From assembly GCA_050744865.1 (NCBI GenBank), contig JBOGHW010000015.1, positions 7,554 through 71,553 on the forward strand: 64,000 nucleotides of DNA, read 5' to 3'. The position numbers and the translations under genes were made by a program. The DNA comes from Acidimicrobiales bacterium (GTDB taxonomy: Bacteria; Actinomycetota; Acidimicrobiia; Acidimicrobiales; Bog-793). Below are positions 1-64,000 of the stretch, in pieces (the first letter of the stretch is position 1; each line of letters starts with the position of its first letter). The notes under the pieces were generated by a model. That model worked only from the letters and a program-made list of their open reading frames with translations. It was not told the origin of the DNA and made no database searches.

Positions 1-1122
1 ATCCTGTGGCACCAACCCGACACGTCTGACCGCTTCGCGCGGTGAGAGCGACGAAGGCTTGGTGCCCGCCACGACCACGTCACCGGACGTCGGGCGCCTG
101 AGGCCGGCAAGGTGAGACAGGAGGGTCGACTTACCGGCACCGTTTCTCCCCATGAGCGCCAGCACCTCGCCTACACGGATGTCGAGGTTGACGTCGAGGA
201 GGACAGGCGCACCCCCGAGTACGGAGGTGAGACGGTGGACCGAGGCGGCGCGCTCGCCCGTCGAGGGCAGGCTGCCATCGGGTGAGCCGAGCCGGCTGCG
301 GAGCGGCGCTGCTCGCAGGCGGGCGTCGCGCACAGACAGGGGTAGTGGCGACCAGCCGAGCAGGCGGCCAAGGCGGACGATCGGAGGGGCGATGCTCGAC
401 AGTGCCAGGACCTCAGGCGGTGGCCCGGCCAGCACCCTTGGAGTGGCGTCGGCGGCGACGCCCTTCCGGCTTCCCGGAAGCGACACGACCAAGTCGGCGG
501 CGTGCACTATGCGCTCCAGACGGTGCTCTGCCACAAGCACGGTGACTCCGTGGTCGTGCACGAGGCGCGAGAGCACCGCCAGTACCTCCTCTGCCGAGAC
601 AGGATCCAGGGACGAGGTCGGCTCGTCGAGGACCAGTATCCTCGGCGCTGCCGTCAGGGCGGCACCGATGGCGACGCGCTGGCGCTGGCCACCCGACAGC
701 GTGGCGATCGGGCGTTGCCGTAGAGGGTGCAGGTTGAGCACGTCGAGCACGTCCTCGACTCTCCGGCGCATCGCCGGCGGGTCGATGCCGAGGTTCTCCA
801 TCGAGTAAGCAAGCTCGTCCTCGACGACGTCGGCGACGAACGTCGCGTCCGGATCCTGGCCGACGTACCCGACGACGTCGGCAAGGTCCCGGGGGCGTGC
901 CTCGGCCGTGCTGCGCCCGTCGACGACGACCCGGCCCGCCAGCACGCCGCCGGAGAAGTGGGGGACGAGCCCGTTCACGCTCTTCAGGAGCGTGGACTTG
1001 CCCGAACCGGTCTCCCCGATGACAAGGGCGAGGTGGCCCTCCCCGATGTGCAGGTCGACGTCGGTCAGAGCTGGCTCGAGGCGGGCGGTGTAGGTGATGG
1101 TGACGTGGTCGAACGTGATCAC
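1..1122 (-). CDS. ECF/ABC transporter ATP-binding protein, fused double ATPase (EcfA1-EcfA2 type); 3' end runs off the window
   Basis: This frame is absent from the ORF track because it is open to the window edge. The reverse frame ending at 1122 reads VITFDHVTITYT. First Walker A is GETGSGKSTLLK (rc of 982-1017). ABC signature LSGGQRQRVAIG is rc of 658-699. Walker B ILVLDEPTSSLD is rc of 603-653. Second Walker A GRNGAGKSTL is rc of 121-150. The GTG start overlaps the TGA of the upstream gene (GTGA, 1119-1122). Confidence 0.85.
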   Translation of the reverse strand, partial: MITFDHVTITYTARLEPALTDVDLHIGEGHLALVIGETGSGKSTLLKSVNGLVPHFSGGVLAGRVVVDGRSTAEARPRDLADVVGYVGQDPDATFVADVVEDELAYSMENLGIDPPAMRRRVEDVLDVLNLHPLRQRPIATLSGGQRQRVAIGAALTAAPRILVLDEPTSSLDPVSAEEVLAVLSRLVHDHGVTVLVAEHRLERIVHAADLVVSLPGSRKGVAADATPRVLAGPPPEVLALSSIAPPIVRLGRLLGWSPLPLSVRDARLRAAPLRSRLGSPDGSLPSTGERAASVHRLTSVLGGAPVLLDVNLDIRVGEVLALMGRNGAGKSTLLSHLAGLRRPTSGDVVVAGTKPSSLSPREAVRRVGLVPQD

Positions 1123-2243
1123 GTGTCGGCCTCGGCAACCATAGGAAGACTGACGGCCGGGGCACTGCCTCCACCCGGTGCCGGCGCTGGCGCCGCCGCC
1201 AGCGGGAAGGCGGCAAGCAGGATGCCGAGGAAGGCGACAACCGGCACGGCCGGCATGGCCAGCGGGTACGACTGTTGTTGCAGGATGCCCGAATGGAGCG
1301 AGCTGACGATCAAGGTTCCTGCCAAGGCTGCTGCGCCGGAGCCGGCTGTCAGCCACTCCCTGCCCCCGAAGCGGTCGGGGCGATAGCGAGTCCGCCTGCT
1401 GTGCGACCGGGCGGCAATGCCGAGAGCGACGAGTACCGCCCCGAGCGCCAGGACTGGTAGCCCGAGCAGACTCGGAGCGCCACCGTCGAGGACCGAGAAG
1501 ACGCCGATGCCGATCCCGACTAGGCCTGCCAGCGACACGGCCGGCGCCACGCGTTGGCCTCGGGACGTTGCGGCGGCTGCACGGCCGAAGCCCCGAGCGT
1601 CCATCGAGGCCGCCAAGTCGATCGAGTGCTCCAGAGCGCCCGAGAGCACCGGCACCGCGATGCCCCGGAGGCCCCTCATGCCGCGCGTAGTGCGGCCCCG
1701 GAGACGGCGTGCCTCCCGGACGCGCCCGATCGATGCCACGACGGCCGGAGTGAAGGTCAGCGCGACGGTGACGGCGACGGCCACCTCGTATAGCGCAGCC
1801 GGCACGCATCGCAGCAAGCGAAACGGGCTCACCAGGGCCGAGGCAGCACCTACACAGGCGAGAATCGCCGCCAGCTGGAGACCGAGACAGGCAGCTGCGA
1901 CGATCGACTCGATGGTGACGGGTCCACCGAGGCTGACGCCGGCCATGAAGGAGGGCAGCGCTACCGACGGGAGGCTGAAAATGACATGGCCGGGCAGGCG
2001 CTGGCCGAAGACGATCTGGAAGGCGACCCGGATCACCACCACGACGCCGCCGAAGCGCAGGAGCACGCCGTACGAGCGCGCCCACGGACTGGACGAGCGC
2101 CGGTTGATCGTCACGACGGCTGCCACGATGATGATGAGCAAAAGCAGGATTGGATCTGTGGTGCGCGAGGCGGCTGCGGCGAGCGCGCCGGCCCAGAGCC
2201 ACCAAGCCGCCGGGTGAAGGGGCGAGAAACGTGGCCGCCTCAA
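1119..2243 (-). CDS. ecfT: ECF transporter transmembrane (T) component, EcfT/CbiQ family, with about 110 aa of extra C-terminal TM segments
   Basis: 374-aa polytopic protein. The N-terminus PLHPAAWWLWAG is typical of EcfT. The conserved coupling-helix region SMDARGFG is present. It sits 4 nt downstream of the preceding gene and shares a GTGA overlap with the ATPase gene. Confidence 0.85.
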   Translation of the reverse strand: MRRPRFSPLHPAAWWLWAGALAAAASRTTDPILLLLIIIVAAVVTINRRSSSPWARSYGVLLRFGGVVVVIRVAFQIVFGQRLPGHVIFSLPSVALPSFMAGVSLGGPVTIESIVAAACLGLQLAAILACVGAASALVSPFRLLRCVPAALYEVAVAVTVALTFTPAVVASIGRVREARRLRGRTTRGMRGLRGIAVPVLSGALEHSIDLAASMDARGFGRAAAATSRGQRVAPAVSLAGLVGIGIGVFSVLDGGAPSLLGLPVLALGAVLVALGIAARSHSRRTRYRPDRFGGREWLTAGSGAAALAGTLIVSSLHSGILQQQSYPLAMPAVPVVAFLGILLAAFPLAAAPAPAPGGGSAPAVSLPMVAEADT

Positions 2244-2247
2244 GCTG

Positions 2248-4278
2248 CTATCGCTCCACTCCCGGGGCCCGACGAGAACGAGCTACCGCGAACACGCCGC
2301 CAGCCACGATGAGGAGACAGGCGAGTGCCAAAAGGGCGTCTCGGCCGAGGTGCGAGCTCCCGGTTGGCGACACGGTGCCGGCGAGCCCGCTATTGGCGTG
2401 GCCGGACCCAGCAGCTGTCCTGTTGCCATTCGTCCCGGCGGACCGGCTGGAAGTCCCGGCTTGCTGCTCGGGCGGACCAGTTCCGCTCGACGAGCCTGGC
2501 TGCGTCGAGCCAGTTGCGGCCGACGACGGGCGCGTCGAGGTGGCAGTGCTGGGGGCCACCGAGCTTGACGTCGTCGTGGCACCAGGCCTCGGGGCGGTCG
2601 TCACCGGTGGAGTGGTGGTCGTCGTCGTCGTCGTCGTGGGCGCGGTCGACGTTGCTTCCAGGGCCGCCACAGACGAGGCAGCCCGCGGCGGTGGGTCGGA
2701 GGGAGTGGCCGATCCATCGGGCTCGAACCTCCAGCCCTCCACGTCCCCGGCCGAGACGCGGTTTTCGGCTGGGCCGTCGCTGGAGTAGGTCCACTTGCTC
2801 CCGCCGTGGAAGTACGCCCAGTAGGCGTAATGGCTCCCGCTCTGTGCCCCACAACCCGAGGTCGGGTAGCCGTCGATCCGGCACAGCAGCCCGCTGCTGC
2901 CGTACACCGGTTGCGCGGTGTGAAGTGCGGCCGCTCTGGCGGCCAGGACGTCCGAGCCGGTCGAGCCCTTCGCCACAGCCACGCACGTGACGTCGACCCT
3001 CGACGCGGCGGAGCCGAAGTCGACGACTATGGGGACCACGACCTGGCCGCTAGCCGGCTTGGGGACGCTGGGGCAGGTCTTCTCCATAGACGAGCTTTTC
3101 GCCTGAGCGGCCACCGGAGACGTCTTCTTGGTGCTCGAGCAGACAGGTGAAGGCAGCGTGCCGGAGAGCGTCCCTTTTCCGATCGGGTAGGCCTTTCCGC
3201 TGGCGGCCGGTATGGCCTGGATCGTCGCATAGAGGCTCGGGCCTTCCGACCGGGTGTAGTAGTAGGCGCCTCGCACGCCGGCGGGTGCGGCGCACCCGAG
3301 CTGGAAGTGCTTGAGAGCCACTTCGGGGGATGCGCCGTCGTGGCGACTGAAGGCCGGCGAGTCGAGTTGGCCGAGAGCCACCAGGGCCTGGATCACGACG
3401 GCAGTCGAGTCAGGGTCCACCGGCTGCGACTTCGCCACCTGGCCTATGTAACCCCAACCGCCGTCGGGATATTGGGACTTCTCGAGAAACGGGATCGGGC
3501 TCGTTCGCGGATCGGTCTTGCTGGCGACGAGCGCCTCGATGGCCAGGGCAGTCGAGTTGGTGTCGGCGCCCGCATACTCGGCGGGATCCTCTGCGGGGCA
3601 CCCTTTCGAGACGTCGGCGCGATAGGAGATCCAGCCTCCGTTGCTGCACTGCTGCCGCACGAGCCAGCCAGCGCCCGCAGCGTTCGGGTGCCCCGTCGCT
3701 ACCAGCGCCAGCAGCGACAGGCCCTCTGTGTATGCACTCGAGTAGGTGGGGCTGCTCGGCGAGCCGAAGAGGCCGGCGTTGCCGCCCTTGGCCTTCTCGG
3801 TGGCGAGCAGCCGCGCCACCAAGTTGTTGGCCGCCTTGTCACCGCCGAAGGCCGTCGGGCTAGCCCCGGTCGCCACGGCGGCCAGGATCACCTCGGCCAT
3901 GCGGCCGGGCAGCACGACGGACTGCGTCTTGGAGACGGGCTCGGACACGAACGAGTTGAAGTGGGCCTCCAGATAGGCCAGGCCGGCCTTGGCTTGTTTG
4001 CTCCCCGTCTCGGCCGCCACGAGCGCCGTTAGAGCCAGTGGGAGGTTGTCGAGTCCTGCCTCACCCTCGGCCTTCGGTAGGTTGCCATTGCTGAGGAACT
4101 GGCGCCCGAGCCAGCCGGCGGCGTCCTGGGTCAACGTTGGCGGCGCCCCCGCCGAGAACCGGGCCGGCGTTTGGCTGTTGGTGTTGGTGGCACTCGCCCA
4201 GGGGATCAGTCCCGGCGCGGCGAGGCCACACAGAAGCGCCAGCGGAGCGGCAACTGAGATCTTCCACTTGGTATGCAT
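2248..4278 (-). CDS. Secreted, C-terminally anchored protein: prenyltransferase/terpene-cyclase-like alpha/alpha toroid plus DUF4430 (transcobalamin-like C-terminal) domain, putative cobalamin-binding
   Basis: I place the start at ATG 4278 (MHTKWKISVAAPLALLCGLAAPGLIPWASA, a signal peptide), preceded by SD GGAGAGGG. There are two QxxxGGW-type repeats (QQCSNGGWISY, SQYPDGGWGY). A beta-rich module follows (YAYWAYFHGGSKWTYSSDGPAENRVSAGDVEGWRF). Then come a T/P/S-rich stalk (T9 run), VSPTG, a hydrophobic helix and an RSRR tail. It is the first gene after the cobalamin riboswitch. Confidence 0.7.
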   Translation of the reverse strand: MHTKWKISVAAPLALLCGLAAPGLIPWASATNTNSQTPARFSAGAPPTLTQDAAGWLGRQFLSNGNLPKAEGEAGLDNLPLALTALVAAETGSKQAKAGLAYLEAHFNSFVSEPVSKTQSVVLPGRMAEVILAAVATGASPTAFGGDKAANNLVARLLATEKAKGGNAGLFGSPSSPTYSSAYTEGLSLLALVATGHPNAAGAGWLVRQQCSNGGWISYRADVSKGCPAEDPAEYAGADTNSTALAIEALVASKTDPRTSPIPFLEKSQYPDGGWGYIGQVAKSQPVDPDSTAVVIQALVALGQLDSPAFSRHDGASPEVALKHFQLGCAAPAGVRGAYYYTRSEGPSLYATIQAIPAASGKAYPIGKGTLSGTLPSPVCSSTKKTSPVAAQAKSSSMEKTCPSVPKPASGQVVVPIVVDFGSAASRVDVTCVAVAKGSTGSDVLAARAAALHTAQPVYGSSGLLCRIDGYPTSGCGAQSGSHYAYWAYFHGGSKWTYSSDGPAENRVSAGDVEGWRFEPDGSATPSDPPPRAASSVAALEATSTAPTTTTTTTTTPPVTTAPRPGATTTSSSVAPSTATSTRPSSAATGSTQPGSSSGTGPPEQQAGTSSRSAGTNGNRTAAGSGHANSGLAGTVSPTGSSHLGRDALLALACLLIVAGGVFAVARSRRAPGVER

Positions 4279-4282
4279 GTAC

Positions 4283-4510
4283 AACCCTCTCCGGAACTGG
4301 GTCCGAGAGGGCATGGGCTATCCACGACACCGGATCCCAATCCCCGTTTTCCTCGACGGTGTAGGGCAAACGTCCCCGCCGAGCTTCCCGGCTCGTGTGG
4401 CCCCCATCGGGTTGCCACACCTACGGTTGCGGGCCAGCGCCGGACTTCGACCGGACTTCCCTCAGTCGGTGACGGGCGCCAACCGGGCGCCGCTACGAAA
4501 GTACCAGACA
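4283..4510 (-). promoter_or_regulatory. Cobalamin (B12) riboswitch with an SD-sequestering expression platform
   Basis: The reverse strand reads GGCGCCCGGUUGGCGCC (hairpin). It continues GAGGGAAGUCCGGUCGAAGUCCGGCGCUGGCCCGCAACCGUA, matching the conserved GGGAA...CCCGCxACxGU core. Next are the hairpin GUGUGGC...GCCACAC and a B12-box-like GAGCCGGGAAGCUCGGC. Downstream, CCCUCUCGGA-CCCAGU-UCCGGAGAGGG (4285-4311) pairs the SD GGAGAGGG, which lies 6 nt before ATG 4278. Confidence 0.7.
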
Positions 4511-4521
4511 CGGAGGCTGAC

Positions 4522-5019
4522 CTAAAGCTGTGGCTCGCCCGCCCGCTGGCGCAGCTCGCGAAGGAGCGGGAGTGTTGCGTGGTCTTTCGGGCGGCCGGCC
4601 GCTTGTTTCGAAGCGATGATGTCATCGAGTGACGCCAGTTTGAAGTGGACGCCAAGCGCCTCGCAGTCAGTCGATCGCTCCAGCCAGTCCTCGTAGCGGG
4701 AGATACCGGCCGGGTGAAAGGCGATGTCGAAGTCGCCGAAGCGCGTCACGAGGTTGAGGAGGCTCATCTGTCCCAGCGACGTGCCGTCGTGCTCGAAACG
4801 CAGACCATCAGGGATGCCGTCGACACGCACCCGGGCATCAAGCTCGTCGAGAGCCGCCGACAGGAGATCCAGGTTCCCGCGGGAACTCTCAGGTATGACG
4901 TCGACGTCGTATGTGACCGTCGGCGCCCCGTGTATGGTCGCCGCTAAGCCTCCGATGAGAACGGCACGCACCCCATGTCGTTCGAGCACCTCCAAGATCG
5001 CGTCGGGCCGGAACGTCAC
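4522..5019 (-). CDS. Minimal nucleotidyltransferase-fold protein (MNT/DUF2204-like)
   Basis: 165 aa. It carries the NTase signature GG-x(n)-DVDV (LIGGLAATIHGAPTVTYDVDVIP). The C-terminal LASLDDIIASKQAAGRPKDHATLPLL is typical of this family. Its ATG overlaps the stop of the upstream HTH gene (ATGA, 5016-5019). Confidence 0.65.
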   Translation of the reverse strand: MTFRPDAILEVLERHGVRAVLIGGLAATIHGAPTVTYDVDVIPESSRGNLDLLSAALDELDARVRVDGIPDGLRFEHDGTSLGQMSLLNLVTRFGDFDIAFHPAGISRYEDWLERSTDCEALGVHFKLASLDDIIASKQAAGRPKDHATLPLLRELRQRAGEPQL

Positions 5020-5330
5020 CGTCGGCCGGCTGCTCGAACGAACGCGACGAAGTCGATCAGTCGCTTCAAGCGTTGTGAGGCCGACATGGCGAGCGTGCTC
5101 TCCAACAGAGAAAGGTCATGTGGGTCGACTTCTCTCTCGGCCAGCAATCCGCTCAGCTCTGCGCCGCAGCTCTCTGCCGCCCGCGCCACGGCACAGAAGG
5201 AAGGATCCACCCTCCGGTTCTCCCACCGCGAAACTGCAGAGCCCGTCGTGCCCATTCGCCGCCCGAGCTCGGACTGCGACAAGCGGGCGCGCCGCCGAGC
5301 CCTGCTGATGAGGTCGCCGCCCTGAAGCAC
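5016..5330 (-). CDS. XRE-family helix-turn-helix transcriptional regulator
   Basis: 104 aa. The N-terminal HTH is ISRARRRARLSQSELGRRMGTTGSAVSRWENRRVDPS. It is translationally coupled to the downstream NTase gene. Confidence 0.8.
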   Translation of the reverse strand: MLQGGDLISRARRRARLSQSELGRRMGTTGSAVSRWENRRVDPSFCAVARAAESCGAELSGLLAEREVDPHDLSLLESTLAMSASQRLKRLIDFVAFVRAAGRR

Positions 5331-5368
5331 GAACTTAGCATATCTGCTACATCGTTGCCCGGTGTTCC

Positions 5369-5998
5369 CTACGTCACGCCGGGCGGCCGGAACTGCACGC
5401 TGATTCGCGGCCCTGCCGTCCGCACGGTCTTGGGGACGGCGTGCTCGAACGTTCGCTGGCAGGTGCCGCCCATCACGAACAGGTCGCCGTGCCCCAACTC
5501 GTAGCGCATGGCCGGCCCGCCTGACCGCGGCCTCAGCAGCAGCCTACGCGGAGCTCCGAGCGAAACGATCGCCACCAGCGTGTCCTCCACCGCGCCACGG
5601 CCGATCGTGTCCCCGTGCCACGCCACGCTGTCCCGCCCGTCGCGATACAGGCACAGTCCGGCTGTGGCCAAGGCGTCGCCCGGCGGTCCCGTCGCGTAGT
5701 GCTCGTTGAGCGCAGCCATGGCCACCTCGAGCAGCGAGTCCGGTAGACGGTCGCCCTCACCGTAGAAGGCCACCAGCCTCGGCACGTCCACGACTCTGTC
5801 GTACATACGCCGCCGCTCAGCTTTCCAGGCTACGGCCGGCAGCAACCTGTCGAACAGAGCGTCGGCGCCCGCAAGCCAGGTCGGGCGAAGATCGACCCAC
5901 GCACCGTGGCCGATCTCCGAATGTTCGACCGAGGAGCCCAACGGCCTGGGGCCAGGGCTGTCCATCATGTCGAGGAGTGTCGCTTGCATAACGGCCAT
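5369..5998 (-). CDS. alkB: Alpha-ketoglutarate/Fe(II)-dependent dioxygenase AlkB (alkylated DNA repair)
   Basis: 209 aa. Motifs are [11 protein letters not shown] (HxD), [23 protein letters not shown] and RISVQFR. Confidence 0.85.
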
Positions 5999-6021
5999 CG
6001 AGGCTCAGCCTAGCAGCTATG

Positions 6022-6035
6022 CGAACGTATGTTCC
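6022..6035. promoter_or_regulatory. Candidate LexA/SOS box (GAAC-N4-GTTC) in the alkB/trpB2 divergent region
   Basis: The sequence is cGAACgtatGTTCc, a perfect match to the Gram-positive/actinobacterial SOS-box core. It lies 24-37 nt upstream of the alkB ATG (5998). Confidence 0.45.
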
Positions 6036-6162
6036 GACTGGTCATGGTCCCGCCCCGCCCCGCCCGCCCCGGCCGGGGCCAAAGCCGAAGCTGCTCTGGG
6101 AAGTCTCCTCCCACCTGCGCGATGATTCGCGGAGACATTCCTCCGAGCTAAGGAGTAGTCAG

Positions 6163-7434
6163 GTGCGCTGGACACTCCCTCCGAGCCAGGTACCCGAGGC
6201 CTGGTTCAACGTAGCCCCCCATCTCACGAGCCCGCTCGAACCGCCGCTGCATCCGGGCACCAAGCAGCCGGTAGGCCCGGACGACCTTGCGCCGCTCTTC
6301 CCGATGGCACTCATCGGCCAGGAGGTGTCGGCTGAGCCCTACATAGACATCCCTGGCGAGGTCATCGACGTCCTGCGGCTTTGGCGACCGACTCCCCTCG
6401 TGCGAGCGGAGCGTCTCGAGAAGGCACTCGGAACGCCGGCGAGGATCTACTTCAAGGACGAGTCGGTGTCGCCGGCCGGCTCCCACAAGCCCAACACTGC
6501 AGTGCCACAGGCCTTCTACAACAAGGCGGAGGGTACCAAGCGTCTCTCGACCGAGACTGGCGCCGGCCAGTGGGGGAGCGCCCTTGCCTTCGCGAGTGCC
6601 CTGTTCGGCTTGGAGTGCAAGGTCTACATGGTGCGCGCGTCCTACGGTCAAAAACCCTACCGCCGGGTGATGATGGAGACTTGGGGCGCCTCGGTCGTCC
6701 CATCACCGGTGGACGAGCCGGACCATCCCGGGTCGCTCGGCAAGGCGATCAGCGACGCCGTACGCGACGCCGCCACGCGGGAGGACACCCACTACTCGCT
6801 CGGTTCGGTGCTCAACCACGTCTTGCTGCATCAAACCGTCATCGGGCAGGAGGCCAAGGCACAGCTTGATGCCGCCGGCGAGCGCCTGCCGGACGTGGTC
6901 ATCGGCTGCTGCGGCGGAGGCTCGAACTTTGGGGGTATTGCCCTCCCGTTCGTCCCTGACTCCGGCGTACGCCTCGTAGCTGCAGAACCGACGGCGTGTG
7001 CCACACTGACCGCCGGCAGGTTCGACTACGACTTCGGGGACACTGCCGGCCTGACGCCGCTGCTGCCTATGTACACGCTCGGCCACGACTTCATTCCTCC
7101 GTCAATCCATGCCGGCGGCCTGCGCTACCACGGCGACGCCCCGCTCATCTGCAACCTCGTGAAGGCCGGTCGCGTCGAGGCCATTGCCTACCCGCAGTCG
7201 AAGGTCTTCGAGTCTGCAGTCGAGTTCGCCCGCTCGCAGGGGACGATCGCGGCGCCCGAGACCGCGCACGCCATCCGGGCCGTCATCGACGAGGCCCTGG
7301 CAGCCAAGGAGTCAGGCGAGGAGAGAGTCATCCTCTTCTCCTACTCAGGCCACGGGTTGCTCGACCTCGGCGCCTACGACGACTACCTGCACGGCCGCCT
7401 GGACTCCGACGGTGCCCCGGTGGCTCCTGCGTAG
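6163..7434 (+). CDS. trpB: TrpB-like pyridoxal-phosphate enzyme (tryptophan synthase beta chain, type 2)
   Basis: The start moves to GTG 6163, 8 nt after AAGGAG. The first 48 codons of the ORF-track model (from 6019) are Pro/Arg-rich and cover the SOS-like box. Motifs are [16 protein letters not shown] (PLP lysine region), [11 protein letters not shown] and GLRYHG. No trpA is adjacent. Confidence 0.85.
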
Positions 7435-7647
7435 CGGGTCCTGTAGCGGGTCCTGGCATCGGGCCGCCGTCACCGGCTGAATAAGGCACCAAGGCACCCC
7501 AGCCCGTCCGCGGGCAGCTGTGGGTTCGGCCTGGCTCCTCACGATGCCGCGGCCACACAACCCAGTTGCGATTGACGGCGCACGAGGTGCTTCCTATCGT
7601 TGCGACCGGCGCGTTTCGAGGTGCGAACGCGCCGGAGGGGACACGAC

Positions 7648-10600
7648 ATGCGCAAGCCTGTGCTCGTCAGTCAGGGCCAATCCGTCCTCAGGCGGTTCTT
7701 GGCTGCAGCAGCGTTGACGGCCTGCCTCGTCGCCGCTGTCGCGGATCCCGCGGCCGCGGCCAGCTTGCAAAGGTCGCCGGCTGTCGGGCGTTCCACCGAG
7801 CACGACCCGGGCGGCGTCCGAGCTACCCTGCCCGGGGCACCATTCGTCGACACCACTGTCCCCGAAGGACTCGGCGTCCTCGTGACGTGGACGCCCGACC
7901 CGTCCTCGCAGGGTGTGACGTCCTACGTGCTCGGGGCCACAGTTGCGACGGCATATTCGCGACCTGTCAGCGCGAGCTGCAGCCATCCTTCCCCGACGAC
8001 CGCGCCCGGGGACGACACGGCCGCCCTCGTCACCGGCCTGTGCGCCAAGGTGCCTTACGCCATGACGGTGACGGCCAAAAGCAAGGCGGGAGCCAGCAAA
8101 GGCGGGCTCGCCTCCAACCCGACGGTCCCTCTCCCGCCGCAACCTCCGTCGCAACCGTTGATCACCTCGGTGTTGGCGCGCAGTGCTTCACTCGTGGTCG
8201 CCTGGTCGGCACCGGCGATAGGCGGCGGGGACGCTCTGACGGGCTACCACCTCACCGCGACGGCGACCGGCAGCTCGGTGAGTGAGTCGCTCTCGGCCTC
8301 GACCACCACCGCTACCGTCAAGGGGCTCACGAATGGCACGGAGTATGCCGTTACCCTGGCAGCTTCCTCGAAGGCGGGCAAGTCGGCGGTGTCGACCTCG
8401 TCGGGCACACCGCGCCCTTCCTATGTTCCTGGCTCGCCGCAGGGGCTGCAGGTCACGCCGGACGGGTCGGGCAACCTCGACGTCACATGGTCGGCGCCGG
8501 CCGACTCCGGCGGGGATCCGATCACCGCTTACGACCTCGCCTACCGGCCGGAGCTCTCCGAGAAGGGCACGTGGACGCCGACAGGCTCGGCCACGACGGT
8601 CAAGCTCCCTGCCGCGACGACGAGCACGACTTTGTCGAGCCTGTCAAGCGGCGACTTCTACGCCGTGTCGGTGGCGGCCGTCTCGGCTGCCGGCACCGGT
8701 CAGGCTGCCACCACCAGCACACCGGTGTCGCCAACCACCCAGCTGGCCGCCGGAGCCGTGGTGCTGAGCCACGCCACGATGGACGCTCTCGCTTCAGACG
8801 ACGCCGGGACCCTGACCTGGGATTCCCCTGTGCCTTCACAGGTGAGCTTGCTGTCGGCAGGGGCCGTGCTGATCGGCGGCACTGCCAAAGCGGTACCGAA
8901 CGGCCTGCTCGTGAAAGTCGTTGCCATCGCACCCGGTTCTTCTGGCGCTCTCGAGCTCGACACCGTCCAGGCATCACTGTCAGACGCCTTCTCGAACGTG
9001 AGCGTCAATGCCGCCAACCTTTTCGCAGGTAACGCCGAGCCCCAGCTGAGACCGGCGGTAGCCGGTGTCCGGATCATGCCGCACCTGACCGTCAGCCACA
9101 CGTTCGACCTGGATGTCACCTTGGTCGCCGGTGCGTTCTCGGTCGAAGGCGAGCTGGCGATCACCCCGACCTTCTCTCTCTCGTTCGAGATCAACCATGG
9201 CTTTGTCGACATCCCAGACGGGATATCGATGGCTGTGGCCGCCTCTCTGGGTGTCACCTTCAGCGGCACCATCGCTCTCGGCTACGGCTGCACCGACAGC
9301 GACAGCGACGGCGGCGGCGACGCCACGCTGCGAGGAGTGCGGGAGGGTGGTGAAGGAGGCAGTGGCGACTGCGAGAACGGCGAAGGAGACAGCGAGGGGA
9401 GCGGATGTTGCAAGTTCCTTCTCGCCACGATCAGCGAACCGCCGGTCTACTTCGACGTCGGGGGAGTCCCGGTCGAGGTCACGCCCGAGACGCCGATCTT
9501 CATCACCAGCGAGGGGGAGGTGAGCGCCGACGTCTCGTTTGGTGCCACCATAGGTGCTGCGATCTCGTGGACTTCGGCGCACCCAGCCACCCTTAGCGCC
9601 AAGAACCTCTCCCACCTCGGAGCCCCCACGGGAGGTGCTGAACCAGGGGGAGAGGTCAAGGAGACCGCGACGCTCAGCCTCGAAGTGGATCCCAACCTGG
9701 CCTTCTACGGCCTGGCCGGAGTCAACTTCGAGGTCGACTTCAGCGAGGCGGCCTTCGTCGACTGGACTGCACAGCCCTTCTTCGAGATCGAGACCTACGT
9801 GAAGATCGAGGCCGGCTTCCAGCTGGACTTCTCGCTCGGGCCGATCAACTACAACCAACTCGACGTCACCCTGGCCAAGATCAACGGCCCGAGCTTCGAG
9901 CTCAGCCAACCCTCTCACGCCGAGCTTCTCATAAAGCCCTTGGACGCCCAGGTCGGCGCCCCGGGACGATTACAGCTGACTGCCACCGCCTCGGACGGCG
10001 GCACGTCGAAGGTCTTCTGGGCCCTGGTGGATGGAGCCGCTGGCGACTCGTTGTCGAGTACCGGCTTGCTGAAGGTGGTCGCGCCCGGTGGCCGGCAGGT
10101 CAGGATCGTCGCCTATAACGCCGCGGGAGCAACCGGCGGCACGCTCGTCGAAGTGGCGGGTGCAGGCGATCCGCCGGCTGACGTGACAGGCACCGTTGCG
10201 GCGGGTGGCACTTGCCTCGACGTGTCCTGGCATCGCCCTGCCTCGAGCGGTGGCGTTCCGCTCGCGTCCTACACGGTGCTGACGCAGCCGCCGACCAAGA
10301 CGGTCACGCTCCCGGCTAGCGCTACCAGCACCCGCATCTGCGGCTTGGCGCTCGGCTCGACATACGTCGTTCAGATTTACGACACGAACGCAGACACATT
10401 CACTTCGGCGCCGACGGGCGTGTCGGTAACCACCCCGCAGCGGGGCGCCGTGGGCTCGACCACGACGTCCGAGCTGACACTGCCACCGAACGCGGCGGCC
10501 GACCCGGATACCGACATAGCGGCGGTGGCTTGCCCGAAGGCCGGCTACTGCGTGGTCGTAGGGTCTTACGACACGACGGGCAAGTACTTCGAGGGCATGA

Positions 10601-11823
10601 TCGCCACCATGTCAGACGGCGGCTGGAAGACGATCAAAGAACCGCTCCCGAGCGGGGCAAGCGTGACGGCGGGCTCTTGGCTCGAGGCTCTGTCATGCGC
10701 CTCTGCTTCCTACTGCGTGGCGACCGGCCCGTACTCCGAAGGCGACCTCCCCGAGCAAGTGGCCGACACTTTGACGAACGGTGTTTGGAAGCCCACCGAG
10801 CTCCCTCAGCCGGATCTCGGGGCGGGCGCAGCACTACGTGCCAGAACTGAGCGCCCCCGCCAGCCGAGAATACTGTTACCCGACAACGACGCCTTGTCGT
10901 GCCCAAGTGTCGGGAACTGCGTCAACATGACGTCATATCTGGACACGTGCAACTCCTCGGATCCGGCGCTTCTGGTCGATACGGAGTCGGGTGGCAAGTG
11001 GAAGTCGTCGACAGCACCGATGCCGGCCGGAGCCGATTGCATCATCGGGATCGCCATTTACGCAATCGGCTGCTCGTCGGTCACCTTTTGCGCTGCCGCC
11101 GAGCTGGACGAGTTGAACCTTGAGACTTACATGGAGACTCTCGTCGGAGGTCGCTGGACCCTGAAACAGATGGCTAACCCGATGACGGGCTACCACGGGA
11201 TAGACACCTACGTGAACTCGGTGACCTGCCCGAAAGCCGGGACGTGTATCGCCATAGGTGACGTCGGGGAGCCAACCGAGGCCGGCCCGTTTCCCTTGAT
11301 CGCCACTTTCGCGAAGGGAACCTGGAAGTCGTCCGAGGCGCCGCTTCCTGACAATGCCACCAAGGTGACCTTCGCCGAGGGTTACGCTCCCGGGAGGAGT
11401 GGTTACCTCAGCAGCGTGACGTGCCCTGTGGCGAGCTACTGCATGGCAGTCGGCGGCTACACGGCCGGCAGCTCGGGGCAGCAGACGAACGAAAGCCTTG
11501 TCGACACGCTGATAGGCGGCCACTGGACAGCAGCTGAAGCGCCCTTGGCATCTCCCTACACGTCCGGCGGCCTCAACCTCATCTCGTGCGCGGGGCCGGG
11601 GTCCTGCCTGTTGCTTGGTGGCTCACTCGCCGACACCGTTTACGGGACACGCCTCTTGGGAGGCGTCACGGCAGTGCCGACGGCATTCCAGACAGGGTTC
11701 GAGCAGAGTGGAGTCGCCTATGCCGGCAATGGGCAGTACCTGGTCGTCGGAACCTTCGAGAACAGCTCGGACGCCGAGGAGGGCTTTGCCCAGCTCGTTG
11801 GTATTGCCGGGGCGGCGCCCTGA
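7648..11823 (+). CDS. Large secreted multidomain protein: signal peptide, 3 FN3 domains, unknown beta-rich domain, Big_2-like Ig domain, FN3, 7-repeat Cys-clasped propeller-like C-terminus
   Basis: Start is ATG 7648 (MRKPVLVSQGQSVLRRFLAAAALTACLVAAVADPAAAA) after GGAGGGG. FN3 signatures include LVVAWSAP..GG..LTGYHL and LDVTWSAPADSGGDPITAYDL. A Big_2-like stretch reads LQLTATASDGGTSKVFWALVDG...GLLKVVAPG. There are seven C-x5-C repeats (CPKAGYC, CASASYC, CPSVGNC, CSSVTFC, CPKAGTC, CPVASYC, CAGPGSC). Confidence 0.8.
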   Translation: MRKPVLVSQGQSVLRRFLAAAALTACLVAAVADPAAAASLQRSPAVGRSTEHDPGGVRATLPGAPFVDTTVPEGLGVLVTWTPDPSSQGVTSYVLGATVATAYSRPVSASCSHPSPTTAPGDDTAALVTGLCAKVPYAMTVTAKSKAGASKGGLASNPTVPLPPQPPSQPLITSVLARSASLVVAWSAPAIGGGDALTGYHLTATATGSSVSESLSASTTTATVKGLTNGTEYAVTLAASSKAGKSAVSTSSGTPRPSYVPGSPQGLQVTPDGSGNLDVTWSAPADSGGDPITAYDLAYRPELSEKGTWTPTGSATTVKLPAATTSTTLSSLSSGDFYAVSVAAVSAAGTGQAATTSTPVSPTTQLAAGAVVLSHATMDALASDDAGTLTWDSPVPSQVSLLSAGAVLIGGTAKAVPNGLLVKVVAIAPGSSGALELDTVQASLSDAFSNVSVNAANLFAGNAEPQLRPAVAGVRIMPHLTVSHTFDLDVTLVAGAFSVEGELAITPTFSLSFEINHGFVDIPDGISMAVAASLGVTFSGTIALGYGCTDSDSDGGGDATLRGVREGGEGGSGDCENGEGDSEGSGCCKFLLATISEPPVYFDVGGVPVEVTPETPIFITSEGEVSADVSFGATIGAAISWTSAHPATLSAKNLSHLGAPTGGAEPGGEVKETATLSLEVDPNLAFYGLAGVNFEVDFSEAAFVDWTAQPFFEIETYVKIEAGFQLDFSLGPINYNQLDVTLAKINGPSFELSQPSHAELLIKPLDAQVGAPGRLQLTATASDGGTSKVFWALVDGAAGDSLSSTGLLKVVAPGGRQVRIVAYNAAGATGGTLVEVAGAGDPPADVTGTVAAGGTCLDVSWHRPASSGGVPLASYTVLTQPPTKTVTLPASATSTRICGLALGSTYVVQIYDTNADTFTSAPTGVSVTTPQRGAVGSTTTSELTLPPNAAADPDTDIAAVACPKAGYCVVVGSYDTTGKYFEGMIATMSDGGWKTIKEPLPSGASVTAGSWLEALSCASASYCVATGPYSEGDLPEQVADTLTNGVWKPTELPQPDLGAGAALRARTERPRQPRILLPDNDALSCPSVGNCVNMTSYLDTCNSSDPALLVDTESGGKWKSSTAPMPAGADCIIGIAIYAIGCSSVTFCAAAELDELNLETYMETLVGGRWTLKQMANPMTGYHGIDTYVNSVTCPKAGTCIAIGDVGEPTEAGPFPLIATFAKGTWKSSEAPLPDNATKVTFAEGYAPGRSGYLSSVTCPVASYCMAVGGYTAGSSGQQTNESLVDTLIGGHWTAAEAPLASPYTSGGLNLISCAGPGSCLLLGGSLADTVYGTRLLGGVTAVPTAFQTGFEQSGVAYAGNGQYLVVGTFENSSDAEEGFAQLVGIAGAAP

Positions 11824-11944
11824 GTCCAGCCCAGACGATCGAGGATTGTGCCGGCTTCAGCCGGGTCGGGCGACCTGTCGGGCGGCTCTTTCGAGCAGCC
11901 TCAGGACATGAACAGGGCGCGAGGCGTTCGCGCGCGAAATACTA

Positions 11945-12370
11945 TTGGCCGTGACCGACGCTGTGAGCTATGAGTGGCGCGGGGCCGTCGAGGAGTTGGA
12001 GCTCGATTGGCTTCATGCTGAGGCCTTCGACCACCCCCCAGTGCCGGCCGAGTGGCAACGGCAGCTCGAGCAGCACAGCCTCGGCTGGGTGTGCGCCCGG
12101 CAGGACGACGAGCTGGTCGGATTCGTCAAAGTGATCTGGGACGGGGGCAATCATGCCTTCATCCTCGACACGGCCGTGCTTCCCGGATCGCAACGGCAAG
12201 GTGTGGGCGGTGGTCTCGTACGGTCGGCCGCCGACCATGCTCGCGATGCCGGGGCCACCTGGCTCCACGTCGACTTCGACCGGGATCTCGCCGACTTCTT
12301 CCTGGCCTGCGGCTTCTACCCGGTCGAGGGAGGCCGCCTCGAATTGGGGCAGGGGGCTTTCCCCGAGTAA
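11945..12370 (+). CDS. GNAT-family N-acetyltransferase
   Basis: 141 aa. The acetyl-CoA binding motif region is VLPGSQRQGVGGGLVRSAADHARDAG (Q/RxxGxG/A). The start codon (TTG 11945 or GTG 11951) is uncertain. Confidence 0.7.
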   Translation: MAVTDAVSYEWRGAVEELELDWLHAEAFDHPPVPAEWQRQLEQHSLGWVCARQDDELVGFVKVIWDGGNHAFILDTAVLPGSQRQGVGGGLVRSAADHARDAGATWLHVDFDRDLADFFLACGFYPVEGGRLELGQGAFPE

Positions 12371-12398
12371 CCCGGCAGCTCAGCTGCGCCGTCTCTCG

Positions 12399-12471
12399 CT
12401 CCGGGGGAGAGACTCGAACTCTCAACGCCGCGGTTAACAGCCGCGTGCTCTGCCAATTGAGCTACCCCGGA
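12399..12471 (-). tRNA. tRNA-Asn (anticodon GTT)
   Basis: A 73-nt cloverleaf folded by hand. Acceptor is TCCGGGG/CCCCGGA and the D arm is GCTC-AATTGGCA-GAGC. The anticodon arm is CGCGG-CTGTTAA-CCGCG and the T arm is GAGAG-TTCGAGT-CTCTC. The discriminator is G and CCA is not encoded. Confidence 0.92.
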
Positions 12472-12525
12472 CGGACACCCGACGCTTTCGCACCGGCCAC
12501 GTCATCCTATCTGAGCGGTGCTGCC

Positions 12526-13638
12526 CTATAACGATGTCGACGTCCAACCCTGATTCTCGCCATCGGGCGTGTCCTGCCATTGAGTCCCGTCCCAGCGCTT
12601 GGCCGAAATCCAGGACGTGCCATTCCAGTAGCGGAGGTGGTGCTGGTGGCCGGACACGGCGTACCAGCCAGCTTCGGGAGGACCCTCTGATGAGTCCGCC
12701 ACCGCAGGTATGCCGCCGCTGGCTCGGTAGGAGCTGCTTGGCTCGTCGAAGCCGTCGCGGGAGCGAGCCGCAGAACCGCTGTCGGGAGACGAGCTATGCG
12801 GGGTTCCCGGGGCGACGTACGCCCCACCCCCCTGGCCCGGGTACGCCCAACCCCCCTGGCCGGCGTACGGTTCGGCGTAAGGCCCGGCAGAGGGATGGTC
12901 GAAGCCGCCCGCCTGCGCGCCGGTGAGGGCGGCGATGGGCTCGGGGTGGCGAGACCTGTGGATCCGGTAGGCCACCAGGAGGAGGATGACGAGGATCACA
13001 CCGCCGACGATCTCGAGCGTTGTATGCGAGCCGGGAACCGGTATGCCGCCGGCGGGGATCTCGCCGGACTCGTTTTGCGCGATGCCGGTCACTTGGTCGG
13101 TGCTGATGCCGTCACCCTGGATGAGCACGACTGCGTTGCCCTGTAAGAACGCCACTGTGGTCACGGGCGAATACCCCGACGAATCGGTACCAGGACAGAC
13201 ACCTTCGAGCGAATCCGGAACGCCGACGACAGCGCTCGTCGAGGTCGGCAGCTGCCGTGTCGCCGAGTCGCACATCCCGTCAAGGGTGGAAGCGGGAGCG
13301 CCCGAGACGGCAGTGTTCTTGGTCAGGAGCTGGATGACGGCTATGACCAACACGCCGGCCGTTGGCGCTTGGCCGGCCCAGGCTTCGAGGCCCACCTGCA
13401 CGCTGATGCCTTCGTTCTGGAACTCGTTCTGCAGCTCGGTGGCTATCGGCTGAACCTGGTCGGGCGGGACGACGACCCAACCGGGAACCGGGTCGGCGAT
13501 GATGTACTGGTCGATCGACGCTGCCGCGGCTGGACTGGCGGACAGCAGCAAGCAGGCGAGCATGACGGCCACGCCAAGGCCATGGCTGGGGCGGCAAAGC
13601 GTTCCCCGGCGCCGGGCTGCCTCGGGGGGTCGCGCCAT
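12526..13638 (-). CDS. Single-pass membrane protein with C-terminal DUF2510-like domain
   Basis: 370 aa. It has an N-terminal signal/anchor (VMLACLLLSASPAAAAS) and a central TM (LEIVGGVILVILLLVAYRI). A Gly/Pro/Tyr-rich linker follows. The C-terminal GWYAVSGHQHHLRYWNGTSWISAKRWDGTQWQD resembles the GWYPDP..RYWDG..WT DUF2510 motif. The start codon is uncertain. Confidence 0.6.
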   Translation of the reverse strand: MARPPEAARRRGTLCRPSHGLGVAVMLACLLLSASPAAAASIDQYIIADPVPGWVVVPPDQVQPIATELQNEFQNEGISVQVGLEAWAGQAPTAGVLVIAVIQLLTKNTAVSGAPASTLDGMCDSATRQLPTSTSAVVGVPDSLEGVCPGTDSSGYSPVTTVAFLQGNAVVLIQGDGISTDQVTGIAQNESGEIPAGGIPVPGSHTTLEIVGGVILVILLLVAYRIHRSRHPEPIAALTGAQAGGFDHPSAGPYAEPYAGQGGWAYPGQGGGAYVAPGTPHSSSPDSGSAARSRDGFDEPSSSYRASGGIPAVADSSEGPPEAGWYAVSGHQHHLRYWNGTSWISAKRWDGTQWQDTPDGENQGWTSTSL

Positions 13639-13797
13639 GGCGCCGGAGCATATCCCGTCGGCGACGAATCTCCTAGAGACGCCACCGGGGCCACCGGGAC
13701 CGCCGGGACCGCCACCGGGTACGAGATGGTCCCCGTGAGGCGCGAGAATCGGACCGAACAGGTGGCGTCTGCCCGACCAGAGGGATAAGAGTGAGTC

Positions 13798-14097
13798 ATG
13801 CGATTCAAGACAGGTTTCGTCGTCGGATGCGCCGCAGGGGCGTGGGCCGCTGCCAAGGCCGCGGAGCTACGACGGCTCGATCGGCGCGACGCCAGCTGGC
13901 CGCGGGTGGTTGGTTCGCGCGCCAAGACCGTGAGCGCCGAGGTCGCAGCCGACAAGGTGAGAGTCGTCAGCGACCTCGCCCGCCAGCGCGTGAACGGCCT
14001 CATGGAAGGTCATCTTGGCGTCACCACCCGGCAACGCGTTACCGAGATAATCACTACGACGTTGCGCCAGTCGTCGGGTTCCGCACGAGGCCGCTGA
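13798..14097 (+). CDS. Hypothetical small protein (99 aa)
   Basis: An ATG is preceded by GAGGGATAAGAG. It has an N-terminal amphipathic/hydrophobic segment (GFVVGCAAGAWAAAKAA). I recognise no family. The codon bias looks genomic. Confidence 0.45.
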   Translation: MRFKTGFVVGCAAGAWAAAKAAELRRLDRRDASWPRVVGSRAKTVSAEVAADKVRVVSDLARQRVNGLMEGHLGVTTRQRVTEIITTTLRQSSGSARGR

Positions 14098-14122
14098 GGC
14101 CCAGCTGGAGGACTAGTCGGGA

Positions 14123-15211
14123 CTAGTCGCCGTCGACGTAGTCCTTGAGTGGCCGCGAGACCATCGGGTGGCGCAGCTTGGCGAGCGTCTTCATCTCGAT
14201 CTGGCGGATCCGCTCGCGGGTAACCCCGAAGATCTGGCCGACCTCCTCGAGGGTCCGGACACGGCCGTCGTCCAACCCAAAACGCAGCCTCACCACCTCC
14301 TGCTCCCTCTCGTTCAGCTCGTCCAGTGCGCGCTTGACGGCTTCGTTCAGCAGCATCCTGGTGGCGGCGTCCGCCGGCACCTCGGCGGTCTGGTCTTCGA
14401 TCAGATCCGAGAGACTGAAGTCCTCCTCGTCACCTAAGGGCTGCTCGAGTGAGATGGTGTCCTGGCTGATCCGCTGCAGCTCGCGCACTCGCTCCACGGG
14501 GTACTGGATGCGGTCGGCGACTTCCTCCACCGTCGGCTCGCGGCCGAGCTCCTGGGAGAGTTGGCGCTGGGCACGCATGACTTTGTTGATCGTCTCGACC
14601 ATGTGGACGGGAATCCGGATCGTACGGCCCTGGTCGGCGACGGCGCGGGTGATCGCCTGGCGGATCCACCAAGTCGCGTAAGTCGAGAACTTGAAGCCGC
14701 GGCGGTAGTCGAACTTCTCCACTGCCCGCATCAGGCCGAGGTTGCCTTCCTGGATGAGGTCGAGGAAGGCCATTCCCCTGTTGCGGTAGCGCTTGGCTAT
14801 CGAGACCACGAGACGGAGGTTGGCCTCGATGAGCAGGTCCTTGGCTTCCTGGCCGAGCCTGATCGTTCGCTCGACCTGGCGACGCTCGGCGAACGGCACG
14901 TCTTCCAGCCGGTCTTCGGCCACCCAGGAGTCGTGGATGGCCGACGCCTCCGTGCCCGCCTCGATCTGCTGGGCGCAGACGGTCTCGAGCTCTGGCGTGA
15001 GGAGGGCAACCCGCCCGATCTCTTTGAGGTAAGCGCGGACCGGGTCGGTCCCGAGCTGCTGGCTGCCGTGGTAGTCGCTGATCGAAAGAGCAGATGCGAC
15101 CCGGTTATGGCGAGCCCTCTTGTCAGGCGGGGCAGCGCCCTGGCTGCCTGGCTCCGGGTCGTCGGGCGAGGACGACGCCAGCTCTGAGGACGGTCCGCCC
15201 GGTTCGCTCAT
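14123..15211 (-). CDS. rpoD: RNA polymerase sigma-70 family factor, primary-like (group 1/2)
   Basis: 362 aa. Region 2 reads [42 protein letters not shown]. Region 3 is [13 protein letters not shown]. Region 4 is [20 protein letters not shown]. It lies 4 nt downstream of dnaG. Confidence 0.9.
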
Positions 15212-15215
15212 GTGC

Positions 15216-17147
15216 TCACGCCTCCTCCCCTCGGCGACTTACTAGCCACCCTAACAAGGTGTCGGCGGATTCGGTCACGGCTTGCGGGGTCGTGTCGCCG
15301 ACCCCCGGATCCGACAGCATCTGCAAGAGCGGCTTGACCCACTGCAGGGTGGCCGCCGCCTGCATCAGCAGGTCGTCCTGGCCTGCCGCCTCGGCCTTGC
15401 GAGCATCGGACTCGAGGTCGCCCACGGCTCTAGTGGTGGCCGTCCGGACCAACGCCACCACCGTCTGGTCCGAGCTGGCGGCAGGCTCGCTGACGGCCAG
15501 CCGCCGGAGAAGATCGGCGGCAGGCTCGCTGGCAGCTTCGATCGCTTCGTGCAGGCTGGCGGCGCTCGCCAGGGCTTCGTAGGCCGCTCTCTGCACCGGG
15601 TCGACGAAGAGCGAGACGTCTAGCCGGGGCGCCATCACGGCGGGCTGGTGGACTGCCAGGGCAAGGGCGTCCAGGCCGGCACGCTCCCCAGGGATCTGGC
15701 GGCGCGCCGCGACAGGGCGCGACGGCTGCCAGTCGCTGCCGTCGCCTGGGTCGTCCCGTGGCGGTGGCGCGTCGTCCCGGACGCCCTCCCGCGTGCCCCT
15801 GGAAGGTTGCGAGGGCTTGAAGCCGCCCTGGTCCAGCAAGTTCCGCAGCCTGTCGACCGATATCCGCGTGTGGTCGGCAATCGTGACGAGGTACTGGTCC
15901 CGGATGAGGGCGTTGTTAGGGTGCTCGGCGATCATTGCCACGGCAGTCTCAGCCGCCCGGGCCCGGCCCTCCGGCGACCGCAGGTTCCCCGAGGTGAGAG
16001 CCCGGTCGACCCGCCAGCCCAGGAACGGCCTGGCACCCTTGACGGCCGCTCTCAGCGCTTCGGGATCCTCCCTGGCCAGCTCGCCCGGGTCGCTGCCCAA
16101 AGGGAGGGGAGCGACGGACACCTCGACCTCGTCGCGCGCTTCCCAAGCATAGAAACGTGCCGCGGCCGACTGCCCGGCCGTATCCGCGTCGAAGGCGAGC
16201 ACTACTTTCTTGGCGAAACGAGCGATCAACCTGAAGTGCTCGTCGGTGAGCGCCGTGCCACAGGTCGCCACCGCCCGCGTGACACCGGTGGTGAACAAGC
16301 CGATGACATCGGTGTACCCCTCGCAGACGACGATCTCGCCCTCCTGGACGATCCCCTGCCGAGCCCAGTTGAGCCCGTAGAGCGTGCGCCGTTTCGAATA
16401 GATGGGGCTCTCTGGTGAGTTGCGGTACTTGGGCTGCGGCTGACCGCTACGGCTTGCGTCGCCACCCCGGTCGCCGGAGTTGCCGGCGCCGCCTTCGGGC
16501 AGGACGCGCCCGCCGAGGGCTATCGCGGCACCCGCCGGATCGAAGATGGGGAACATCACCCGCCCCCTGAAGCTGTCTTCGGTCCCGCGGCCGCCCTTGT
16601 GAGCCAGTCCCGCCTTGACGAGAATGGCGTCGGGTGACCCGAGCCCTTGTACGAGCTCGCTGCCGCGTTCGGGCGACCAGCCGAGCTTGAACTGCCGCAC
16701 GACGTCGCCGTCGTATCCCCGCGAGCGCAAGTACTGCCTGGCTCGGGCGGCGTCGGCGTGGTGGAGGAGGCGGTCGTGGTAGAAGGCCACGGCCTCTGCC
16801 ATCACCTTCTTCAGAGCCTGTTGCTCCTCCCGCTCGGCACGCCCCTTGCCGCCGGCCTCGTGCCGGATGGCGATGCCCGCCCGGGACGCCAGGCGCTCTA
16901 CAGCCTCGACGAAGTCGTAACCCTCGATGGCCCGCAGGAAGCCGATTGCGTCGCCCGACGCCTGGCAACCGAAGCAGTAGTACAGGCCCTCCTCGCCGTT
17001 CACGCTGAACGACCCCGTCTTCTCGGCGTGGAAAGGACAGAGCCCGACGCTGCGGCGGCCGACTCGCTTGAGTGGTGTGTACTCGCCGATGAGGGTGACG
17101 ATGTCCGTCGCGCTTCGCACTTGGGCGACGTCTTCGTCGGGAACCAT
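15216..17147 (-). CDS. dnaG: DNA primase DnaG
   Basis: 643 aa. The zinc ribbon is [25 protein letters not shown]. The TOPRIM motifs are VVCEGYTDV and [10 protein letters not shown]. Confidence 0.95.
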
Positions 17148-17165
17148 CAGGCGAACGGTACCCGC

Positions 17166-19805
17166 TCAGCCGCGGGCCAGCACCGCCTGCGCGGCAGCCA
17201 GCCGGGCGATCGGCACGCGGTACGGCGAGCAGCTCACGTAGTCGAGGCCAGCCTTGAAGAACGTGTCGATCGACGCCGGGTTGCCGCCATGCTCGCCGCA
17301 CACTCCGCACTTCAGTCCTGGGCTCGTGGCCCGGCCACGCTCGACGGCCAGGCGGACGAGCTCGCCCACCCCGGTGCTGTCGACTATCTCGAATGGGTTC
17401 GCACTGAGCAGACCCTTGTCCAAGTAGGCGGACATCATCCGGCCCTCGACGTCGTCGCGGCTGAAGCCGAACGTCATCTGGGTGAGGTCGTTGGTGCCGA
17501 ACGAGAAGAAGTCGGCCTCGGCTGCGATCTCCCCGGCCAAGAGTGCGGCCCGCGGCGTCTCGATCATCGTGCCGATCGTGATCTCGACACCGCTGCCTTC
17601 GCCGGCTGCGGTCTTGGCTGTCGCGGCGGCCTCTGCCACCCAGGAACGGGCGAGCGCAAGCTCTTCGCGGGACACGGTGAGCGGGATCATCACCTCGACG
17701 ACGGGGTGCCCGCCGGCCGCCACGCGGTCGTACGCAGCCTCCATCAGTGCCCGTACCTGCATGGCGTACAGGCCGGGCTTGAGGACGCCGAGACGGACAC
17801 CCCTCGTGCCGAGCATGGGGTTGGCCTCCCGCCAGGCACGGGCGGCGTCGTACAGCCGGCGCTCCTCCGGCGAGAGGCCTTCCTTGGCTTCCTTGACAGC
17901 GAGCGACTCGACATCGGGCAGGAACTCGTGCAGCGGCGGGTCGAGCAGGCGCACGACGACAGGCAGGCCGTCCATCGCCTCGAGGATGTCGTAGAAGTCC
18001 GCCTTCTGGGCCACGCGCAGCTCCTCCAGTGCCGCCGCCTCCGAGGCTTCGTCGTCGGCCAGGATCATGCGGCGGACTATCGGGAGGCGATCCTCCCCGA
18101 GAAACATATGCTCCGTCCTGCACAACCCGATCCCCTCGGCACCCAATCGCCTGGCGTTGGCCGAGTCCGGCCCGTTGTCGGCGTTCGCCCGCACGCCGAG
18201 GTGGCCGGCACGAATCGAGTCGGCCCAAGAGAGGATCTCCTCGAGCTCTGGCGGCGGCGTCGCCTCGGTGAGGGGAACGGACCCGGCTACGACAGAACCG
18301 GTCGAGCCGTCGATGGAGATGACGTCTCCCTCGGCGAGATCCGTACCTCCTATACGGACGGTCTTGCCGGCGACGTCGATCCGGAGCTGTTCGGCTCCGA
18401 CGACGGCCGGCTTGCCCCACCCGCGGGCAACCACGGCGGCGTGCGACACGAGGCCCCCTCGAGCGGTCAGGATCCCTTCGGCCGCGAGCATGCCGTGGAC
18501 GTCCTCGGGGCTCGTCTCGTTGCGCACGAGGATGACATGGCGTCCGGCGGCGGCCAGTTCGGCGGAAGCGTCGGCACTCAGGCAGATCTCGCCCACGGCG
18601 GCGCCCGGCGAAGCGCCGAGACCCTTGGTCAAGTTGGGTTGCGAGTGCTCGGCAAACTGCGGGTGGAGAACTCCGTCGATGTGGTCGGCCGTGATGCGCT
18701 GAACCGCCTCGTCATGCCGAAGCTTGATGACGTCGTCCGAAGTCATGTCGACAGCCATCCGTATCGCCGCCCGCCCGGTGCGCTTGCCGACCCGGGTCTG
18801 CAGCATCCAGAGCTTGCCCTGCTCGATCGTGAACTCGGTGTCGCACATGTCCCGGTAGTGGGCTTCCAAGCGGGCGAAGATGTCCATCAGCTCCGCGTAG
18901 ATAGCCGGGAAACGGTTGTCCAGGGCTGCCAGCGGCTCTGTGTTGCGGATGCCCGCCACGACGTCCTCCCCCTGGGCGTTGACCAGGAAGTCTCCGTAGG
19001 CACCCTGGGCACCGGTCGCCGGGTCGCGGGTGAACCCGACACCAGTGCCGGATTTTTCGTCCCGGTTCCCGAAGACCATCGCCTGGACGTTGACGGCCGT
19101 CCCGAGGTCGTGCGGGATGCCCTCGCGAACCCTGTAGGCAACGGCCCTCGGGCGGTTCCAGGAGCTGAATACTGCCTCGATGGCGCCCCTCAGCTGGTCG
19201 GCTGGTGCCTCGGGGAACTGGTTGCCCGTGTGGCCTTGCACGACAGCTTTCAGCTCGCCGACGAGCTTTTGCAGGACCTCAGATGGGATGTCGGCATCCG
19301 TCTTGGCGCCGCAGGCCTCTTTGGCGTCCTCGAGCGGGCGGTCGAGCGCCTCCCCCGGGACATCGAGGACGATCCGCCCGTACATCTGCACGAAGCGCCG
19401 CTGCGAGTCGTAGGCGAAGCGCTCGTCGCCGGTCTGGGCGGCCAGCCCCTGCACTGACTCGTCGTTGAGGCCGAGGTTCAGGACTGTGTCCATCATCCCC
19501 GGCATCGAGAACTTGGCCCCGGAGCGAACCGACACGAGCAGGGGATCGGCGCCATCGCCCAGCTTTCGGCCCATCTGCGACTCGAGCTTGGCCAGGTGCG
19601 TCTCGACCTCACCGGACAGGGATTCGGGCCAGCCACCTGCCATGTACTCGCGGCAGGCATCTGTCGAGATCGTGAAGCCATACGGTACGGGGAGCCCGAG
19701 CACCGAGGTCATCTCTGCCAGGTTGGCCCCTTTGCCACCCAGGAGGTCCTTCATCTCCATCGGCGGGCGGGAGTGCTCGTGGTCGAAGTCGAAGATGTAG
19801 GCCAT
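17166..19805 (-). CDS. ppdK: Pyruvate, phosphate dikinase
   Basis: 879 aa. The N-terminus is KDLLGGKGANLAEM. The phosphohistidine region is GGLVSHAAVVARGWGKP. C-terminal motifs are FSFGTNDLTQMT and GVCGEHGG. Confidence 0.95.
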   Translation of the reverse strand: MAYIFDFDHEHSRPPMEMKDLLGGKGANLAEMTSVLGLPVPYGFTISTDACREYMAGGWPESLSGEVETHLAKLESQMGRKLGDGADPLLVSVRSGAKFSMPGMMDTVLNLGLNDESVQGLAAQTGDERFAYDSQRRFVQMYGRIVLDVPGEALDRPLEDAKEACGAKTDADIPSEVLQKLVGELKAVVQGHTGNQFPEAPADQLRGAIEAVFSSWNRPRAVAYRVREGIPHDLGTAVNVQAMVFGNRDEKSGTGVGFTRDPATGAQGAYGDFLVNAQGEDVVAGIRNTEPLAALDNRFPAIYAELMDIFARLEAHYRDMCDTEFTIEQGKLWMLQTRVGKRTGRAAIRMAVDMTSDDVIKLRHDEAVQRITADHIDGVLHPQFAEHSQPNLTKGLGASPGAAVGEICLSADASAELAAAGRHVILVRNETSPEDVHGMLAAEGILTARGGLVSHAAVVARGWGKPAVVGAEQLRIDVAGKTVRIGGTDLAEGDVISIDGSTGSVVAGSVPLTEATPPPELEEILSWADSIRAGHLGVRANADNGPDSANARRLGAEGIGLCRTEHMFLGEDRLPIVRRMILADDEASEAAALEELRVAQKADFYDILEAMDGLPVVVRLLDPPLHEFLPDVESLAVKEAKEGLSPEERRLYDAARAWREANPMLGTRGVRLGVLKPGLYAMQVRALMEAAYDRVAAGGHPVVEVMIPLTVSREELALARSWVAEAAATAKTAAGEGSGVEITIGTMIETPRAALLAGEIAAEADFFSFGTNDLTQMTFGFSRDDVEGRMMSAYLDKGLLSANPFEIVDSTGVGELVRLAVERGRATSPGLKCGVCGEHGGNPASIDTFFKAGLDYVSCSPYRVPIARLAAAQAVLARG

Positions 19806-19856
19806 CTGGGTCGGTCCTTCCTCGGTGATCGGTTGTGCTGAGCCTAAGGCGGTCCT

Positions 19857-21197
19857 CTAGCCGGCCAGACGCACGGCGATGACCGACGGCAGATCGGATA
19901 TGGGCACTCGCTCCTGCAGTGTCGAGTCGCGGTCGCGCACGGTGACCGCACCGTCGTCGAGCGAGTCGAAGTCGATCGTCACGCACAGCGGCGTACCGAT
20001 CTCATCGTGGCGCCTGTAGCGCCGGCCGATCGCCTGCGTCTCGTCGTACTCGCACGAGAACAGGCGAGAAAGCGTGCGGAAGACTTCCTTGGCGACGGGG
20101 GTCAACGTGTCCTTCTTCGACAGGGGGAGGACCGCTACCTGGTAAGGGGCGATGCGGGGGTGCAACCGGAGCACGGTGCGCGGCTCTCCCGCCACCTCGT
20201 CCTCGTCGTAAGCCGCCAACAGGAAGGCCATCGTCGAGCGCGTCAGACCGAGGGCCGGCTCGATGGTGTGCGGCGTGTAGTGCTCGTTGCCGGCCTGGTC
20301 GAAGTACTCGAGCTTGACGCCGGAGTGCTTGGAGTGGGAGGTGAGGTCGTAGTCGGTACGGTTGGCGATCCCCTCAAGCTCACCCCAACCCCATGGGAAG
20401 AGGAACTCCACGTCGGCGGTCTCCGACGAGTAGTGGGAGCGCTCCTCGGCATCGTGCTTGCGGAGCCTGAGCATCGAGGTGGGGATGCCGAAGCGGGTGT
20501 GCCACGCGTAGCGCTCGGCGCACCAGTACTCGAACCACTTCGACCCTTCGCTCGGTGGCACGAAGTACTCCAGTTCCATCACTTCGAACTCGCGGGTACG
20601 GAAGACGAAGTTGCCGGGAGTGATCTCGTTTCGAAAGACGCGGCCGATCTGCGCGATCCCGAAGGGAGGCTTCTTGCGCGTCGTCTGCAGCACAGCCAAG
20701 AAGTTGACGAACATGCCCTGGGCCGACTCGGGCCGCAAGTAGGCGACCGAAGCCGTGTCCTCGACCGGGCCGACGAACGTCTTGAACATCAAGTTGAACG
20801 GGCGCGCCTCGGTCAGGTCGGTCGACCCGCAGTTCGGGCACGTACCGTCGACCTGGTCGGCGCGCCAACGCTCCTTGCACTTGCGGCAGTCCACCAGCGG
20901 GTCGGTGAAGGTGGCGAGGTGGCCGGACGCCTCCCAGACCTTGGGGTTGGTAAGGATGGCGGCGTCGATCGGGACGACGTCCTCCCGCTCCTGCACCATC
21001 GAGCGCCACCAGGCTTCCCGCACGTTGCGGAGCATTAGGGCACCGAGCGGCCCGTAGTCGTACGTAGAGCGGATGCCTCCGTATATCTCGGCGCTTGGGA
21101 ACACGAAGCCCCTGCGCTTGCAGAGGTTCACCACCTTGTCGAAGAGCTCCGGTCTCCCGACGAGCTCCGGGCTTGCTGCGCTGCCTTCCTGCTCCAT
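19857..21197 (-). CDS. glyQS: Glycine--tRNA ligase (alpha2 dimeric type)
   Basis: 446 aa. The N-terminus is CKRRGFVFPSAEIYGG..STYDYGPLG. Class II motifs include FRNEITPGNFVFRTREFEVMELEYF. Confidence 0.92.
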   Translation of the reverse strand: MEQEGSAASPELVGRPELFDKVVNLCKRRGFVFPSAEIYGGIRSTYDYGPLGALMLRNVREAWWRSMVQEREDVVPIDAAILTNPKVWEASGHLATFTDPLVDCRKCKERWRADQVDGTCPNCGSTDLTEARPFNLMFKTFVGPVEDTASVAYLRPESAQGMFVNFLAVLQTTRKKPPFGIAQIGRVFRNEITPGNFVFRTREFEVMELEYFVPPSEGSKWFEYWCAERYAWHTRFGIPTSMLRLRKHDAEERSHYSSETADVEFLFPWGWGELEGIANRTDYDLTSHSKHSGVKLEYFDQAGNEHYTPHTIEPALGLTRSTMAFLLAAYDEDEVAGEPRTVLRLHPRIAPYQVAVLPLSKKDTLTPVAKEVFRTLSRLFSCEYDETQAIGRRYRRHDEIGTPLCVTIDFDSLDDGAVTVRDRDSTLQERVPISDLPSVIAVRLAG

Positions 21198-21352
21198 CGC
21201 ACGAGGTTAGTCGGGCGCCGGCAGGGGCTCGGTTGACGGAAGCTCGGGGCCAGGTACCGATGTTTCCCTGTTGGGAAGCCAGGCACAACTTTGGCCTCGT
21301 GCAGCCACTTGGTAGGTTGTGCTCCGGGCAAACGGCGAAGAGGGGTGATGTC

Positions 21353-23434
21353 GTGAACCGAGGCAGAGCAAGGCGCGCGCGGTACACCGCCTGGGCAGTG
21401 GCCGCCACGGCCGGCTTGCTGGCGGCGAACGTCTTGACGGGGGCCGGCGGCGCGGCGGCTCAAGCTCTGGGCGCGTCACCGAAGTGGAGCGTCCAAAGGG
21501 CCTTTTCGCTCGGTGCCGCTTTGCTGGACTCCGTGAGCTGTACGTCCGTGTCGGCGTGCGTCGCGGTCGGCCAGAACACCTACGGGTCGGGCAGCGCTAT
21601 CCGCACTGGCGACGCCGGGTTGAAGTGGACGGCCTCCGTGGTACCGGCGCAGTCCAGCCAGCTGGAGAGCGTCTCGTGCGTCTCGCCGTCATTCTGCGAA
21701 GCGGTTGGCCAGACAGCCAGCTATGGCGGGCTCGCCTTGGGCTCTACCGATGGGGGCGCCAGCTGGACAACCCAGGTGCTCCCGCGGCTGCCGGCCGGCC
21801 TATCGGTACTGGACTCCGTCTCCTGCGGCTCAACCTCGTTCTGTGTAGCCACTGGCCAGAACGACTCCGACGGCCCTGCCGGCCCGGGACCGGTCCTGCT
21901 CACGACCGTCAACGGGGGCGTGGCATGGATGGGGCAGTCGCTTCCGGGCGACGTCGGCTATCTCTTCGCAGCGTCCTGTGCGTCGACGACGAGGTGCGAG
22001 GCCGTCGGCTTCTCGGTCGACTCCGATGGCGACTTCACTGGCTCGGTCGCCATCGGCACGACAGACGCCGGATCAACCTGGTCGCTGCAGTCGATCCCGA
22101 AAGGCACTTACAGCCTTGACGCCGTCGACTGCCCGTCGCCGTCGACTTGCGAGGCGGCCGGCACAAACGGCGGCAGGAACGACGCGGTGGCGCTGCGAAC
22201 GGTGAACGGTGGGGCTTCGTGGGTCGCGCAGGCGTTACCGGCGGGGCGGCTCGGTGCCGCCGACGCTGTCTCTTGTGCCAACACGATCGATTGCGAAGTG
22301 GACGGCAACCCAGCCCATAGCGCTCTTCGCACGACGAACGGTGGAGCTTCCTGGAAAGTCCAGCCGCTCCCGCCGGGGGCCGGAGGGGGCCTGAACGGCA
22401 TCGCTTGCCCGTCTCGCACCGAATGCCAGACCGTTGGGGACAGCTCGAACGGGACGGTCTATCGGGGTGTCGGCGTAGTGTTCCGGCTCACCGACCCCGG
22501 TGCCGGCTGGTCGGGTGGCCCGGCTCCTGCAGGCGTGGATCTGAACGGCATCGCCTGCAGGGGTTCGTCGCTCTGCGTCACAGTCGGGTCGAACGGAGGC
22601 TTGACCGCCGCGATCGTGGACCGCACCACAGATGGTGGGGGCACGTGGGTCCCCGCACACCTGCCTGGCGGGTTCGCGAGCCTGAACGCCGTGGACTGTG
22701 AGTCGTCCTCGCTCTGCATTGCCGTCGGCTCGACCACCGCCGGCGCCGGGGCTGTAGTCCGCTCGACAAATAGCGGTGCTACTTGGGAGACCGAAAGATT
22801 GCCAGCTGGGGTCGGCGAGCTCTACGGAGTCTCCTGCCCTTCGAGCCAGGTCTGCGAGGCTGTCGAGAACGACGCTGTGGCCGTCCGGACCACTGACGGT
22901 GGCACGGCTTGGGTAAAGCAGACGCTCCCGTCGAGCATCTCCCAGCCGAAGGCCATCGCTTGCGGATCAGTATCCGACTGCCAAGTTGTCGGCACCTCCG
23001 GGTCCTTTCAAGACAGCGCTGTCCGCACAACCGACGGCGGTAGCAGTTGGGTGCCGGAGACCCTGCCCGGCGGCGCCAACAACACTGGCCTCACCAGCGT
23101 GGCCTGCCCGTCGGCCTCCGTCTGCTACGCGACCAACTTAATAGGACGGCCGCCCGTCCTCAAGACCACCGACGGGGGTTCCCTGTGGGTCGCCGAGAGC
23201 TTCCCGACCGGCGAATCGGTCCTGGACGTCTCGTGCACCTCGACGTTGGACTGCCAGGGTGTCGCACGCAAGATCGGAGCTGGCTTCGTCGTCAGCACGA
23301 CGGACGGCGGTACGTCCTGGGCCGCGACGACCCTGCCGAAAGTCGCCCCGACGACTATCTCCTGCAGCGGCCCGACAGCATGCGAGGCGCTCGGGGAGTC
23401 CGATCAGGAGACACTGATCCTTGGCGGGCCCTGA
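21353..23434 (+). CDS. Secreted beta-propeller protein with 14 Asp-box (BNR-like) blades, each carrying a C-x5-C pair
   Basis: Start is GTG 21353 after GAAGAGGGG. The ORF-track start at 21095 would overlap glyQS. The signal peptide is RRARYTAWAVAATAGLLAANVLTGAGGAAAQA. There are 14 repeats of about 47 aa with SxSCxSxSxCxAVG plus T(T/V)(D/N)GGxSW (for example STDGGASWT, TVNGGVAWM, TTDGGGTWV). Confidence 0.8.
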   Translation: MNRGRARRARYTAWAVAATAGLLAANVLTGAGGAAAQALGASPKWSVQRAFSLGAALLDSVSCTSVSACVAVGQNTYGSGSAIRTGDAGLKWTASVVPAQSSQLESVSCVSPSFCEAVGQTASYGGLALGSTDGGASWTTQVLPRLPAGLSVLDSVSCGSTSFCVATGQNDSDGPAGPGPVLLTTVNGGVAWMGQSLPGDVGYLFAASCASTTRCEAVGFSVDSDGDFTGSVAIGTTDAGSTWSLQSIPKGTYSLDAVDCPSPSTCEAAGTNGGRNDAVALRTVNGGASWVAQALPAGRLGAADAVSCANTIDCEVDGNPAHSALRTTNGGASWKVQPLPPGAGGGLNGIACPSRTECQTVGDSSNGTVYRGVGVVFRLTDPGAGWSGGPAPAGVDLNGIACRGSSLCVTVGSNGGLTAAIVDRTTDGGGTWVPAHLPGGFASLNAVDCESSSLCIAVGSTTAGAGAVVRSTNSGATWETERLPAGVGELYGVSCPSSQVCEAVENDAVAVRTTDGGTAWVKQTLPSSISQPKAIACGSVSDCQVVGTSGSFQDSAVRTTDGGSSWVPETLPGGANNTGLTSVACPSASVCYATNLIGRPPVLKTTDGGSLWVAESFPTGESVLDVSCTSTLDCQGVARKIGAGFVVSTTDGGTSWAATTLPKVAPTTISCSGPTACEALGESDQETLILGGP

Positions 23435-23460
23435 CCGCCGGCACCGCGAGCCATCGCCGC

Positions 23461-24591
23461 TCAGGGCCTCTCGAGCACCCGGTGCCAGGCCCGCTCCATG
23501 CCGGCGGCAAGGCAGCCTTCGACCACGGCGTCGTCGCCGAGAGCGCTCACCCGGATCTCAGGCACGAAAGGCGCCATGTCCTGGAGTGCCTCGACAACGT
23601 GAGTGGCGAAGCCCAGGGCCTGCCCGATCCCGCCGCCGAGCACGATCAAGTCCGGATCGACGACGGCGATGACCGAAGCCAGCGCCTTTGCGACGAGCAG
23701 TGCTTCGCCTTTCACGATCTGCAGCGCCCTCTCGTCGCCGGCAGCGGCGTCGGCGAAGACTCGCCTTGCCGACAGACCGCTCGGCTTCATGCCGAGCCGC
23801 CGGGCCGACCGCACTATCGCCGAAGCCGAGGCGGACGCCTCGAGCATGCCCCGGCGCCGCACCTCAGCGGCGTCCACGTCCTCGCCGGAGATAGGGAGGT
23901 AGGCGATCTCGCCGGCCGCGCCGTGGCGCCCTCGGTGGAGCTTGCCGTCGACGACGAGACCCAAGCCGATGCCGGTACCGACAGATACGAAGGCGAACGT
24001 CTCTACGCCTCGGCCGTGTCCGTTGTCGCGCTCGGCCAGGGCGGCCACGTCGACGTCGTTCTCGACGACGACAGTCTTGCCGAACATGCGCCGCAGATCG
24101 GTGAGAACAGTTGGTTGCTCCCACCCGGGGAGGGTGCGGGCCATCGTCAGCGCACCCTTCTCGGGGTCGTAGACACCGGGGCTGCCGACCACGGTCTGGG
24201 TCACTTTCGAGCGGGTGAGGCGGGCGGAGGCCGTGAGGTCGTCCGCCAAGGCAGCCAGCTCGGCGAGGCGGCCCTCGGCCGAAGGCGCTGTTGCCCGGCG
24301 GCTCGCCTTGGCCCGTACGGCCCCCGACAGGTCTGCGAGCGCGCCGCGCACGTACTCGTGCCCGACGTCCAGCCCGAGCACGTACCCGGCCTCGGGACGG
24401 ACCTCGTAAAGCACCGCGGCGGGACCGCGCACGCCGGTGCGGTGACCGGCGGAACGGACAAGCCCGTCGCGCTCGAGGTTGGCAAGCGCCAGGGCGACCG
24501 TCGGCTTGGAGAGGCCGGAGATGCGAGCCAACTCGGCCCGGGACAGCGGTCCGCCGGCGCGGACCTCGTCGAGGAGCAACGCCTCGTTCAT
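23461..24591 (-). CDS. ROK-family transcriptional regulator (NagC/Mlc-like)
   Basis: The start moves to ATG 24591 (MNEALLLDEVRAGGPLSRAELARISGLSKPTVALALANLERDGLV, a wHTH). The ROK signature is VSVGTGIGLGLVVDGKLHRGRHGAAGEIAY. The usual CxCGxxGC zinc motif is not seen. It is divergent from the GH20 gene. Confidence 0.85.
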   Translation of the reverse strand: MNEALLLDEVRAGGPLSRAELARISGLSKPTVALALANLERDGLVRSAGHRTGVRGPAAVLYEVRPEAGYVLGLDVGHEYVRGALADLSGAVRAKASRRATAPSAEGRLAELAALADDLTASARLTRSKVTQTVVGSPGVYDPEKGALTMARTLPGWEQPTVLTDLRRMFGKTVVVENDVDVAALAERDNGHGRGVETFAFVSVGTGIGLGLVVDGKLHRGRHGAAGEIAYLPISGEDVDAAEVRRRGMLEASASASAIVRSARRLGMKPSGLSARRVFADAAAGDERALQIVKGEALLVAKALASVIAVVDPDLIVLGGGIGQALGFATHVVEALQDMAPFVPEIRVSALGDDAVVEGCLAAGMERAWHRVLERP

Positions 24592-24711
24592 GACTCGGAT
24601 GAGCTGCGGGCGAGCAGCGCCCTGGCTCTGCAAAGGGAGCCTCACTCGGCCCTCCGGCGCGGCAGTTGGGTCTTCGGCACGGCTGTGATGTTGGCAGGTA
24701 CCTTCGTCCAA

Positions 24712-24739
24712 CGAAATGATAGAACAGTTTACTATTACG
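24712..24739. promoter_or_regulatory. AT-rich patch with an imperfect dyad (ATAG-N9-CTAT), a candidate operator/promoter element for the ROK/GH20 divergon
   Basis: The sequence is cgaaatgatagaacagtttactattacg. It is the most AT-rich 28 nt I saw in an intergenic region here, and it sits immediately before ATG 24740. Confidence 0.3.
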
Positions 24740-26467
24740 ATGAGCGAGGGTCCGAGCTTGACCGAGAACCGGCTCGCTGCCGCCAGGCCGATCGTGCCGG
24801 CGCCGCGCCAATACCGCATCTCCGAGGGCACGGTCATCCTGCACGACGGCTTCACTATCGAGTGCCCGGAGGAGCTTGTCCCTGTGGCACGGTGGTTCAG
24901 GCGCGCGATCGAGGTGGCGACCGGCTGGAGAGTCGAGATCGGCTCGGCGGGCGGCGCCGAGCAGGGCGGACGAGACCAGGAAGGAGCCAAGCAGGGGAAA
25001 GGTGGTCAGGGTGCCGTGCGCCTGGTTCTCCACCCACTCGATCCGGAGGCGGCCCCTGGCCCGCGGAGCGGCCTGCCGGGCCTGGCTGCCGAGAGCTACG
25101 AGCTGCGGGTGGCCCCAGGCGCCGTGACGATAACGGGCCGAGGCGCGGCCGGCGTGTTCTACGGGCTGCAGACCTTGCGCCAGCTGATGCCCGACGCGCT
25201 CTGGCGCTCGGCGCCCGAAGGTAGCTCTCCGGTTCCTGCCGTCGAGATCCCTTGCATCGCGATCGACGACGTGCCCGGCTACGCGTGGCGTGGGGTGCAT
25301 CTTGACGTTTCCCGCCACTTCATGCCGAAGTCGTTCGTCTTGAAGCTCGTCGACCTCCTGGCGATGCACAAGTGCAACGTGCTCCATCTGCACTTGACCG
25401 ACGACCAGGGCTGGCGCATGGCGATCGAGAAGTACCCCCGCTTGACCGAGGTGGGGGCGTGGCGGCGGGAGTCTCAGGGCGGTCACGACCAGGACATTGG
25501 CGATGGCCGACCGCATGGCGGCTTTTACTCCAAGGCGGACTTGCGCGAGATCGTGGCTTACGCGGCCGAGCGCTACGTGTCGGTGCTGCCCGAAGTGGAC
25601 ATGCCCGGGCACATGGTCGCAGCCATTGCCGCCTATCCCGAGCTGGGCAACACCGGCGAGCAACGAGAGGTCATGACGACATGGGGGATCTCCGAGCACG
25701 TGCTCAACTTGGGGGCGCGGGCGTTGCGTTTCTGCGAGGAAGTGCTCGACGAGGTCGTAGACGTCTTCCCCTTCGCATACGTGCACGTCGGAGGCGACGA
25801 GTGCCCCGTCACCGAGTGGGAGTCGAGCGAGGCGGCCCAGATGCTGATGGCCGAGGCGGGCTGCACCGAGGCTCGCCGGCTGCAGGGCTGGTTCACCGCT
25901 CGCATGGCCGATCACCTGGCCCGCCGGGGCAGGATCCTCGTCGGCTGGGACGAGATTCTCGACGGCGGCGCTCCTGCCGGCTCGGTGGTGATGTCGTGGC
26001 GGGGTGAGGAGGGCGGGGTGAAGGCCGCTGCTGCCGGCCACGAGGTGGTCATGGCGCCGGTGCAGTGGCTGTACTTCGACTGGTCCTACATCGACGACCC
26101 CGCTGAGCCCGTTGCGATCTGGTCGGCTACGAGCGTCGAGCGGGTGTACAAGTACGACCCGTGTTTCTCTGTCGAGCCCGCCTGGCGCCACCGAGTGCTC
26201 GGAGCACAGTGCCAGCTCTGGACGGAGTACGTGGCCACTCCGGAGCACGCCGAGTACATGTACTTCCCACGGGTCTGCGCCTTCTCCGAAGTGGCGTGGG
26301 CCGGCGGCCGGGACGTGGCGAGAGAGCCGTACGACGAGTTCGAGGATCGCCTGGCGGACCATCTCGGGCGCCTGCAGGCTCTTGGCGTCAACTACCGGCC
26401 CATGGACGGGCCGACGCCCGGGCAAGCCCGTGTCTGGGGAGCCGTGGCGCAGACTCCGTTGGCATGA
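24740..26467 (+). CDS. Beta-N-acetylhexosaminidase (GH20), apparently cytoplasmic
   Basis: Motifs are RGVHLDVSRHF, HLHLTDDQGWR and the catalytic HVGGDEC. No signal peptide is visible. I prefer ATG 24740 over 24716 because the 8 upstream codons are atypically AT-rich. Confidence 0.88.
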   Translation: MSEGPSLTENRLAAARPIVPAPRQYRISEGTVILHDGFTIECPEELVPVARWFRRAIEVATGWRVEIGSAGGAEQGGRDQEGAKQGKGGQGAVRLVLHPLDPEAAPGPRSGLPGLAAESYELRVAPGAVTITGRGAAGVFYGLQTLRQLMPDALWRSAPEGSSPVPAVEIPCIAIDDVPGYAWRGVHLDVSRHFMPKSFVLKLVDLLAMHKCNVLHLHLTDDQGWRMAIEKYPRLTEVGAWRRESQGGHDQDIGDGRPHGGFYSKADLREIVAYAAERYVSVLPEVDMPGHMVAAIAAYPELGNTGEQREVMTTWGISEHVLNLGARALRFCEEVLDEVVDVFPFAYVHVGGDECPVTEWESSEAAQMLMAEAGCTEARRLQGWFTARMADHLARRGRILVGWDEILDGGAPAGSVVMSWRGEEGGVKAAAAGHEVVMAPVQWLYFDWSYIDDPAEPVAIWSATSVERVYKYDPCFSVEPAWRHRVLGAQCQLWTEYVATPEHAEYMYFPRVCAFSEVAWAGGRDVAREPYDEFEDRLADHLGRLQALGVNYRPMDGPTPGQARVWGAVAQTPLA

Positions 26468-26474
26468 TGTCCAC

Positions 26475-27539
26475 GTGGAGCTAGCAGCAGCAGAGGAGCT
26501 GTCAGAGCGCCTGGGGCTCGACGCCGCGGACCGTTACTGGGTCGCCGGGCTCGATGCCGCCGGTGCCCCGTTCTGCGGCGTGAGGATCCCTGATGCCGTG
26601 GAGTCGGCCGCCACGCTCGCCCGGATAGGCGTCGCCGAGGCCGACGCGGCAGACGTAATTGCCACTTTGCCGTCGCCCGTGCGTGACCCCGAGTGGTGGT
26701 GGCTGCTCGAGCGGTCTGTCCACAAGATCGTGAGCGAGATGGGTGAGCCCGACAAGCTCCACGTCGGGTGGCCGGACTGGACGGCGGCCACGCCGGGCCG
26801 GCCGCTTGGCCAGCGCTGCTTCATGGCCCACGTCTACCTGGCGACGCTGCCCTACCTGGGCGCCTGGCACGTCGCCCATGGCATCCCCGAGGAGGTCTCT
26901 CTGGCGTCGTTTGCCGACCTGGCCCGGCACATGGCGATCCACCGCCGGGTCTTTGGCGAGGCAGGGGTCGACGCCTCTTGGTGGCTCACGCTCAGCTTGC
27001 GGGGCGAGGCCTTCGACCTCGGCCGCCTGCAGTTCACCTACTTCAGGCTCGGCCACGGCGACCAGGCCGTGTGGTGGTACCCGCCCGAGGCGGCTGCTGC
27101 GCTCGGGAGCGGCTTCCTGCATGGCGACTCCTGCATCGGCGTGCACATCCCCGAGGGAAGGCCAATGACGCCAGAGGCGTGCGACGAGTCCTTCGCGCTG
27201 GCGGCTGCCTTCATGCAGCGCTACTTCCCACCACCAGCTGGCCAACAGCGGCGAGTGGCGACCTGCTGGTCCTGGTTGCTCGACGACCAGCTTGCCGACA
27301 TCTTGCCGGCGAGTTCGAACATCGTCAGGTTCCAGCGGCGGTTCGAGCTGGTGCCCGGTTGGGTCCCCGGCGACGAGAGCGTCGCCGAGTTCGTCTGGAG
27401 AAGGCAATTGCCGAGCCAGGGCCCGACGCCGGAGTGGCTCGATACCTTGCCGCAGAACACGAGGCTCGAGCGGGCGCTGGTCGCGCACCTGCGGGACGGT
27501 GGGCACTTTCGCGTGAGGAGCGGCTGGCTCGACTTGTGA
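26475..27539 (+). CDS. Conserved hypothetical, acyltransferase-domain-like (resembles the actinobacterial DUF5596/GNAT_C-type family)
   Basis: The open frame continues from inside the GH20 gene. The first plausible start after the GH20 stop is GTG 26475. Codon bias looks coding. The family call is from memory of similar actinobacterial proteins (PEWWWLLER region) and is weak. Confidence 0.5.
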   Translation: MELAAAEELSERLGLDAADRYWVAGLDAAGAPFCGVRIPDAVESAATLARIGVAEADAADVIATLPSPVRDPEWWWLLERSVHKIVSEMGEPDKLHVGWPDWTAATPGRPLGQRCFMAHVYLATLPYLGAWHVAHGIPEEVSLASFADLARHMAIHRRVFGEAGVDASWWLTLSLRGEAFDLGRLQFTYFRLGHGDQAVWWYPPEAAAALGSGFLHGDSCIGVHIPEGRPMTPEACDESFALAAAFMQRYFPPPAGQQRRVATCWSWLLDDQLADILPASSNIVRFQRRFELVPGWVPGDESVAEFVWRRQLPSQGPTPEWLDTLPQNTRLERALVAHLRDGGHFRVRSGWLDL

Positions 27540-27542
27540 CGC

Positions 27543-28715
27543 TCAAGCGGTCGGGGCCACGGCCATCCGGTCAGAGACGGCGATGGCGATGACGACCGCA
27601 GCCGCCAGGACGCCGACTGCGATGGTATCGACGTGGGGCGCGACCAGGGACAAGAGCGCCAGCGCCATGACACCGTAGATGCGAGACCAGGGAATTACGC
27701 CCCAGATGGCTCGCTTGAAAGCGGCGTGGCCCGCCACGAACAAGCCGGTGCCGCCGAGGATCATCCATGCCGCCGGAGCCGGCGTGGCGATAGCGGGATG
27801 GGCGAGCAGTTCCTCGTTGCCGGCGGCGGCGGCGATGATCCCGCCGACGATGGCGGGGTGGATGACGTGGTAAGCGGTGCGTCCCAAGCGGCCCGGGTCG
27901 GCAGACTTCGAGACAACCTGTGACGCCGCTTCGGCCGATCGGTCGAAGTACAGCCACCACAGAGCAGCCACGGCGCAGAAGGCCACCGCCAAGGCGGCGA
28001 TCCCGGAACTGGTCACATGCGGCTCACGGGACAACGTCGTGCCCGTCAGGACGACGCACTCCCCGAGGGCAATGAGGACGAAGGCCTGGCAACGCTCGGC
28101 GATGTGGCTGCCTTCGATGTCCCACTCCGAAGTGGCGGACCGCCCGAGGCCGGGTGTGTAGAAGCCGGCCCAGCCTCCCAGCAGGTCCACCACAACGGCC
28201 GCCAGCCACAAGATGTCCCGCTGGCTGCCGTGAACGACCCCACCTGCCACGGCCAGGGCCCCACTTACGAGGCACCAGGTGAGAATGCGCTGGAAGTTGC
28301 GCTGCAGAGGCTGGCCGCGGAGCGCCCAGACGGCGAAAATGGTGCGCCCGACCTGCATGCCCGCATAGGCGGCCCCGACGGCCAGACCGCGCGATCCGAA
28401 GGCGTCCGGCAGCGCTGCCGACATGACGAGACTGACGATTCCCAGCCCCAGCAGCAATAGACGGATAGGGATGCGGTCGGGATCGAGCCAGTTCGTGACC
28501 CAGGCTGTGTATGCCCAGGCGAACCACACCATCGCCAGCAGGACGGCGGCCTGCAGCGCCCCGGTGGCGGTCGGGCGGTCGAGCAACTGGTGCGACAGCT
28601 GCGTCACCGCGAACGCGTAGACAAGGTCGAAGAACAGCTCGGCGTTGGTGACGCGAGACCCCTGGGAGCGGTCGCGCAGCAGGCTTGTCGTCGTGTCCCC
28701 GGCCATGGCGGTCAC
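27543..28715 (-). CDS. ltrA: Low temperature requirement protein A (LtrA) family membrane protein
   Basis: 390-aa polytopic protein. The N-terminal NAELFFDLVYAFAVTQLSH matches the LtrA hallmark ELFFDLVFVFA. Confidence 0.8.
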   Translation of the reverse strand: MTAMAGDTTTSLLRDRSQGSRVTNAELFFDLVYAFAVTQLSHQLLDRPTATGALQAAVLLAMVWFAWAYTAWVTNWLDPDRIPIRLLLLGLGIVSLVMSAALPDAFGSRGLAVGAAYAGMQVGRTIFAVWALRGQPLQRNFQRILTWCLVSGALAVAGGVVHGSQRDILWLAAVVVDLLGGWAGFYTPGLGRSATSEWDIEGSHIAERCQAFVLIALGECVVLTGTTLSREPHVTSSGIAALAVAFCAVAALWWLYFDRSAEAASQVVSKSADPGRLGRTAYHVIHPAIVGGIIAAAAGNEELLAHPAIATPAPAAWMILGGTGLFVAGHAAFKRAIWGVIPWSRIYGVMALALLSLVAPHVDTIAVGVLAAAVVIAIAVSDRMAVAPTA

Positions 28716-28727
28716 GCTACGCGGCGG

Positions 28728-30038
28728 TCAAGCTGGCAGGCGCAAGAGGCCAGTCGGGTCGAAGACGGCGTCGCCGCCGACGAGCGTCGCGACAACGCCA
28801 AGGTCGGCGTCGAGGAGGACAAGGTCGGCCGGACTGCCTGCCTCGACCCGGCCCACACCGAGTGCGTCAAGGCCGGCTGCTCTGGCGGGTGTCGCCGAAG
28901 CGGCCGTCAAGGCGTCGTCCACGGAGAGCCCTGCCGCGCCTACGAGGTTCCGAACGGCCACGTCCATCGTCAGCACGCTCCCGGCCAACGTCTGAGGGTT
29001 GGCGGCAAGGCTCACACGACCTCCTCGCACCTCGACGTCAAGGCGGCCCAACTGGTAAGTACCCGGCTCGAGCCCGGTTGCAGTGACGGCGTCGCTGACG
29101 ACCACGAGGCGACCGGGGGCGACGCGGGCGACCAGAGCGAGCACGGCCGGGTGGAGGTGCTCGAGATCCGCGATCACCTCTACTGTCACCCGGTCGTCCA
29201 GCAGAAGGGCCGTGACGGCGCCTGGCATCCGGTGATGGAGGGGGGCCATGGCGTTGAACAAGTGCGTGGCGTGCGTGGCGCCCGCCTCGATGGCGGTACA
29301 GGTCGCGTCGTAGGAAGCGTCCGTGTGGCCGATCGCAACTGCCGCCCCCAGCGAGAGCACCTCGGCGATGAGCTCGGTGCTGCGGTCCAGTTCGGGTGCA
29401 ACCGTCACGAGCCGGATGGCCCTGCCGGCCGCCGTTGCCAGGCGGCGCAGCTCGGCGATGTCGACCGGTCGCAGGGCCGACGGGTCCTGGGCGCCCATCT
29501 TGGCTCGGGCGATGAAGGGGCCCTCGAGGTGTATGCCCCGCACGACCGCCCCGCCATGCCCGCCACCATCGCCCGCCCCGCCGCTCCCGCTGCGATCAGC
29601 CTCCCCATGTCGGCCCTCGGCGGCCGGCCGGTCGGCACGCACCACAGCGGCCAGACCGGTCACGGTCGTGAGCAGTCGCTCCGGCGTGTCCGAGACAGTC
29701 GTGGCAAGCAGGGTGGTCGTCCCGTGGCGAGCGTGAAACCGAGCGATCCGAGCGACCGACTCGACGACTTCCGAAACGGTGCCGCCATTCACCTGGGCCC
29801 CGTCGCCGCCGTGCACGTGGACGTCGACGAAGCCGGGGGACAGCGTGAGCGGTCCGAGATCGACCAGGCCAGCCAGCGAGGCAGGGCTTGTATCGCCACC
29901 GCCACCCGCCGCCCGAGTGCGGACTCCAGCGCCGGTGCCGGCAATCGTGCCTTCTTCGACGGCGACCCATCCGGGCGACAGCATGCCGGCAGGGGTGAGC
30001 ACGCTGCCCGCCTGCAGCACGCGACTGGGAGAGGTCAC
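28728..30038 (-). CDS. nagA: N-acetylglucosamine-6-phosphate deacetylase
   Basis: GTG start at 30038 overlaps the stop of the upstream SIS gene (GTGA). Motifs are PGFVDVHVHGGDG, GIHLEGPFI, VAIGHTDASYD and ATHLFNAM. Confidence 0.88.
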   Translation of the reverse strand: MTSPSRVLQAGSVLTPAGMLSPGWVAVEEGTIAGTGAGVRTRAAGGGGDTSPASLAGLVDLGPLTLSPGFVDVHVHGGDGAQVNGGTVSEVVESVARIARFHARHGTTTLLATTVSDTPERLLTTVTGLAAVVRADRPAAEGRHGEADRSGSGGAGDGGGHGGAVVRGIHLEGPFIARAKMGAQDPSALRPVDIAELRRLATAAGRAIRLVTVAPELDRSTELIAEVLSLGAAVAIGHTDASYDATCTAIEAGATHATHLFNAMAPLHHRMPGAVTALLLDDRVTVEVIADLEHLHPAVLALVARVAPGRLVVVSDAVTATGLEPGTYQLGRLDVEVRGGRVSLAANPQTLAGSVLTMDVAVRNLVGAAGLSVDDALTAASATPARAAGLDALGVGRVEAGSPADLVLLDADLGVVATLVGGDAVFDPTGLLRLPA

Positions 30039-31069
30039 GTCAATGTGACCTTGCTGAGGCCCTGCGGGCTGTCGGGATCCACCCCGTAGAGACGGGCCAC
30101 CTCGAGTGCCAGCTGCTGGGACCGGACGACGGCGAGCACCGGCGCCAATGCCTCGGGAACGTCGGCTGGCCACTCCGCAGAGCTACCGGCGACCGGCCCG
30201 GCCACTCGCACGCTGGCACCCCGCTCGCGGAGGTCCCTCGCCAGGCAGAGCACGTCCTCGGCGGCGGGGCCGGGGTGTGCGAAGGCCAGGACAGGAATGC
30301 GTGTCGAGGCGACTGCGATCGGGCCGTGGCGCAAGTCGGCCGCCGAGAAAGCAGTGGAGAGAGTGGCGCTGGTCTCTTCGATCTTGAGGGCGCACTCGGC
30401 GGCCGCACCGAACAGGTAGCCCCTTGCAACCGTCGCGAACCGCCTGTCCTTCCGGGCGAGCCAGGCAGCCAGACGAGCGGTCGGCTCGGGCTCTCCCAGC
30501 ACGCCTGCAACCTGCCCCGGCAAGCGTGCCCAAGCGCCCTCGTCGATGCCCACGTCGCCGATTGCCTGGGCGATGAGGGCGAAGGCGGCGATCTCGGCGG
30601 TCACCGTCTTGGTCGCCGGCACGGCGACCTCTTCCCCCGCCCCGAGGTCGATCACGACGTCGGCGATGCCGGCGAGGGGACTGGCCGGGTCGTTGGTGAC
30701 CGCGATCGTCCGGCCTCCGAAGCGCCGTGCCTGCTCTAGCGACGAGGCAATCTCCGGTGTGCGCCCTGACTGGGAGACGGCGATCACGACGTAGCCGGTG
30801 TAGTCGATCTCTGCCTCGTACAGCATGTGGATGCTGGGCGAGGCCGAGGAGACAGGTCGCCCGGTTGCGACCTCGAGCAGATAGCTGCCACCAGTGGCGG
30901 CATGGTCGGACGAACCGCGGGCAACGACAACCGTCCCGGCGAGAGCCCCATCGAAGCACTCCCTCAGCCTCGCCCCGAGCTCGTCCCGCCGCCCGATGAG
31001 GGCGGCCAGGACATCGGGTTGCTCGGCCATCTCGGCCGCCATCCGTGTGCCGAGCGTGGGAAGGGTCAC
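30035..31069 (-). CDS. SIS-domain sugar isomerase/deaminase (GlmS-C-like glucosamine-6-phosphate deaminase, NagB-II/AgaS type)
   Basis: 344 aa with two SIS modules. The motif is AVSQSGRTPEI. It is coupled to nagA. Confidence 0.8.
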   Translation of the reverse strand: MTLPTLGTRMAAEMAEQPDVLAALIGRRDELGARLRECFDGALAGTVVVARGSSDHAATGGSYLLEVATGRPVSSASPSIHMLYEAEIDYTGYVVIAVSQSGRTPEIASSLEQARRFGGRTIAVTNDPASPLAGIADVVIDLGAGEEVAVPATKTVTAEIAAFALIAQAIGDVGIDEGAWARLPGQVAGVLGEPEPTARLAAWLARKDRRFATVARGYLFGAAAECALKIEETSATLSTAFSAADLRHGPIAVASTRIPVLAFAHPGPAAEDVLCLARDLRERGASVRVAGPVAGSSAEWPADVPEALAPVLAVVRSQQLALEVARLYGVDPDSPQGLSKVTLT

Positions 31070-31095
31070 GCTTGAGAGGTTAGTCGGAAGGTATC

Positions 31096-31854
31096 CTAAC
31101 TACTAGCAGCGGGACGGTGTTGCGCCGTCTCGGTGTTGCTCGACACCAGGCTGGTGTGAGCCGAGCGCAGGCGGCGGTCGAAGTGGTACTCCGCCGCAGC
31201 GGTGGCCAATTTCTCCACTTCGGCTGTCGCCCGGCTCGGCGGCACCGCCAGCGCCGCGCTCAGCTGGCCACCGAGTATCTGGCGGACCAGTGTCACAGTG
31301 TCCGGCAGGACTCCGACGCCGCTGCGGCAGGACTTGCACAAGAAACCGCCGACTCCGCTGTCGAAAGCGACCAGGGGGGCGTCCTGGCCGCAGGATGCGC
31401 ACTGCTCGACGACCGGCCCCACGCCCTCCAGGGCGAGCAGCTTCCAGAGGAATGCTCCGAGTATCACAGCCCCGCCGCTACTTGCCAGCGTGTGCAGGGC
31501 GCGGACGAGCAAGCGGAACTCCTCTGGCATCGGATGGCGCTCGACTGCCAGTTGGTCGATTGCTTCGAGCATCGTGAAGGCGAGCGGCATCCGATCGAGG
31601 TCGTCGCGGATCGGCCGGAAGTGGTCGACGACTTCGACTTGCTGGACGATGTCGAGCTCCCGTCCCTTCCAGCACATCACCGAGACGTGGGTCATCGGCT
31701 CGAGGCGTCCCGCCAGCTTTGACTTCGACTTGCGGATCCCCTTGGCCACGGCACGGACCTTGCCGTACTCGGGGGTTGCCAGCGTGACGATGCGATCCGC
31801 TTCGCCGAGGCGCATCGTGCGCAGCACCACCCCCTCGTCCTTGAAAGTCGCCAC
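31096..31854 (-). CDS. recO: DNA repair protein RecO
   Basis: 252 aa. The N-terminal OB region is EGVVLRTMRLGEADRIVTLATPEYGKVRAVAKG. The zinc motif is CASCG...FLCKSC. Confidence 0.9.
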   Translation of the reverse strand: MATFKDEGVVLRTMRLGEADRIVTLATPEYGKVRAVAKGIRKSKSKLAGRLEPMTHVSVMCWKGRELDIVQQVEVVDHFRPIRDDLDRMPLAFTMLEAIDQLAVERHPMPEEFRLLVRALHTLASSGGAVILGAFLWKLLALEGVGPVVEQCASCGQDAPLVAFDSGVGGFLCKSCRSGVGVLPDTVTLVRQILGGQLSAALAVPPSRATAEVEKLATAAAEYHFDRRLRSAHTSLVSSNTETAQHRPAASS

Positions 31855-31927
31855 GCTTGAACGCTAACGGGTCGATCACCTCACAACGGGGTGCCGGCCC
31901 CGCCGAGGCTCGGGCAGTCCGGATTGG

Positions 31928-33106
31928 ATGTTCCCCGTCTGGGAGACTGGTGGGGTGCAGCGGGGCTTGCTCACCAGCGTCGGCGTATTTCGAGTGGTCG
32001 AGTGGTTCTGGATGCTCTTCGTGCTAGTCGCCGAGGCGCGCTACTTGAGCGTGCCGTGGCTGGCCTGGGCACTCGTCTGCCTCGCCGGGCTCGTGACCAT
32101 CTGGCTGGCGGTGGTTCGCACGATCCGCCCGGCCCAGTTGCTCGAGCCGGTCTGTGTGCTTCCGGAGCTGGCCGTCGGCGTCGCTCTTTTGGTATGCGAC
32201 GGCCTGGTGTTCAAGCACGGCCACGTGTTCGGGCCGCAGAGCTCGCTGGCGGCGGGCTGGCCGCTGGCCGGAGTGCTGTCGGCTGGCATCGCCCTTGGGG
32301 CTGCCGGCGGATTTGGCTCCGGCGCCGCCATGGGTATCGCCCACTTCTACGCAGCTGTGCTGAACGGCGTGAGGGTGCTGGCGCTGACGTCCTCGCAAGT
32401 CGTGTCCGTCACCAGCTCGTTCGTCCTCTACATGCTGGTCGGCGCCGTGGCCGGTTACGCCGTGAAGCTGATCCGGCAGTCCGACGACGAGGTCGCCAGG
32501 GCGCGCGCCCGGGAGGAGGTCACGCGCACCCTGCACGACGGCGTCCTGCAGACCCTGGCGTTCGTGGAACGGCGCGTGGCCGATCCGCTGCTGGCCGGGA
32601 TGGCACGCGAACAGGAGAGGGAGCTGCGTACCTGGCTGGCGTCGTACACGGGGTCCTCGCCGGCGGCGAGCCGCGCCCCGGCCGGCAGGCGCAAGTTGCA
32701 TCGCCGTGGGGCCGGCGTCGACCGGGGGGAGCTCGAGCGACGCTTGCGGTTGGCTGGAGGCCGTCTCGAGGACAGCTACGGCGGCCGTGTGGACGTGATC
32801 GTCGCCGCCGATGTGCCTCTTCTGCCGGCCGGAAAGGCCGAGGCGATCACCGGAGCGGTCGGGGAGGCGCTCGTGAACTCAGGCAAGCACGGCAGGGCGA
32901 CCAGGGTCACGGTGTTCGTCGAACCGGCCGACCAGCACGGTGTGTTCTGCTCGGTGAAGGATGACGGCCTGGGCATGGACGTCGCGGCAGCGCCCGAGCG
33001 CCTCGGCATCAGCCGCTCCATCCGCGGCCGGATCGAGGCGGAGGGAGGGCGAGTCGAGCTTGCCTCGTCGCCCGGACGGGGCACGGAGGTGAGGATATGG
33101 GTGTGA
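31928..33106 (+). CDS. Sensor histidine kinase, HisKA_3/DesK-LiaS class (MacS-like)
   Basis: 392 aa with about 5 N-terminal TMs. The H-box is RTLHDGVLQTLAFV. The N-box is GEALVNSGKHG and G1 is VKDDGLGM. It overlaps the response-regulator gene by 10 nt. Confidence 0.85.
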   Translation: MFPVWETGGVQRGLLTSVGVFRVVEWFWMLFVLVAEARYLSVPWLAWALVCLAGLVTIWLAVVRTIRPAQLLEPVCVLPELAVGVALLVCDGLVFKHGHVFGPQSSLAAGWPLAGVLSAGIALGAAGGFGSGAAMGIAHFYAAVLNGVRVLALTSSQVVSVTSSFVLYMLVGAVAGYAVKLIRQSDDEVARARAREEVTRTLHDGVLQTLAFVERRVADPLLAGMAREQERELRTWLASYTGSSPAASRAPAGRRKLHRRGAGVDRGELERRLRLAGGRLEDSYGGRVDVIVAADVPLLPAGKAEAITGAVGEALVNSGKHGRATRVTVFVEPADQHGVFCSVKDDGLGMDVAAAPERLGISRSIRGRIEAEGGRVELASSPGRGTEVRIWV

Positions 33107-33720
33107 TCCGGGTCGTCCTGGCTGACGACCACCCCATCTGGGTGAGTGGGGTGGCTGCGGATCTCGGGGATGGCTTCGAAGTGGTGGGCAAGGCCGGGAC
33201 CGCCGAGGAGGCGCTCGCTGTCATCGCCGCTACGGCTCCGGATCTGGTCGTCTGCGACTTGCACATGCCTGGCGGCGGCGGCATCAAAGTCGCCAGGACC
33301 GCCGGAGAGGCGACGAAGGTGGTCATCCTCACCGTGTCGGAGTCTGAGAGGGACCTGCTCGACGCCGTGGCCGCCGGTGCTGTCGGCTACCTGGTGAAGT
33401 CTGCGGCCCCGGCGGAGCTGCGCTCGGCGCTGCTGCGAGCAGCATCCGGCGAGCCGGTGTTCGCGCCGGCGCTGGCCTCGCTCGTGCTCGGTGAGTTCCG
33501 GAGGCTGTCCAAGCAGGCGACGGGAGCCCAGCCTCTGTCCGACCGCGAACGCGAGGTGCTCCAGCTAGTGGCACGAGGCCACTCCTACAAGGAGATCGGC
33601 TCCGAGCTTTACATCGCTGAGAAAACCGTCGAGAACCACGTCCGCAACATCCTCGGCAAACTTCACCTCAACCGCCGGCAGGAGCTGATCCGCTACGCCC
33701 TGGAGCACGGGATCGAATAG
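33097..33720 (+). CDS. NarL/LuxR-family response regulator
   Basis: 207 aa. The receiver reads VVLADDHP...DLVVCDLHMPGGGG. The LuxR HTH is LSDREREVLQLVARGHSYKEIGSELYIAEKTVENHVRNILGKL. Confidence 0.92.
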   Translation: MGVIRVVLADDHPIWVSGVAADLGDGFEVVGKAGTAEEALAVIAATAPDLVVCDLHMPGGGGIKVARTAGEATKVVILTVSESERDLLDAVAAGAVGYLVKSAAPAELRSALLRAASGEPVFAPALASLVLGEFRRLSKQATGAQPLSDREREVLQLVARGHSYKEIGSELYIAEKTVENHVRNILGKLHLNRRQELIRYALEHGIE

Positions 33721-33774
33721 CGAATTGGGGGCTCGCCTGGCGACCTTTAGGGGGAGACCCCGATTGTCGGCAGC

Positions 33775-36528
33775 ATGGTTGCTGCTCACAGTGGTCATAT
33801 GGATGGTAACTCTGTAAGCGATCCCACGCCCGTTGTCCCGACGCCTGCCGTCGCCTGCCCTGCGTGCGGTTCGCAGGACGTCGGAAACCAACGACTCAGG
33901 TGCCTGCGGTGCAGCTTCCCGCTGGACGCCCCTGAAGGCCCGCGCCTGCAGCAGAACACCGCCCGCCACCACGAGCTGGTCGCCCTCCAGCAGAGGACCA
34001 GCGGCGAGCTCGGGTGGCTCGGCCGCCAGAGGGGGATCCTGTTGCAGGCCGTCTGGTACCGGGAGCACCTCGGCGAAGCACCTGCCGCCTCTCAGGCCGG
34101 CGTGGTGGCGCCATCCTGGCCCGCCGCCGGTTGGGGAGCGCCGCCCGACGTGGCCGCTGGAGTCGGTGGGGCCAGGGTCACCGCCGGATTCGGCCCGGGC
34201 CGGAAGGAGGTGGGTGTCCAGCAGATCAAGCACCTCTTCCTCTGGGCCGGTGCCGCGCTGCTCGGCCTGAGCGCCTTTGGCTTCGCCGGTCTCGAGTGGA
34301 GCCATGTCGGTCCATCCGGTCGTGCCGTGATGCTGGCTGCTGCTGCGGTCCTTGTCTGTAGCTTGTCGTTTGCCATCCGCCGTCGGCTGCCGGCGGCCGC
34401 CGAGGCCGTCGGGGCACTCGGACAGGTGCTCGTTGTCGCCGAGTGGGCGCTGGCTCGCCACGCCGGCGTCGCTCCCGGCGTCGCTTTGGAGACCTGGTGG
34501 GCGATCGGCTCGGTGTTGTCCACGTTCGTCGGCCTGGCTCTCGGGGCCGCCGGCATCAAGAGTGGTCGGGTCCTCGGAGGGGTCGCTCTCGTCTTTGCGC
34601 TGCCCCTTTTGGCCGGCACGCACGGCAGTGCAGCCAGCCCTCAGGCTCGCCTCGACCTGCGGGTGCCGGTGCTGTCTGTCCTGGCGGCGATTGAGGTGCT
34701 GATCACCCGCGTCCTCTGGAAGCGCCACGCTTGGCGCGAGACCGCCCGAGTCGTGGTGATCGGAGCATTCGTCAGCGGCGCCGCGTCTTACCTGGCAGCA
34801 GCGAGCTTGCTGATCCATGGCCAGGTCGGTCACCTAACCGGTGGCGTTCTCGTTGCCTCGACCGCACTGGTGCCAGCCCTCGCCTGGGTGCTGTTCTCGG
34901 CTGATCTCCCAGTCGTCGACGCGGCTCTGGCAGACGCCGCCGTCTTTGCGGCCGGCGCCTCGCTGGTTGGCGGTGCGCTCGAGGCGCTGTCGGCAGCCGT
35001 CACGCCTCGCTGGCTCGATACCGTCGTGCTTGGCCTGGTGATCGTCGTGCTGATTGCCAGTCGGCTGGTCTTTGTGAGACTCGGCCGGGGGTTGCGCGCG
35101 CTGTCTGTCGTCGGTGCCTGCGTCGGGCTCGCCGCCGCGACGCCCTCGGCGGTCGTCACCGTGTTCGAGCCGCTCCGGCAGTGGCAGGACGGGTGGAGTG
35201 GCGCCCTTGCGGTCACGGCGTCTTCCAACTTCAGCTCGCCGGCCTGGTTGTCCCACGCCGGACCGTCTGTGCCGGCGCTCTGTGAACTGGCCATAGCGGC
35301 GCTGTGGGTGGCGGCGGGCTCGGCTTCGTTGCCGGACTTTGGGTGGAGTGGCCAGTCGCCGCGGCTGCGGCCGCTGCTGCGAAGGGCTCCGGCTGTGATC
35401 GTCGCCGGGAGTCTCATCGTGCTGGCTTCGATGATGGCTCCGCTCGTCTGGGGAGCCGACGTCGCCGTGGTGATAGTCGTCGAGCTGGCCCTGACCGGGA
35501 CCCTGACCAGTGGGGCGTGCCTGGTGTCACGCTGGATCGGCGGCGAATCCAGGTGGGCCGCCGCCCCGGCGGTTGCCATTGGTGTCGTCGGGCTGTCGTG
35601 CCTCGGCTGGTGCGCTGCGACACCCGAGGCCACGCTGGTCGGTCTTGGTGCCCTGTCGCTGTGCGCCCTGTCGCTGTCAATCGCGGCAGGTCGCTCAGTC
35701 CTCGGCGGCGCCGCCACAGGAGCGTGTGCAGTGCTCACTTTGGCCCTGACGGGTGTGGCTGCGAGCGCCCTGCACGCCGGCACGAGCAGGAGCTGCCTGG
35801 TCGTCGTGATCGCAGCAGGAGTGCTCCTGCTGGCCTGCCGCCAGCGCCCGGTCGCTGCCCGCGTGCTGCCTGCGACTACGGCTACCACCGAGGCCATCGC
35901 CTTTGCCGGCATGGGTGTCCCTGCACTGTTCGCCGCCCACTTGGGGGCGCTCAGCTGGCTGGCGATCGACCTCAGCGTTGCCCTCGTGGCAACTGCGGCT
36001 GCCGCCTTGCTGCCGGCGCGGCCCGGGTACCGGTACGTCGCGGCAGCTGTTGCTCTGCCGGCTGTGTGCAGCTGGATCGCTCAGGCACACGTCCACCTGG
36101 TTGAGGCCTACACGTGGCCCTGCGCAGCGATTCTTGTCCGCATCGGCGTTCTGGCCCTTCGCGACTCCCGCGCGACCGGCCGTATCAGCTCCTGGCTGAC
36201 CTTCGGGCCGGGCATCGTGCTGGCGCTCGGGCCGAGCACGGCGCTGGCTGTCCACGATGGTGGCTTCGCCCGGCCGGTCTGTGTGGCCGCGCTCGCCTTG
36301 GTCATTCTGCTCGCCGGCGCCAAGGCACGCCTGCAGGCGCCCATCGCGATACCGCTGTCAGCCCTCGGGATCCTCGCAGTCGACGCCGCCTACCCGACGC
36401 TGGCGGGCGGTCCTCGCTGGATCGCGGTCGGGGTCGTGGGCGTGCTCTTGCTGTGGACAGGCGCGACTGCCGAGCGGCGCCTGGCGAGCTTTAGGCGGGC
36501 GTCGTCCAAGTTCCGGGCGCTCGGGTGA
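33775..36528 (+). CDS. Very large polytopic membrane protein (over 20 predicted TMs) with an N-terminal zinc-ribbon (SCO7613-C-terminal-domain-like)
   Basis: 917 aa. The N-terminus is CPACGSQDVGNQRLRCLRCSFPL. The rest is almost continuous hydrophobic helices rich in Ala/Leu/Val/Gly. The start codon is uncertain. Confidence 0.65.
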   Translation: MVAAHSGHMDGNSVSDPTPVVPTPAVACPACGSQDVGNQRLRCLRCSFPLDAPEGPRLQQNTARHHELVALQQRTSGELGWLGRQRGILLQAVWYREHLGEAPAASQAGVVAPSWPAAGWGAPPDVAAGVGGARVTAGFGPGRKEVGVQQIKHLFLWAGAALLGLSAFGFAGLEWSHVGPSGRAVMLAAAAVLVCSLSFAIRRRLPAAAEAVGALGQVLVVAEWALARHAGVAPGVALETWWAIGSVLSTFVGLALGAAGIKSGRVLGGVALVFALPLLAGTHGSAASPQARLDLRVPVLSVLAAIEVLITRVLWKRHAWRETARVVVIGAFVSGAASYLAAASLLIHGQVGHLTGGVLVASTALVPALAWVLFSADLPVVDAALADAAVFAAGASLVGGALEALSAAVTPRWLDTVVLGLVIVVLIASRLVFVRLGRGLRALSVVGACVGLAAATPSAVVTVFEPLRQWQDGWSGALAVTASSNFSSPAWLSHAGPSVPALCELAIAALWVAAGSASLPDFGWSGQSPRLRPLLRRAPAVIVAGSLIVLASMMAPLVWGADVAVVIVVELALTGTLTSGACLVSRWIGGESRWAAAPAVAIGVVGLSCLGWCAATPEATLVGLGALSLCALSLSIAAGRSVLGGAATGACAVLTLALTGVAASALHAGTSRSCLVVVIAAGVLLLACRQRPVAARVLPATTATTEAIAFAGMGVPALFAAHLGALSWLAIDLSVALVATAAAALLPARPGYRYVAAAVALPAVCSWIAQAHVHLVEAYTWPCAAILVRIGVLALRDSRATGRISSWLTFGPGIVLALGPSTALAVHDGGFARPVCVAALALVILLAGAKARLQAPIAIPLSALGILAVDAAYPTLAGGPRWIAVGVVGVLLLWTGATAERRLASFRRASSKFRALG

Positions 36529-36538
36529 CAGTCTCTCG

Positions 36539-36614
36539 GCCAAGGTGGGCCGCCGGACGTACGTTTCGCGGGGCAAGTCGGCGCGTGAGACGGCCCACCT
36601 CGCTCTCGGCGCCT
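36539..36614. repeat. 76-bp direct repeat, copy 1, with internal 10-bp GC-rich inverted repeat
   Basis: The unit is GCCAAGGTGGGCCGCCGGACGTACGTTTCGCGGGGCAAGTCGGCGCGTGAGACGGCCCACCTCGCTCTCGGCGCCT. The arms AGGTGGGCCG and CGGCCCACCT flank a 38-nt loop containing the palindrome ACGTACGT. Confidence 0.9.
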
Positions 36615-36637
36615 CGGCAACCGACCGTCCGCCGCCT

Positions 36638-36713
36638 GCCAAGGTGGGCCGCCGGACGTACGTTTCGCGGGCCAAGTCGGCGCGTGAGACGGCCCACCTC
36701 GCTCTCGGCGCCT
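36638..36713. repeat. 76-bp direct repeat, copy 2 (75/76 identical to copy 1, offset 99 bp)
   Basis: Same unit with a single G-to-C difference (GGGGCAAG versus GGGCCAAG). It lies between convergent genes that end at 36528 (+) and 36726 (-). Confidence 0.9.
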
Positions 36714-36725
36714 GGCCGTCCCGGC

Positions 36726-36956
36726 TCAGTGGCCGCGGGCCCCGTGCATCTGGCCGAACAGGAAGATGAGGAGCACGCCGGCACCGAGCACCACGAGGAT
36801 GGCCAGGGCGCCGGGGTCTCCGGCGACTGCCAGGAGGATCAGCAGCCCCAGCGCCAGGAAACCGAAAGTGACGCCGGAGATCATGCCCCAGTGGTCCAGG
36901 AACCGGAAGGGCTCCCGCTGGCCGGCTTGCTCCGGTGCTGCCGGATCGTCGCTCAT
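36726..36956 (-). CDS. Small membrane protein (76 aa, 2 TMs)
   Basis: ATG 36956 overlaps the uppS stop (ATGA). The sequence is MSDDPAAPEQAGQREPFRFLDHWGMISGVTFGFLALGLLILLAVAGDPGALAILVVLGAGVLLIFLFGQ. Confidence 0.6.
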   Translation of the reverse strand: MSDDPAAPEQAGQREPFRFLDHWGMISGVTFGFLALGLLILLAVAGDPGALAILVVLGAGVLLIFLFGQMHGARGH

Positions 36957-37672
36957 GGCTTCACATCCCCGAAACGTCGCTCCCGCCCCTGGAACTCCCT
37001 TATCGCCTCGAACAGGTTCTCGCGCCGGAAGTCGGGCCACAGAACATCGGTGAACACCAGCTCTGAGTAGGCGAGCTCCCACAGCAAGAAGTTCGACACA
37101 CGAAACTCGCCCGAGGTGCGCACCACCAGATCAGGGTCCGGCATGTCGGGCCAGTACAGCCGGGAGCTGATAGCCCTCTCGTCGATCTTGTTGGCCGGCA
37201 CCCCTTCGGCAGCCAGGCGCCGCACGGCGTCCACGATCTCGGAGCGCCCTCCGTAGTTGAAGCAGATCGTCAGGGTCATGCGGCGGTTGTGCGCGGTGAG
37301 CGCCGCCGACTCGTCCATGTGGCGAAGCAGGCGCTTGGGCACGCGCCAGTCGCGGCGCCCGGTGAAGCGGATCCGGACACCCTTTTCGTTGAGGTCGTCA
37401 CGGTGGCGTGTGAGGATTCCCTCGTTGAAGTTCATCAGGTAACGGACCTCGTCCGGCGGCCGCCTCCAGTTCTCTGTCGAGAAGGCGTACATGGACAACC
37501 ACACCACGCCGACATCGAGGGCTCCCTCGACGGTGTCGAACATCGCCTTCTCGCCGGCGGCGTGCCCCTCGGTGCGGGCCAGCCCCCGGGCGCGGGCCCA
37601 CCGTCCGTTGCCGTCCATCACGCAGGCAACGTGTCTGGGGACGCGCTTAGGGTCGATCCCTTCGATTGGCAC
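36953..37672 (-). CDS. uppS: Isoprenyl transferase (undecaprenyl-diphosphate synthase family)
   Basis: 239 aa. Motifs are HVACVMDGNGRWA, YAFSTENWRRP and RTSGEFRVSNFLLWELAYSE. Confidence 0.92.
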   Translation of the reverse strand: MPIEGIDPKRVPRHVACVMDGNGRWARARGLARTEGHAAGEKAMFDTVEGALDVGVVWLSMYAFSTENWRRPPDEVRYLMNFNEGILTRHRDDLNEKGVRIRFTGRRDWRVPKRLLRHMDESAALTAHNRRMTLTICFNYGGRSEIVDAVRRLAAEGVPANKIDERAISSRLYWPDMPDPDLVVRTSGEFRVSNFLLWELAYSELVFTDVLWPDFRRENLFEAIREFQGRERRFGDVKP

Positions 37673-38507
37673 GAGGCGACGCTAGTGCCGGACTGTGGTG
37701 GGCAGTCGCATCGCTAGGGCCCTGTGCCTCCAGGACCGACGCCACCCAAGCCGAAGCCGCCGATCTGGCGGCAACGATGTCGCCGCACTCCAGCAGCGGC
37801 CAGACCGTATCGTCGACGAGGCCGGACCAGTCGAGGCCCTCGCTCGAGACACCGGCCGACCGCACCGCGACCCTTGCAGTTCCGACGATCTCGGCGAGCA
37901 AGGCGACGGTGGCAGGCAGAGCTTCGCCGATCCGGCGCTTGACCCAGCCTGCCAAGAAGGGGCTGACACCTCCTGTGGACACGGCCACGGCAATCGGGCC
38001 GACGTGGCTGACCGCAGGCATGAAGAATGAGCACGAGCCTGGGTCGTCTGCAGCGTTCACTGGCACTCCGGCTGCCTCCGCGTCCTCGAAGACTTGCCGG
38101 TCCACCTCGGTCCGGCCGGTCGCCGCCATGACGAGCCGGTACTCCGCCGCCTCGCCCGCCCGGTACGGCCGGCGCTCCACTGACGAAAGCGCCAGCCGAG
38201 GCCTGCGCCCGGCTCCGCCAGAGTCGCGCCCGGCTCCGCCAGAGTCGCCTTGCAGGCAGAGCTTCTCCATCGCGGCGCAGATCTCAGGCGCCACCACCGT
38301 CACGAGAGCCCCGCATTCGAGCAGCCCTGCAGCCTTGACGGCGCCGACCGACCCTCCGCCGACGACCAGGCACGCCCTCCCCTCGAGGCGAAGGGCGACG
38401 TGGAACAACCGGGTGGGTGGCTCGAAGCCAGGTTGGGTAGCCACTTGGGCGCCAGGCGAAGGGCCCGGCGCGAGCGGGTCTGCGAGGGTCGGCAGCGGCA
38501 GATTCAT
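37647..38507 (-). CDS. Precorrin-2 dehydrogenase/sirohydrochlorin ferrochelatase (siroheme synthase N-terminal type, SirC/Met8/CysG-N)
   Basis: 286 aa. The Rossmann motif is RACLVVGGGSVGAVKAAGLLECGALVTVVAPE. It contains an internal duplicated heptapeptide. Its 3' end overlaps the uppS start by 26 nt. Confidence 0.75.
   Translation of the reverse strand: MNLPLPTLADPLAPGPSPGAQVATQPGFEPPTRLFHVALRLEGRACLVVGGGSVGAVKAAGLLECGALVTVVAPEICAAMEKLCLQGDSGGAGRDSGGAGRRPRLALSSVERRPYRAGEAAEYRLVMAATGRTEVDRQVFEDAEAAGVPVNAADDPGSCSFFMPAVSHVGPIAVAVSTGGVSPFLAGWVKRRIGEALPATVALLAEIVGTARVAVRSAGVSSEGLDWSGLVDDTVWPLLECGDIVAARSAASAWVASVLEAQGPSDATAHHSPALASPRANRRDRP
38205..38246. repeat. Perfect 2 x 21-bp in-frame tandem duplication inside the sirC-like gene
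   Basis: GCGCCCGGCTCCGCCAGAGTC occurs twice back to back. It encodes GDSGGAGRDSGGAGR on the minus strand. Confidence 0.95.
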
Positions 38508-38631
38508 GAGAGATGTATGTGCTTCCGAGCCACGAACCGGGAATACCCGGAAAATATGATCGGTTTAGTCAGATATAGTACCGGGCCAGAAGTGCGGCAC
38601 ATCCGTCGGCAACTCCCGAGAGGGACAATAA

Positions 38632-39336
38632 TTGGACACCTATGAGGGCACAGCGGTGATCGAGGCTGGTCGGTTCAGCGAGGAGCAGCTCGCAGCCGAG
38701 TCGTCCAGGCTTGAGTCACTCACAATCGAAGAAGCTGCCAAGGGCGCTCTGAACTGGGTAATCGAGAACTTTGGCAGCGACTACGCCGTGGCAAGCTCGT
38801 TCCAGGACGTCGTCCTCGTCGAGCTCGCCGTCAAAGCCGACCCGGCAGCCGAGGTCATCTTCCTCGATACCGAGTTCCACTTCCCCGAGACGCTGGCGTT
38901 CGTCGAGCGGCTTCGCAAGATCTGGGGGCTCAACCTGACCACGACACACCCGGCGGTCGGCCGTGACGAGTCGCCCTGCGGGTCGCCGAACTGCTGCCAG
39001 GTGCGCAAGGTTGCTCCTCTCAACGCCGCCCTCGCAGGCAAGCAGGCTTGGGTGACCGGCCTCAAGAGGGTGGACACGCCAGAGCGTGCCGAGGCGCCGA
39101 TCCTGGCCTGGGACGCCCAGCGCGGCATGGTGAAGGTCAACCCGATGGCCGGCTGGACCGACGACGACGTCGCCGCCTACCTGGCCGAGCACGAGCTGCC
39201 CCTGCACCCGCTCACCTACGTGGGTTACGTGTCGATCGGCTGTGCGCCGACGACGCAGCCGGTGGCCGACGGTCAGAACCCTCGCGAGGGGCGATGGCCC
39301 GGCAGTGACAAGACCGAGTGTGGGCTGCACATCTAA
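38632..39336 (+). CDS. cysH: Phosphoadenylyl-sulfate/adenylyl-sulfate reductase (thioredoxin-dependent), CysH family
   Basis: 234 aa. The TTG start follows GAGAGGGA. The PP-loop-like region is AVASSFQDVVLVELA. NCCQVRKVAPL is the CC motif of the Fe-S (APS) type. The C-terminal catalytic motif is KTECGLH. Confidence 0.88.
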   Translation: MDTYEGTAVIEAGRFSEEQLAAESSRLESLTIEEAAKGALNWVIENFGSDYAVASSFQDVVLVELAVKADPAAEVIFLDTEFHFPETLAFVERLRKIWGLNLTTTHPAVGRDESPCGSPNCCQVRKVAPLNAALAGKQAWVTGLKRVDTPERAEAPILAWDAQRGMVKVNPMAGWTDDDVAAYLAEHELPLHPLTYVGYVSIGCAPTTQPVADGQNPREGRWPGSDKTECGLHI

Positions 39337-39370
39337 AGCCGGCTCCGCTCACTCCGTCTCGCATTCTGCT

Positions 39371-39474
39371 CCGCCACCACCCAGAGCCCGCCACCACCCA
39401 GATCCCGCCACCACCCAGATCCGCCACCGCCCAGAGCCCGCCACTGACCGTCGCCCCCAACACTGACCGTCGCC
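39371..39474. repeat. Intergenic tandem repeat array: about 4 x 17 bp (CCGCCACCACCCAGAKC) followed by 2 x CACTGACCGTCGCC
   Basis: Units lie at 39371-39387, 39388-39404, 39405-39421 and 39422-39437 (the last is 16 nt and degenerate). CACTGACCGTCGCC then occurs at 39442-39455 and 39461-39474. The array lies between the cysH stop (39336) and the sirA start (39491). Confidence 0.9.
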
Positions 39475-39490
39475 AGGACTAGGAACCCCG

Positions 39491-41182
39491 ATGGAATTCA
39501 TCAGACCGTTTCGCACCCTCAACACGCTCAACCAGGTAGAGCAGTGCAAGCTGGCGCGCCATCCTCTCGACGTAGCCGACGCCGTGCGCGACACGTACAG
39601 CCTGCAGGGCCACGAGGCGATCGCTCGGGTCGAGGGTGAAGCCGAGCGCCTCAAGTGGGTCGGCCTTTACCCGCAGCGCCAGGGCGGCGACGCCTTCATG
39701 CTCCGGATAAAGGTCCCGGGCGGCCGCCTGACGGCTGAGCAGGCGGGGAGGATCGGGGAGGTGGTGGATCGTTTCGCTGCTGCACCCGAACCGAGCCCGA
39801 TCTGGGGCGACCGCTACTGCGACATCACCACCCGCCAGGACATCCAGATGCACTGGATCCGCATCGAGGACGTGCCGGCCATTTGGGCGTACCTGTCAGA
39901 CGTCGGCATCACCACCGTCCAGGCCTGCGGAGACTCGGCACGCAATGTCCTCGGATGCCCGGTGGCCGGTGTCGACCGGGACGAGGTCTTCGATGCCTCG
40001 CCGCTGGCGAGTGCCGTGTCCGCCTTCTTCACCGGCAACCGGGAGTACGCCAACCTGCCGCGCAAGTTCAAGCTCTCGATCACGGGCTGTCGCGACGACT
40101 GCGCCCAGGCCGAGATCAACGACGTCGGGATGTGGCCTGCCCGCCGCCGCTCCGACGGCGCCGTCGGCCTCAACGTCCTGGCCGGCGGCGGTCTCTCCGA
40201 CGGCCCTCGCATGGCCAGCGACATCGACGTCTTCGTCTCCCCTGAGCAGACGGTCGAGATCTGCCGTGCCATCGCCCAGCTGTACGGGGAGCTGGGCAAC
40301 AGGGAGAACCGCGGCGTCAACCGCATGCGGTACCTGGTGCAGGAGCTGAGCCCGGAGGGTTTCCGAGCCGAGCTGGCCGCAAGGGCCGCCTTCGAGCTGG
40401 AGCCCGCCGGCGAGGAGCTGACCCGCCGCTACAGGGGCGACCACGTCGGCGTTCACGCCGAGGCCAGGCCTGGCCGCTATTACGTCGGCTGCTCGGTGCC
40501 CGTCGGCCGGCTCTCCGGTCTCGAGCTCGTGGAAGCCGCCCGCCTGGCTGCCGAGTATGGGGACGGCGAGATCCGCCTTGCCACCGACCAGAATTTCTTA
40601 CTGACGGGCGTGCCGGAGGAGCGGCTTGATGCCCTCCTGGCCGAGACCCTTCTCAGCCGTTACTCCCCCTTTCCCGCGCCGTTCGAGCGCGGAGTGGTGG
40701 CTTGCACCGGCAGCGAGTTCTGCCGCTTTGCAATCGTGGAGACCAAAGCGCAAGCCGTGACCTGGGCCAAGGAGATGGACCGGAGGTACGCCGCCGGGTT
40801 CGGTGGAGGTACCGGGCAGCGGGAGCGCCCCGCCGACGCCGTCGTGCGCATGCACTTCTCCGGCTGCCCAGCGTCGTGCGCGCAGCCGCAGATAGCCGAC
40901 ATCGGCTTTAGGGGCGAGACCGCCCACGTCGCTGACCAGATCGTCGAAGCCGTTGACATCTCTTTCGGCGGGAGCCTCGGGATAGACGCAGGCTTCGGCG
41001 AGTGGGCGGCCGGTGCCTTGCCGGTTGGCGACGTCGCCGATTCCATCGGCCGGGTGGTCGAGCGCTACTTGTCGGAGAGGCGGCCTCTGGAGCGCTTCCA
41101 CGAGTGGAGCCGTCGTTCCCCCCGCGAGTCGCTTCAGCTCACGCTCAACGGCGGCAAGGCTGCGCCGGAGCCGGCGCCGTGA
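39491..41182 (+). CDS. sirA: Siroheme-[4Fe-4S] sulfite reductase, ferredoxin-type (NirA/SirA family)
   Basis: 563 aa. Motifs are LKWVGLYPQRQ and DITTRQDIQMHWI. The cluster/siroheme cysteines are CTGSEFCRFA and FSGCPASCAQPQIADIGF. The context (cysH upstream, siroheme gene nearby) favours sulfite over nitrite. Confidence 0.85.
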   Translation: MEFIRPFRTLNTLNQVEQCKLARHPLDVADAVRDTYSLQGHEAIARVEGEAERLKWVGLYPQRQGGDAFMLRIKVPGGRLTAEQAGRIGEVVDRFAAAPEPSPIWGDRYCDITTRQDIQMHWIRIEDVPAIWAYLSDVGITTVQACGDSARNVLGCPVAGVDRDEVFDASPLASAVSAFFTGNREYANLPRKFKLSITGCRDDCAQAEINDVGMWPARRRSDGAVGLNVLAGGGLSDGPRMASDIDVFVSPEQTVEICRAIAQLYGELGNRENRGVNRMRYLVQELSPEGFRAELAARAAFELEPAGEELTRRYRGDHVGVHAEARPGRYYVGCSVPVGRLSGLELVEAARLAAEYGDGEIRLATDQNFLLTGVPEERLDALLAETLLSRYSPFPAPFERGVVACTGSEFCRFAIVETKAQAVTWAKEMDRRYAAGFGGGTGQRERPADAVVRMHFSGCPASCAQPQIADIGFRGETAHVADQIVEAVDISFGGSLGIDAGFGEWAAGALPVGDVADSIGRVVERYLSERRPLERFHEWSRRSPRESLQLTLNGGKAAPEPAP

Positions 41183-41184
41183 CG

Positions 41185-42408
41185 ATGTCCCCGCCCCGCA
41201 TCCGCTCGGAGATGAACGGGATGGGCGAGCCACCGGGCAAAGTCTGGTTCTGGGAGCTGGCTGCCGCCGTTATCGACGCCGGCCGCTGTGTGCAGTGCGG
41301 AGCGTGTGTGGCGGCCTGCCCCACCGACTCGATCGGAGTCGGCCAGGACAACTTGCCAGTGCTCGTCAAGATGTGCACCGGATGTTCGCTGTGCTGGGAC
41401 TTCTGCCCGCGGGGAGGCCTCAGGTACGAGGCGACATGGCACCGGCCTGCCACCCAGTCGCAGGATGACTGGCGCATCACAGGCGCCGATCCAGCTCCCG
41501 GTCTTGGGAAAGTGCGAGAAGCCAATGCCGCGCGGGTGAGATCTGGGAGTAAACTCTCCTCTCAAGGCGCCCAAGATGGTGGCGTTGTATCCGCGATGCT
41601 CCTCGCTTCCCTCGCAGCCGGGGAGATCGACGGCGCTGTCGTGGCGAGGGAGGACCCCGACCATCCGTGGAAGGGAGTTCCTCACCTCGCCACGACTTCC
41701 GAAGAGATCCGAGCGGCCAGCGGCAGCTTCTACAACCAGACGATGGCGTTGTCGCGCCTCGACCTGGCCTCCGCCGGTCTCGCAGCTGACGCCCGCATCG
41801 CCGTCGTTGGTACTCCCTGCGAGATACAGGGGCTGCGGGCCCTGCAAGCTCGCGAGTGGCGCCGCGGGGCTTCGCGGGTGGATGCCGTCGTGCTCACCAT
41901 CGCCCTTTTGTGCACGAAGAGCTTCGACTACAAGCGGCTCATGCTGGAAGAGATAGCCTCCCGCCGCCAGGTCGACTTGGCCGAGGTCGGCAAAGTCGAC
42001 GTCGTCCACGGCCGCATGGTGGTGGAAGACCACACCGGCGAGACGATTGTCGACGAGCCCGTGAAGGCCTTCCACGGCGCTGCTCTGAAGGGTTGCGACG
42101 AGTGCTCCGACTTCTTGGGCCGAGCTGCCGACGTGTCGGTAGGTTCGGTCGGGAGCGCGGCCGGCTACTCGAGCGTCCTTGTTCGTACACCGGCCGGCCA
42201 GAGGGCCTTCGACGCCGTGCGACCCGAGCTGGACCTGGTCGAGCTGGAAGCGCCCGCAGCCCTGGACAAGCTGGACAGGCTGGACAAGAGGATCGCCGCC
42301 ACAGCACTGCAGCGCCCCTTCGACCCCGACGGCCCGCTGTTCATCGACTTCGCCGAGCATGTGACGTTCTACGCCGGCACCGACCGGGCGCCTGTCTGGA
42401 GGGACTGA
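41185..42408 (+). CDS. FrhB/FdhB/FpoF-family protein (coenzyme F420 hydrogenase/dehydrogenase beta-subunit-like) with N-terminal 2x[4Fe-4S] ferredoxin domain
   Basis: Start is ATG 41185 (or GTG 41179, which overlaps the sirA TGA). Ferredoxin motifs are CVQCGACVAACP and CTGCSLCWDFCP. FrhB-type motifs are GAQDGGVVSAML, VVGTPCEIQGLRAL and DVSVGSVGS. Confidence 0.75.
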   Translation: MSPPRIRSEMNGMGEPPGKVWFWELAAAVIDAGRCVQCGACVAACPTDSIGVGQDNLPVLVKMCTGCSLCWDFCPRGGLRYEATWHRPATQSQDDWRITGADPAPGLGKVREANAARVRSGSKLSSQGAQDGGVVSAMLLASLAAGEIDGAVVAREDPDHPWKGVPHLATTSEEIRAASGSFYNQTMALSRLDLASAGLAADARIAVVGTPCEIQGLRALQAREWRRGASRVDAVVLTIALLCTKSFDYKRLMLEEIASRRQVDLAEVGKVDVVHGRMVVEDHTGETIVDEPVKAFHGAALKGCDECSDFLGRAADVSVGSVGSAAGYSSVLVRTPAGQRAFDAVRPELDLVELEAPAALDKLDRLDKRIAATALQRPFDPDGPLFIDFAEHVTFYAGTDRAPVWRD

Positions 42409-42758
42409 TGGGCACGGCTGCCGCCCCGCTCCTGGATGGCTCCGACGGCGGGCTCTGGTCCCTGCCCGAGCCCCTGCCCCTGCTGACGGCCTTGCGCGCC
42501 CGGGCGGCTGAAAGTCCCGCTTCGAGCCGTGCCGAGGCGCCCCGGGAGTTGGCTGCGTGGGCCACCCAGCACTGGGGCGACCGTGTTGCCAACCTCGGCA
42601 TGGGCGACGAAGCGTTGTTCGAGGCCTTCCAGTCCTGCCGGCGTGAAATCTGGCTGTGGGTCACCGGCGACAGGCGCTGGTCCCAGCTGGCCAGCTCGCT
42701 CACGGCCCGGATCGCCCGGCGGGCACTCGCCGACTCCGGTCGCGTCTGTCACTCATAA
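42408..42758 (+). CDS. Hypothetical protein (116 aa), translationally coupled to the FrhB-like gene
   Basis: ATG 42408 shares its A with the preceding TGA (TGATG). The product is predicted helical and I recognise no family. Confidence 0.5.
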   Translation: MGTAAAPLLDGSDGGLWSLPEPLPLLTALRARAAESPASSRAEAPRELAAWATQHWGDRVANLGMGDEALFEAFQSCRREIWLWVTGDRRWSQLASSLTARIARRALADSGRVCHS

Positions 42759-42877
42759 CCCCAGGCGAGGAGAACAGTTGGTTCTTGGCGACTGGTGCGG
42801 AGAGTGTGCCTAAAGTGTCACCAGGGCAATGTGTGCCAGCGGCCGTCTCGAAGTGAAGGCCGAAGGAGAGAGCAAAG

Positions 42878-43165
42878 ATGACCCCAACTACGGCGACCGC
42901 CGGCGCCTCGCCGGATCCCCCCATTGAGCCCGACACTTCTTCACAAGTCGACCCTGATTCCTTTCAGATAACACTGGTGGGACCCGCCGCGCAACTGGTC
43001 AGAGAACTAATCAACCGGACTGCGCCCATTGACTCGGCAAGCGTTGGCGCCGTCGTCGCCGACGCTCTCGTCGTGAAGAAGTGGGTTGACGCCAACGTCA
43101 AGGAACAGAAGCTGTTCCTGCGTGACATGACCGGCCGCATGACCGAGGTCACCAGGGCTCAGTGA
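42878..43165 (+). CDS. Hypothetical small protein (95 aa), possible ribbon-helix-helix-like fold
   Basis: A strong SD (GAAGGAGAGAG) lies 5 nt before the ATG. GC is locally low. The segment SFQITLVGPAAQLVRELINRT...SVGAVVADALVVKKW has a beta-alpha-alpha pattern. Confidence 0.6.
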   Translation: MTPTTATAGASPDPPIEPDTSSQVDPDSFQITLVGPAAQLVRELINRTAPIDSASVGAVVADALVVKKWVDANVKEQKLFLRDMTGRMTEVTRAQ

Positions 43166-43503
43166 CACTACCGGCCGGTCCAGGCGCCGGGCCAGGGACC
43201 CCCTCAGCTCGAGGGGCGACGCCCGAGGCTGGTGTCGCAGCAACGGTCCAGCATGTCGCGACCGGTGATCCGTTTCAACCCAAGGGTAAGACATTTCTCA
43301 CCCTGAGTGACGCGACCACGCGACAGTTATTGGCGCTTTCCTTCTTTGCCCTATTTGCCGCCACTGTCGTTCTGTCCTTCGTGAATATCCATAACAGCAG
43401 CTGGGCGAACACGAAAGAGTGGCTCCAGATTCTGCTACCGGCCGAGACGGCCCTCCTGGGCTCGGCGACCGGGTTCTACTTCGGGAGCAAGAGTCAGTCT
43501 TGA
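43162..43503 (+). CDS. Hypothetical small membrane protein (113 aa, 2 TMs)
   Basis: Its ATG overlaps the upstream stop (ATGA, 43162-43165). TMs are LLALSFFALFAATVVLSFV and ILLPAETALLGSATGFYFG. GC is about 52% by eye, against about 68% in the surrounding DNA. Confidence 0.6.
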   Translation: MTLPAGPGAGPGTPSARGATPEAGVAATVQHVATGDPFQPKGKTFLTLSDATTRQLLALSFFALFAATVVLSFVNIHNSSWANTKEWLQILLPAETALLGSATGFYFGSKSQS

Positions 43504-43637
43504 AGAGATGCCTGTAGCCACCGCGGTCCGGAACGTCATTGTGAGAATGTGAGCTCGGGCGGCGCGCCTCGTGAGTGCGCTTCGCCATGAACCGGGCTGA
43601 CCGGTAGCAGACACCCGCCTGTTTCATCGGGCCCCCT

Positions 43638-44840
43638 CTAGGCACGAGGCGCCCCGGTCCACACCCGCCGGGGCCTGAGTCCATAGCTCCAAGCAAAGGC
43701 GCCTTCGTGATCGGCGTCCCAGAGCACGGCATCGGGCCTGAGCCCGGCTTGGAGCCGCCCCCTGTCACCGAGGCGGAGTGAGGCTGCCCCGCCGGCGGTC
43801 GCAGCTGTTAGCGCCTGCGACACGGACAGCCCGAGGTCGGACACGGCCAGCGCGATCACGAGCGTCATCGAAGTCGTGCCGCAAGTGCCGGGATTGTGGT
43901 CGGAGCCCAGGGCGATGGTCACACCCGCGTCGACCAGCTCCCTGACCGGCGGCGTCACGCCCATCGCAAGAGCGGTGACGGGTGCGAGCGTCGCCACCAC
44001 ACCGGCCGAAGCCAGTGCCTTGGCATCGGAAGCTTCGACCAGGAGCAGGTGGTCGGCTGAGGCACAACCCAGCTCGGCTGCCAGCTGCGAGCCTCCGGTG
44101 CGGGCGAGCTCGTCGGCGTGGATGCGCGGTATGAGGCCGGCACCGGCTGCGGCCGACAGCAGGCGCCGGGATTGGTCGACGGTGAAGTAACCGGCGTCGC
44201 AGAACACGTCGGCGTGTCGCGCTCCCGCCGCACGGGACTCACCGCACCAGGAGGCGGCCGCCTCCACGTAGCCGTCAGGGTCTCCGACGTACTCCGGCCC
44301 GACGGCGTGCCCGGCCAGCCACGTGACCTCGACCCAGGGCAAGCCGGCGCCGGCGAGGCTGGCCAGGATCCTGACCGCTTCCAGCTCCCCCTCCCGGGAC
44401 AGGTGGTAGCCCGTCTTGGCCTCGACCGTGGTGGCACCTCCCGCCAGCCAGCTCTCCAGCCGCGAGCGCGCTGCCGCCGCCAGGTCTCCTGCCGGCGTGG
44501 CGCGGGTGGCCACGACGGTGGAGGAGATCCCGCCGCCGCCGGCGGCGATCTCGGAGTACGAGGCACCGGCAGAGCGCGAGGCGATCTCGGCGAACCTGCT
44601 GCCGCCGTACAGCGGGTGGGTGTGGGCGTCGACGAGCCCAGGCGTGACGAGAGCGCCTTCGGCGTCCACCTCCTCGCCGACGGACCATCCCCCGCGCTTC
44701 GCCGCTTCGGCAAGCCCGTCCTCTGAACCGGCGTAAAGGATTGCTCCCTCGTCGAAGGCGAGGGCGGCGTCCTCGAGGGTCCCTGCGGTGCCGCAGGTCG
44801 CCAGGCGACCGATCGACCGGACGACGGTGATCGTGGTCAC
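43638..44840 (-). CDS. hutI: Imidazolonepropionase
   Basis: 400 aa. Amidohydrolase motifs are PGLVDAHTHPLYGGSR, RIHADE and ALGSDHNPG. It is the last gene of the hut string. Confidence 0.9.
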   Translation of the reverse strand: MTTITVVRSIGRLATCGTAGTLEDAALAFDEGAILYAGSEDGLAEAAKRGGWSVGEEVDAEGALVTPGLVDAHTHPLYGGSRFAEIASRSAGASYSEIAAGGGGISSTVVATRATPAGDLAAAARSRLESWLAGGATTVEAKTGYHLSREGELEAVRILASLAGAGLPWVEVTWLAGHAVGPEYVGDPDGYVEAAASWCGESRAAGARHADVFCDAGYFTVDQSRRLLSAAAGAGLIPRIHADELARTGGSQLAAELGCASADHLLLVEASDAKALASAGVVATLAPVTALAMGVTPPVRELVDAGVTIALGSDHNPGTCGTTSMTLVIALAVSDLGLSVSQALTAATAGGAASLRLGDRGRLQAGLRPDAVLWDADHEGAFAWSYGLRPRRVWTGAPRA

Positions 44841-46265
44841 CTAACCGATGACCGCAGCTTCGTGGGCCGACCGAGCCAGCAGCTCGGCGACCGCCCGCGG
44901 CGGTCCGAGCGAGAGGTGCTCGCCTTCGGCGACCACAACCTTGCCTCCGACGACGACGGAGTGGACGTCGCTCGGATGGGCTGCGAACACGACGCGTGCC
45001 AGTAGCTCCTCCGAGGAGGCGGCTCCGGTGAGCCGGAGCGAGCCCAATCGCAAAGTGACAAGGTCGGCGACGCCACCGGGTGCGATACCGGCTTCCGGCC
45101 ACCCGAGCGACCGGCATCCGCCCGAGGTGGCGGCTTCCAGGAGCGCCGGCACTTGCCAGATCCCCCGGCGCTCAGCGGCGAGGCGCTCGTCGAGCTCGAT
45201 GGCACGCGTCTCCTCGAAAGGATCAATGACGGCATGGCTGTCGCTTCCTATCGACAGCATGGCGCCAGCCTCGGCGAGCGCCGAGAAGCGCCCGATGCCG
45301 TCGCCCAGATCTCGTTCAGTGGTGGGGCAGGCACAGATCGAGCAACGCCTCGATCCGAGCAGGGCCAGGTCGCTCGCAGTGAGATGCGTGGCGTGGACCG
45401 CCGTCATGGAGGGACCCACTGCTCCGGCGTCGTCGAGGAGCGCGGTCGGAGTGCATCCGGTCAGCTGCAGGCACTCCTCATTCTCGCGGCGCTGTTCTGA
45501 CAGATGGACGTGGAGGGGCCAGTCCATGTCGTGAGCGAGCGTGGCGACCGTTGCCATGGCGCTCGGGGGCACGGCCCGCACACTATGGATCGCCGCTCCA
45601 AGCCGTAGGTTGTCGTGGGACCAAAGCGCCTCGGCCAAGCGGCCGGCGCGCTCGGCCCACCGTGAGCCCGACAGGTCACCGAAACGCAGCTGCGGTCCCT
45701 GCAACGGCCTTCCCCCGACACCGGCCTGCAAGTAGCAAGTGTCGAGCAACGTCATGCGGATGCCGGACGCACCGGCGGCCCCGATAAGTGCCAGGCCCAT
45801 GACATTCGGCTCGGCGTAGGGAGCGCCGCCGGACTGGTGATGTAGGTAGTGGAACTCGCCCACGGCCGTGTAGCCGGCGAGCAGCATCTCGGCGTAAACC
45901 GCTATGGCGAGCTGGTGGTACGACTCCGGCGCGAGCTGCTCGGCGACGCTGTACATGAGGTCGCGCCAGGTCCAGAAGTCACCGGAGCGGGTCTCGCTGA
46001 TGCCTCGCAGGACACGATGGAACGCATGCGAGTGCGCATTGACGAACCCCGGCAGGGCGAGGTCACCCCCCAACCGCACGACGCCCGGCTCGAGGGTGGA
46101 CGGGGCAACGCCCGGCCTGACGTCTGAAATCAGTCCTGCTGCGGTGTACCGGACCAGCACGTTGGGAACCAGGCCCTTTTCGGCACCGAGCCACGCCAGG
46201 GAGGCGAAGACCTCCCCTCCGCCCACGGGCGGGGGCGCCCCGCCGTCTCCGTCCACGAGGCTCAC
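44841..46265 (-). CDS. hutF: Formimidoylglutamate deiminase
   Basis: 474 aa. Motifs are [27 protein letters not shown] and GEFHYLHH, which are characteristic of HutF. Confidence 0.85.
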
Positions 46266-47959
46266 TGGGTGCTCGGGCGCCCGATACCTTCGGAAGGGAG
46301 CCAGAGCCCTCGCCGGCGCGCGGTCTCACGGGCCTGGTCGTAGCCGGCGTCGGCGTGCCGCATGACGCCTGTGCCGGGGTCGTTCGTGAGCACGCGCTCA
46401 ACCTTACGAGCCGACAGCTCGGTGCCGTCGGCCACGACGACGGTGCCCGAGTGGATCGACCTGCCGATGCCCACACCCCCGCCGTGATGGACGCTCACCC
46501 ACGAAGCGCCGCTAGCGCAGTTGAGCAAGGCGTTGAGGATCGGCCAGTCGGCGATGGCGTCGCTGCCGTCGGCCATGGCCTCGGTCTCCCGGTACGGCGA
46601 GGCGACAGAGCCCGAGTCGAGGTGGTCGCGGCCGATCACGATGGGCGCGGCGACCTCGCCCGAGGCGACGAGGTCGTTGAAGCGCAAACCGGCGCGGTGC
46701 CTCTCCTTGTACCCGAGCCAGCAGATGCGAGCGGGCAGGCCCTGCTGCTCAACCTTGTCCTCGGCGGTCCGGAGCCATCGCACGACGTCTTCGGCCTCGG
46801 GGAACTCGGCGATGACTGCCTTGTCGGTCGTGCCGATATCGCGAGGGTCGCCTGACATCGCCGCCCAGCGGAACGGCCCGAGCCCCTCGCAGAACAGGGG
46901 TCTTATGTAGGCAGGGACGAAGCCCGGGTAGGCGAAGGCCCGCTCGTAACCTTCAGCTTGCGCTTCGGCCCTTATCCCGTTGCCGTAGTCGAAGACCTCC
47001 GCACCCTTGTCGAGGAAGCCGACCATCGCCTCGACGTGAGTTGTCATGCTGGCTTTGGACCGGCGGACGTAGTCGTCGACGTCACGCTCGCGAAGGTCGG
47101 ACGCCTCGGAGAGCGACAGCCCGGCCGGCACGTACGAAATCGGGTCGTGGGCCGAGGTCTGGTCGGTGACGATGTCGGCCGGGAAGTCCGCTGCGAGAAG
47201 TTGTGGCAGCACCTCTGCCGCGTTGCCGATTAGAGCGACGGACAGGGGGCGACGGTCCCGAGCGGCGTCTGTCGCCAGGGCGACTGCTTCGTCGGTCGAG
47301 GTGACAACGGCATCGACGTAGCGCGTCTGCAACCGGCGCTCGGCCCGAAGCGGGTCGACTTCGACGCATACCGCGACGCCGCCGTTCATCGTGACGGCCA
47401 GCGGCTGGGCCCCGCCCATGCCACCGAGACCTGCCGTGAGGACGATCCTGCCGGCCAGCGTGCCGCCGAAGCGCGACTTGGCCACAGCCCCGAACGTCTC
47501 GTAGGTGCCTTGCAATATGCCTTGGGTCCCGATGTATATCCAAGATCCCGCAGTCATCTGCCCGTACATGGTGAGGCCCTTGGCCTCGAGCCGGCGGAAC
47601 TCGGCGGGGGTCGCCCAGTCCGGTACGAGCAACGAATTGGCGATCAGGACGCGGGGTGCCCACTCGTGGGTGGTGAAGACGCCCACCGGCTTGCCGGATT
47701 GGACGAGAAGGGTCTCGTCGTCGCCCAAGTCCCGCAGCGTGGCAACGATCGTGTCGAACGCCTGCCATGATCGTGCCGCCCTGCCGGAGCCGCCGTAGAC
47801 CACGAGGTCGTCGGGGCGCTCGGCGACGTCGGGGTCGAGGTTGTTCATCAGCATCCGGAGAGCGGCCTCTTGCGGCCAGCCCCGGCACGAGCGATCGGTG
47901 CCGTGAGGTGCGCGGACAAGGCGGGCGCCGTGATCGGCGGGGCGGGCATCAGTCGTCAT
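46262..47959 (-). CDS. hutU: Urocanate hydratase
   Basis: 565 aa. Motifs are [34 protein letters not shown] and HHGGGVGIG. It has 4-nt overlaps with both neighbouring genes. Confidence 0.95.
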
Positions 47960-49506
47960 TCGAGGCCTCCGAACTCGTCTTCCACCATACGAACCAAGTC
48001 GCCGGAGGCGACGAGCTCGACAATTGCGTCAACGTCCGGCTTGAGCTCGCGATCTGCATGCAGCGGTCTCACGACCGTGCGCACGGCGACGAGGGCTGCT
48101 GCTGTCCCCCGGCCGGGCCTGAGCGGAGAACGCAGGTCGCAGCCCTGGGCCGCCGCGAGCAGTTCCATGGCCACGACCACTTCGGCATTGGCGATGTTGT
48201 CGCGGGCGTGCCGGGCGGCGATCATTCCCATCGAGACGTGGTCCTCCTGGCCGGCCGAAGAGGTGATCGAGTCGACGGTTGCGGGGTGGGCGAGCGACTT
48301 GGACTCCGACACGAGGGAGGCGGCCGTGTACTGGCAGACCATGAGTCCCGAGTTGACCCCGGCGTTCGGGACAAGGAAGGGCGGCAGGCCGTTCGACGAC
48401 TTCGGGTCGAGCAGCCGATACATCCGGCGCTCGGAGATCGAGGCGAGGCCGACAGCCGCCGCCGCCAGGGAGTCGCATGCGTGCCCGACAGGTTGCCCGT
48501 GGAAGTTGCCGCACGACAGCACTTCGTCGTCGTCGGCGAGCACTATGGGGTTGTCGGACACCGAGGCGAACTCGGTCTCGAGGACGGCGACGGTATTGGC
48601 GAGCACGTCGCGAAATGCACCATGGACCTGCGGAGCACACCGGATCGAGTAGGCATCCTGCACGACATGGTCGCTGTCGCGGTGCGAAGCGAGGATCTCG
48701 CTGCCGGCTACCAGCGCCGTCATGTTACGAGCAGCGATCTGCTGTCCCGGGTGTGGCCTCAAGGCGACGACCCGGCGGTCGAATGCCCTGTCGGTGCCGA
48801 GGATGGCCTCTATCGTGAGGGCGGCCGCGATGTCGACGGACTTGGCGAGCGTCCTTCCTCGTGCGGCCGCCAGGGCGCCGATGGCCGTCATGCCCTGTGT
48901 GCCGTTGATGAGCGCAAGTCCCTCCTTGGCCTTCAGCTCGACGGGTTCCATGCCCGCTTTGGCCAGCGCCTCGGCTGCCGGCATTACAGTTCCGCCGAAG
49001 CGAACCATTCCCTCGCCCGTGATGGCGATGGCCAGGTGCGCCAAGGGAGCGAGGTCGCCCGAGGCCCCGAGGGAGCCCTGCTCGGGTACGACAGGCAGTA
49101 TCCCGTGGTCCAAAAGCTCGACGAAACGTTGCGCCACCTCCACCCTCACCCCCGAATACCCAAGCGCGAGCACGTGGGCACGAAGAGCCAGCATCGCCCT
49201 GACCTCGGGTTCCCCGAGCTCTTTGCCGACGGCGACGGCGTGGCTGCGCAGCAAGCCGTGCTGCAGGGCTGTCGCGTCCTCTGGCGCCAGGTGCATGTCA
49301 GCGAGGCTCCCGAAGCCGGTGGTGACCCCGTAGACGACTCTGCCTGAGCTGACGGCTCGCTCGACGACTGCCCTTGATGCCTCGACTCGACCGAGTGACG
49401 CGTCGCTCAGCTTGGCAGGCGCTCCGGCCGCCACGGCGACGACGTCTTCGAGCACGAGCGACTCACCGAGCTCGATCGGTGGCACTTGTTGAGGGGACCG
49501 CTGCAT
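47956..49506 (-). CDS. hutH: Histidine ammonia-lyase
   Basis: The start moves to ATG 49506 ([28 protein letters not shown]). The 865-aa ORF-track model is an upstream over-extension. The MIO motif is [25 protein letters not shown] is also present. Confidence 0.92.
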
Positions 49507-49518
49507 TTGAGAGAATGT

Positions 49519-51864
49519 ATGCCCATAGAGACCATCGACGAGCAACCGGGTCCCGTGACCACCGGTCCGCACGAGCGCGGGTTGGCATACCAGGCAGCCC
49601 TCGACGGCGTGAGGGCGGTCGGCATCCTGTCGGTTCTGCTTTATCACGGGGGCGTGGGTTGGGCAGGGGGCGGGTTTCTCGGGGTGGAGGCATTCTTCGT
49701 CCTGTCCGGCTTCTTGATCACTTCGCTGCTCCTGGCCGAGTGGCATAGCGACAAGACGATCAAGCTCTCGCACTTCTGGGCCCGCCGGGCACGCCGCCTC
49801 TTGCCGGCGCTGTTCTGCGTCGTGGCCGCCATCGGTGCGTACGAGGCGATAGCGGGGCCGTCGAAGGCAGTGCCCGACCTGTTCGCCGACGGCCTGGCGA
49901 CGTTGTTCTACGTCGGGAACTGGCACCAGATCTGGACCGGCTCGAATTATTTCGCCGTCACCGCCCAGCAGTCGCCGCTGCTTCATACGTGGTCGCTCGC
50001 CATCGAGGAGCAGTTCTATTTGCTCTGGCCGCTCGTGGTGCTCGCCATCATGAAGCTCGGCAAGGGCGCTCGCCACGCCCGGGTCAAGATCCTGTTCGCC
50101 GTCGCCGTCGCCGGCTCGATCGCCTCGGCCGTCGAGATGCACGTGCTCTATCACGGCGGCGCCGGGATAGACCGCGTCTACTACGGCACCGACACCCGCG
50201 CCCAGGGCCTGCTGGCCGGAGCTGCTTTGGCCTGTGGCCTTGCCTGGTGGCGTCATAGTCGTTCGGGAGCGGGGCAACGGTCGGCGCCGGCTCTCGGCCG
50301 GTGGGCCACCGCAGTCCTTGGGGCGCTCGGGGTCGCCGGCGCCGGGGGTGTGCTGTGGGGCATGTATGCCGCCGGCAACACCGACGGGAGGAGCTCGGCT
50401 CTCTACAGCGGCGGGATGCTCGCCTTCGACGCTGCCACCGTGGCACTGATCGCCTCCGTGACGCTTGCGCCCAAAGCCCCCCTCGCGTGGCTGCTGTCCA
50501 CTTGGCCCCTGCGAACCATCGGCAAGATCTCCTATGGCCTGTATCTGTGGCACTGGCCGCTGTTCGTCTGGCTGACGGAGCAGTCGACCGGCTTGTCCGG
50601 GTTCGAGCTGTTCGCCCTCAGGGTCGGCTCGAGCTTCGCAGTCGCCACGGCGTCTTACTTCGTGATAGAGCAGCCGATCAGGCAGCGCCGCTGGTCGGTC
50701 AAAACCGTCAGGTCCCTTGCGCCGGTGGGAGCCTGCGCCGCAGTGGCGGCGCTCGTACTGGCCGCCAACGTCGCTCCTGTGGCGGCCTCGGGGAGTGGGT
50801 TCGGCAACATCGGGTCAGTGGTGGCGACAGTGGGCGGCGCCGGCGACACAGCTGCGACGCCCCCGTCCAGCGGCGCGCCGAGCACGACCGCCCCGTTGCC
50901 GCCGTCGACTGGCGCGCCCGGCACCACCGCCCCGGCAGCGGTCTTGCAGGACCCCACCACCAATAGTCGAGCCACCGTGAACACAACGGTCCCTCTCGAC
51001 CCTGTGTCCTGGGTCGGCAACCAAAGCTGCAAAGTGCGCCTGGCGGTGCCTGCTCCCTATGACGTACGCGTCGAGTACCACACCTGCCCGCCCGTGCGAG
51101 TCGAGTTGATCGGCGACTCCATGGCGCTGACGTTGGGCTACGGCCTCGAGTCTGAGCAGGAGTCCTATGGGGTCCTCATGGACGACAACGCCGAGCTCGG
51201 GTGCAGCTTCGGGACCAAGGGTGTGGGCGACTGGACCGGGAGCTGGCAAGCGCAGAGCTCTGCCTGTGACAAAGCGTTCCAGACCTGGCACAACGAGATC
51301 GAGAGCTTCCACGCCCAGGCAATCGTGGTGATGATGGGCTACTGGGACTGCTACGACAGGTTGTGGGACGGCCAGGACGTCCACATCGGCGAGCCGGCTT
51401 TCGACGCCTATCTGTACTCCCAGATGGTGAAGTTCGTGCAGACCGAGGGCGTCAGTGGCATCCCGATCGTGGTGCTCAGCGTGCCGTGGGTGGATCCTCC
51501 GCCCTTGGCCAACGGCAGCCCGCAGCCCGCAGCCTCGGCCCTTCGCCACAGCGAGATCAACGCCATGCTGGCGAGGCTTGCCCGCCAGTTCCCCGAGCAG
51601 GTGCACGTCGTCGACTCCGACACGTACGTGTCGCCGGGCAATCACTTCGACTCCGAAGTCAACGGCCACGCCTGCCGGTGGAGCGACGGCGTGCACTTCG
51701 AGACCTACTGCGGACAGCTCATGGCGCCGCCGGTGATGGCCCTCGTCCGCCAGCTCGTGGAGGCCCAAGGAGGTCCCGGCCCGGTTGCCACCAAGACCGG
51801 TACAGCGGTGACCTCGACCACCGCCCCGGTTTCCTCGACCACTTCTACCTCTTCGCCCTCCTAA
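49519..51864 (+). CDS. Acyltransferase-3 family membrane O-acyltransferase with C-terminal SGNH-like domain (OafA/YrhL type)
   Basis: Start is ATG 49519 (MPIETIDEQ). AT3 motifs are LDGVRAVGILSVLLYH, HTWSLAIEEQFYLLWP and ISYGLYLWHWP. A T/P/A-rich linker follows. The C-terminal domain has LIGDSMAL (SGNH block I-like). Confidence 0.85.
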   Translation: MPIETIDEQPGPVTTGPHERGLAYQAALDGVRAVGILSVLLYHGGVGWAGGGFLGVEAFFVLSGFLITSLLLAEWHSDKTIKLSHFWARRARRLLPALFCVVAAIGAYEAIAGPSKAVPDLFADGLATLFYVGNWHQIWTGSNYFAVTAQQSPLLHTWSLAIEEQFYLLWPLVVLAIMKLGKGARHARVKILFAVAVAGSIASAVEMHVLYHGGAGIDRVYYGTDTRAQGLLAGAALACGLAWWRHSRSGAGQRSAPALGRWATAVLGALGVAGAGGVLWGMYAAGNTDGRSSALYSGGMLAFDAATVALIASVTLAPKAPLAWLLSTWPLRTIGKISYGLYLWHWPLFVWLTEQSTGLSGFELFALRVGSSFAVATASYFVIEQPIRQRRWSVKTVRSLAPVGACAAVAALVLAANVAPVAASGSGFGNIGSVVATVGGAGDTAATPPSSGAPSTTAPLPPSTGAPGTTAPAAVLQDPTTNSRATVNTTVPLDPVSWVGNQSCKVRLAVPAPYDVRVEYHTCPPVRVELIGDSMALTLGYGLESEQESYGVLMDDNAELGCSFGTKGVGDWTGSWQAQSSACDKAFQTWHNEIESFHAQAIVVMMGYWDCYDRLWDGQDVHIGEPAFDAYLYSQMVKFVQTEGVSGIPIVVLSVPWVDPPPLANGSPQPAASALRHSEINAMLARLARQFPEQVHVVDSDTYVSPGNHFDSEVNGHACRWSDGVHFETYCGQLMAPPVMALVRQLVEAQGGPGPVATKTGTAVTSTTAPVSSTTSTSSPS

Positions 51865-51867
51865 TCG

Positions 51868-51887
51868 CCGGCCGCGCCGGCGGCCGG
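51868..51887 (+). terminator. GC-only hairpin 4 nt after the stop codon (candidate intrinsic terminator without a U-tract)
   Basis: CCGGCCGC-GCCG-GCGGCCGG forms a perfect 8-bp stem with a 4-nt loop. It is followed by TCCCGAG, so there is no T-run. Confidence 0.35.
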
Positions 51888-52017
51888 TCCCGAGCTGTCA
51901 GGAGCGGCCACTTCATAGCGCTTCGGCAAGTGGGCGGCGAGCGGGACAGGCCGGCGAGCACCCCATGACAAGTGCCGGTGAGGCACCAGCGCGCACACCG
52001 CCCGTACCATCGACTCC

Positions 52018-55000
52018 GTGGGTTGCACAGTCGAGCGAGTAGTCCCGGGTACCGGCTCGGAAGACGCCTTGGCGCGCCGCCTCCCGCAGCTGCGGGCCGG
52101 AGATGCCCTCGCACCTGTGTTCGTCGTGGTCAGGGCGCCCCTCGTGGGTGTCGGGCTGCGCCACTCGTTGGCCAGGCGCAGCCCTTTGGCCGGCGTTCGC
52201 TTCGGTTCGCTCCATGCTCTCGTCAAGTTGGTGGCAGCCGGCCTGGAGCGGCCCGGCACGCACCGGGAGCTCACAGACGTCGCCGTCGCGTCGGCGGCCC
52301 GGGCGGTGCTGGCCGAGAGGCCGGGGATGCTGGCCGGCGTTGCCGGCCACCGTGCCACCGAGGCCGCCCTTGCCACGTCCTATCGGATGATGCGGGCGGC
52401 CAGTCCGCCGGACGCCGAGAGTCTGAGCCGCCTCGGGGGGCGGGTCGCCGACGTGGTCAGGCTCTCGCAGCGGATGGCCCAGTTGCTAAGCCCCCACTTT
52501 TACGACTCGCTCGACGCCTTGCGGCTTGTTGCTTCGGAGATTGCCGACCCGCTGACAGATACCGCTGCCGCCGCCTTGTCGGCTGCCGGTCCCGTCGTGC
52601 TTTACCTCCCCGACCCGCTGCTGGCCGAGGAGACCGAGTTCGTTCGGCGCCTCTCCTGCCGTGTGGACGTGGTGGTGCTGGCTGGCTGCACCGGCGATCC
52701 CGATGCGGACGCCGGTACCGACGGCTGGGTGGCGCAGCTGGCCGGGGACCCAGCAACTGCAGTGCCCGAAGGCGGCCACGACGGGCCTCCTCGCTTTGGC
52801 CGCGTCGTGTCGGCTCCCGATGCCGACGTGGAGGTGAGGCAAGCCGTCCGGCGCTTGATGGCGCATGCTGAGTCCGGCGGCGACCTTGCGCGCTGCATCG
52901 TGGCCTATCCGGACGGCACGGGCTCGAACGCCTTGGGCGGGCGGGTGGCAGCCGCCTGCAGCGCCGCCGGCATACCCTGCACAGGCGGCCCGCCAACGCC
53001 TCTGCGTGCAGCTCCGGAGGGCAAGACGCTGGCCGGGCTGGTCGACCTGGCCCGGCCGGTTCCGCCGGGGGCAGAGCTCGAGAGGGCGGCGGTTATCAAG
53101 TGGCTCGGGACTTGCACGGTCGTCGGTGGCCACGGGTTGGCCAGCGGCCTGGCCACAGTGCAAGAGGGCCAGCCTCTCCCTGTCGGGCTCTGGGACAGGT
53201 GCTCGAGGGCTGCCGGTGTCCTGGCTGGTCTCGACCACTGGCGGGAACGGCTCAGCAGCTACGCCGCCACATCTGATCGGCTCCGAGCTGGAACCACGGT
53301 CGCGGCCACGTACGATCTCTTGACGTTCGTGGAGAGGCTCCACAGCTTGACGGCGATTGCCTCGGCTAGCAGTTGGGCCGGCTGCGCGGCTTGGGCCCTC
53401 GGCGCTCTGGAGGAGATCTTGAGCCCGGAGCCAGAGCGCGCAGCGGTCAAGGAAGCTGTGGCCGAAGCCGTCGGCGACCTGGCTTGCCTCGACGACGTCG
53501 AGCCGCTGGCCGACCTCGGCGTCGCCGAGCGCATGCGGCGGTTCGGCGCAGCTCTCGCCCTCACGCTTGATCGGGCTGCTCCGTCGCCGAGAGCAGGCAG
53601 AGGGCCCATAGCGGGATCGCTGAGCCAGGTTGCCGGCCTGCCTGCTGATGTGCTGCTCGTGGTCGGGTGCAGAGAAGGCGACTTGCCTGGCCGCTCGCCG
53701 GGCGATCCCCTTGTCTCGGCTGCCGAGAGGGCTGCAGTGCAGTCCTTGGTGCCGACAGAGCGCCTCGCCGACCGCCAGCGCCGCCACGTTGCGACGCTGT
53801 TGGCAGCCAGCGGGTCCTCGCAGGCGTCCTTCGCCCGGATCGATGTCAGTGCCGGTCGCAGCAACTACCCGTCGAGGTGGCTGGATGGTGACTTGTGGCG
53901 GGGCGAGACGAGCGAGATCCCGTCCTTCTTCGGGTCCCTGCGGTTGCTGGCCGCCGGCCGGGGTGCCCCGGCCGATGCCGGGGACCTGGAGTTGGCGGCG
54001 CTCTCGGTGGCAGCCGGGCGCCGCCGTACCGACTTCATATGCGAGATCGACGCGGACTTCGGCCGCCGTACGCGAGCGGTCCGGGCCAGGCGCCGGGGGG
54101 GCCTCAACCGGTTTGCCGGCTATGTCGGCCCGGCGGCGGCCGCCGGAGAGGCCTGGGACCGCCACCAGTCCGCTACCACCTTGGAGGACTTGGCCAAGTG
54201 CCCGTTCAGGTTCTTCATGGGCAAGATGCTGCGAGTCGAGAGTATCGAGGCGCCCGAGCAGCTCGTCTCCGTCGATCCCCGAGAGCGCGGGAACCTGATG
54301 CACGGCGTGCTGGAGCGATTCTTCGCTCCCTACGCCGAAGTCGGCGAGGTGCCGAAGTTCGACGAGGCAGAGCGGCGACGGTTGGAGGAGCTGGGCGAGG
54401 ACGGGTTCGCTGCCTTCGAGGCGGAGGCCAAGACCGGCAAGCTCGTCTTTTGGGCAGCCGAACGCCGGACCATCGCCCGCGATCTGCAGCGTTTCGTGGC
54501 CAAGGACGTCGCCGCCTCCGCTGCGGAGGCACTTGTGCCGATAGCCGTCGAGTTGGACTTCGGGCGCGAGGACTCCGCCCCTGTCGTCATAGCCGCGGGT
54601 GGTCACGAGGTGAAGTTCCGGGGACGGATCGACAGGGTGGATCGTGCTCCAGACGGCTCACTGGTGGTGGCCGACTACAAGAGCGGCCGATCCGACGGCC
54701 ACATGGACATCATCAAGCGCCCGCTCGGCAGCGGTACCCACCTGCAGCTGCCTATCTACGCAAAAGCGGCGCTGCAGGCCGACGGGGGGAGGGCGGTTCC
54801 GGTAAGGGCGGAGTACCGGTTCGTCCAGGCCACCGCTGAGTATGCGGTCATACCCGTCCAGTTGACCGACGACCTCGACACGGAGCTGTCTTCGGTGCTC
54901 GCGGCGCTGGTTTCCACGGTAGCTGAGGGCTGCTTCCCGCCGCGCCCGGGCGCCCAGGGGTACATGTCCCAGTACGACAATTGCCGGTACTGCGACTTCG

Positions 55001-55148
55001 ACGACGTCTGTGCAGCTGACAGGCAGGCGCTTTGGGCACGGGCCGCCTGGGATCCGCTCCTGAAGCCCTACGTCGACCTGGTCGAGCCCGTCGCGGAGGC
55101 GGCCGAGCTGACCGACGGCCATGGCACAGCTGTCCAGGCACCCGTCGC

Positions 55149-55152
<4 letters not shown>
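52018..55152 (+). CDS. Helicase-nuclease complex subunit, AddB/AdnA-like (PD-(D/E)XK nuclease with Fe-S cysteines; no intact Walker A seen)
   Basis: 1044 aa. The C-terminal RecB-type nuclease reads GRIDRVD...VVADYKSGR. Cysteines KCPFRFF and CRYCDFDDVC give the C...CxxCx5C pattern of AddB clusters. Its TGA overlaps the ATG of the next gene (ATGA, 55149-55152). Confidence 0.75.
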
Positions 55153-58817
<3,665 letters not shown>

Positions 58818-58991
58818 GCAGGGCGCCGGCAGCGGCGCCGGCGTCGGCGCCGGGTGCGATGACGGCGAGGTGCGCCGCCTCAGCCGATTCGCCCGCAGCG
58901 GGGTCGCCTGTAGCCAACTCGTCTCCACCCACCTCGCGCCCGGTTTGGTCGGCATCGGCCCTCTGGCCGGCGGCCGGTAGCGTCGCCTCTC

Positions 58992-60950
58992 ATGCCCAAA
59001 CGTTCTGTCGCGCAGCAGCTGCAGGCCGTCGTCGGCGCTCTCCCGCAAGGTGAGGTGCGTGAGGGGCAGTTGCAGATGGCCGAAGTCATCGCTTCGACGC
59101 TGGCAGCAGGGACCCACGTAGCCGTCACGGCAGGGACGGGGACTGGCAAGTCGTTCGGGTATCTCGTCCCGGCGATCATGTCGCAGCGGCGAGTTCTCGT
59201 CGCCACCGCCACCAAGGCACTGCAGGATCAGCTGGCCAACAAAGATCTCGGTCTCGTCGCCCAAGGCCTCAAGCCGCAGCAGGAAGTGCGCTGGGCCGTG
59301 TTGAAGGGTCGCTCGAACTACTTGTGCCGCCAGCGGATCGCCGAGATGCGCAGCGGAGCGCAAGGCTCGCTCGAGGATTTGCTGCCGACCGAGCGAGAGG
59401 GCTTGGCCTCCCAGCCAGGCAGCGTCGGAGAGCAGGTTGCCCGCCTCGTCGAGTGGTCGTCGGCGACCAAGACCGGCGACCGCGCCGAGCTCGACTTCGA
59501 GCCGCAACCTCGTGCCTGGTCGGCGGTGAGCGTAGGGAGCGACGAGTGCCCAGGCATGCACCGCTGCCCCGAAGGCGCCGACTGCTTCACCGAGCTGGCG
59601 CGCGCCAAGGCTGCCCTGGCCGACGTCGTCGTGGTGAACCTGCACCTCCTCGGTGCACACCTCCGTAGCGGCGGCGCCGTGCTCCCGGAGTTCGAGGCGC
59701 TCGTGGTCGACGAGGCTCACGAGCTCGAGGACGTCCTTGCCTCCAGTCTCGGCATCGAGGTGTCGCCTGGCCGGCTTAGAGCGCTGGCAGCCATGGCACG
59801 CTCAGTGCTCCCGGGCAGCGCCGACGCAGTGGAGGGAGTGATGGCGGCTGCGATTCGGGTCGAGGAGTCGCTGTTGCCTCTACGGGACAAACGTCTCCCA
59901 GTCGGTCTCGGCTCGGTAGCCGAGGCGGCCCGGCTGGCCGTCAACCGGCTGGTGGCCCTGGAGCGCCAGCTTCGGGCCGCCGGGCAGGATGGGGACGGGG
60001 CAACTGCCGCCGCGGACAAGCCGCCGAGAGACGGGACATCGGAACAGGGCCAGGGTGCCCTCCGGTCCCTGCTGGCCGTCGAGCGCTGCCGCGAGGAGCT
60101 GGACTCTCTGCTAATCGCGGGCGCGGAGGAGGTGGTGTGGGTGACGGGCGGGGACCGTCCTGCGCTCCGGTCGGCACCTCTCGACGTCAGCAGCGTCGTC
60201 CGGGCGCAGCTGTTCGAGCACGTACCTGTCGTCATGACGAGCGCGACCCTGCCCCCCGGTCTCCCACAGCGTCTCGGCGCGCCGCCTGAGGACGTCACGG
60301 AGCTGGACGTGGGCAGCCCCTTCGACTACAAGTCGAACGCCCTTCTCTATTGCGCCACCGACATCGGCGATCGCCGGCGCGAGGGCGCCGAGGCCGCCAT
60401 CCATGAAGAGATGGAGCAGTTGGTGCGGGCGGCCGGTGGCAGGACCCTCGGGCTGTTTACCAGCTACAGGGCGATGACCGCGGCGGCCGATGCGCTGAGG
60501 GATCGCATCGAGTGGCCGATCCACACCCAAGGCGACCTGCCCAAACCCGCTTTGTTGCAAGCCTTTGCCACCGAGGAGGCGGCGTGCCTGTTCGCGACGA
60601 TGGGCTTCTGGCAGGGCGTGGACGTGCCGGGCCCGACGTTGTCGCTGGTCGTGATCGACCGCCTCCCGTTCCCACGCCCTGACGACCCGCTCATGTCCGC
60701 CAGGCGCGACGCTGCCGGCGGGCAAGGCTTCCGGGCGGTCGACCTCCCGCGGGCGGCGACGCTGCTGGCTCAAGGCGCCGGCCGTCTGATTCGCACAGCA
60801 GACGACAGGGGCGTCGTCGCCGTGCTCGACTCACGCTTGGCAATCGCCAGCTACGCCGGCTATCTCTTGAAGGCCCTGCCGCCGATGCGGCGGACGCGCG
60901 ACAGGCAGGTTGCTGTGCAGTTCCTGCGGGATCTGCACGCAGGTCAGTAG
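58992..60950 (+). CDS. dinG: ATP-dependent DNA helicase, DinG/XPD family
   Basis: 652 aa. Walker A is AGTGTGKSFGYLVPA and the DEAH box is VVDEAHELED. Four Cys (NYLC, DEC, HRC, ADC) sit where the XPD-type Fe-S domain is expected. The C-terminus has FWQGVDVPG and IDRLPF. Confidence 0.85.
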   Translation: MPKRSVAQQLQAVVGALPQGEVREGQLQMAEVIASTLAAGTHVAVTAGTGTGKSFGYLVPAIMSQRRVLVATATKALQDQLANKDLGLVAQGLKPQQEVRWAVLKGRSNYLCRQRIAEMRSGAQGSLEDLLPTEREGLASQPGSVGEQVARLVEWSSATKTGDRAELDFEPQPRAWSAVSVGSDECPGMHRCPEGADCFTELARAKAALADVVVVNLHLLGAHLRSGGAVLPEFEALVVDEAHELEDVLASSLGIEVSPGRLRALAAMARSVLPGSADAVEGVMAAAIRVEESLLPLRDKRLPVGLGSVAEAARLAVNRLVALERQLRAAGQDGDGATAAADKPPRDGTSEQGQGALRSLLAVERCREELDSLLIAGAEEVVWVTGGDRPALRSAPLDVSSVVRAQLFEHVPVVMTSATLPPGLPQRLGAPPEDVTELDVGSPFDYKSNALLYCATDIGDRRREGAEAAIHEEMEQLVRAAGGRTLGLFTSYRAMTAAADALRDRIEWPIHTQGDLPKPALLQAFATEEAACLFATMGFWQGVDVPGPTLSLVVIDRLPFPRPDDPLMSARRDAAGGQGFRAVDLPRAATLLAQGAGRLIRTADDRGVVAVLDSRLAIASYAGYLLKALPPMRRTRDRQVAVQFLRDLHAGQ

Positions 60951-61813
60951 CCCAGCCGCTCGATCAGGTCGGGCCGCCTTTGCCAGGACTTCTCGACTTT
61001 CACGAACAGCTCCAGGTAGGCGCCGGGCGCGAGCTGCTGGCGGGCGGCGGTGCCGACGGCCTTCAGCACCGAGCCGCCGCGGCCGATGACGATGCCCTTT
61101 TGGGACTCGCGTTCGACCAGGATCTCGCAACGGATATGTGGCCAGTCCCATTCGGTGACACGGCAGGCGATGGAGTGTGGCAGCTCCTCTTCGGCGTGAC
61201 GGAGGAGCTGCTCCCGAACCAGCTCGGCGACGAAGAAGGCTTCTGGCACATCGGTGACAGTACCGACCGGGAAGTAGCGCGGGCCGAGCGGCATGGCCGC
61301 CACGAGGTGCTCGACGAGCTCGGGCACACCGTCGCCGGTGAGGGCCGAGACGGGGAAGTACTCGGCGCCCTCGATGCGGAGATCCGACGCCGCCGCGGCG
61401 AGATGCCGGAGAACCTCGTGCCGGCCGGCCTTGTCGACCTTGTTGACGGCCACGATCGTGCCCGGAGGCAGTCGCTCGGCTATGAAGCGGTCGCCCGAGC
61501 CGATCTCGCTGCTCGCCTCCACCATCAACACGCAGATGTCGACGTCGCCCACCGAATGAGAAGCCGTCTCGTTGAGGCGGGAGCCGAGGGCGGTCTTCGG
61601 CTTGTGCATACCGGGCGTGTCGACGAACACGACCTGAGCGTCCGGGCGGTCGAGAATGCCTCTCAGGCGGGTGCGAGTCGTGTGCGGGATGGGCGAGGTG
61701 ATGGCCACCTTCGTCCCGACGATCCGGTTGAGCAGCGTCGACTTGCCGACGTTGGGGCGCCCGACGAGGGCGACGAAGCCCGACCGGCACTCCTCGGTAG
61801 CCGGCTCGCTCAT
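60944..61813 (-). CDS. era: GTPase Era
   Basis: 289 aa. GTPase motifs are G1 GRPNVGKSTLLN, G3 DTPG and G4 NKVD. The C-terminal KH domain reads VERESQKGIVIGRGG. Confidence 0.95.
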   Translation of the reverse strand: MSEPATEECRSGFVALVGRPNVGKSTLLNRIVGTKVAITSPIPHTTRTRLRGILDRPDAQVVFVDTPGMHKPKTALGSRLNETASHSVGDVDICVLMVEASSEIGSGDRFIAERLPPGTIVAVNKVDKAGRHEVLRHLAAAASDLRIEGAEYFPVSALTGDGVPELVEHLVAAMPLGPRYFPVGTVTDVPEAFFVAELVREQLLRHAEEELPHSIACRVTEWDWPHIRCEILVERESQKGIVIGRGGSVLKAVGTAARQQLAPGAYLELFVKVEKSWQRRPDLIERLGY

Positions 61814-63300
61814 CTCCCGTCATCCGTTGCCGCCGAACGGCCGAGCGGCCTGTTGCCCGGTCCAGCCGCTGGCTGCGACGGCGCACCGCTGCCCGCCCCG
61901 CCGGGCTCGCCCGCGCTCCCGCCCCGGCCAGCCATGCCACCCACGCCCATGCCACCCACGCCCAGGCCACCCACGCCACCCCCAACGACCTCGCCCGTCT
62001 CCCCGCCGACGAGCCGCAGCTGCGCCTCGGCGGGCTTCACCAGGCGGACCGTGCCTATCCGTCGCCCTTGCATCCGCTCGGCGACCAGCAAGTGCCCGCC
62101 GAGCTCGACTGCCTCTCCCTGGTTCGGGATGCGCCCCAGCTTGGCCAGGACCAGCCCACCGATCGTGTCCCAGTCGTCGCTCAACGGGAGGTCGGTACCC
62201 AACAGCTCGTTCACCTCGTCCACGACCATGCGGGCAGACACCCGCCACTGGCCCGGGCCGAGCGGTTCGACGAGCGGCTCGTCGACGTCGAACTCGTCGA
62301 AGATCTCGCCGACGAGCTCCTCGATCAAGTCCTCCAGGGTCACCACCCCCGACGTGCCGCCATACTCGTCGATCACCACGGCCAGGTGGAACTGCCCGCT
62401 TTGCATCTCCCGCATGAGGGGAGCGACCCGCTTGGTCTCGGGCACGTAGTGGGCGGGGCGGGCGAGCGTCACCACGTCGCGGTGCTCGTTGCCTTGGCGC
62501 ACCGCCCGCACCAGGTCCTTGGTGAAGGCGATGCCCACGACGTTGTCGACGCTGCCCTCGAACACCGGGATGCGGCTCAAACCTGCTGAGATAGCTCGCT
62601 CGAGCACGGCTCCTGCTTCGCTCTGCCCGCTGACGGCGACTACGTCGGGCCTTGGGACCATGACCTCGCGGACGATGGTGTCGCCGAAATCGATGATCGA
62701 GTGGATCAGCTCCCGCTCCTCGGTCTCGATCGCCTCTTCTTCGACGGCGACGTCGGTGAAGGCGAGCAACTCCGACTCGAGGATCTCGGCTTCGGCCGCC
62801 GGCTGGGACCGACCCTTGGGAGTGATGGCTTGAGCGATCCCGATGAGGAGGCTGGCGACTGCGCGGACAGGCGGGAAAGCTACGAAGGCGGCCACGATCG
62901 GCGCCGCGAACAGCGCCGCCTTGTCCCCGTGGTGCACCGCCCACTGCTTGGGCACGGCTTCGGCGAACAGGAAGATCACGACCACTTCGAACACCGTGGC
63001 GGCGGCCACCCCGAGGGCGCCCAGGACGTGGGCGGCCACGACGCCCACAAGCGTGGCAGCGACGAGCTGGCATATCAGCACCAACAGGAGGATCGGGGCC
63101 AAGAAACGCTCCGGGTGCTCCACAAGCCTGCTCAGCGACTTCGAGCCCCGCGCCTCGGACTCCTCGAGCGCCTTGGCCCGCGTCCGCGAGACTCGCGTGA
63201 GGCTCGTCTCGGCCAGCGCCAGGACGGCCGAGACGACGATCAACACCGCCACGGCGACGAGGATGGCGCCGTCTGCGCCGCTGAACGATGCGACGATCAT
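61810..63300 (-). CDS. Hemolysin-family/CNNM transporter protein (DUF21, CBS pair, CorC_HlyC) with Gly-rich C-terminal extension
   Basis: Start is ATG 63300 (MIVASFSGADGAILVAVAVLIV), sharing one nt with the ybeY stop. The CBS region reads VREVMVPRPDVVAV...IPVFEGSVDNVVGI. The C-terminal domain reads LGRIPNQGEAVELGGHLLVAERMQGRRIGTVRLV. About 90 aa of G/V/M/A-rich tail follows. Confidence 0.88.
   Translation of the reverse strand: MIVASFSGADGAILVAVAVLIVVSAVLALAETSLTRVSRTRAKALEESEARGSKSLSRLVEHPERFLAPILLLVLICQLVAATLVGVVAAHVLGALGVAAATVFEVVVIFLFAEAVPKQWAVHHGDKAALFAAPIVAAFVAFPPVRAVASLLIGIAQAITPKGRSQPAAEAEILESELLAFTDVAVEEEAIETEERELIHSIIDFGDTIVREVMVPRPDVVAVSGQSEAGAVLERAISAGLSRIPVFEGSVDNVVGIAFTKDLVRAVRQGNEHRDVVTLARPAHYVPETKRVAPLMREMQSGQFHLAVVIDEYGGTSGVVTLEDLIEELVGEIFDEFDVDEPLVEPLGPGQWRVSARMVVDEVNELLGTDLPLSDDWDTIGGLVLAKLGRIPNQGEAVELGGHLLVAERMQGRRIGTVRLVKPAEAQLRLVGGETGEVVGGGVGGLGVGGMGVGGMAGRGGSAGEPGGAGSGAPSQPAAGPGNRPLGRSAATDDGR
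61934..61978. repeat. 3 x 15-bp tandem repeat (ATGCCACCCACGCCC) inside the CNNM gene tail
   Basis: Units lie at 61934-61948, 61949-61963 and 61964-61978. The last starts AG instead of AT. They encode GVGGLGVGGMGVGGM on the minus strand. Confidence 0.9.
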
Positions 63301-63857
63301 CAGCTCTCCACGGACCCGCGGTGATGGCACACCAACAGCTCACGCTCGAGAGCCTCCATCTCCTCGGCTTCGGCGTCGTCCTCGTGGTCCATGCCGAGCA
63401 GGTGCAAGATGCCGTGGACGAGGAGAAGGGCCATCTCGTCCTCGTAGCTTCCGGCATGCTCGGGTGCGTTGCGGGCGGCCACGCTCGGGCAGATCACGAC
63501 GTCACCGAGCATTCTGGGAGCATCGCCCGGAGCGCCCGAACCAGAGGGCGACGGGTCTTCTTCGCCGTCTTCGAACGCCTGGCGCCCTGGTCCGGTGGCG
63601 ACGTGCGAGCCGGGCCGAGGGCGGGTCCAGGACAGGTCGTCCTCGATCGGGAACGAGAGCACGTCGGTCGTGCCTTCGTGACCGAGGAAACGCTTGTTCA
63701 GCGAGGCGATCGCTCCCTCGTCCACATACAGGACGTTCAGCTCTACGTTGCCGGCGACCCCACGCGCCGTCAGGATCCGCTCGGCCAGAGAGCCCCACTT
63801 GGCAACGTCCACCTCAGCCGACGACTGCTCGTCGGCGACGAAGACTTCGATCGCCAT
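63300..63857 (-). CDS. ybeY: rRNA maturation endoribonuclease YbeY
   Basis: 185 aa from ATG 63857. The zinc motif is HGILHLLGMDHEDD. TDVLSFP and LGDVVICP are separated by an insertion of about 40 aa. Confidence 0.9.
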   Translation of the reverse strand: MAIEVFVADEQSSAEVDVAKWGSLAERILTARGVAGNVELNVLYVDEGAIASLNKRFLGHEGTTDVLSFPIEDDLSWTRPRPGSHVATGPGRQAFEDGEEDPSPSGSGAPGDAPRMLGDVVICPSVAARNAPEHAGSYEDEMALLLVHGILHLLGMDHEDDAEAEEMEALERELLVCHHRGSVES

Positions 63858-63866
63858 CAACCGGCC

Positions 63867-64000
63867 TCAAGTGGTCCCGTCGGCCCGGCCCCGTAACTCG
63901 AGCCCGGCTTGCTGGGCGGCGAAGCGATCGTAAGCCGAGACGATGTCCCGCACGATCCTGTGGCGTACGACGTCGGCTTCGGTGAGGTGCACGAAAGCGA
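63867..64000 (-). CDS. phoH: PhoH-family ATPase, C-terminal fragment (5' part lies outside the window)
   Basis: The reverse frame reads ...FVHLTEADVVRHRIVRDIVSAYDRFAAQQAGLELRGRADGTT*. The DVVRHxIVxxIVxAY segment is the conserved PhoH C-terminus. It is absent from the ORF track because it is open at the window edge. Confidence 0.75.
   Translation of the reverse strand, partial: AFVHLTEADVVRHRIVRDIVSAYDRFAAQQAGLELRGRADGTT

Follow-up and report, generated by a model that had tools for sequence, protein, structure and literature searches.

Several described systems place a corrinoid-binding protein outside the cytoplasm. The animal carriers transcobalamin, intrinsic factor and haptocorrin (2bb5, 2bb6, 2pmv, 4kki) combine an alpha domain of the PF01122 family with a beta domain of the PF14478 (DUF4430) type, and work with endocytic receptors. 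In Bacteroides, the surface proteins BtuG and BtuH are high-affinity corrinoid binders found beside a riboswitch-controlled B12 transporter. BtuG folds as a beta-propeller and the C-terminal domain of BtuH is distinct; both are outer-membrane lipoproteins that feed the TonB-dependent BtuB. For Gram-positive and actinobacterial cells, few components of corrinoid acquisition are known beyond BtuFCD, ECF-CbrT and BacA. ECF-CbrT from Lactobacillus delbrueckii is a characterised ECF-type vitamin B12 importer and has no extracytoplasmic binding protein. To our knowledge, the prevailing view is that ECF transporters need no such proteins.

A related arrangement has been described in Lactobacillus sakei. 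There, the lsa1836-1840 operon encodes the parts of an ECF system (S component, T component and fused A-A' ATPase) together with two secreted proteins, Lsa1839 and Lsa1840, which HHpred found to be transcobalamin-beta-like and transcobalamin-alpha-like, respectively (bioRxiv 10.1101/864751). Deletion of the ECF operon lowered heme uptake, and heme was docked into a homology model. The operon had been auto-annotated as cobalamin transport, the assignment to heme comes from the docking and the uptake phenotype, and riboswitches are not mentioned in the paper (bioRxiv 10.1101/864751).

The locus analysed here lies in a 64,000-nucleotide stretch of DNA from an Acidimicrobiales bacterium (hereafter the window). 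Compared by description, it shares a concept with the L. sakei operon, namely an ECF importer supplemented with a binding protein outside the cytoplasm. However, the L. sakei alpha and beta proteins are separate, come from a Firmicute and are proposed to handle heme, whereas the window protein is fused, predicted to be membrane-tethered, encoded in Actinomycetota and placed behind a cobalamin riboswitch. ECF importers accompanied by split transcobalamin-like proteins are therefore already known from L. sakei; the fused, tethered, cobalamin-riboswitch-controlled actinobacterial form is new. BtuG and BtuH have the same role as is proposed for the window protein, but their folds are unrelated to it and they serve BtuB rather than an ECF transporter. 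The importer here is ECF-type and B12-associated, as is ECF-CbrT, but its S component showed no sequence similarity to solved chains, CbrT included, when searched against the PDB as a single sequence and as a profile.

Because a carrier fold is predicted for the surface protein, with a B12 riboswitch ahead of its gene and an ECF importer behind it, the protein is probably an extracytoplasmic, membrane-tethered corrinoid capture protein.

Gene, operon and riboswitch

The features of the locus are collected in Table 1. The host is a soil actinobacterium, and the protein is predicted to be membrane-tethered and surface-displayed.

Table 1. Features in and around the surface-protein gene, in window coordinates
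Feature	Position	Strand	Basis
Coding sequence, 676-aa transcobalamin-like surface protein (SCO2321-like + SCO2322-like fusion)	2248..4278	-	ORF, homology, gene calls
Sec-type signal peptide, residues 1-30, probable cleavage after ASA	4189..4278	-	By-eye reading; homologue N-termini comparable
Alpha/alpha toroid, residues ~31-375, 12 predicted helices	3154..4188	-	AF2, profiles, Foldseek
Beta domain, residues ~411-520, PF28005 'SCO2322', transcobalamin-beta-like fold	2719..3048	-	AF2, Foldseek, HMM
Thr/Pro/Ser-rich low-complexity stalk, residues ~521-640	2359..2718	-	Read from sequence
TM helix and RSRR stop-transfer tail, residues 648-670, predicted membrane anchor	2269..2337	-	Conservation in orthologues
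Hairpin, 3' arm containing the Shine-Dalgarno sequence; likely translational expression platform	4284..4312	-	Folding
Cobalamin riboswitch aptamer, sub-threshold in Rfam, comparatively supported	4362..4502	-	RF00174 local scan
ecfT, CbiQ-family transmembrane component, 374 aa	1119..2243	-	PF02361, E 2.6e-8, 34.2 bits (cut-off 25)
5' part of the fused ecfA-ecfA' ATPase gene, running off the window start	1..1122	-	Window translation

The surface-protein reading frame starts at an ATG at 4278, with the Shine-Dalgarno sequence GGAGAGGG at 4285-4292, and its product is identical to a database protein (P0001). Every motif quoted in the original prediction was located in the translation: QQCSNGGWISY (residues 209-219), SQYPDGGWGY (278-287), VVPIVVDFG (414-422), YAYWAYFHGG...EGWRF (484-518), a run of exactly nine Thr (548-556), VSPTG (636-640), a hydrophobic helix (about 648-666) and RSRR (667-670). 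The first two are the QxxxGGW-like repeats that had been read in the toroid. Judged by eye, the signal peptide has a Lys-rich start, a hydrophobic core and ASA followed by T at residues 28-31. A lipoprotein signal was considered and rejected: the candidate 'LALLC' would place Leu at -1, unlike a typical lipobox, and the ASA cleavage site comes after it.

Downstream, the stop codon TAG (2248-2250) is followed by 4 nt and then by the TTG start of the CbiQ/EcfT gene at 2243. NCBI gene calls on the same DNA match this junction, in agreement with the 4-nt spacing first noted. The fused ecfA-A' gene encodes 540 aa in full (7154-8776 of locus L001); its product scores 247.5 bits against TIGR01166, the cbiO subfamily (cut-off 211.8), and 305 and 295 bits against TIGR04520 and TIGR04521, slightly under their cut-offs. 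The S-component gene comes next, just outside the window, and matches PF12822 with 32.2 bits against a cut-off of 30.7. From their sequences, the T component, the fused A-A' ATPase and the S component are together predicted to form a group I (dedicated) ECF transporter. The importer operon that the gene was said to head is thus complete, and the order alpha, beta, ecfT, ecfA-A', ecfS is kept in about 44 loci from Acidimicrobiia and Mycobacteriales MAGs. Every locus with ECF genes has the beta domain, while about 36 riboswitch-controlled toroid paralogues have neither the beta domain nor ECF genes.

A cobalamin riboswitch had been predicted ahead of the gene. At gathering stringency, RF00174 did not find the window element, whereas a local scan of 701 nt gave a full-length match (model positions 1-189) with 27.1 bits against the gathering score of 31.5 (E 6.5e-5). 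For comparison, 80 related loci were gathered with a 20-sequence alignment. The 39-nt core of the window element, GGGAAGUCCGGUCGAAGUCCGGCGCUGGCCCGCAACCGU, is one or two bases off the cores of loci that pass the gathering score. Riboswitches at loci L009-L013, for example, reach 39-47 bits, and eight of the 20 loci tested at the orthologous position exceed the Rfam gathering score (33-47 bits). Over 14 aligned loci, the core and the GAGCCGGGA box vary little or not at all, and this alignment contains compensatory changes in 12 of 23 predicted pairs. By a strict pattern, about 70 of the 80 loci have the core on the coding strand at a distance of about 250-400 nt upstream of the homologue, and a relaxed pattern adds a further eight. 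One more locus (L036) is covered by an Rfam hit only, which brings upstream placement to 79 of 80; at another (L025), the core precedes the ECF genes instead of the homologue. These comparative data make the assignment of a putative riboswitch in the window convincing, and the co-occurrence of homologues with B12 riboswitches, which had been suggested for survey, was essentially universal over the 80 loci.

Between the aptamer and the start codon, the hairpin that contains the Shine-Dalgarno sequence has a minimum free energy of -17.2 kcal/mol (z-score -2.46), and two of 200 shuffled sequences folded equally well. A hairpin of different sequence is found at the same position in other loci, such as L042 (-25.4 kcal/mol, z -2.43). 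The fold of the whole 96-nt leader is not significant (z -0.42), and only the short Shine-Dalgarno hairpin stands out. Its position makes it a likely translational expression platform.

Fold of the ectodomain and its relatives

The AF2 model of residues 28-530 has a pLDDT of 83.9 and a pTM of 0.71. In a Foldseek search with this two-domain model, the 14 best PDB matches were all transcobalamin, haptocorrin or intrinsic factor (E 1.5e-9 to 1.5e-6), aligned over about 500 columns that span both domains; terpene cyclases ranked next, at E 2e-6 and weaker. Whole-model TM-scores against transcobalamin were just 0.36-0.50, with an rmsd of 12-15 A. The interdomain linker has a pLDDT below 50 at model residues 359-373, so that the modelled domain orientation, and hence any B12 pocket, is tentative.

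The beta domain modelled alone by AF2 from 121 sequences gave a pLDDT of 93.6 and a pTM of 0.86. Its best 18 Foldseek matches in the PDB were all beta domains of transcobalamin, haptocorrin or intrinsic factor, or 3u7z, with query-normalised TM-scores of 0.51-0.66 and a probability of 1.00. Against 5no0 the TM-score was 0.57 when normalised to the query and 0.66 when normalised to the target, and against 4kki the rmsd was 2.8 A. The transcobalamin-like two-domain architecture of the original prediction thus found agreement from AlphaFold and Foldseek, with the whole ectodomain as well as with the isolated beta domain. The accompanying assignment to DUF4430 fared differently: the likeness in fold to the transcobalamin beta domain stood, but sequence membership of PF14478 did not, with no match at E<=5 for the window domain or for any of the 121 beta-family members. 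Precomputed Pfam annotations assign PF28005 to exactly this protein. A search of PDB sequences with the beta-domain profile likewise returned nothing meaningful. As for family size, a word-indexed homologue search with the beta domain alone found seven proteins; an exhaustive profile search, used for the estimate, found 4138 cluster representatives at E<=1e-3.

For the alpha domain, pLDDT is mostly above 90. At the sequence level, its nearest relatives of solved structure are enzymes: the ectodomain family profile, searched against PDB sequences, matched terpene cyclases only, through squalene-hopene cyclase repeats (E 1.2e-11, 1gsz). In the Pfam scan, the surface protein gave a weak SQHop_cyclase_C match only, and 46 of 58 toroid homologues weakly match PF13243. 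PF01122 (Cobalamin_bind), the eukaryotic alpha domain, was not matched by the surface protein in the Pfam HMM scan and only weakly by four of the 58 homologues, the best of which (P0059) had an E of 1.4e-5 and 24.7 bits against a cut-off of 25. Where squalene-hopene cyclase carries its catalytic D-V-D-D-T-A, the toroid has D-T-N-S-T-A, and the DxDD motif of class II cyclases is absent. The 20 closer family sequences show no variation at D212, T213 and N214; across the set of 58, D212 is invariant and T213 and N214 are conserved in at least 90%. Cyclase chemistry is unlikely because of this replacement of DxDD by an invariant D-T-N-S.

Residues 163-395 match the NCBIfam model NF053823 (SCO2321_fam) with E 1.8e-39 and 135.8 bits, against a curated cut-off of 300, and residues 389-479 match NF040672 (SCO2322_fam) with E 1.5e-18 and 67.5 bits, against a cut-off of 85. 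Since both scores lie under the curated cut-offs, the surface protein is a homologue of these families and not an equivalog. It is a fusion of an SCO2321-like alpha protein and an SCO2322-like beta protein that are encoded by separate genes in most genomes. In most relatives, as with SCO2321 and SCO2322 of Streptomyces, these genes are adjacent, whereas the window protein is one polypeptide; the SCO2322-like second gene of relatives encodes the same tail of stalk and TM helix. A literature search found no description of the family and no published function for SCO2321 or SCO2322.

An N-terminal 12-helix alpha/alpha barrel, a flexible linker and, C-terminal to it, a beta domain of about 110 residues follow one another in the window protein as in the eukaryotic carriers. 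Like the carriers, which are secreted, it is predicted to lie outside the cytoplasm, and it has a connection to B12, which in its case is the riboswitch. It differs from them in matching neither PF01122 nor PF14478 significantly by sequence, in its long low-complexity stalk with a TM anchor, and in being a bacterial protein whose gene shares an operon with an ECF transporter rather than one that relies on endocytic receptors.

Stalk and membrane anchor

Stand-alone beta relatives have the same type of stalk C-terminal to the beta domain. Orthologues P0002-P0011 and most of the stand-alone beta proteins keep the TM helix and basic tail, but not VSPTG. This bears on the suggestion that VSPTG is a degenerate sorting signal, through which a sortase would attach the protein covalently to the cell wall. 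The order of VSPTG, hydrophobic helix and RSRR does resemble an LPXTG sorting signal, and a genuine Pfam Gram_pos_anchor motif is found in three of 58 more distant homologues (e.g. P0091, with LPRTG). However, the closest orthologues (about 52-63% full-length identity) carry LDPNG, TSPAT, ANPRG, TSPRS or ATPVP at this position, so that no T-G is conserved there. Among 158 relatives, only seven have [LVI][PAS]xTG within the last 60 residues. The surface protein has no PF00746 match in the Pfam scan, a charged seven-residue spacer (SSHLGRD) stands between VSPTG and the helix, and a crude TLxTC motif scan found no sortase-like ORF in the window, in agreement with the earlier statement that no sortase gene is present. 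Covalent attachment by a sortase is therefore highly improbable and the reading of VSPTG as a sorting signal is withdrawn; the conserved anchor is predicted to be the C-terminal TM helix with its RSRR tail.

Proposed corrinoid capture and its alternatives

In the proposed mechanism, Sec export would display the 12-helix toroid and the beta domain, the counterparts of the two modules between which transcobalamin, intrinsic factor and haptocorrin clamp B12, on a stalk of about 120 residues. The C-terminal TM helix would anchor the stalk, leaving the RSRR tail in the cytoplasm. Co-transcribed with its dedicated importer of EcfT, fused EcfA-A' and S component, the surface protein would pick up scarce corrinoids at the cell wall or outside it, and these may then be raised in local concentration at the S component or handed over to it. 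When intracellular B12 is ample, the riboswitch would shut the operon off, probably by sequestration of the ribosome-binding site. Of the original prediction of an extracellular B12-capture protein that feeds an ECF transporter, the architecture, the riboswitch link and the operon have held up, and it is from these that we infer corrinoid binding.

The same operon could instead import cobalt or a corrinoid precursor such as cobinamide, with the surface protein as a scavenger of the metal or the precursor. Cobalt transporters, CbiMNQO among them, are often under cobalamin riboswitches, and haptocorrin also binds incomplete corrinoids. In addition, the T component matches the Pfam family 'CbiQ, cobalt transport protein', the ATPase scores above the cbiO cut-off, and 3u7z, whose structure is of the DUF4430 type, entered the PDB as a 'putative metal binding protein'. 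However, the S component is of the PF12822 type rather than CbiM or CbiN, and a bare metal ion would hardly call for two domains and about 480 residues in a B12-carrier-like fold. This alternative is unlikely overall; its precursor version may hold, and differs from corrinoid capture in ligand specificity only. Less likely still is a heme-binding protein with a heme-importing ECF system, as proposed for lsa1836-1840, the one analogue that has been studied, from the reduced heme uptake of the deletion strain and from docking (bioRxiv 10.1101/864751). The L. sakei operon itself carries the cobalamin annotation noted above, a cobalamin riboswitch at essentially every locus is the regulation expected for the acquisition of corrinoids or cobalt and not of heme, and the closest structural matches of the window protein are B12 carriers.

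The sequence relationship of the toroid to terpene cyclases raises the question of whether it could be an extracellular enzyme (a terpene cyclase, prenyltransferase or six-hairpin hydrolase) that acts on an envelope or environmental substrate and is linked to B12 by regulation only. The squalene-hopene cyclase repeats, the weak PF13243 matches, the two QxxxGGW-like repeats and the riboswitch-controlled paralogues that lack the beta domain and ECF genes are all consistent with this. Nevertheless, the general-acid DxDD motif has been replaced, and a transcobalamin-beta-like domain and an ECF importer closely accompany the gene. Moreover, the substrates of class II cyclases and prenyltransferases are isoprenoid diphosphates of the cytoplasm or membrane, whereas the surface protein is predicted to be exported. 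An enzymatic role is thus very improbable.

If corrinoid capture is correct, an ECF importer would depend on a binding protein, against the textbook view, and recruitment of extracytoplasmic binders by ECF transporters could be demonstrated. The family, large and consistently riboswitch-controlled, would then provide a soil Actinomycetota counterpart of Bacteroides BtuG and BtuH on a transcobalamin fold, and the toroid-only paralogues would make up a broader set of secreted corrinoid binders, so far undescribed, in soil Acidimicrobiia. More tentatively, these bacterial proteins may be true structural counterparts of the animal B12 carriers, and possibly their source, that serve ECF capture in Actinomycetota; the origin of the animal carriers would become testable if corrinoids are bound. 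The fused single-chain form found in the window is a convenient construct for binding studies.

Current database entries label these proteins as 'prenyltransferase/squalene oxidase repeat-containing protein' or 'hypothetical', labels that the present analysis corrects.

Organisation of the gene, its operon and its leader

The surface-protein gene encodes a 676-aa product identical to database protein P0001, which is present in an NCBI MAG contig (GCA_974104365.1) and a Logan assembly. Nearly all relatives of P0001 come from soil or peat Acidimicrobiia MAGs, with a second clade found in Mycobacteriales, Jatrophihabitans and Amycolatopsis. The G+C content of the window is 68%. Judged by eye, the protein starts with what looks like a Sec signal peptide, whose last residues are ASA before a T. 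The motifs cited in the original prediction (two QxxxGGW-like repeats, VVPIVVDFG...EGWRF, nine Thr, VSPTG, a hydrophobic helix and RSRR) all lie where they had been placed, and the tight spacing to a CbiQ/EcfT gene is likewise confirmed. On a longer public contig, the fused ATPase gene is followed by one for a 292-aa S component (Pfam PF12822). With ecfT, fused ecfA-A' and the S component downstream, the surface-protein gene is therefore the first in a complete operon for a dedicated ECF importer. The Pfam CbiQ match of the 374-aa EcfT is restricted to residues 15-220, so that a C-terminal extension of ~150 residues, apparently membrane-embedded, is unaccounted for by the family model.

Features of the window and of related database loci
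Feature	Position	Strand	Remarks
Surface-protein ORF (P0001)	2248-4278	-	ATG at 4278
Second candidate start	4314		in-frame ATG
GGAGAGGG	4285-4292		precedes the ATG at 4278
Cys380	3139-3141	-	
Cys402	3073-3075	-	
ecfT (CbiQ/EcfT)	1119-2243	-	starts 4 nt past the surface-protein stop codon
Fused EcfA-EcfA' ATPase	start overlaps ecfT; runs off window start	-	540 aa on longer public contig
RF00174 match	4362-4502	-	full-length
CCGUCGAG(G/A)A box	4352-4359	-	
Ser/Thr/Ala-rich ORF	7600-11823	+	1407 aa
tRNA gene	12399-12471	-	64.2 bits
Toroid-only paralogue, riboswitch-controlled	L042:5863-7233		~35 other loci, e.g. L027, L029, L040, L041, L044-L046
Fused alpha-beta protein locus	L016:5782-8268		Mycobacteriales/Jatrophihabitans clade
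Fused alpha-beta protein locus	L018:5596-10358		Mycobacteriales/Jatrophihabitans clade

No cobalamin riboswitch in the window reaches the Rfam gathering score, and the RF00174 match upstream of the gene, found by a local scan, scores 27.1 bits (gathering score 31.5; E 6.5e-5). The proposed link to a B12 riboswitch nevertheless held up in a survey of 80 loci encoding relatives, one genome per species. In ~70 of the 80, a strict core pattern gave a single match, located on the coding strand ~250-400 nt upstream of the homologue; a relaxed pattern added 8 more loci with the core at an unchanged position. In L025, the core lies upstream of ECF genes that there precede the toroid gene. The riboswitch of L036 is above the Rfam gathering score, a level reached in 8 of the 20 loci scanned (33-47 bits), and only one or two base differences separate the core in the window from the cores of the Rfam-passing loci. 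An alignment of 14 sequences shows no variation in the core and B12 box, and compensatory changes in 12 of 23 predicted pairs. On the strength of its position, its Rfam-passing relatives, its near-identical core and these compensatory pairs, the window element is taken to be a true cobalamin riboswitch, if a somewhat atypical one.

Just 5' of the start codon, a hairpin (-17.2 kcal/mol, z -2.46) includes the Shine-Dalgarno sequence, and hairpins of different sequence occupy the equivalent place in other loci, which suggests that the riboswitch would exert translational control. A CCGUCGAG(G/A)A box, conserved in nearly all loci, lies ~25-35 nt 3' of the B12 box, between the aptamer and this hairpin; some gene calls even include the box in the protein, as '...TVEE.G.WDP'.

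Domain families and predicted fold

Searched with Pfam HMMs, P0001 gave a sole, weak match to SQHop_cyclase_C, and neither DUF4430 nor Cobalamin_bind matched it. Its precomputed Pfam annotation is PF28005 'SCO2322'. Two NCBIfam models, both scoring under their curated cut-offs, match at residues 163-395 (SCO2321_fam, E 1.8e-39) and 389-479 (SCO2322_fam, E 1.5e-18), so that P0001 unites in one chain two families for which Streptomyces has separate genes. Among 58 homologues, Cobalamin_bind finds a borderline match in 4, the best scoring 24.7 bits (cut-off 25). The beta-domain family numbers 4138 representatives at 50% clustering (E<=1e-3).

The transcobalamin-like two-domain architecture that had been proposed is borne out by structure prediction, both for the whole ectodomain and for the beta domain alone. 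For residues 28-530, AlphaFold2 with 58 sequences (pLDDT 83.9, pTM 0.71) predicts a 12-helix toroid with very high confidence and a beta domain with moderate confidence, joined by a disordered linker. In a Foldseek search of the PDB, each of the top 14 matches to this model is a transcobalamin, haptocorrin or intrinsic factor structure, over ~500 aligned columns (E 1.5e-9 to 1.5e-6), with terpene cyclases ranking next (E 2e-6 and weaker). TM-scores are modest (0.36-0.50) and the rmsd is large, which fits two matching domains whose relative orientation is different or uncertain. Remodelled alone from 121 sequences, the beta domain reached pLDDT 93.6 and pTM 0.86, and its top 18 hits in the PDB are beta domains from the same three carriers, including isolated transcobalamin beta domains (5no0, 5np4), plus 3u7z. 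The latter is a bacterial structural-genomics protein, which we take to be a DUF4430 member. Since none of the 121 beta-family members matches Pfam DUF4430, even at E<=5, the earlier assignment to DUF4430 stands as a fold resemblance but not as family membership.

Toroid-only proteins end in '...LPxxxC', and stand-alone beta proteins carry a Cys ~7 residues before the first strand; in fused P0001, Cys380 and Cys402 flank the linker. This pattern suggests a disulfide between the two linker-flanking cysteines, which would be inter-subunit in split systems. The 1864-aa protein P0268 shows 23 partial matches to beta-domain profile positions 68-111 and may be a repeat protein of the YWxY...W segment or a low-complexity artefact.

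Conservation across loci

Locus content was scored in the 80 genome loci by tblastn and the beta-domain HMM. A beta domain lies directly behind the toroid in 44, and wherever the contig of those loci continues, ecfT, ecfA-A' and ecfS come next, in the order seen in the window. None of the 80 loci has ECF genes without a beta domain. Alpha and beta parts are separate genes in most loci and fused in just ~5-8, the window's clade included. Cultivable bacteria with the split arrangement include Streptomyces coelicolor (SCO2321-SCO2325) and Amycolatopsis, the source of P0072. In the remaining ~36, the riboswitch precedes a monocistronic gene for a secreted toroid that carries an Ig-like domain (He_PIG, TIG or Big) at its C-terminus. 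These loci lack both beta domain and ECF genes, and some MAGs hold several of these riboswitch-controlled, toroid-only paralogues.

Proposed function, alternatives and precedents

The best-supported explanation is that P0001 is an extracytoplasmic corrinoid-capture protein built like transcobalamin. It would be tethered at the membrane via a wall-spanning stalk and co-expressed with the ECF importer, the entire operon would be repressed by B12 via the riboswitch, and captured corrinoid would pass to the S component. The core of the original prediction is supported, while its DUF4430 membership and sortase signal are mistaken.

The toroid family profile matches squalene-hopene cyclase repeats (E 1.2e-11), but the catalytic D-x-D-D aligns with D-T-N-S, a motif that does not vary among the closer homologues and whose conservation is at least 90% across the wider set. 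This replacement makes cyclase chemistry unlikely, and with the catalytic motif lost, an extracellular enzyme is very improbable. Attachment by sortase, for which VSPTG had been read as a degenerate signal, is equally hard to credit. True LPXTG anchors are present in some distant homologues; the closest orthologues have LDPNG, TSPAT, ANPRG, TSPRS or ATPVP at the VSPTG position, and [LVI][PAS]xTG occurs within the last 60 residues of just 7 of 158 relatives. The transmembrane helix and (S/T)RR tail are conserved in the closest orthologues, and stand-alone beta proteins are organised in the same way, with a signal peptide, then the beta domain, a low-complexity stalk, a transmembrane helix and an RRR tail. 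Because the helix and basic tail are conserved and VSPTG is not, P0001 is most plausibly a type I membrane protein with a long stalk. In one Mycobacteriales clade, the protein ends directly after the beta domain, without an anchor. L016 and L018 encode a fused alpha-beta protein without any anchor, together with a second, stand-alone beta protein that has a stalk and transmembrane anchor.

The closest precedent is the lsa1836-1840 operon of L. sakei, in which genes for two secreted proteins, linked by HHpred to transcobalamin beta and alpha domains, adjoin those for an ECF S component, a fused A-A' ATPase and a T component, and deletion of which lowered heme uptake (bioRxiv 10.1101/864751). 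In that Firmicute system the two parts are separate proteins, the assigned substrate is heme, and a riboswitch goes unmentioned in the paper, whereas the one described here is fused, actinobacterial and associated with a cobalamin riboswitch. That P0001 is a heme binder, as claimed for its L. sakei analogue, is quite improbable given the near-universal cobalamin riboswitch. A cobalt or precursor system is unlikely, as the S component is not CbiM. P0001 may have a preference for incomplete corrinoids.

P0001 represents an actinobacterial variant, fused and under riboswitch control, of a little-studied pairing of ECF importer and transcobalamin-like extracytoplasmic protein, and not categorically new. 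In the searchable literature, no study was found that addresses the function of SCO2321/SCO2322, of DUF4430 proteins from bacteria, or of any riboswitch-controlled protein resembling transcobalamin. In function, P0001 would come closest to BtuG and BtuH, the capture proteins of Bacteroides, whose folds are unrelated to that of P0001. The system is widespread, functionally uncharacterised and open to direct testing.

Elsewhere in the window, a long ORF on the forward strand begins with what looks like a signal peptide and contains repeated segments, rich in Ser/Thr/Ala, that resemble surface-protein repeats, and the tRNA gene is the only Rfam match at gathering stringency.

Follow-up and report, generated by a model that had tools for sequence, protein, structure and literature searches.

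A predicted two-subunit, F420H2-driven sulfite reductase of the aFsr type in a sulfate-assimilation operon of an Acidimicrobiales bacterium

We asked whether a sulfite reductase gene of an uncultured soil actinobacterium of the order Acidimicrobiales is paired with a gene for its own electron-input subunit, and whether this subunit would draw its electrons from F420H2. In the 64-kb stretch of DNA that we analysed (the window), gene calls gave one co-directional block of cysH, sirA, a 409-aa ferredoxin plus FrhB-family gene and a 116-aa ORF (Table 1). The cysH product matched NCBIfam NF002537 (227 bits; cutoff 154), and the divergent gene encodes a precorrin-2 dehydrogenase/sirohydrochlorin ferrochelatase (Pfam NAD_binding_7, 7e-27, and Sirohm_synth_M; NCBIfam TIGR01470 cysG_Nterm, 2e-34), which bears out the cysH-sirA block with a divergent siroheme gene described in a first-pass annotation of this DNA. 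The TGA stop codon of sirA (41180-41182) is overlapped by GTG 41179 and followed by ATG 41185. The annotation had recognised this overlap correctly but had counted 407 aa from the ATG. Homologs of the FrhB-like protein begin with 'MTMSPPRIR' in an N-terminal alignment and a separate gene call gives 409 aa; therefore we take GTG 41179, not ATG 41185, as the real start. In line with the annotation, gene calls and family scans, which covered most but not all ORFs of the window, detected no gene for F420 biosynthesis, ATP sulfurylase or APS kinase; cofC, cofD, cofE and fbiC (cofG/H) were missing both from the 64 kb analysed and from ~7 kb beyond.

Table 1. Features of the locus, in coordinates of the window
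Feature	Coordinates	Strand	Basis or remark
CysG-N-terminal-type gene, siroheme synthesis	37647..38507	-	divergent from the operon
cysH, (P)APS reductase	38632..39336	+	opens the block; Pfam PAPS_reduct 1e-37
sirA / aFsr-alpha, 563 aa	39491..41182	+	two NIR_SIR + NIR_SIR_ferr repeats
SirA Tyr60, active-site pair with Cys146 (39926-39928)	39668..39670	+	alignment to 1zj8
Extra-cysteine stretch C156, C200, C204	39956..40102	+	N-terminal NIR_SIR repeat of SirA
GTGA overlap, FrhB-like start on sirA stop	41179..41182	+	translational coupling
aFsr-beta, FpoF/Fsr-N-type flavo-iron-sulfur protein, 409 aa	41179..42408	+	predicted F420H2-oxidising electron-input subunit
N-terminal ferredoxin domain of aFsr-beta, 2 x [4Fe-4S]	41260..41439	+	Fer4_21/Fer4_10 matches, residues 28-77
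FrhB core of aFsr-beta	41560..42228	+	aligned directly with FrhB of M. marburgensis (3zfs_C)
C-terminal extension of aFsr-beta (…LQRPFDPDGPLFIDFAEH…)	42229..42405	+	FrhB has no such extension
116-aa helical protein gene	42408..42758	+	ATG overlaps the aFsr-beta stop

The idea put forward in the first-pass annotation, a split analogue of Fsr, is a rediscovery. A two-subunit 'aFsr', with aSir as alpha and an Fsr-N homolog as beta subunit, was predicted for haloarchaea by Susanti and Mukhopadhyay (2012, PLoS One 7:e45313; PMC3448663), where Fsr-N is defined as FrhB plus two N-terminal clusters, Halogeometricum borinquense is named, and homologs from Rubrobacter xylanophilus and Thermobaculum are present in the trees. 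This publication proposes the same function for the pair, not a different one, and we use its names, aFsr-alpha for the sirA product and aFsr-beta for the FrhB-like protein. In the searchable literature we found aFsr tested neither biochemically nor genetically, and in 2022 it was still called 'putative'. Compared with HBOR_RS18225 of H. borinquense, which is encoded next to the aSir gene, aFsr-beta shows 51% identity across 400 aa (E 4e-142), and the gene order is identical: a gene for an aSir-type hemoprotein, then an overlapping gene of the Fsr-N/FpoF type. The published system was described for haloarchaea, whereas the present one comes from Acidimicrobiales; the bacterial operon is embedded in a cysH/sulfate-assimilation context, it carries a conserved 116-aa gene for which the inspected haloarchaeal loci showed no counterpart, and its aFsr-beta is shorter (409 aa versus 548-574 aa).

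By its sequence, the sirA product belongs to the NirA/SirA-type assimilatory sulfite reductases, which have a siroheme-[4Fe-4S] centre. It contains NIR_SIR (1e-50) and NIR_SIR_ferr (3e-36) domains, its PDB matches include plant Fd-NiR (5e-91) and M. tuberculosis SirA (NirA; 1zj8, 5e-78), and both the siroheme-cluster ligands C405/C411/C459/C463 (Cx5C…Cx3C) and the basic substrate-binding residues R151/R191 are conserved. In the alignment to 1zj8, Tyr60 and Cys146 fall opposite residues 80 and 172 of the chain; allowing for an 11-residue tag, we take these to be Tyr69 and Cys161 of Schnell et al. (2005). In plant NiR the two positions are occupied by Phe and Met/Gly, while the SirA orthologs keep Tyr60 in 83/83 and Cys146 in 81/83 cases. 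M. tuberculosis SirA shares the cluster cysteines and the Tyr/Cys pair, but it uses free ferredoxin as donor and lacks three cysteines of the N-terminal half, C156, C200 and C204, that are kept in 80 of the 83 SirAs with an FrhB-like partner. When the two halves of SirA were aligned with each other (hhalign, 97% probability), these residues paired with the ligands C405, C459 and C463, suggesting a possible second Fe-S site. They are also missing from plant NiR and from the unpartnered SirAs of Chlorohelix and S. rimosus, the latter encoded in a cysH-linked operon with no FrhB-like neighbour, so that among the sequences compared the signature, which is new, is confined to partnered SirAs. Identity of SirA follows the same division (55% to aFsr-alpha of H. 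borinquense and H. mediterranei, 36-37% to unpartnered SirA).

Pfam matches of aFsr-beta comprise a Fer4 dicluster, FrhB_FdhB_N (4.5e-19) and FrhB_FdhB_C (1e-32), and the hallmarks listed in the first-pass annotation are all present: CxxCxxCxxxCP twice (C35/38/41/45-P46 and C64/67/70/74-P75), GAQDGGVVSAML, VVGTPCEIQGLRAL and DVSVGSVGS. The eight cysteines of the ferredoxin domain show no variation in alignment A1. Residues with assigned roles in FrhB are Cys104/134/192/195, S209-V210 and 163-IGKGK (Mills et al. 2013). The four cysteines align to C212, C243, C304 and C307, the [4Fe-4S] ligands of the aFsr-beta core, which are invariant in A1. Also invariant are AQDGG 129-133, containing the FAD-site QDGG (130-133), and Y183, matching GQDGG of FrhB and the Tyr of its Lys75-Tyr76 loop; the Lys75 position is Phe in aFsr-beta and Asn in ACDS-zeta. 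S209-V210 is identical in aFsr-beta (S321-V322 in the alignment to 3zfs_C), G320-S321-G323-S324 and G276 do not vary in A1, and the IGKGK turn is replaced by VVHGR, the first Lys (K165) becoming His and the second Arg. In sum, aFsr-beta retains every one of its twelve cluster cysteines, together with the FAD motif and the FrhB-type F420-site loop. The DVSVGSVGS loop (42130-42156) and the VVHGR turn (VHGR, 42004-42015) are compatible with F420 binding, although they do not prove it.

The closest solved relatives of aFsr-beta, by sequence and by fold, are F420-dependent enzymes throughout. PDB matches were 8riu_B (4e-40), Fsr 7np8 (~1e-36; 2e-36), FrhB (~1e-32) and, far more weakly, HCAR (4e-5), an FrhB-fold enzyme that works with ferredoxin and that gave no match to the F420-site segment even at E<=10; the Foldseek ranking (8riu_B, 8rja_E, FrhB and Fsr at the top) agrees with the sequence search. 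A Pfam scan of aFsr-beta revealed no NAD(P)H-binding domain. We rejected an assignment as hydrogenase FrhB or respiratory FpoF, as the protein falls below the curated NCBIfam cutoffs (TIGR03289, 146 versus 331.5 bits; NF040616, 128 versus 475) and forms a separate clade.

The best matches, ACDS zeta and FwdI of Ca. Ethanoperedens thermophilum (8RIU_B, 8RJA_E), share the free-standing layout of ferredoxin domain, FrhB core and C-terminal extension; each docks on a catalytic partner and couples it to F420. They differ in being archaeal, in their partners (CO dehydrogenase and formylmethanofuran dehydrogenase) and in the direction of electron flow, which is towards F420. Because both dock on their partners via the same ferredoxin domain (PMC11493965), this domain of aFsr-beta is predicted, by analogy, to be its docking and electron-exit module. 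The C-terminal extension is kept in the bacterial and haloarchaeal versions alike and may serve in docking or oligomerisation; residues 375-407 have low pLDDT in the single-chain model. Fsr itself (group I, Methanococcales; 7NP8, 7NPA) also has a ferredoxin domain followed by an FrhB-type F420H2 oxidase, and both systems are predicted to catalyse the same net reaction. In contrast to the window pair, with its separate genes and NirA/SirA-type hemoprotein, Fsr is one polypeptide whose Dsr-like reductase half carries an inserted ferredoxin domain. The input modules are homologous, whereas the siroheme reductases are only distantly related.

Is the pairing conserved? In 80/80 related genome loci the gene directly before the FrhB-like gene is sirA, and therefore the pairing is not due to chance. 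Stop and start codons of the two genes overlap in 75 of 83 loci (by 4 nt in 68 and by 1 nt in 7), the 4-nt overlap being kept across phyla and domains, and a homolog of the CysG-type siroheme gene is divergently upstream in 64/80. The pairing holds down to 42-44% identity (44% in locus L084), haloarchaea included. At least 572 bacterial species genomes carry the system, with Acidimicrobiales predominating; such a wide spread of the aFsr-type pair in bacteria is new. Comparative evidence of this kind supports the dedicated FrhB/FpoF-type input subunit suggested by the first-pass annotation.

With respect to F420 supply, cofD, cofC and cofE are found directly upstream of the operon and on the same strand in four Rubrobacteraceae-type loci, and all three exceed the NCBIfam equivalog cutoffs. 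F420-biosynthesis genes were not present in any Acidimicrobiales locus examined, which counts against the use of F420. Ca. Actinomarinales, another order of class Acidimicrobiia, has been reported to make F420 (PMC7771536); haloarchaeal genomes encode F420 biosynthesis, and small amounts of F420 were detected in halophiles (PMC8305020). Co-conservation, coupling, kinship with F420 enzymes, the F420-site loop and the Rubrobacteraceae cofDCE genes together favour an F420-type input subunit. We estimate a probability of roughly 0.7 that the block provides the reductive part of sulfate assimilation, with a two-subunit, F420H2-driven sulfite reductase of the aFsr type. In such an enzyme, aFsr-alpha and aFsr-beta would form a physical complex. 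aFsr-beta would oxidise F420H2 at its FAD, the switch from two-electron to one-electron transfer, and the electrons would pass through the C212/C243/C304/C307 [4Fe-4S] cluster and the two clusters of the N-terminal ferredoxin domain, which would stand in for the free ferredoxin of an ordinary SirA. The siroheme-[4Fe-4S] centre of aFsr-alpha would then turn sulfite into sulfide at the expense of three F420H2 per sulfite. E. coli CysJI follows the same logic of a flavoprotein input subunit and a siroheme hemoprotein, but CysJ is a non-homologous diflavin reductase with NADPH as donor.

We also considered that the FrhB-like protein might be a dedicated input subunit of SirA whose donor is not F420H2 but a ferredoxin/flavodoxin-type carrier or an Fo-like flavin or deazaflavin; it would then be mainly a tethered polyferredoxin with a flavin. 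F420-free members of the FrhB family do exist, HCAR being one. Another is the FrhAGB hydrogenase of Thermococcus onnurineus, which according to PMC13333549 reduces rubredoxin with H2; judging by these two analogues, an FrhB fold need not mean that F420 is used. The lack of F420 genes at the Acidimicrobiales loci examined and the scores of aFsr-beta under the FrhB and FpoF cutoffs point the same way. However, aFsr-beta resembles FrhB in the loop and turn of the F420 site, a segment that HCAR does not match, the nearest relatives are all F420 enzymes, cofDCE adjoin the Rubrobacteraceae operon and an NAD(P)H-binding domain is missing, which makes a different donor doubtful.

Two further readings concern the hemoprotein and the pairing itself. 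The pair could be an F420-dependent assimilatory nitrite reductase like FsrII/FNiR, as the best NCBIfam and PDB matches of the hemoprotein are named ferredoxin-nitrite reductase, the haloarchaeal orthologs are annotated 'ferredoxin--nitrite reductase', and Fsr-type enzymes also reduce nitrite according to PMC10229431 and PMC9295563. We consider this quite improbable, since cysH is adjacent upstream of sirA in 71/80 loci, some loci contain sat-cysC-tauE or cysDN in the same operon, and the Tyr60/Cys146 pair is that of M. tuberculosis NirA, a sulfite reductase despite its name; in addition, haloarchaeal loci show rhodanese fusions, and gene calls revealed no nitrate or nitrite assimilation genes near the operon. 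Finally, adjacency might reflect shared regulation or cofactor needs, with the FrhB-like protein acting in siroheme or Fe-S maturation or another redox task and passing no electrons to SirA. A siroheme-synthesis gene is indeed in the neighbourhood, and the contact between alpha and beta is itself a prediction. Against this stand the stop/start overlap of 4 nt conserved across phyla and domains, the restriction of the cysteine signature to partnered SirAs among those compared, a single database ORF that joins NIR_SIR to Fer4+FrhB_N, and the direct precedent of Fsr, ACDS-zeta and FwdI; we regard mere co-regulation as very improbable.

The preferred reading, an F420H2-driven pair of the aFsr type, may extend to a third protein. 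The stop codon of the aFsr-beta gene and the ATG of the 116-aa ORF share 1 nt (TGATG, 42406-42410), and the AlphaFold (AF2) model of the product is all-helical (pLDDT 86), both as the first-pass annotation had it. Its 874 relatives are without exception labelled 'hypothetical' and gave no Pfam match, nor did the model match any PDB fold. The motif RRExWLWxxG[DE]RxW…GLAGRxxRR is encoded downstream of the FrhB-like gene in 72/80 loci, and two independent members of the family also sit directly after such a gene. This small third gene, conserved behind the pair in bacteria, is new, and its product is a candidate third component or assembly factor.

The window (GC content ~0.68) carries the FrhB-like gene directly behind sirA in a cysH-sirA operon, and the features of this region are collected in the table. 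Its source is an uncultured Acidimicrobiales bacterium: its proteins have exact matches in NCBI MAG records, and its sequence is also present on contig CDBEPM010000103.1 of GCA_974104365.1. The stop codon of sirA (TGA, 41180-41182), contained in GTGACGATG, overlaps GTG 41179, which bears out the coupling of the two genes claimed in the first-pass annotation. Because the N-termini of the homologs read MTMSPPRIR and an independent gene call also begins at the GTG, we place the start of the FrhB-like gene at GTG 41179, with a 4-nt overlap with sirA. The overlap noted at first stands, and the length of 407 aa given with it becomes 409 aa by the gene call. At its other end the FrhB-like stop has one base in common with the next ATG (TGATG). 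All sequence motifs that had been quoted for the FrhB-like protein were found in it. Scans with Rfam and for promoters and terminators gave no regulatory element in 38300-43700. After a 119-nt gap downstream of the 116-aa gene there are two small co-directional ORFs; they are without family matches, and their conservation was not seen in related loci. A PALP-family enzyme ~32 kb upstream of the operon could be of the cysteine-synthase or CBS type. The operon is abutted by a histidine-utilisation block (two amidohydrolases, urocanase and an aromatic-amino-acid-lyase-family gene that is probably hutH), which is unrelated to the sulfite reductase discussed here.

Features of the window, with gene occurrence in the best 80 related loci (of at least 572 genomes)
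Feature	Position	Strand	Product or match	Occurrence
PALP-family PLP-dependent enzyme	6019-7434		471 aa	
Siroheme gene, CysG-N-terminal type	37647-38507	divergent from operon		upstream, divergent, 64/80
cysH	38632-39336	+	Pfam PAPS_reduct, 1e-37	upstream of sirA, 71/80; absent in 6 despite contig room
sirA	39491-41182	+	563 aa; two NIR_SIR/NIR_SIR_ferr repeats	directly upstream of FrhB-like gene, same strand, 80/80
SirA extra cysteines C156, C200, C204	39956-40102			
FrhB-like gene	41179-42408	+	409 aa; ferredoxin + FrhB_FdhB_N + FrhB_FdhB_C	
Ferredoxin domain of FrhB-like protein	41185-41439		low confidence, single-chain AF2	
C-terminal tail of FrhB-like protein	42307-42405		residues 375-407; conserved; low confidence, single-chain AF2	
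116-aa ORF	42408-42758	+		small-ORF motif downstream, 72/80
Two small ORFs	42878-43503	co-directional	95 and 113 aa	
Histidine-utilisation block	43638-50553	-		

How widely is the pairing of the two genes kept? When each GTDB species was represented by a single genome, at least 572 genomes had a relative, and we compared the best 80 of these loci. Most of them are from Acidimicrobiales or Acidimicrobiaceae MAGs; Rubrobacteraceae and a 'Chloroflexi' record are also included. All 80 have sirA directly upstream, and the co-conservation of the pair in relatives was thereby confirmed. Of 83 loci, 68 have a 4-nt overlap between the sirA stop and the FrhB-like start, and a further 7 have an overlap of 1 nt; the 4-nt overlap is retained at one locus (L084) whose FrhB-like relative is 44% identical, and on a haloarchaeal contig (L085) a relative at 42% identity lies behind a rhodanese-NIR_SIR fusion. 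No FrhB-like gene was present at two control loci with unpartnered sirA genes, those of Streptomyces rimosus (sirA-orf-cysH-cysC-cysD-cysN) and Ca. Chlorohelix (sirA-sirC-cobA-cbiX). One database protein, P0166, is a partial 693-aa ORF that joins NIR_SIR/NIR_SIR_ferr to Fer4 and FrhB_FdhB_N, the sole such fusion found. This could be a natural SirA-FrhB fusion, which would be rare, but a 1-nt error of assembly within the 4-nt overlap would give an identical result, and we therefore attach little weight to it as 'Rosetta stone' evidence.

A two-subunit sulfite reductase of this kind, aFsr, was predicted for haloarchaea (Susanti & Mukhopadhyay 2012, PMC3448663), with SirA as the alpha subunit and a homolog of the Fsr N-terminal half as the beta subunit; the trees of that study include Rxyl_0964 of Rubrobacter xylanophilus and a Thermobaculum protein. 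We confirmed haloarchaeal gene pairs in the annotated records of Halogeometricum borinquense pHBOR03, Haloferax mediterranei pHME505 and Halomontanus rarus. The beta subunit of the window is 51% identical to the H. borinquense protein over 400 aa (E 4e-142), and its alpha subunit is 55% identical to that of H. borinquense compared with 36-37% to unpartnered SirAs. In view of the published prediction, the haloarchaeal pairs and this orthology, the hypothesis of the first-pass annotation is a rediscovery of aFsr. The feature in the window is real and functionally coherent, and it belongs to an already published, putative enzyme type. The 2022 FsrII paper still called aFsr 'putative', and we found no biochemical characterisation of it in the searchable literature. 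A 2021 review confines FrhB-type F420 enzymes to Euryarchaeota and Fsr to two methanogen orders. Some haloarchaeal aFsr-alpha genes (793-846 aa; L085:5617-7998 and, at a further related locus, L089:4104-6644) have an N-terminal rhodanese fusion.

The predicted cofactor sites of the beta subunit are clear, which is of use for experiments. All twelve expected cluster cysteines, i.e. those of the two CxxCxxCxxxCP motifs and C212/C243/C304/C307, are invariant in an alignment of 20 sequences, as is AQDGG at the start of the FAD helix. By direct alignment, C212/C243/C304/C307 are the counterparts of Cys104/134/192/195, the [4Fe-4S] ligands of FrhB (Mills et al. 2013). In the same FrhB study, F420 density adjoins S209-V210, and the predicted F420 loop of our protein (DVSVG-S321-V322-GS) is identical there. 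The direct alignment places VVHGR at the FrhB turn 163-IGKGK, for which binding of the F420 phosphate by the lysines has been proposed (Mills et al. 2013).

Among solved structures the FrhB-like protein best matched the F420-reducing ACDS zeta subunit (8riu_B, 4e-40); further matches were 9tn7 (Fsr-like, 613 aa), Fsr (7np8/7npa, ~1e-36), FwdI (8rja_E) and FrhB, and Foldseek with the AlphaFold model ranked them as the sequence searches did. Most can be learned from the zeta and FwdI subunits, which are free-standing and have in common with the FrhB-like protein the layout of ferredoxin domain, FrhB domain and C-terminal extension; these subunits dock on a catalytic partner by way of their N-terminal ferredoxin domain and couple the partner to F420 (PMC11493965). 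The Fsr N-terminus has the same domain order (PMC10229431). With the NCBIfam models for FrhB and FpoF, the FrhB-like protein reaches neither curated cutoff, which places it in a separate clade, and this clade is tight: an exhaustive HMMER search gave members at least 42% identical and then a gap to ~36%. The single-chain AlphaFold model has a mean pLDDT of 64, with a good core (111-370) and a poor ferredoxin domain. The low confidence of this domain and of the C-terminal tail may fit ordering upon cluster binding or partner docking; alternatively, a shallow alignment may be responsible.

Is F420 available to the organisms that carry the pair? Gene calls and family scans covering most of the window agreed with the earlier statement that it lacks genes for F420 biosynthesis, ATP sulfurylase and APS kinase, and no F420-biosynthesis gene was found in ~7 kb beyond it. 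Of the non-conserved ORFs at the 80 related loci, 150 were scanned, and the matches to F420_ligase and CofC among them all traced to Rubrobacteraceae-type loci, so the F420 capacity of Acidimicrobiales rests on the literature. Ca. Actinomarinales, a different order of the class Acidimicrobiia, is reported to make F420 (PMC7771536). At two loci, L054 (2904-5323) and L065 (2836-5351), cysH is directly preceded on the same strand by cofD and a cofC-cofE fusion, and the operon continues as cysH-sirA-frhB-like-orf120-sat-cysC-tauE. Separate cofD, cofC and cofE genes are upstream of cysH at L069 (1395-3693), with one interrupted MFS-type gene between, and cofE is directly upstream of cysH at L073 (4544-5299). 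The cof genes of all these loci score above the NCBIfam equivalog cutoffs (TIGR01819, TIGR03552, TIGR01916), and we found no mention of their linkage to the aFsr operon in the searchable literature. The pathway for F420 biosynthesis is encoded in haloarchaeal genomes, and the cofactor itself has been detected at low levels in halophiles (PMC8305020).

The best-supported explanation, to which we assign a probability of roughly 0.7, is an F420H2-dependent sulfite reductase in which the alpha and beta subunits would form a complex. F420H2 would pass electrons to the FAD of beta, from where they would move to its [4Fe-4S] cluster, on to its 2x[4Fe-4S] ferredoxin domain, and then to the siroheme-[4Fe-4S] centre of alpha and sulfite. 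Three F420H2 would be consumed per sulfite, as in Fsr. The initial interpretation as a split Fsr-type enzyme is supported by the gene order, the translational coupling, the strict co-conservation, the cofactor ligands, the orthology to haloarchaeal aFsr and the cofDCE linkage in one lineage. With the overlapping genes kept together in this way, adjacency without direct electron transfer between the two products is highly improbable.

We also weighed nitrite as the physiological substrate, as the best matches of the hemoprotein are, by name, ferredoxin-nitrite reductases. Its match to the M. tuberculosis 'NirA' (1zj8) is 5e-78, and this protein, as Schnell et al. reportedly described in 2005, is a sulfite reductase whose active site contains a Cys-Tyr bond. 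Tyr60 and Cys146 of the window SirA align with the Cys-Tyr positions of 1zj8, which are Phe and Met/Gly in plant NiRs, and they are kept in 83/83 and 81/83 SirA orthologs, respectively. Rubrobacteraceae loci contain sat-cysC-tauE and some Acidimicrobiales loci cysDN. Together with the adjoining cysH and the haloarchaeal rhodanese fusions, these findings support sulfite reduction and make nitrite a poor candidate. Somewhat less remote, and still unlikely, is that the FrhB-like protein feeds SirA from a donor other than F420. HCAR, a ferredoxin-dependent enzyme of FrhB fold, works without F420, and the FrhAGB hydrogenase of T. onnurineus is reported to reduce rubredoxin with H2 (PMC13333549). 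We rejected the ferredoxin-dependent HCAR/BciB type as the closest model, since the weak HCAR match (4e-5) covers the N-terminal part alone and leaves the F420-site segment unmatched.

The alpha subunits with an adjoining FrhB-like gene are set apart from unpartnered SirAs by a cysteine signature. The extra cysteines C156, C200 and C204 are kept in 80/83 partnered SirAs, and in a profile alignment of the N- and C-terminal NIR_SIR halves (97% probability) they take the positions of the siroheme-cluster ligands C405/C459/C463. The signature is present in the bacterial partnered SirAs and in the partners from H. borinquense, H. mediterranei and H. rarus, and absent from the compared sequences of S. 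rimosus, Chlorohelix and M. tuberculosis SirAs and plant NiRs. An exception is the rhodanese-fusion SirA of L085, which is partnered and has no signature; the rhodanese-fused Halomontanus variant retains it. This pattern in the sequences suggests a second Fe-S site and a possible electron entry point. Partnered SirAs may have kept, in the N-terminal pseudo-repeat, a second Fe-S cluster (C156/C200/C204 and C146 or Asp), to which the ferredoxin domain of the beta subunit, the predicted oxidant of F420H2, would deliver electrons.

At the loci examined, a small third gene directly follows the beta gene, and its start often overlaps the beta stop. Its product is a Trp/Arg-rich protein of ~105-125 aa with the motif RRExWLWxxG[DE]RxW…GLAGRxxRR and no conserved cysteines, and each of its 874 relatives is called 'hypothetical' and has no Pfam match. 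The 116-aa protein of the window had no Pfam or NCBIfam match; AF2 confidently gave it an all-helical model, for which no PDB fold match was found (best Foldseek E-value 2). It was not found at the haloarchaeal loci inspected, where the ORF in this position is not homologous. Our guess is that it could be a new subunit with a role in structure or assembly. Bacterial aFsr might then be a three-part enzyme, with the second Fe-S cluster of SirA and a structural or assembly subunit of ~110 aa distinguishing it from Fsr and ordinary SirA, a reading that we put forward tentatively and regard as rather doubtful. If it were true, hundreds of Acidimicrobiia species that are abundant in soil and peat would use F420 as a core anabolic cofactor when they assimilate sulfur.

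Bacterial F420 is usually tied to secondary and xenobiotic metabolism. Were F420H2, rather than ferredoxin or NADPH, to supply the six electrons for sulfite reduction in a large share of the Acidimicrobiia of soil and peat, of Rubrobacteria and of haloarchaea, the cofactor would gain a central biosynthetic role in bacteria. Beyond the published prediction, what appears to be new is the scale and host range of aFsr (hundreds of bacterial species genomes, with soil and peat Acidimicrobiales dominant), the conserved third gene in bacteria and the cysteine signature of partnered SirAs. The value of the finding lies in this bacterial breadth, the cofDCE linkage and the two unreported features, which together open the 2012 hypothesis to direct tests with cultured organisms. 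Cultured carriers of the pair are Haloferax mediterranei, Halogeometricum borinquense and Rubrobacter xylanophilus.
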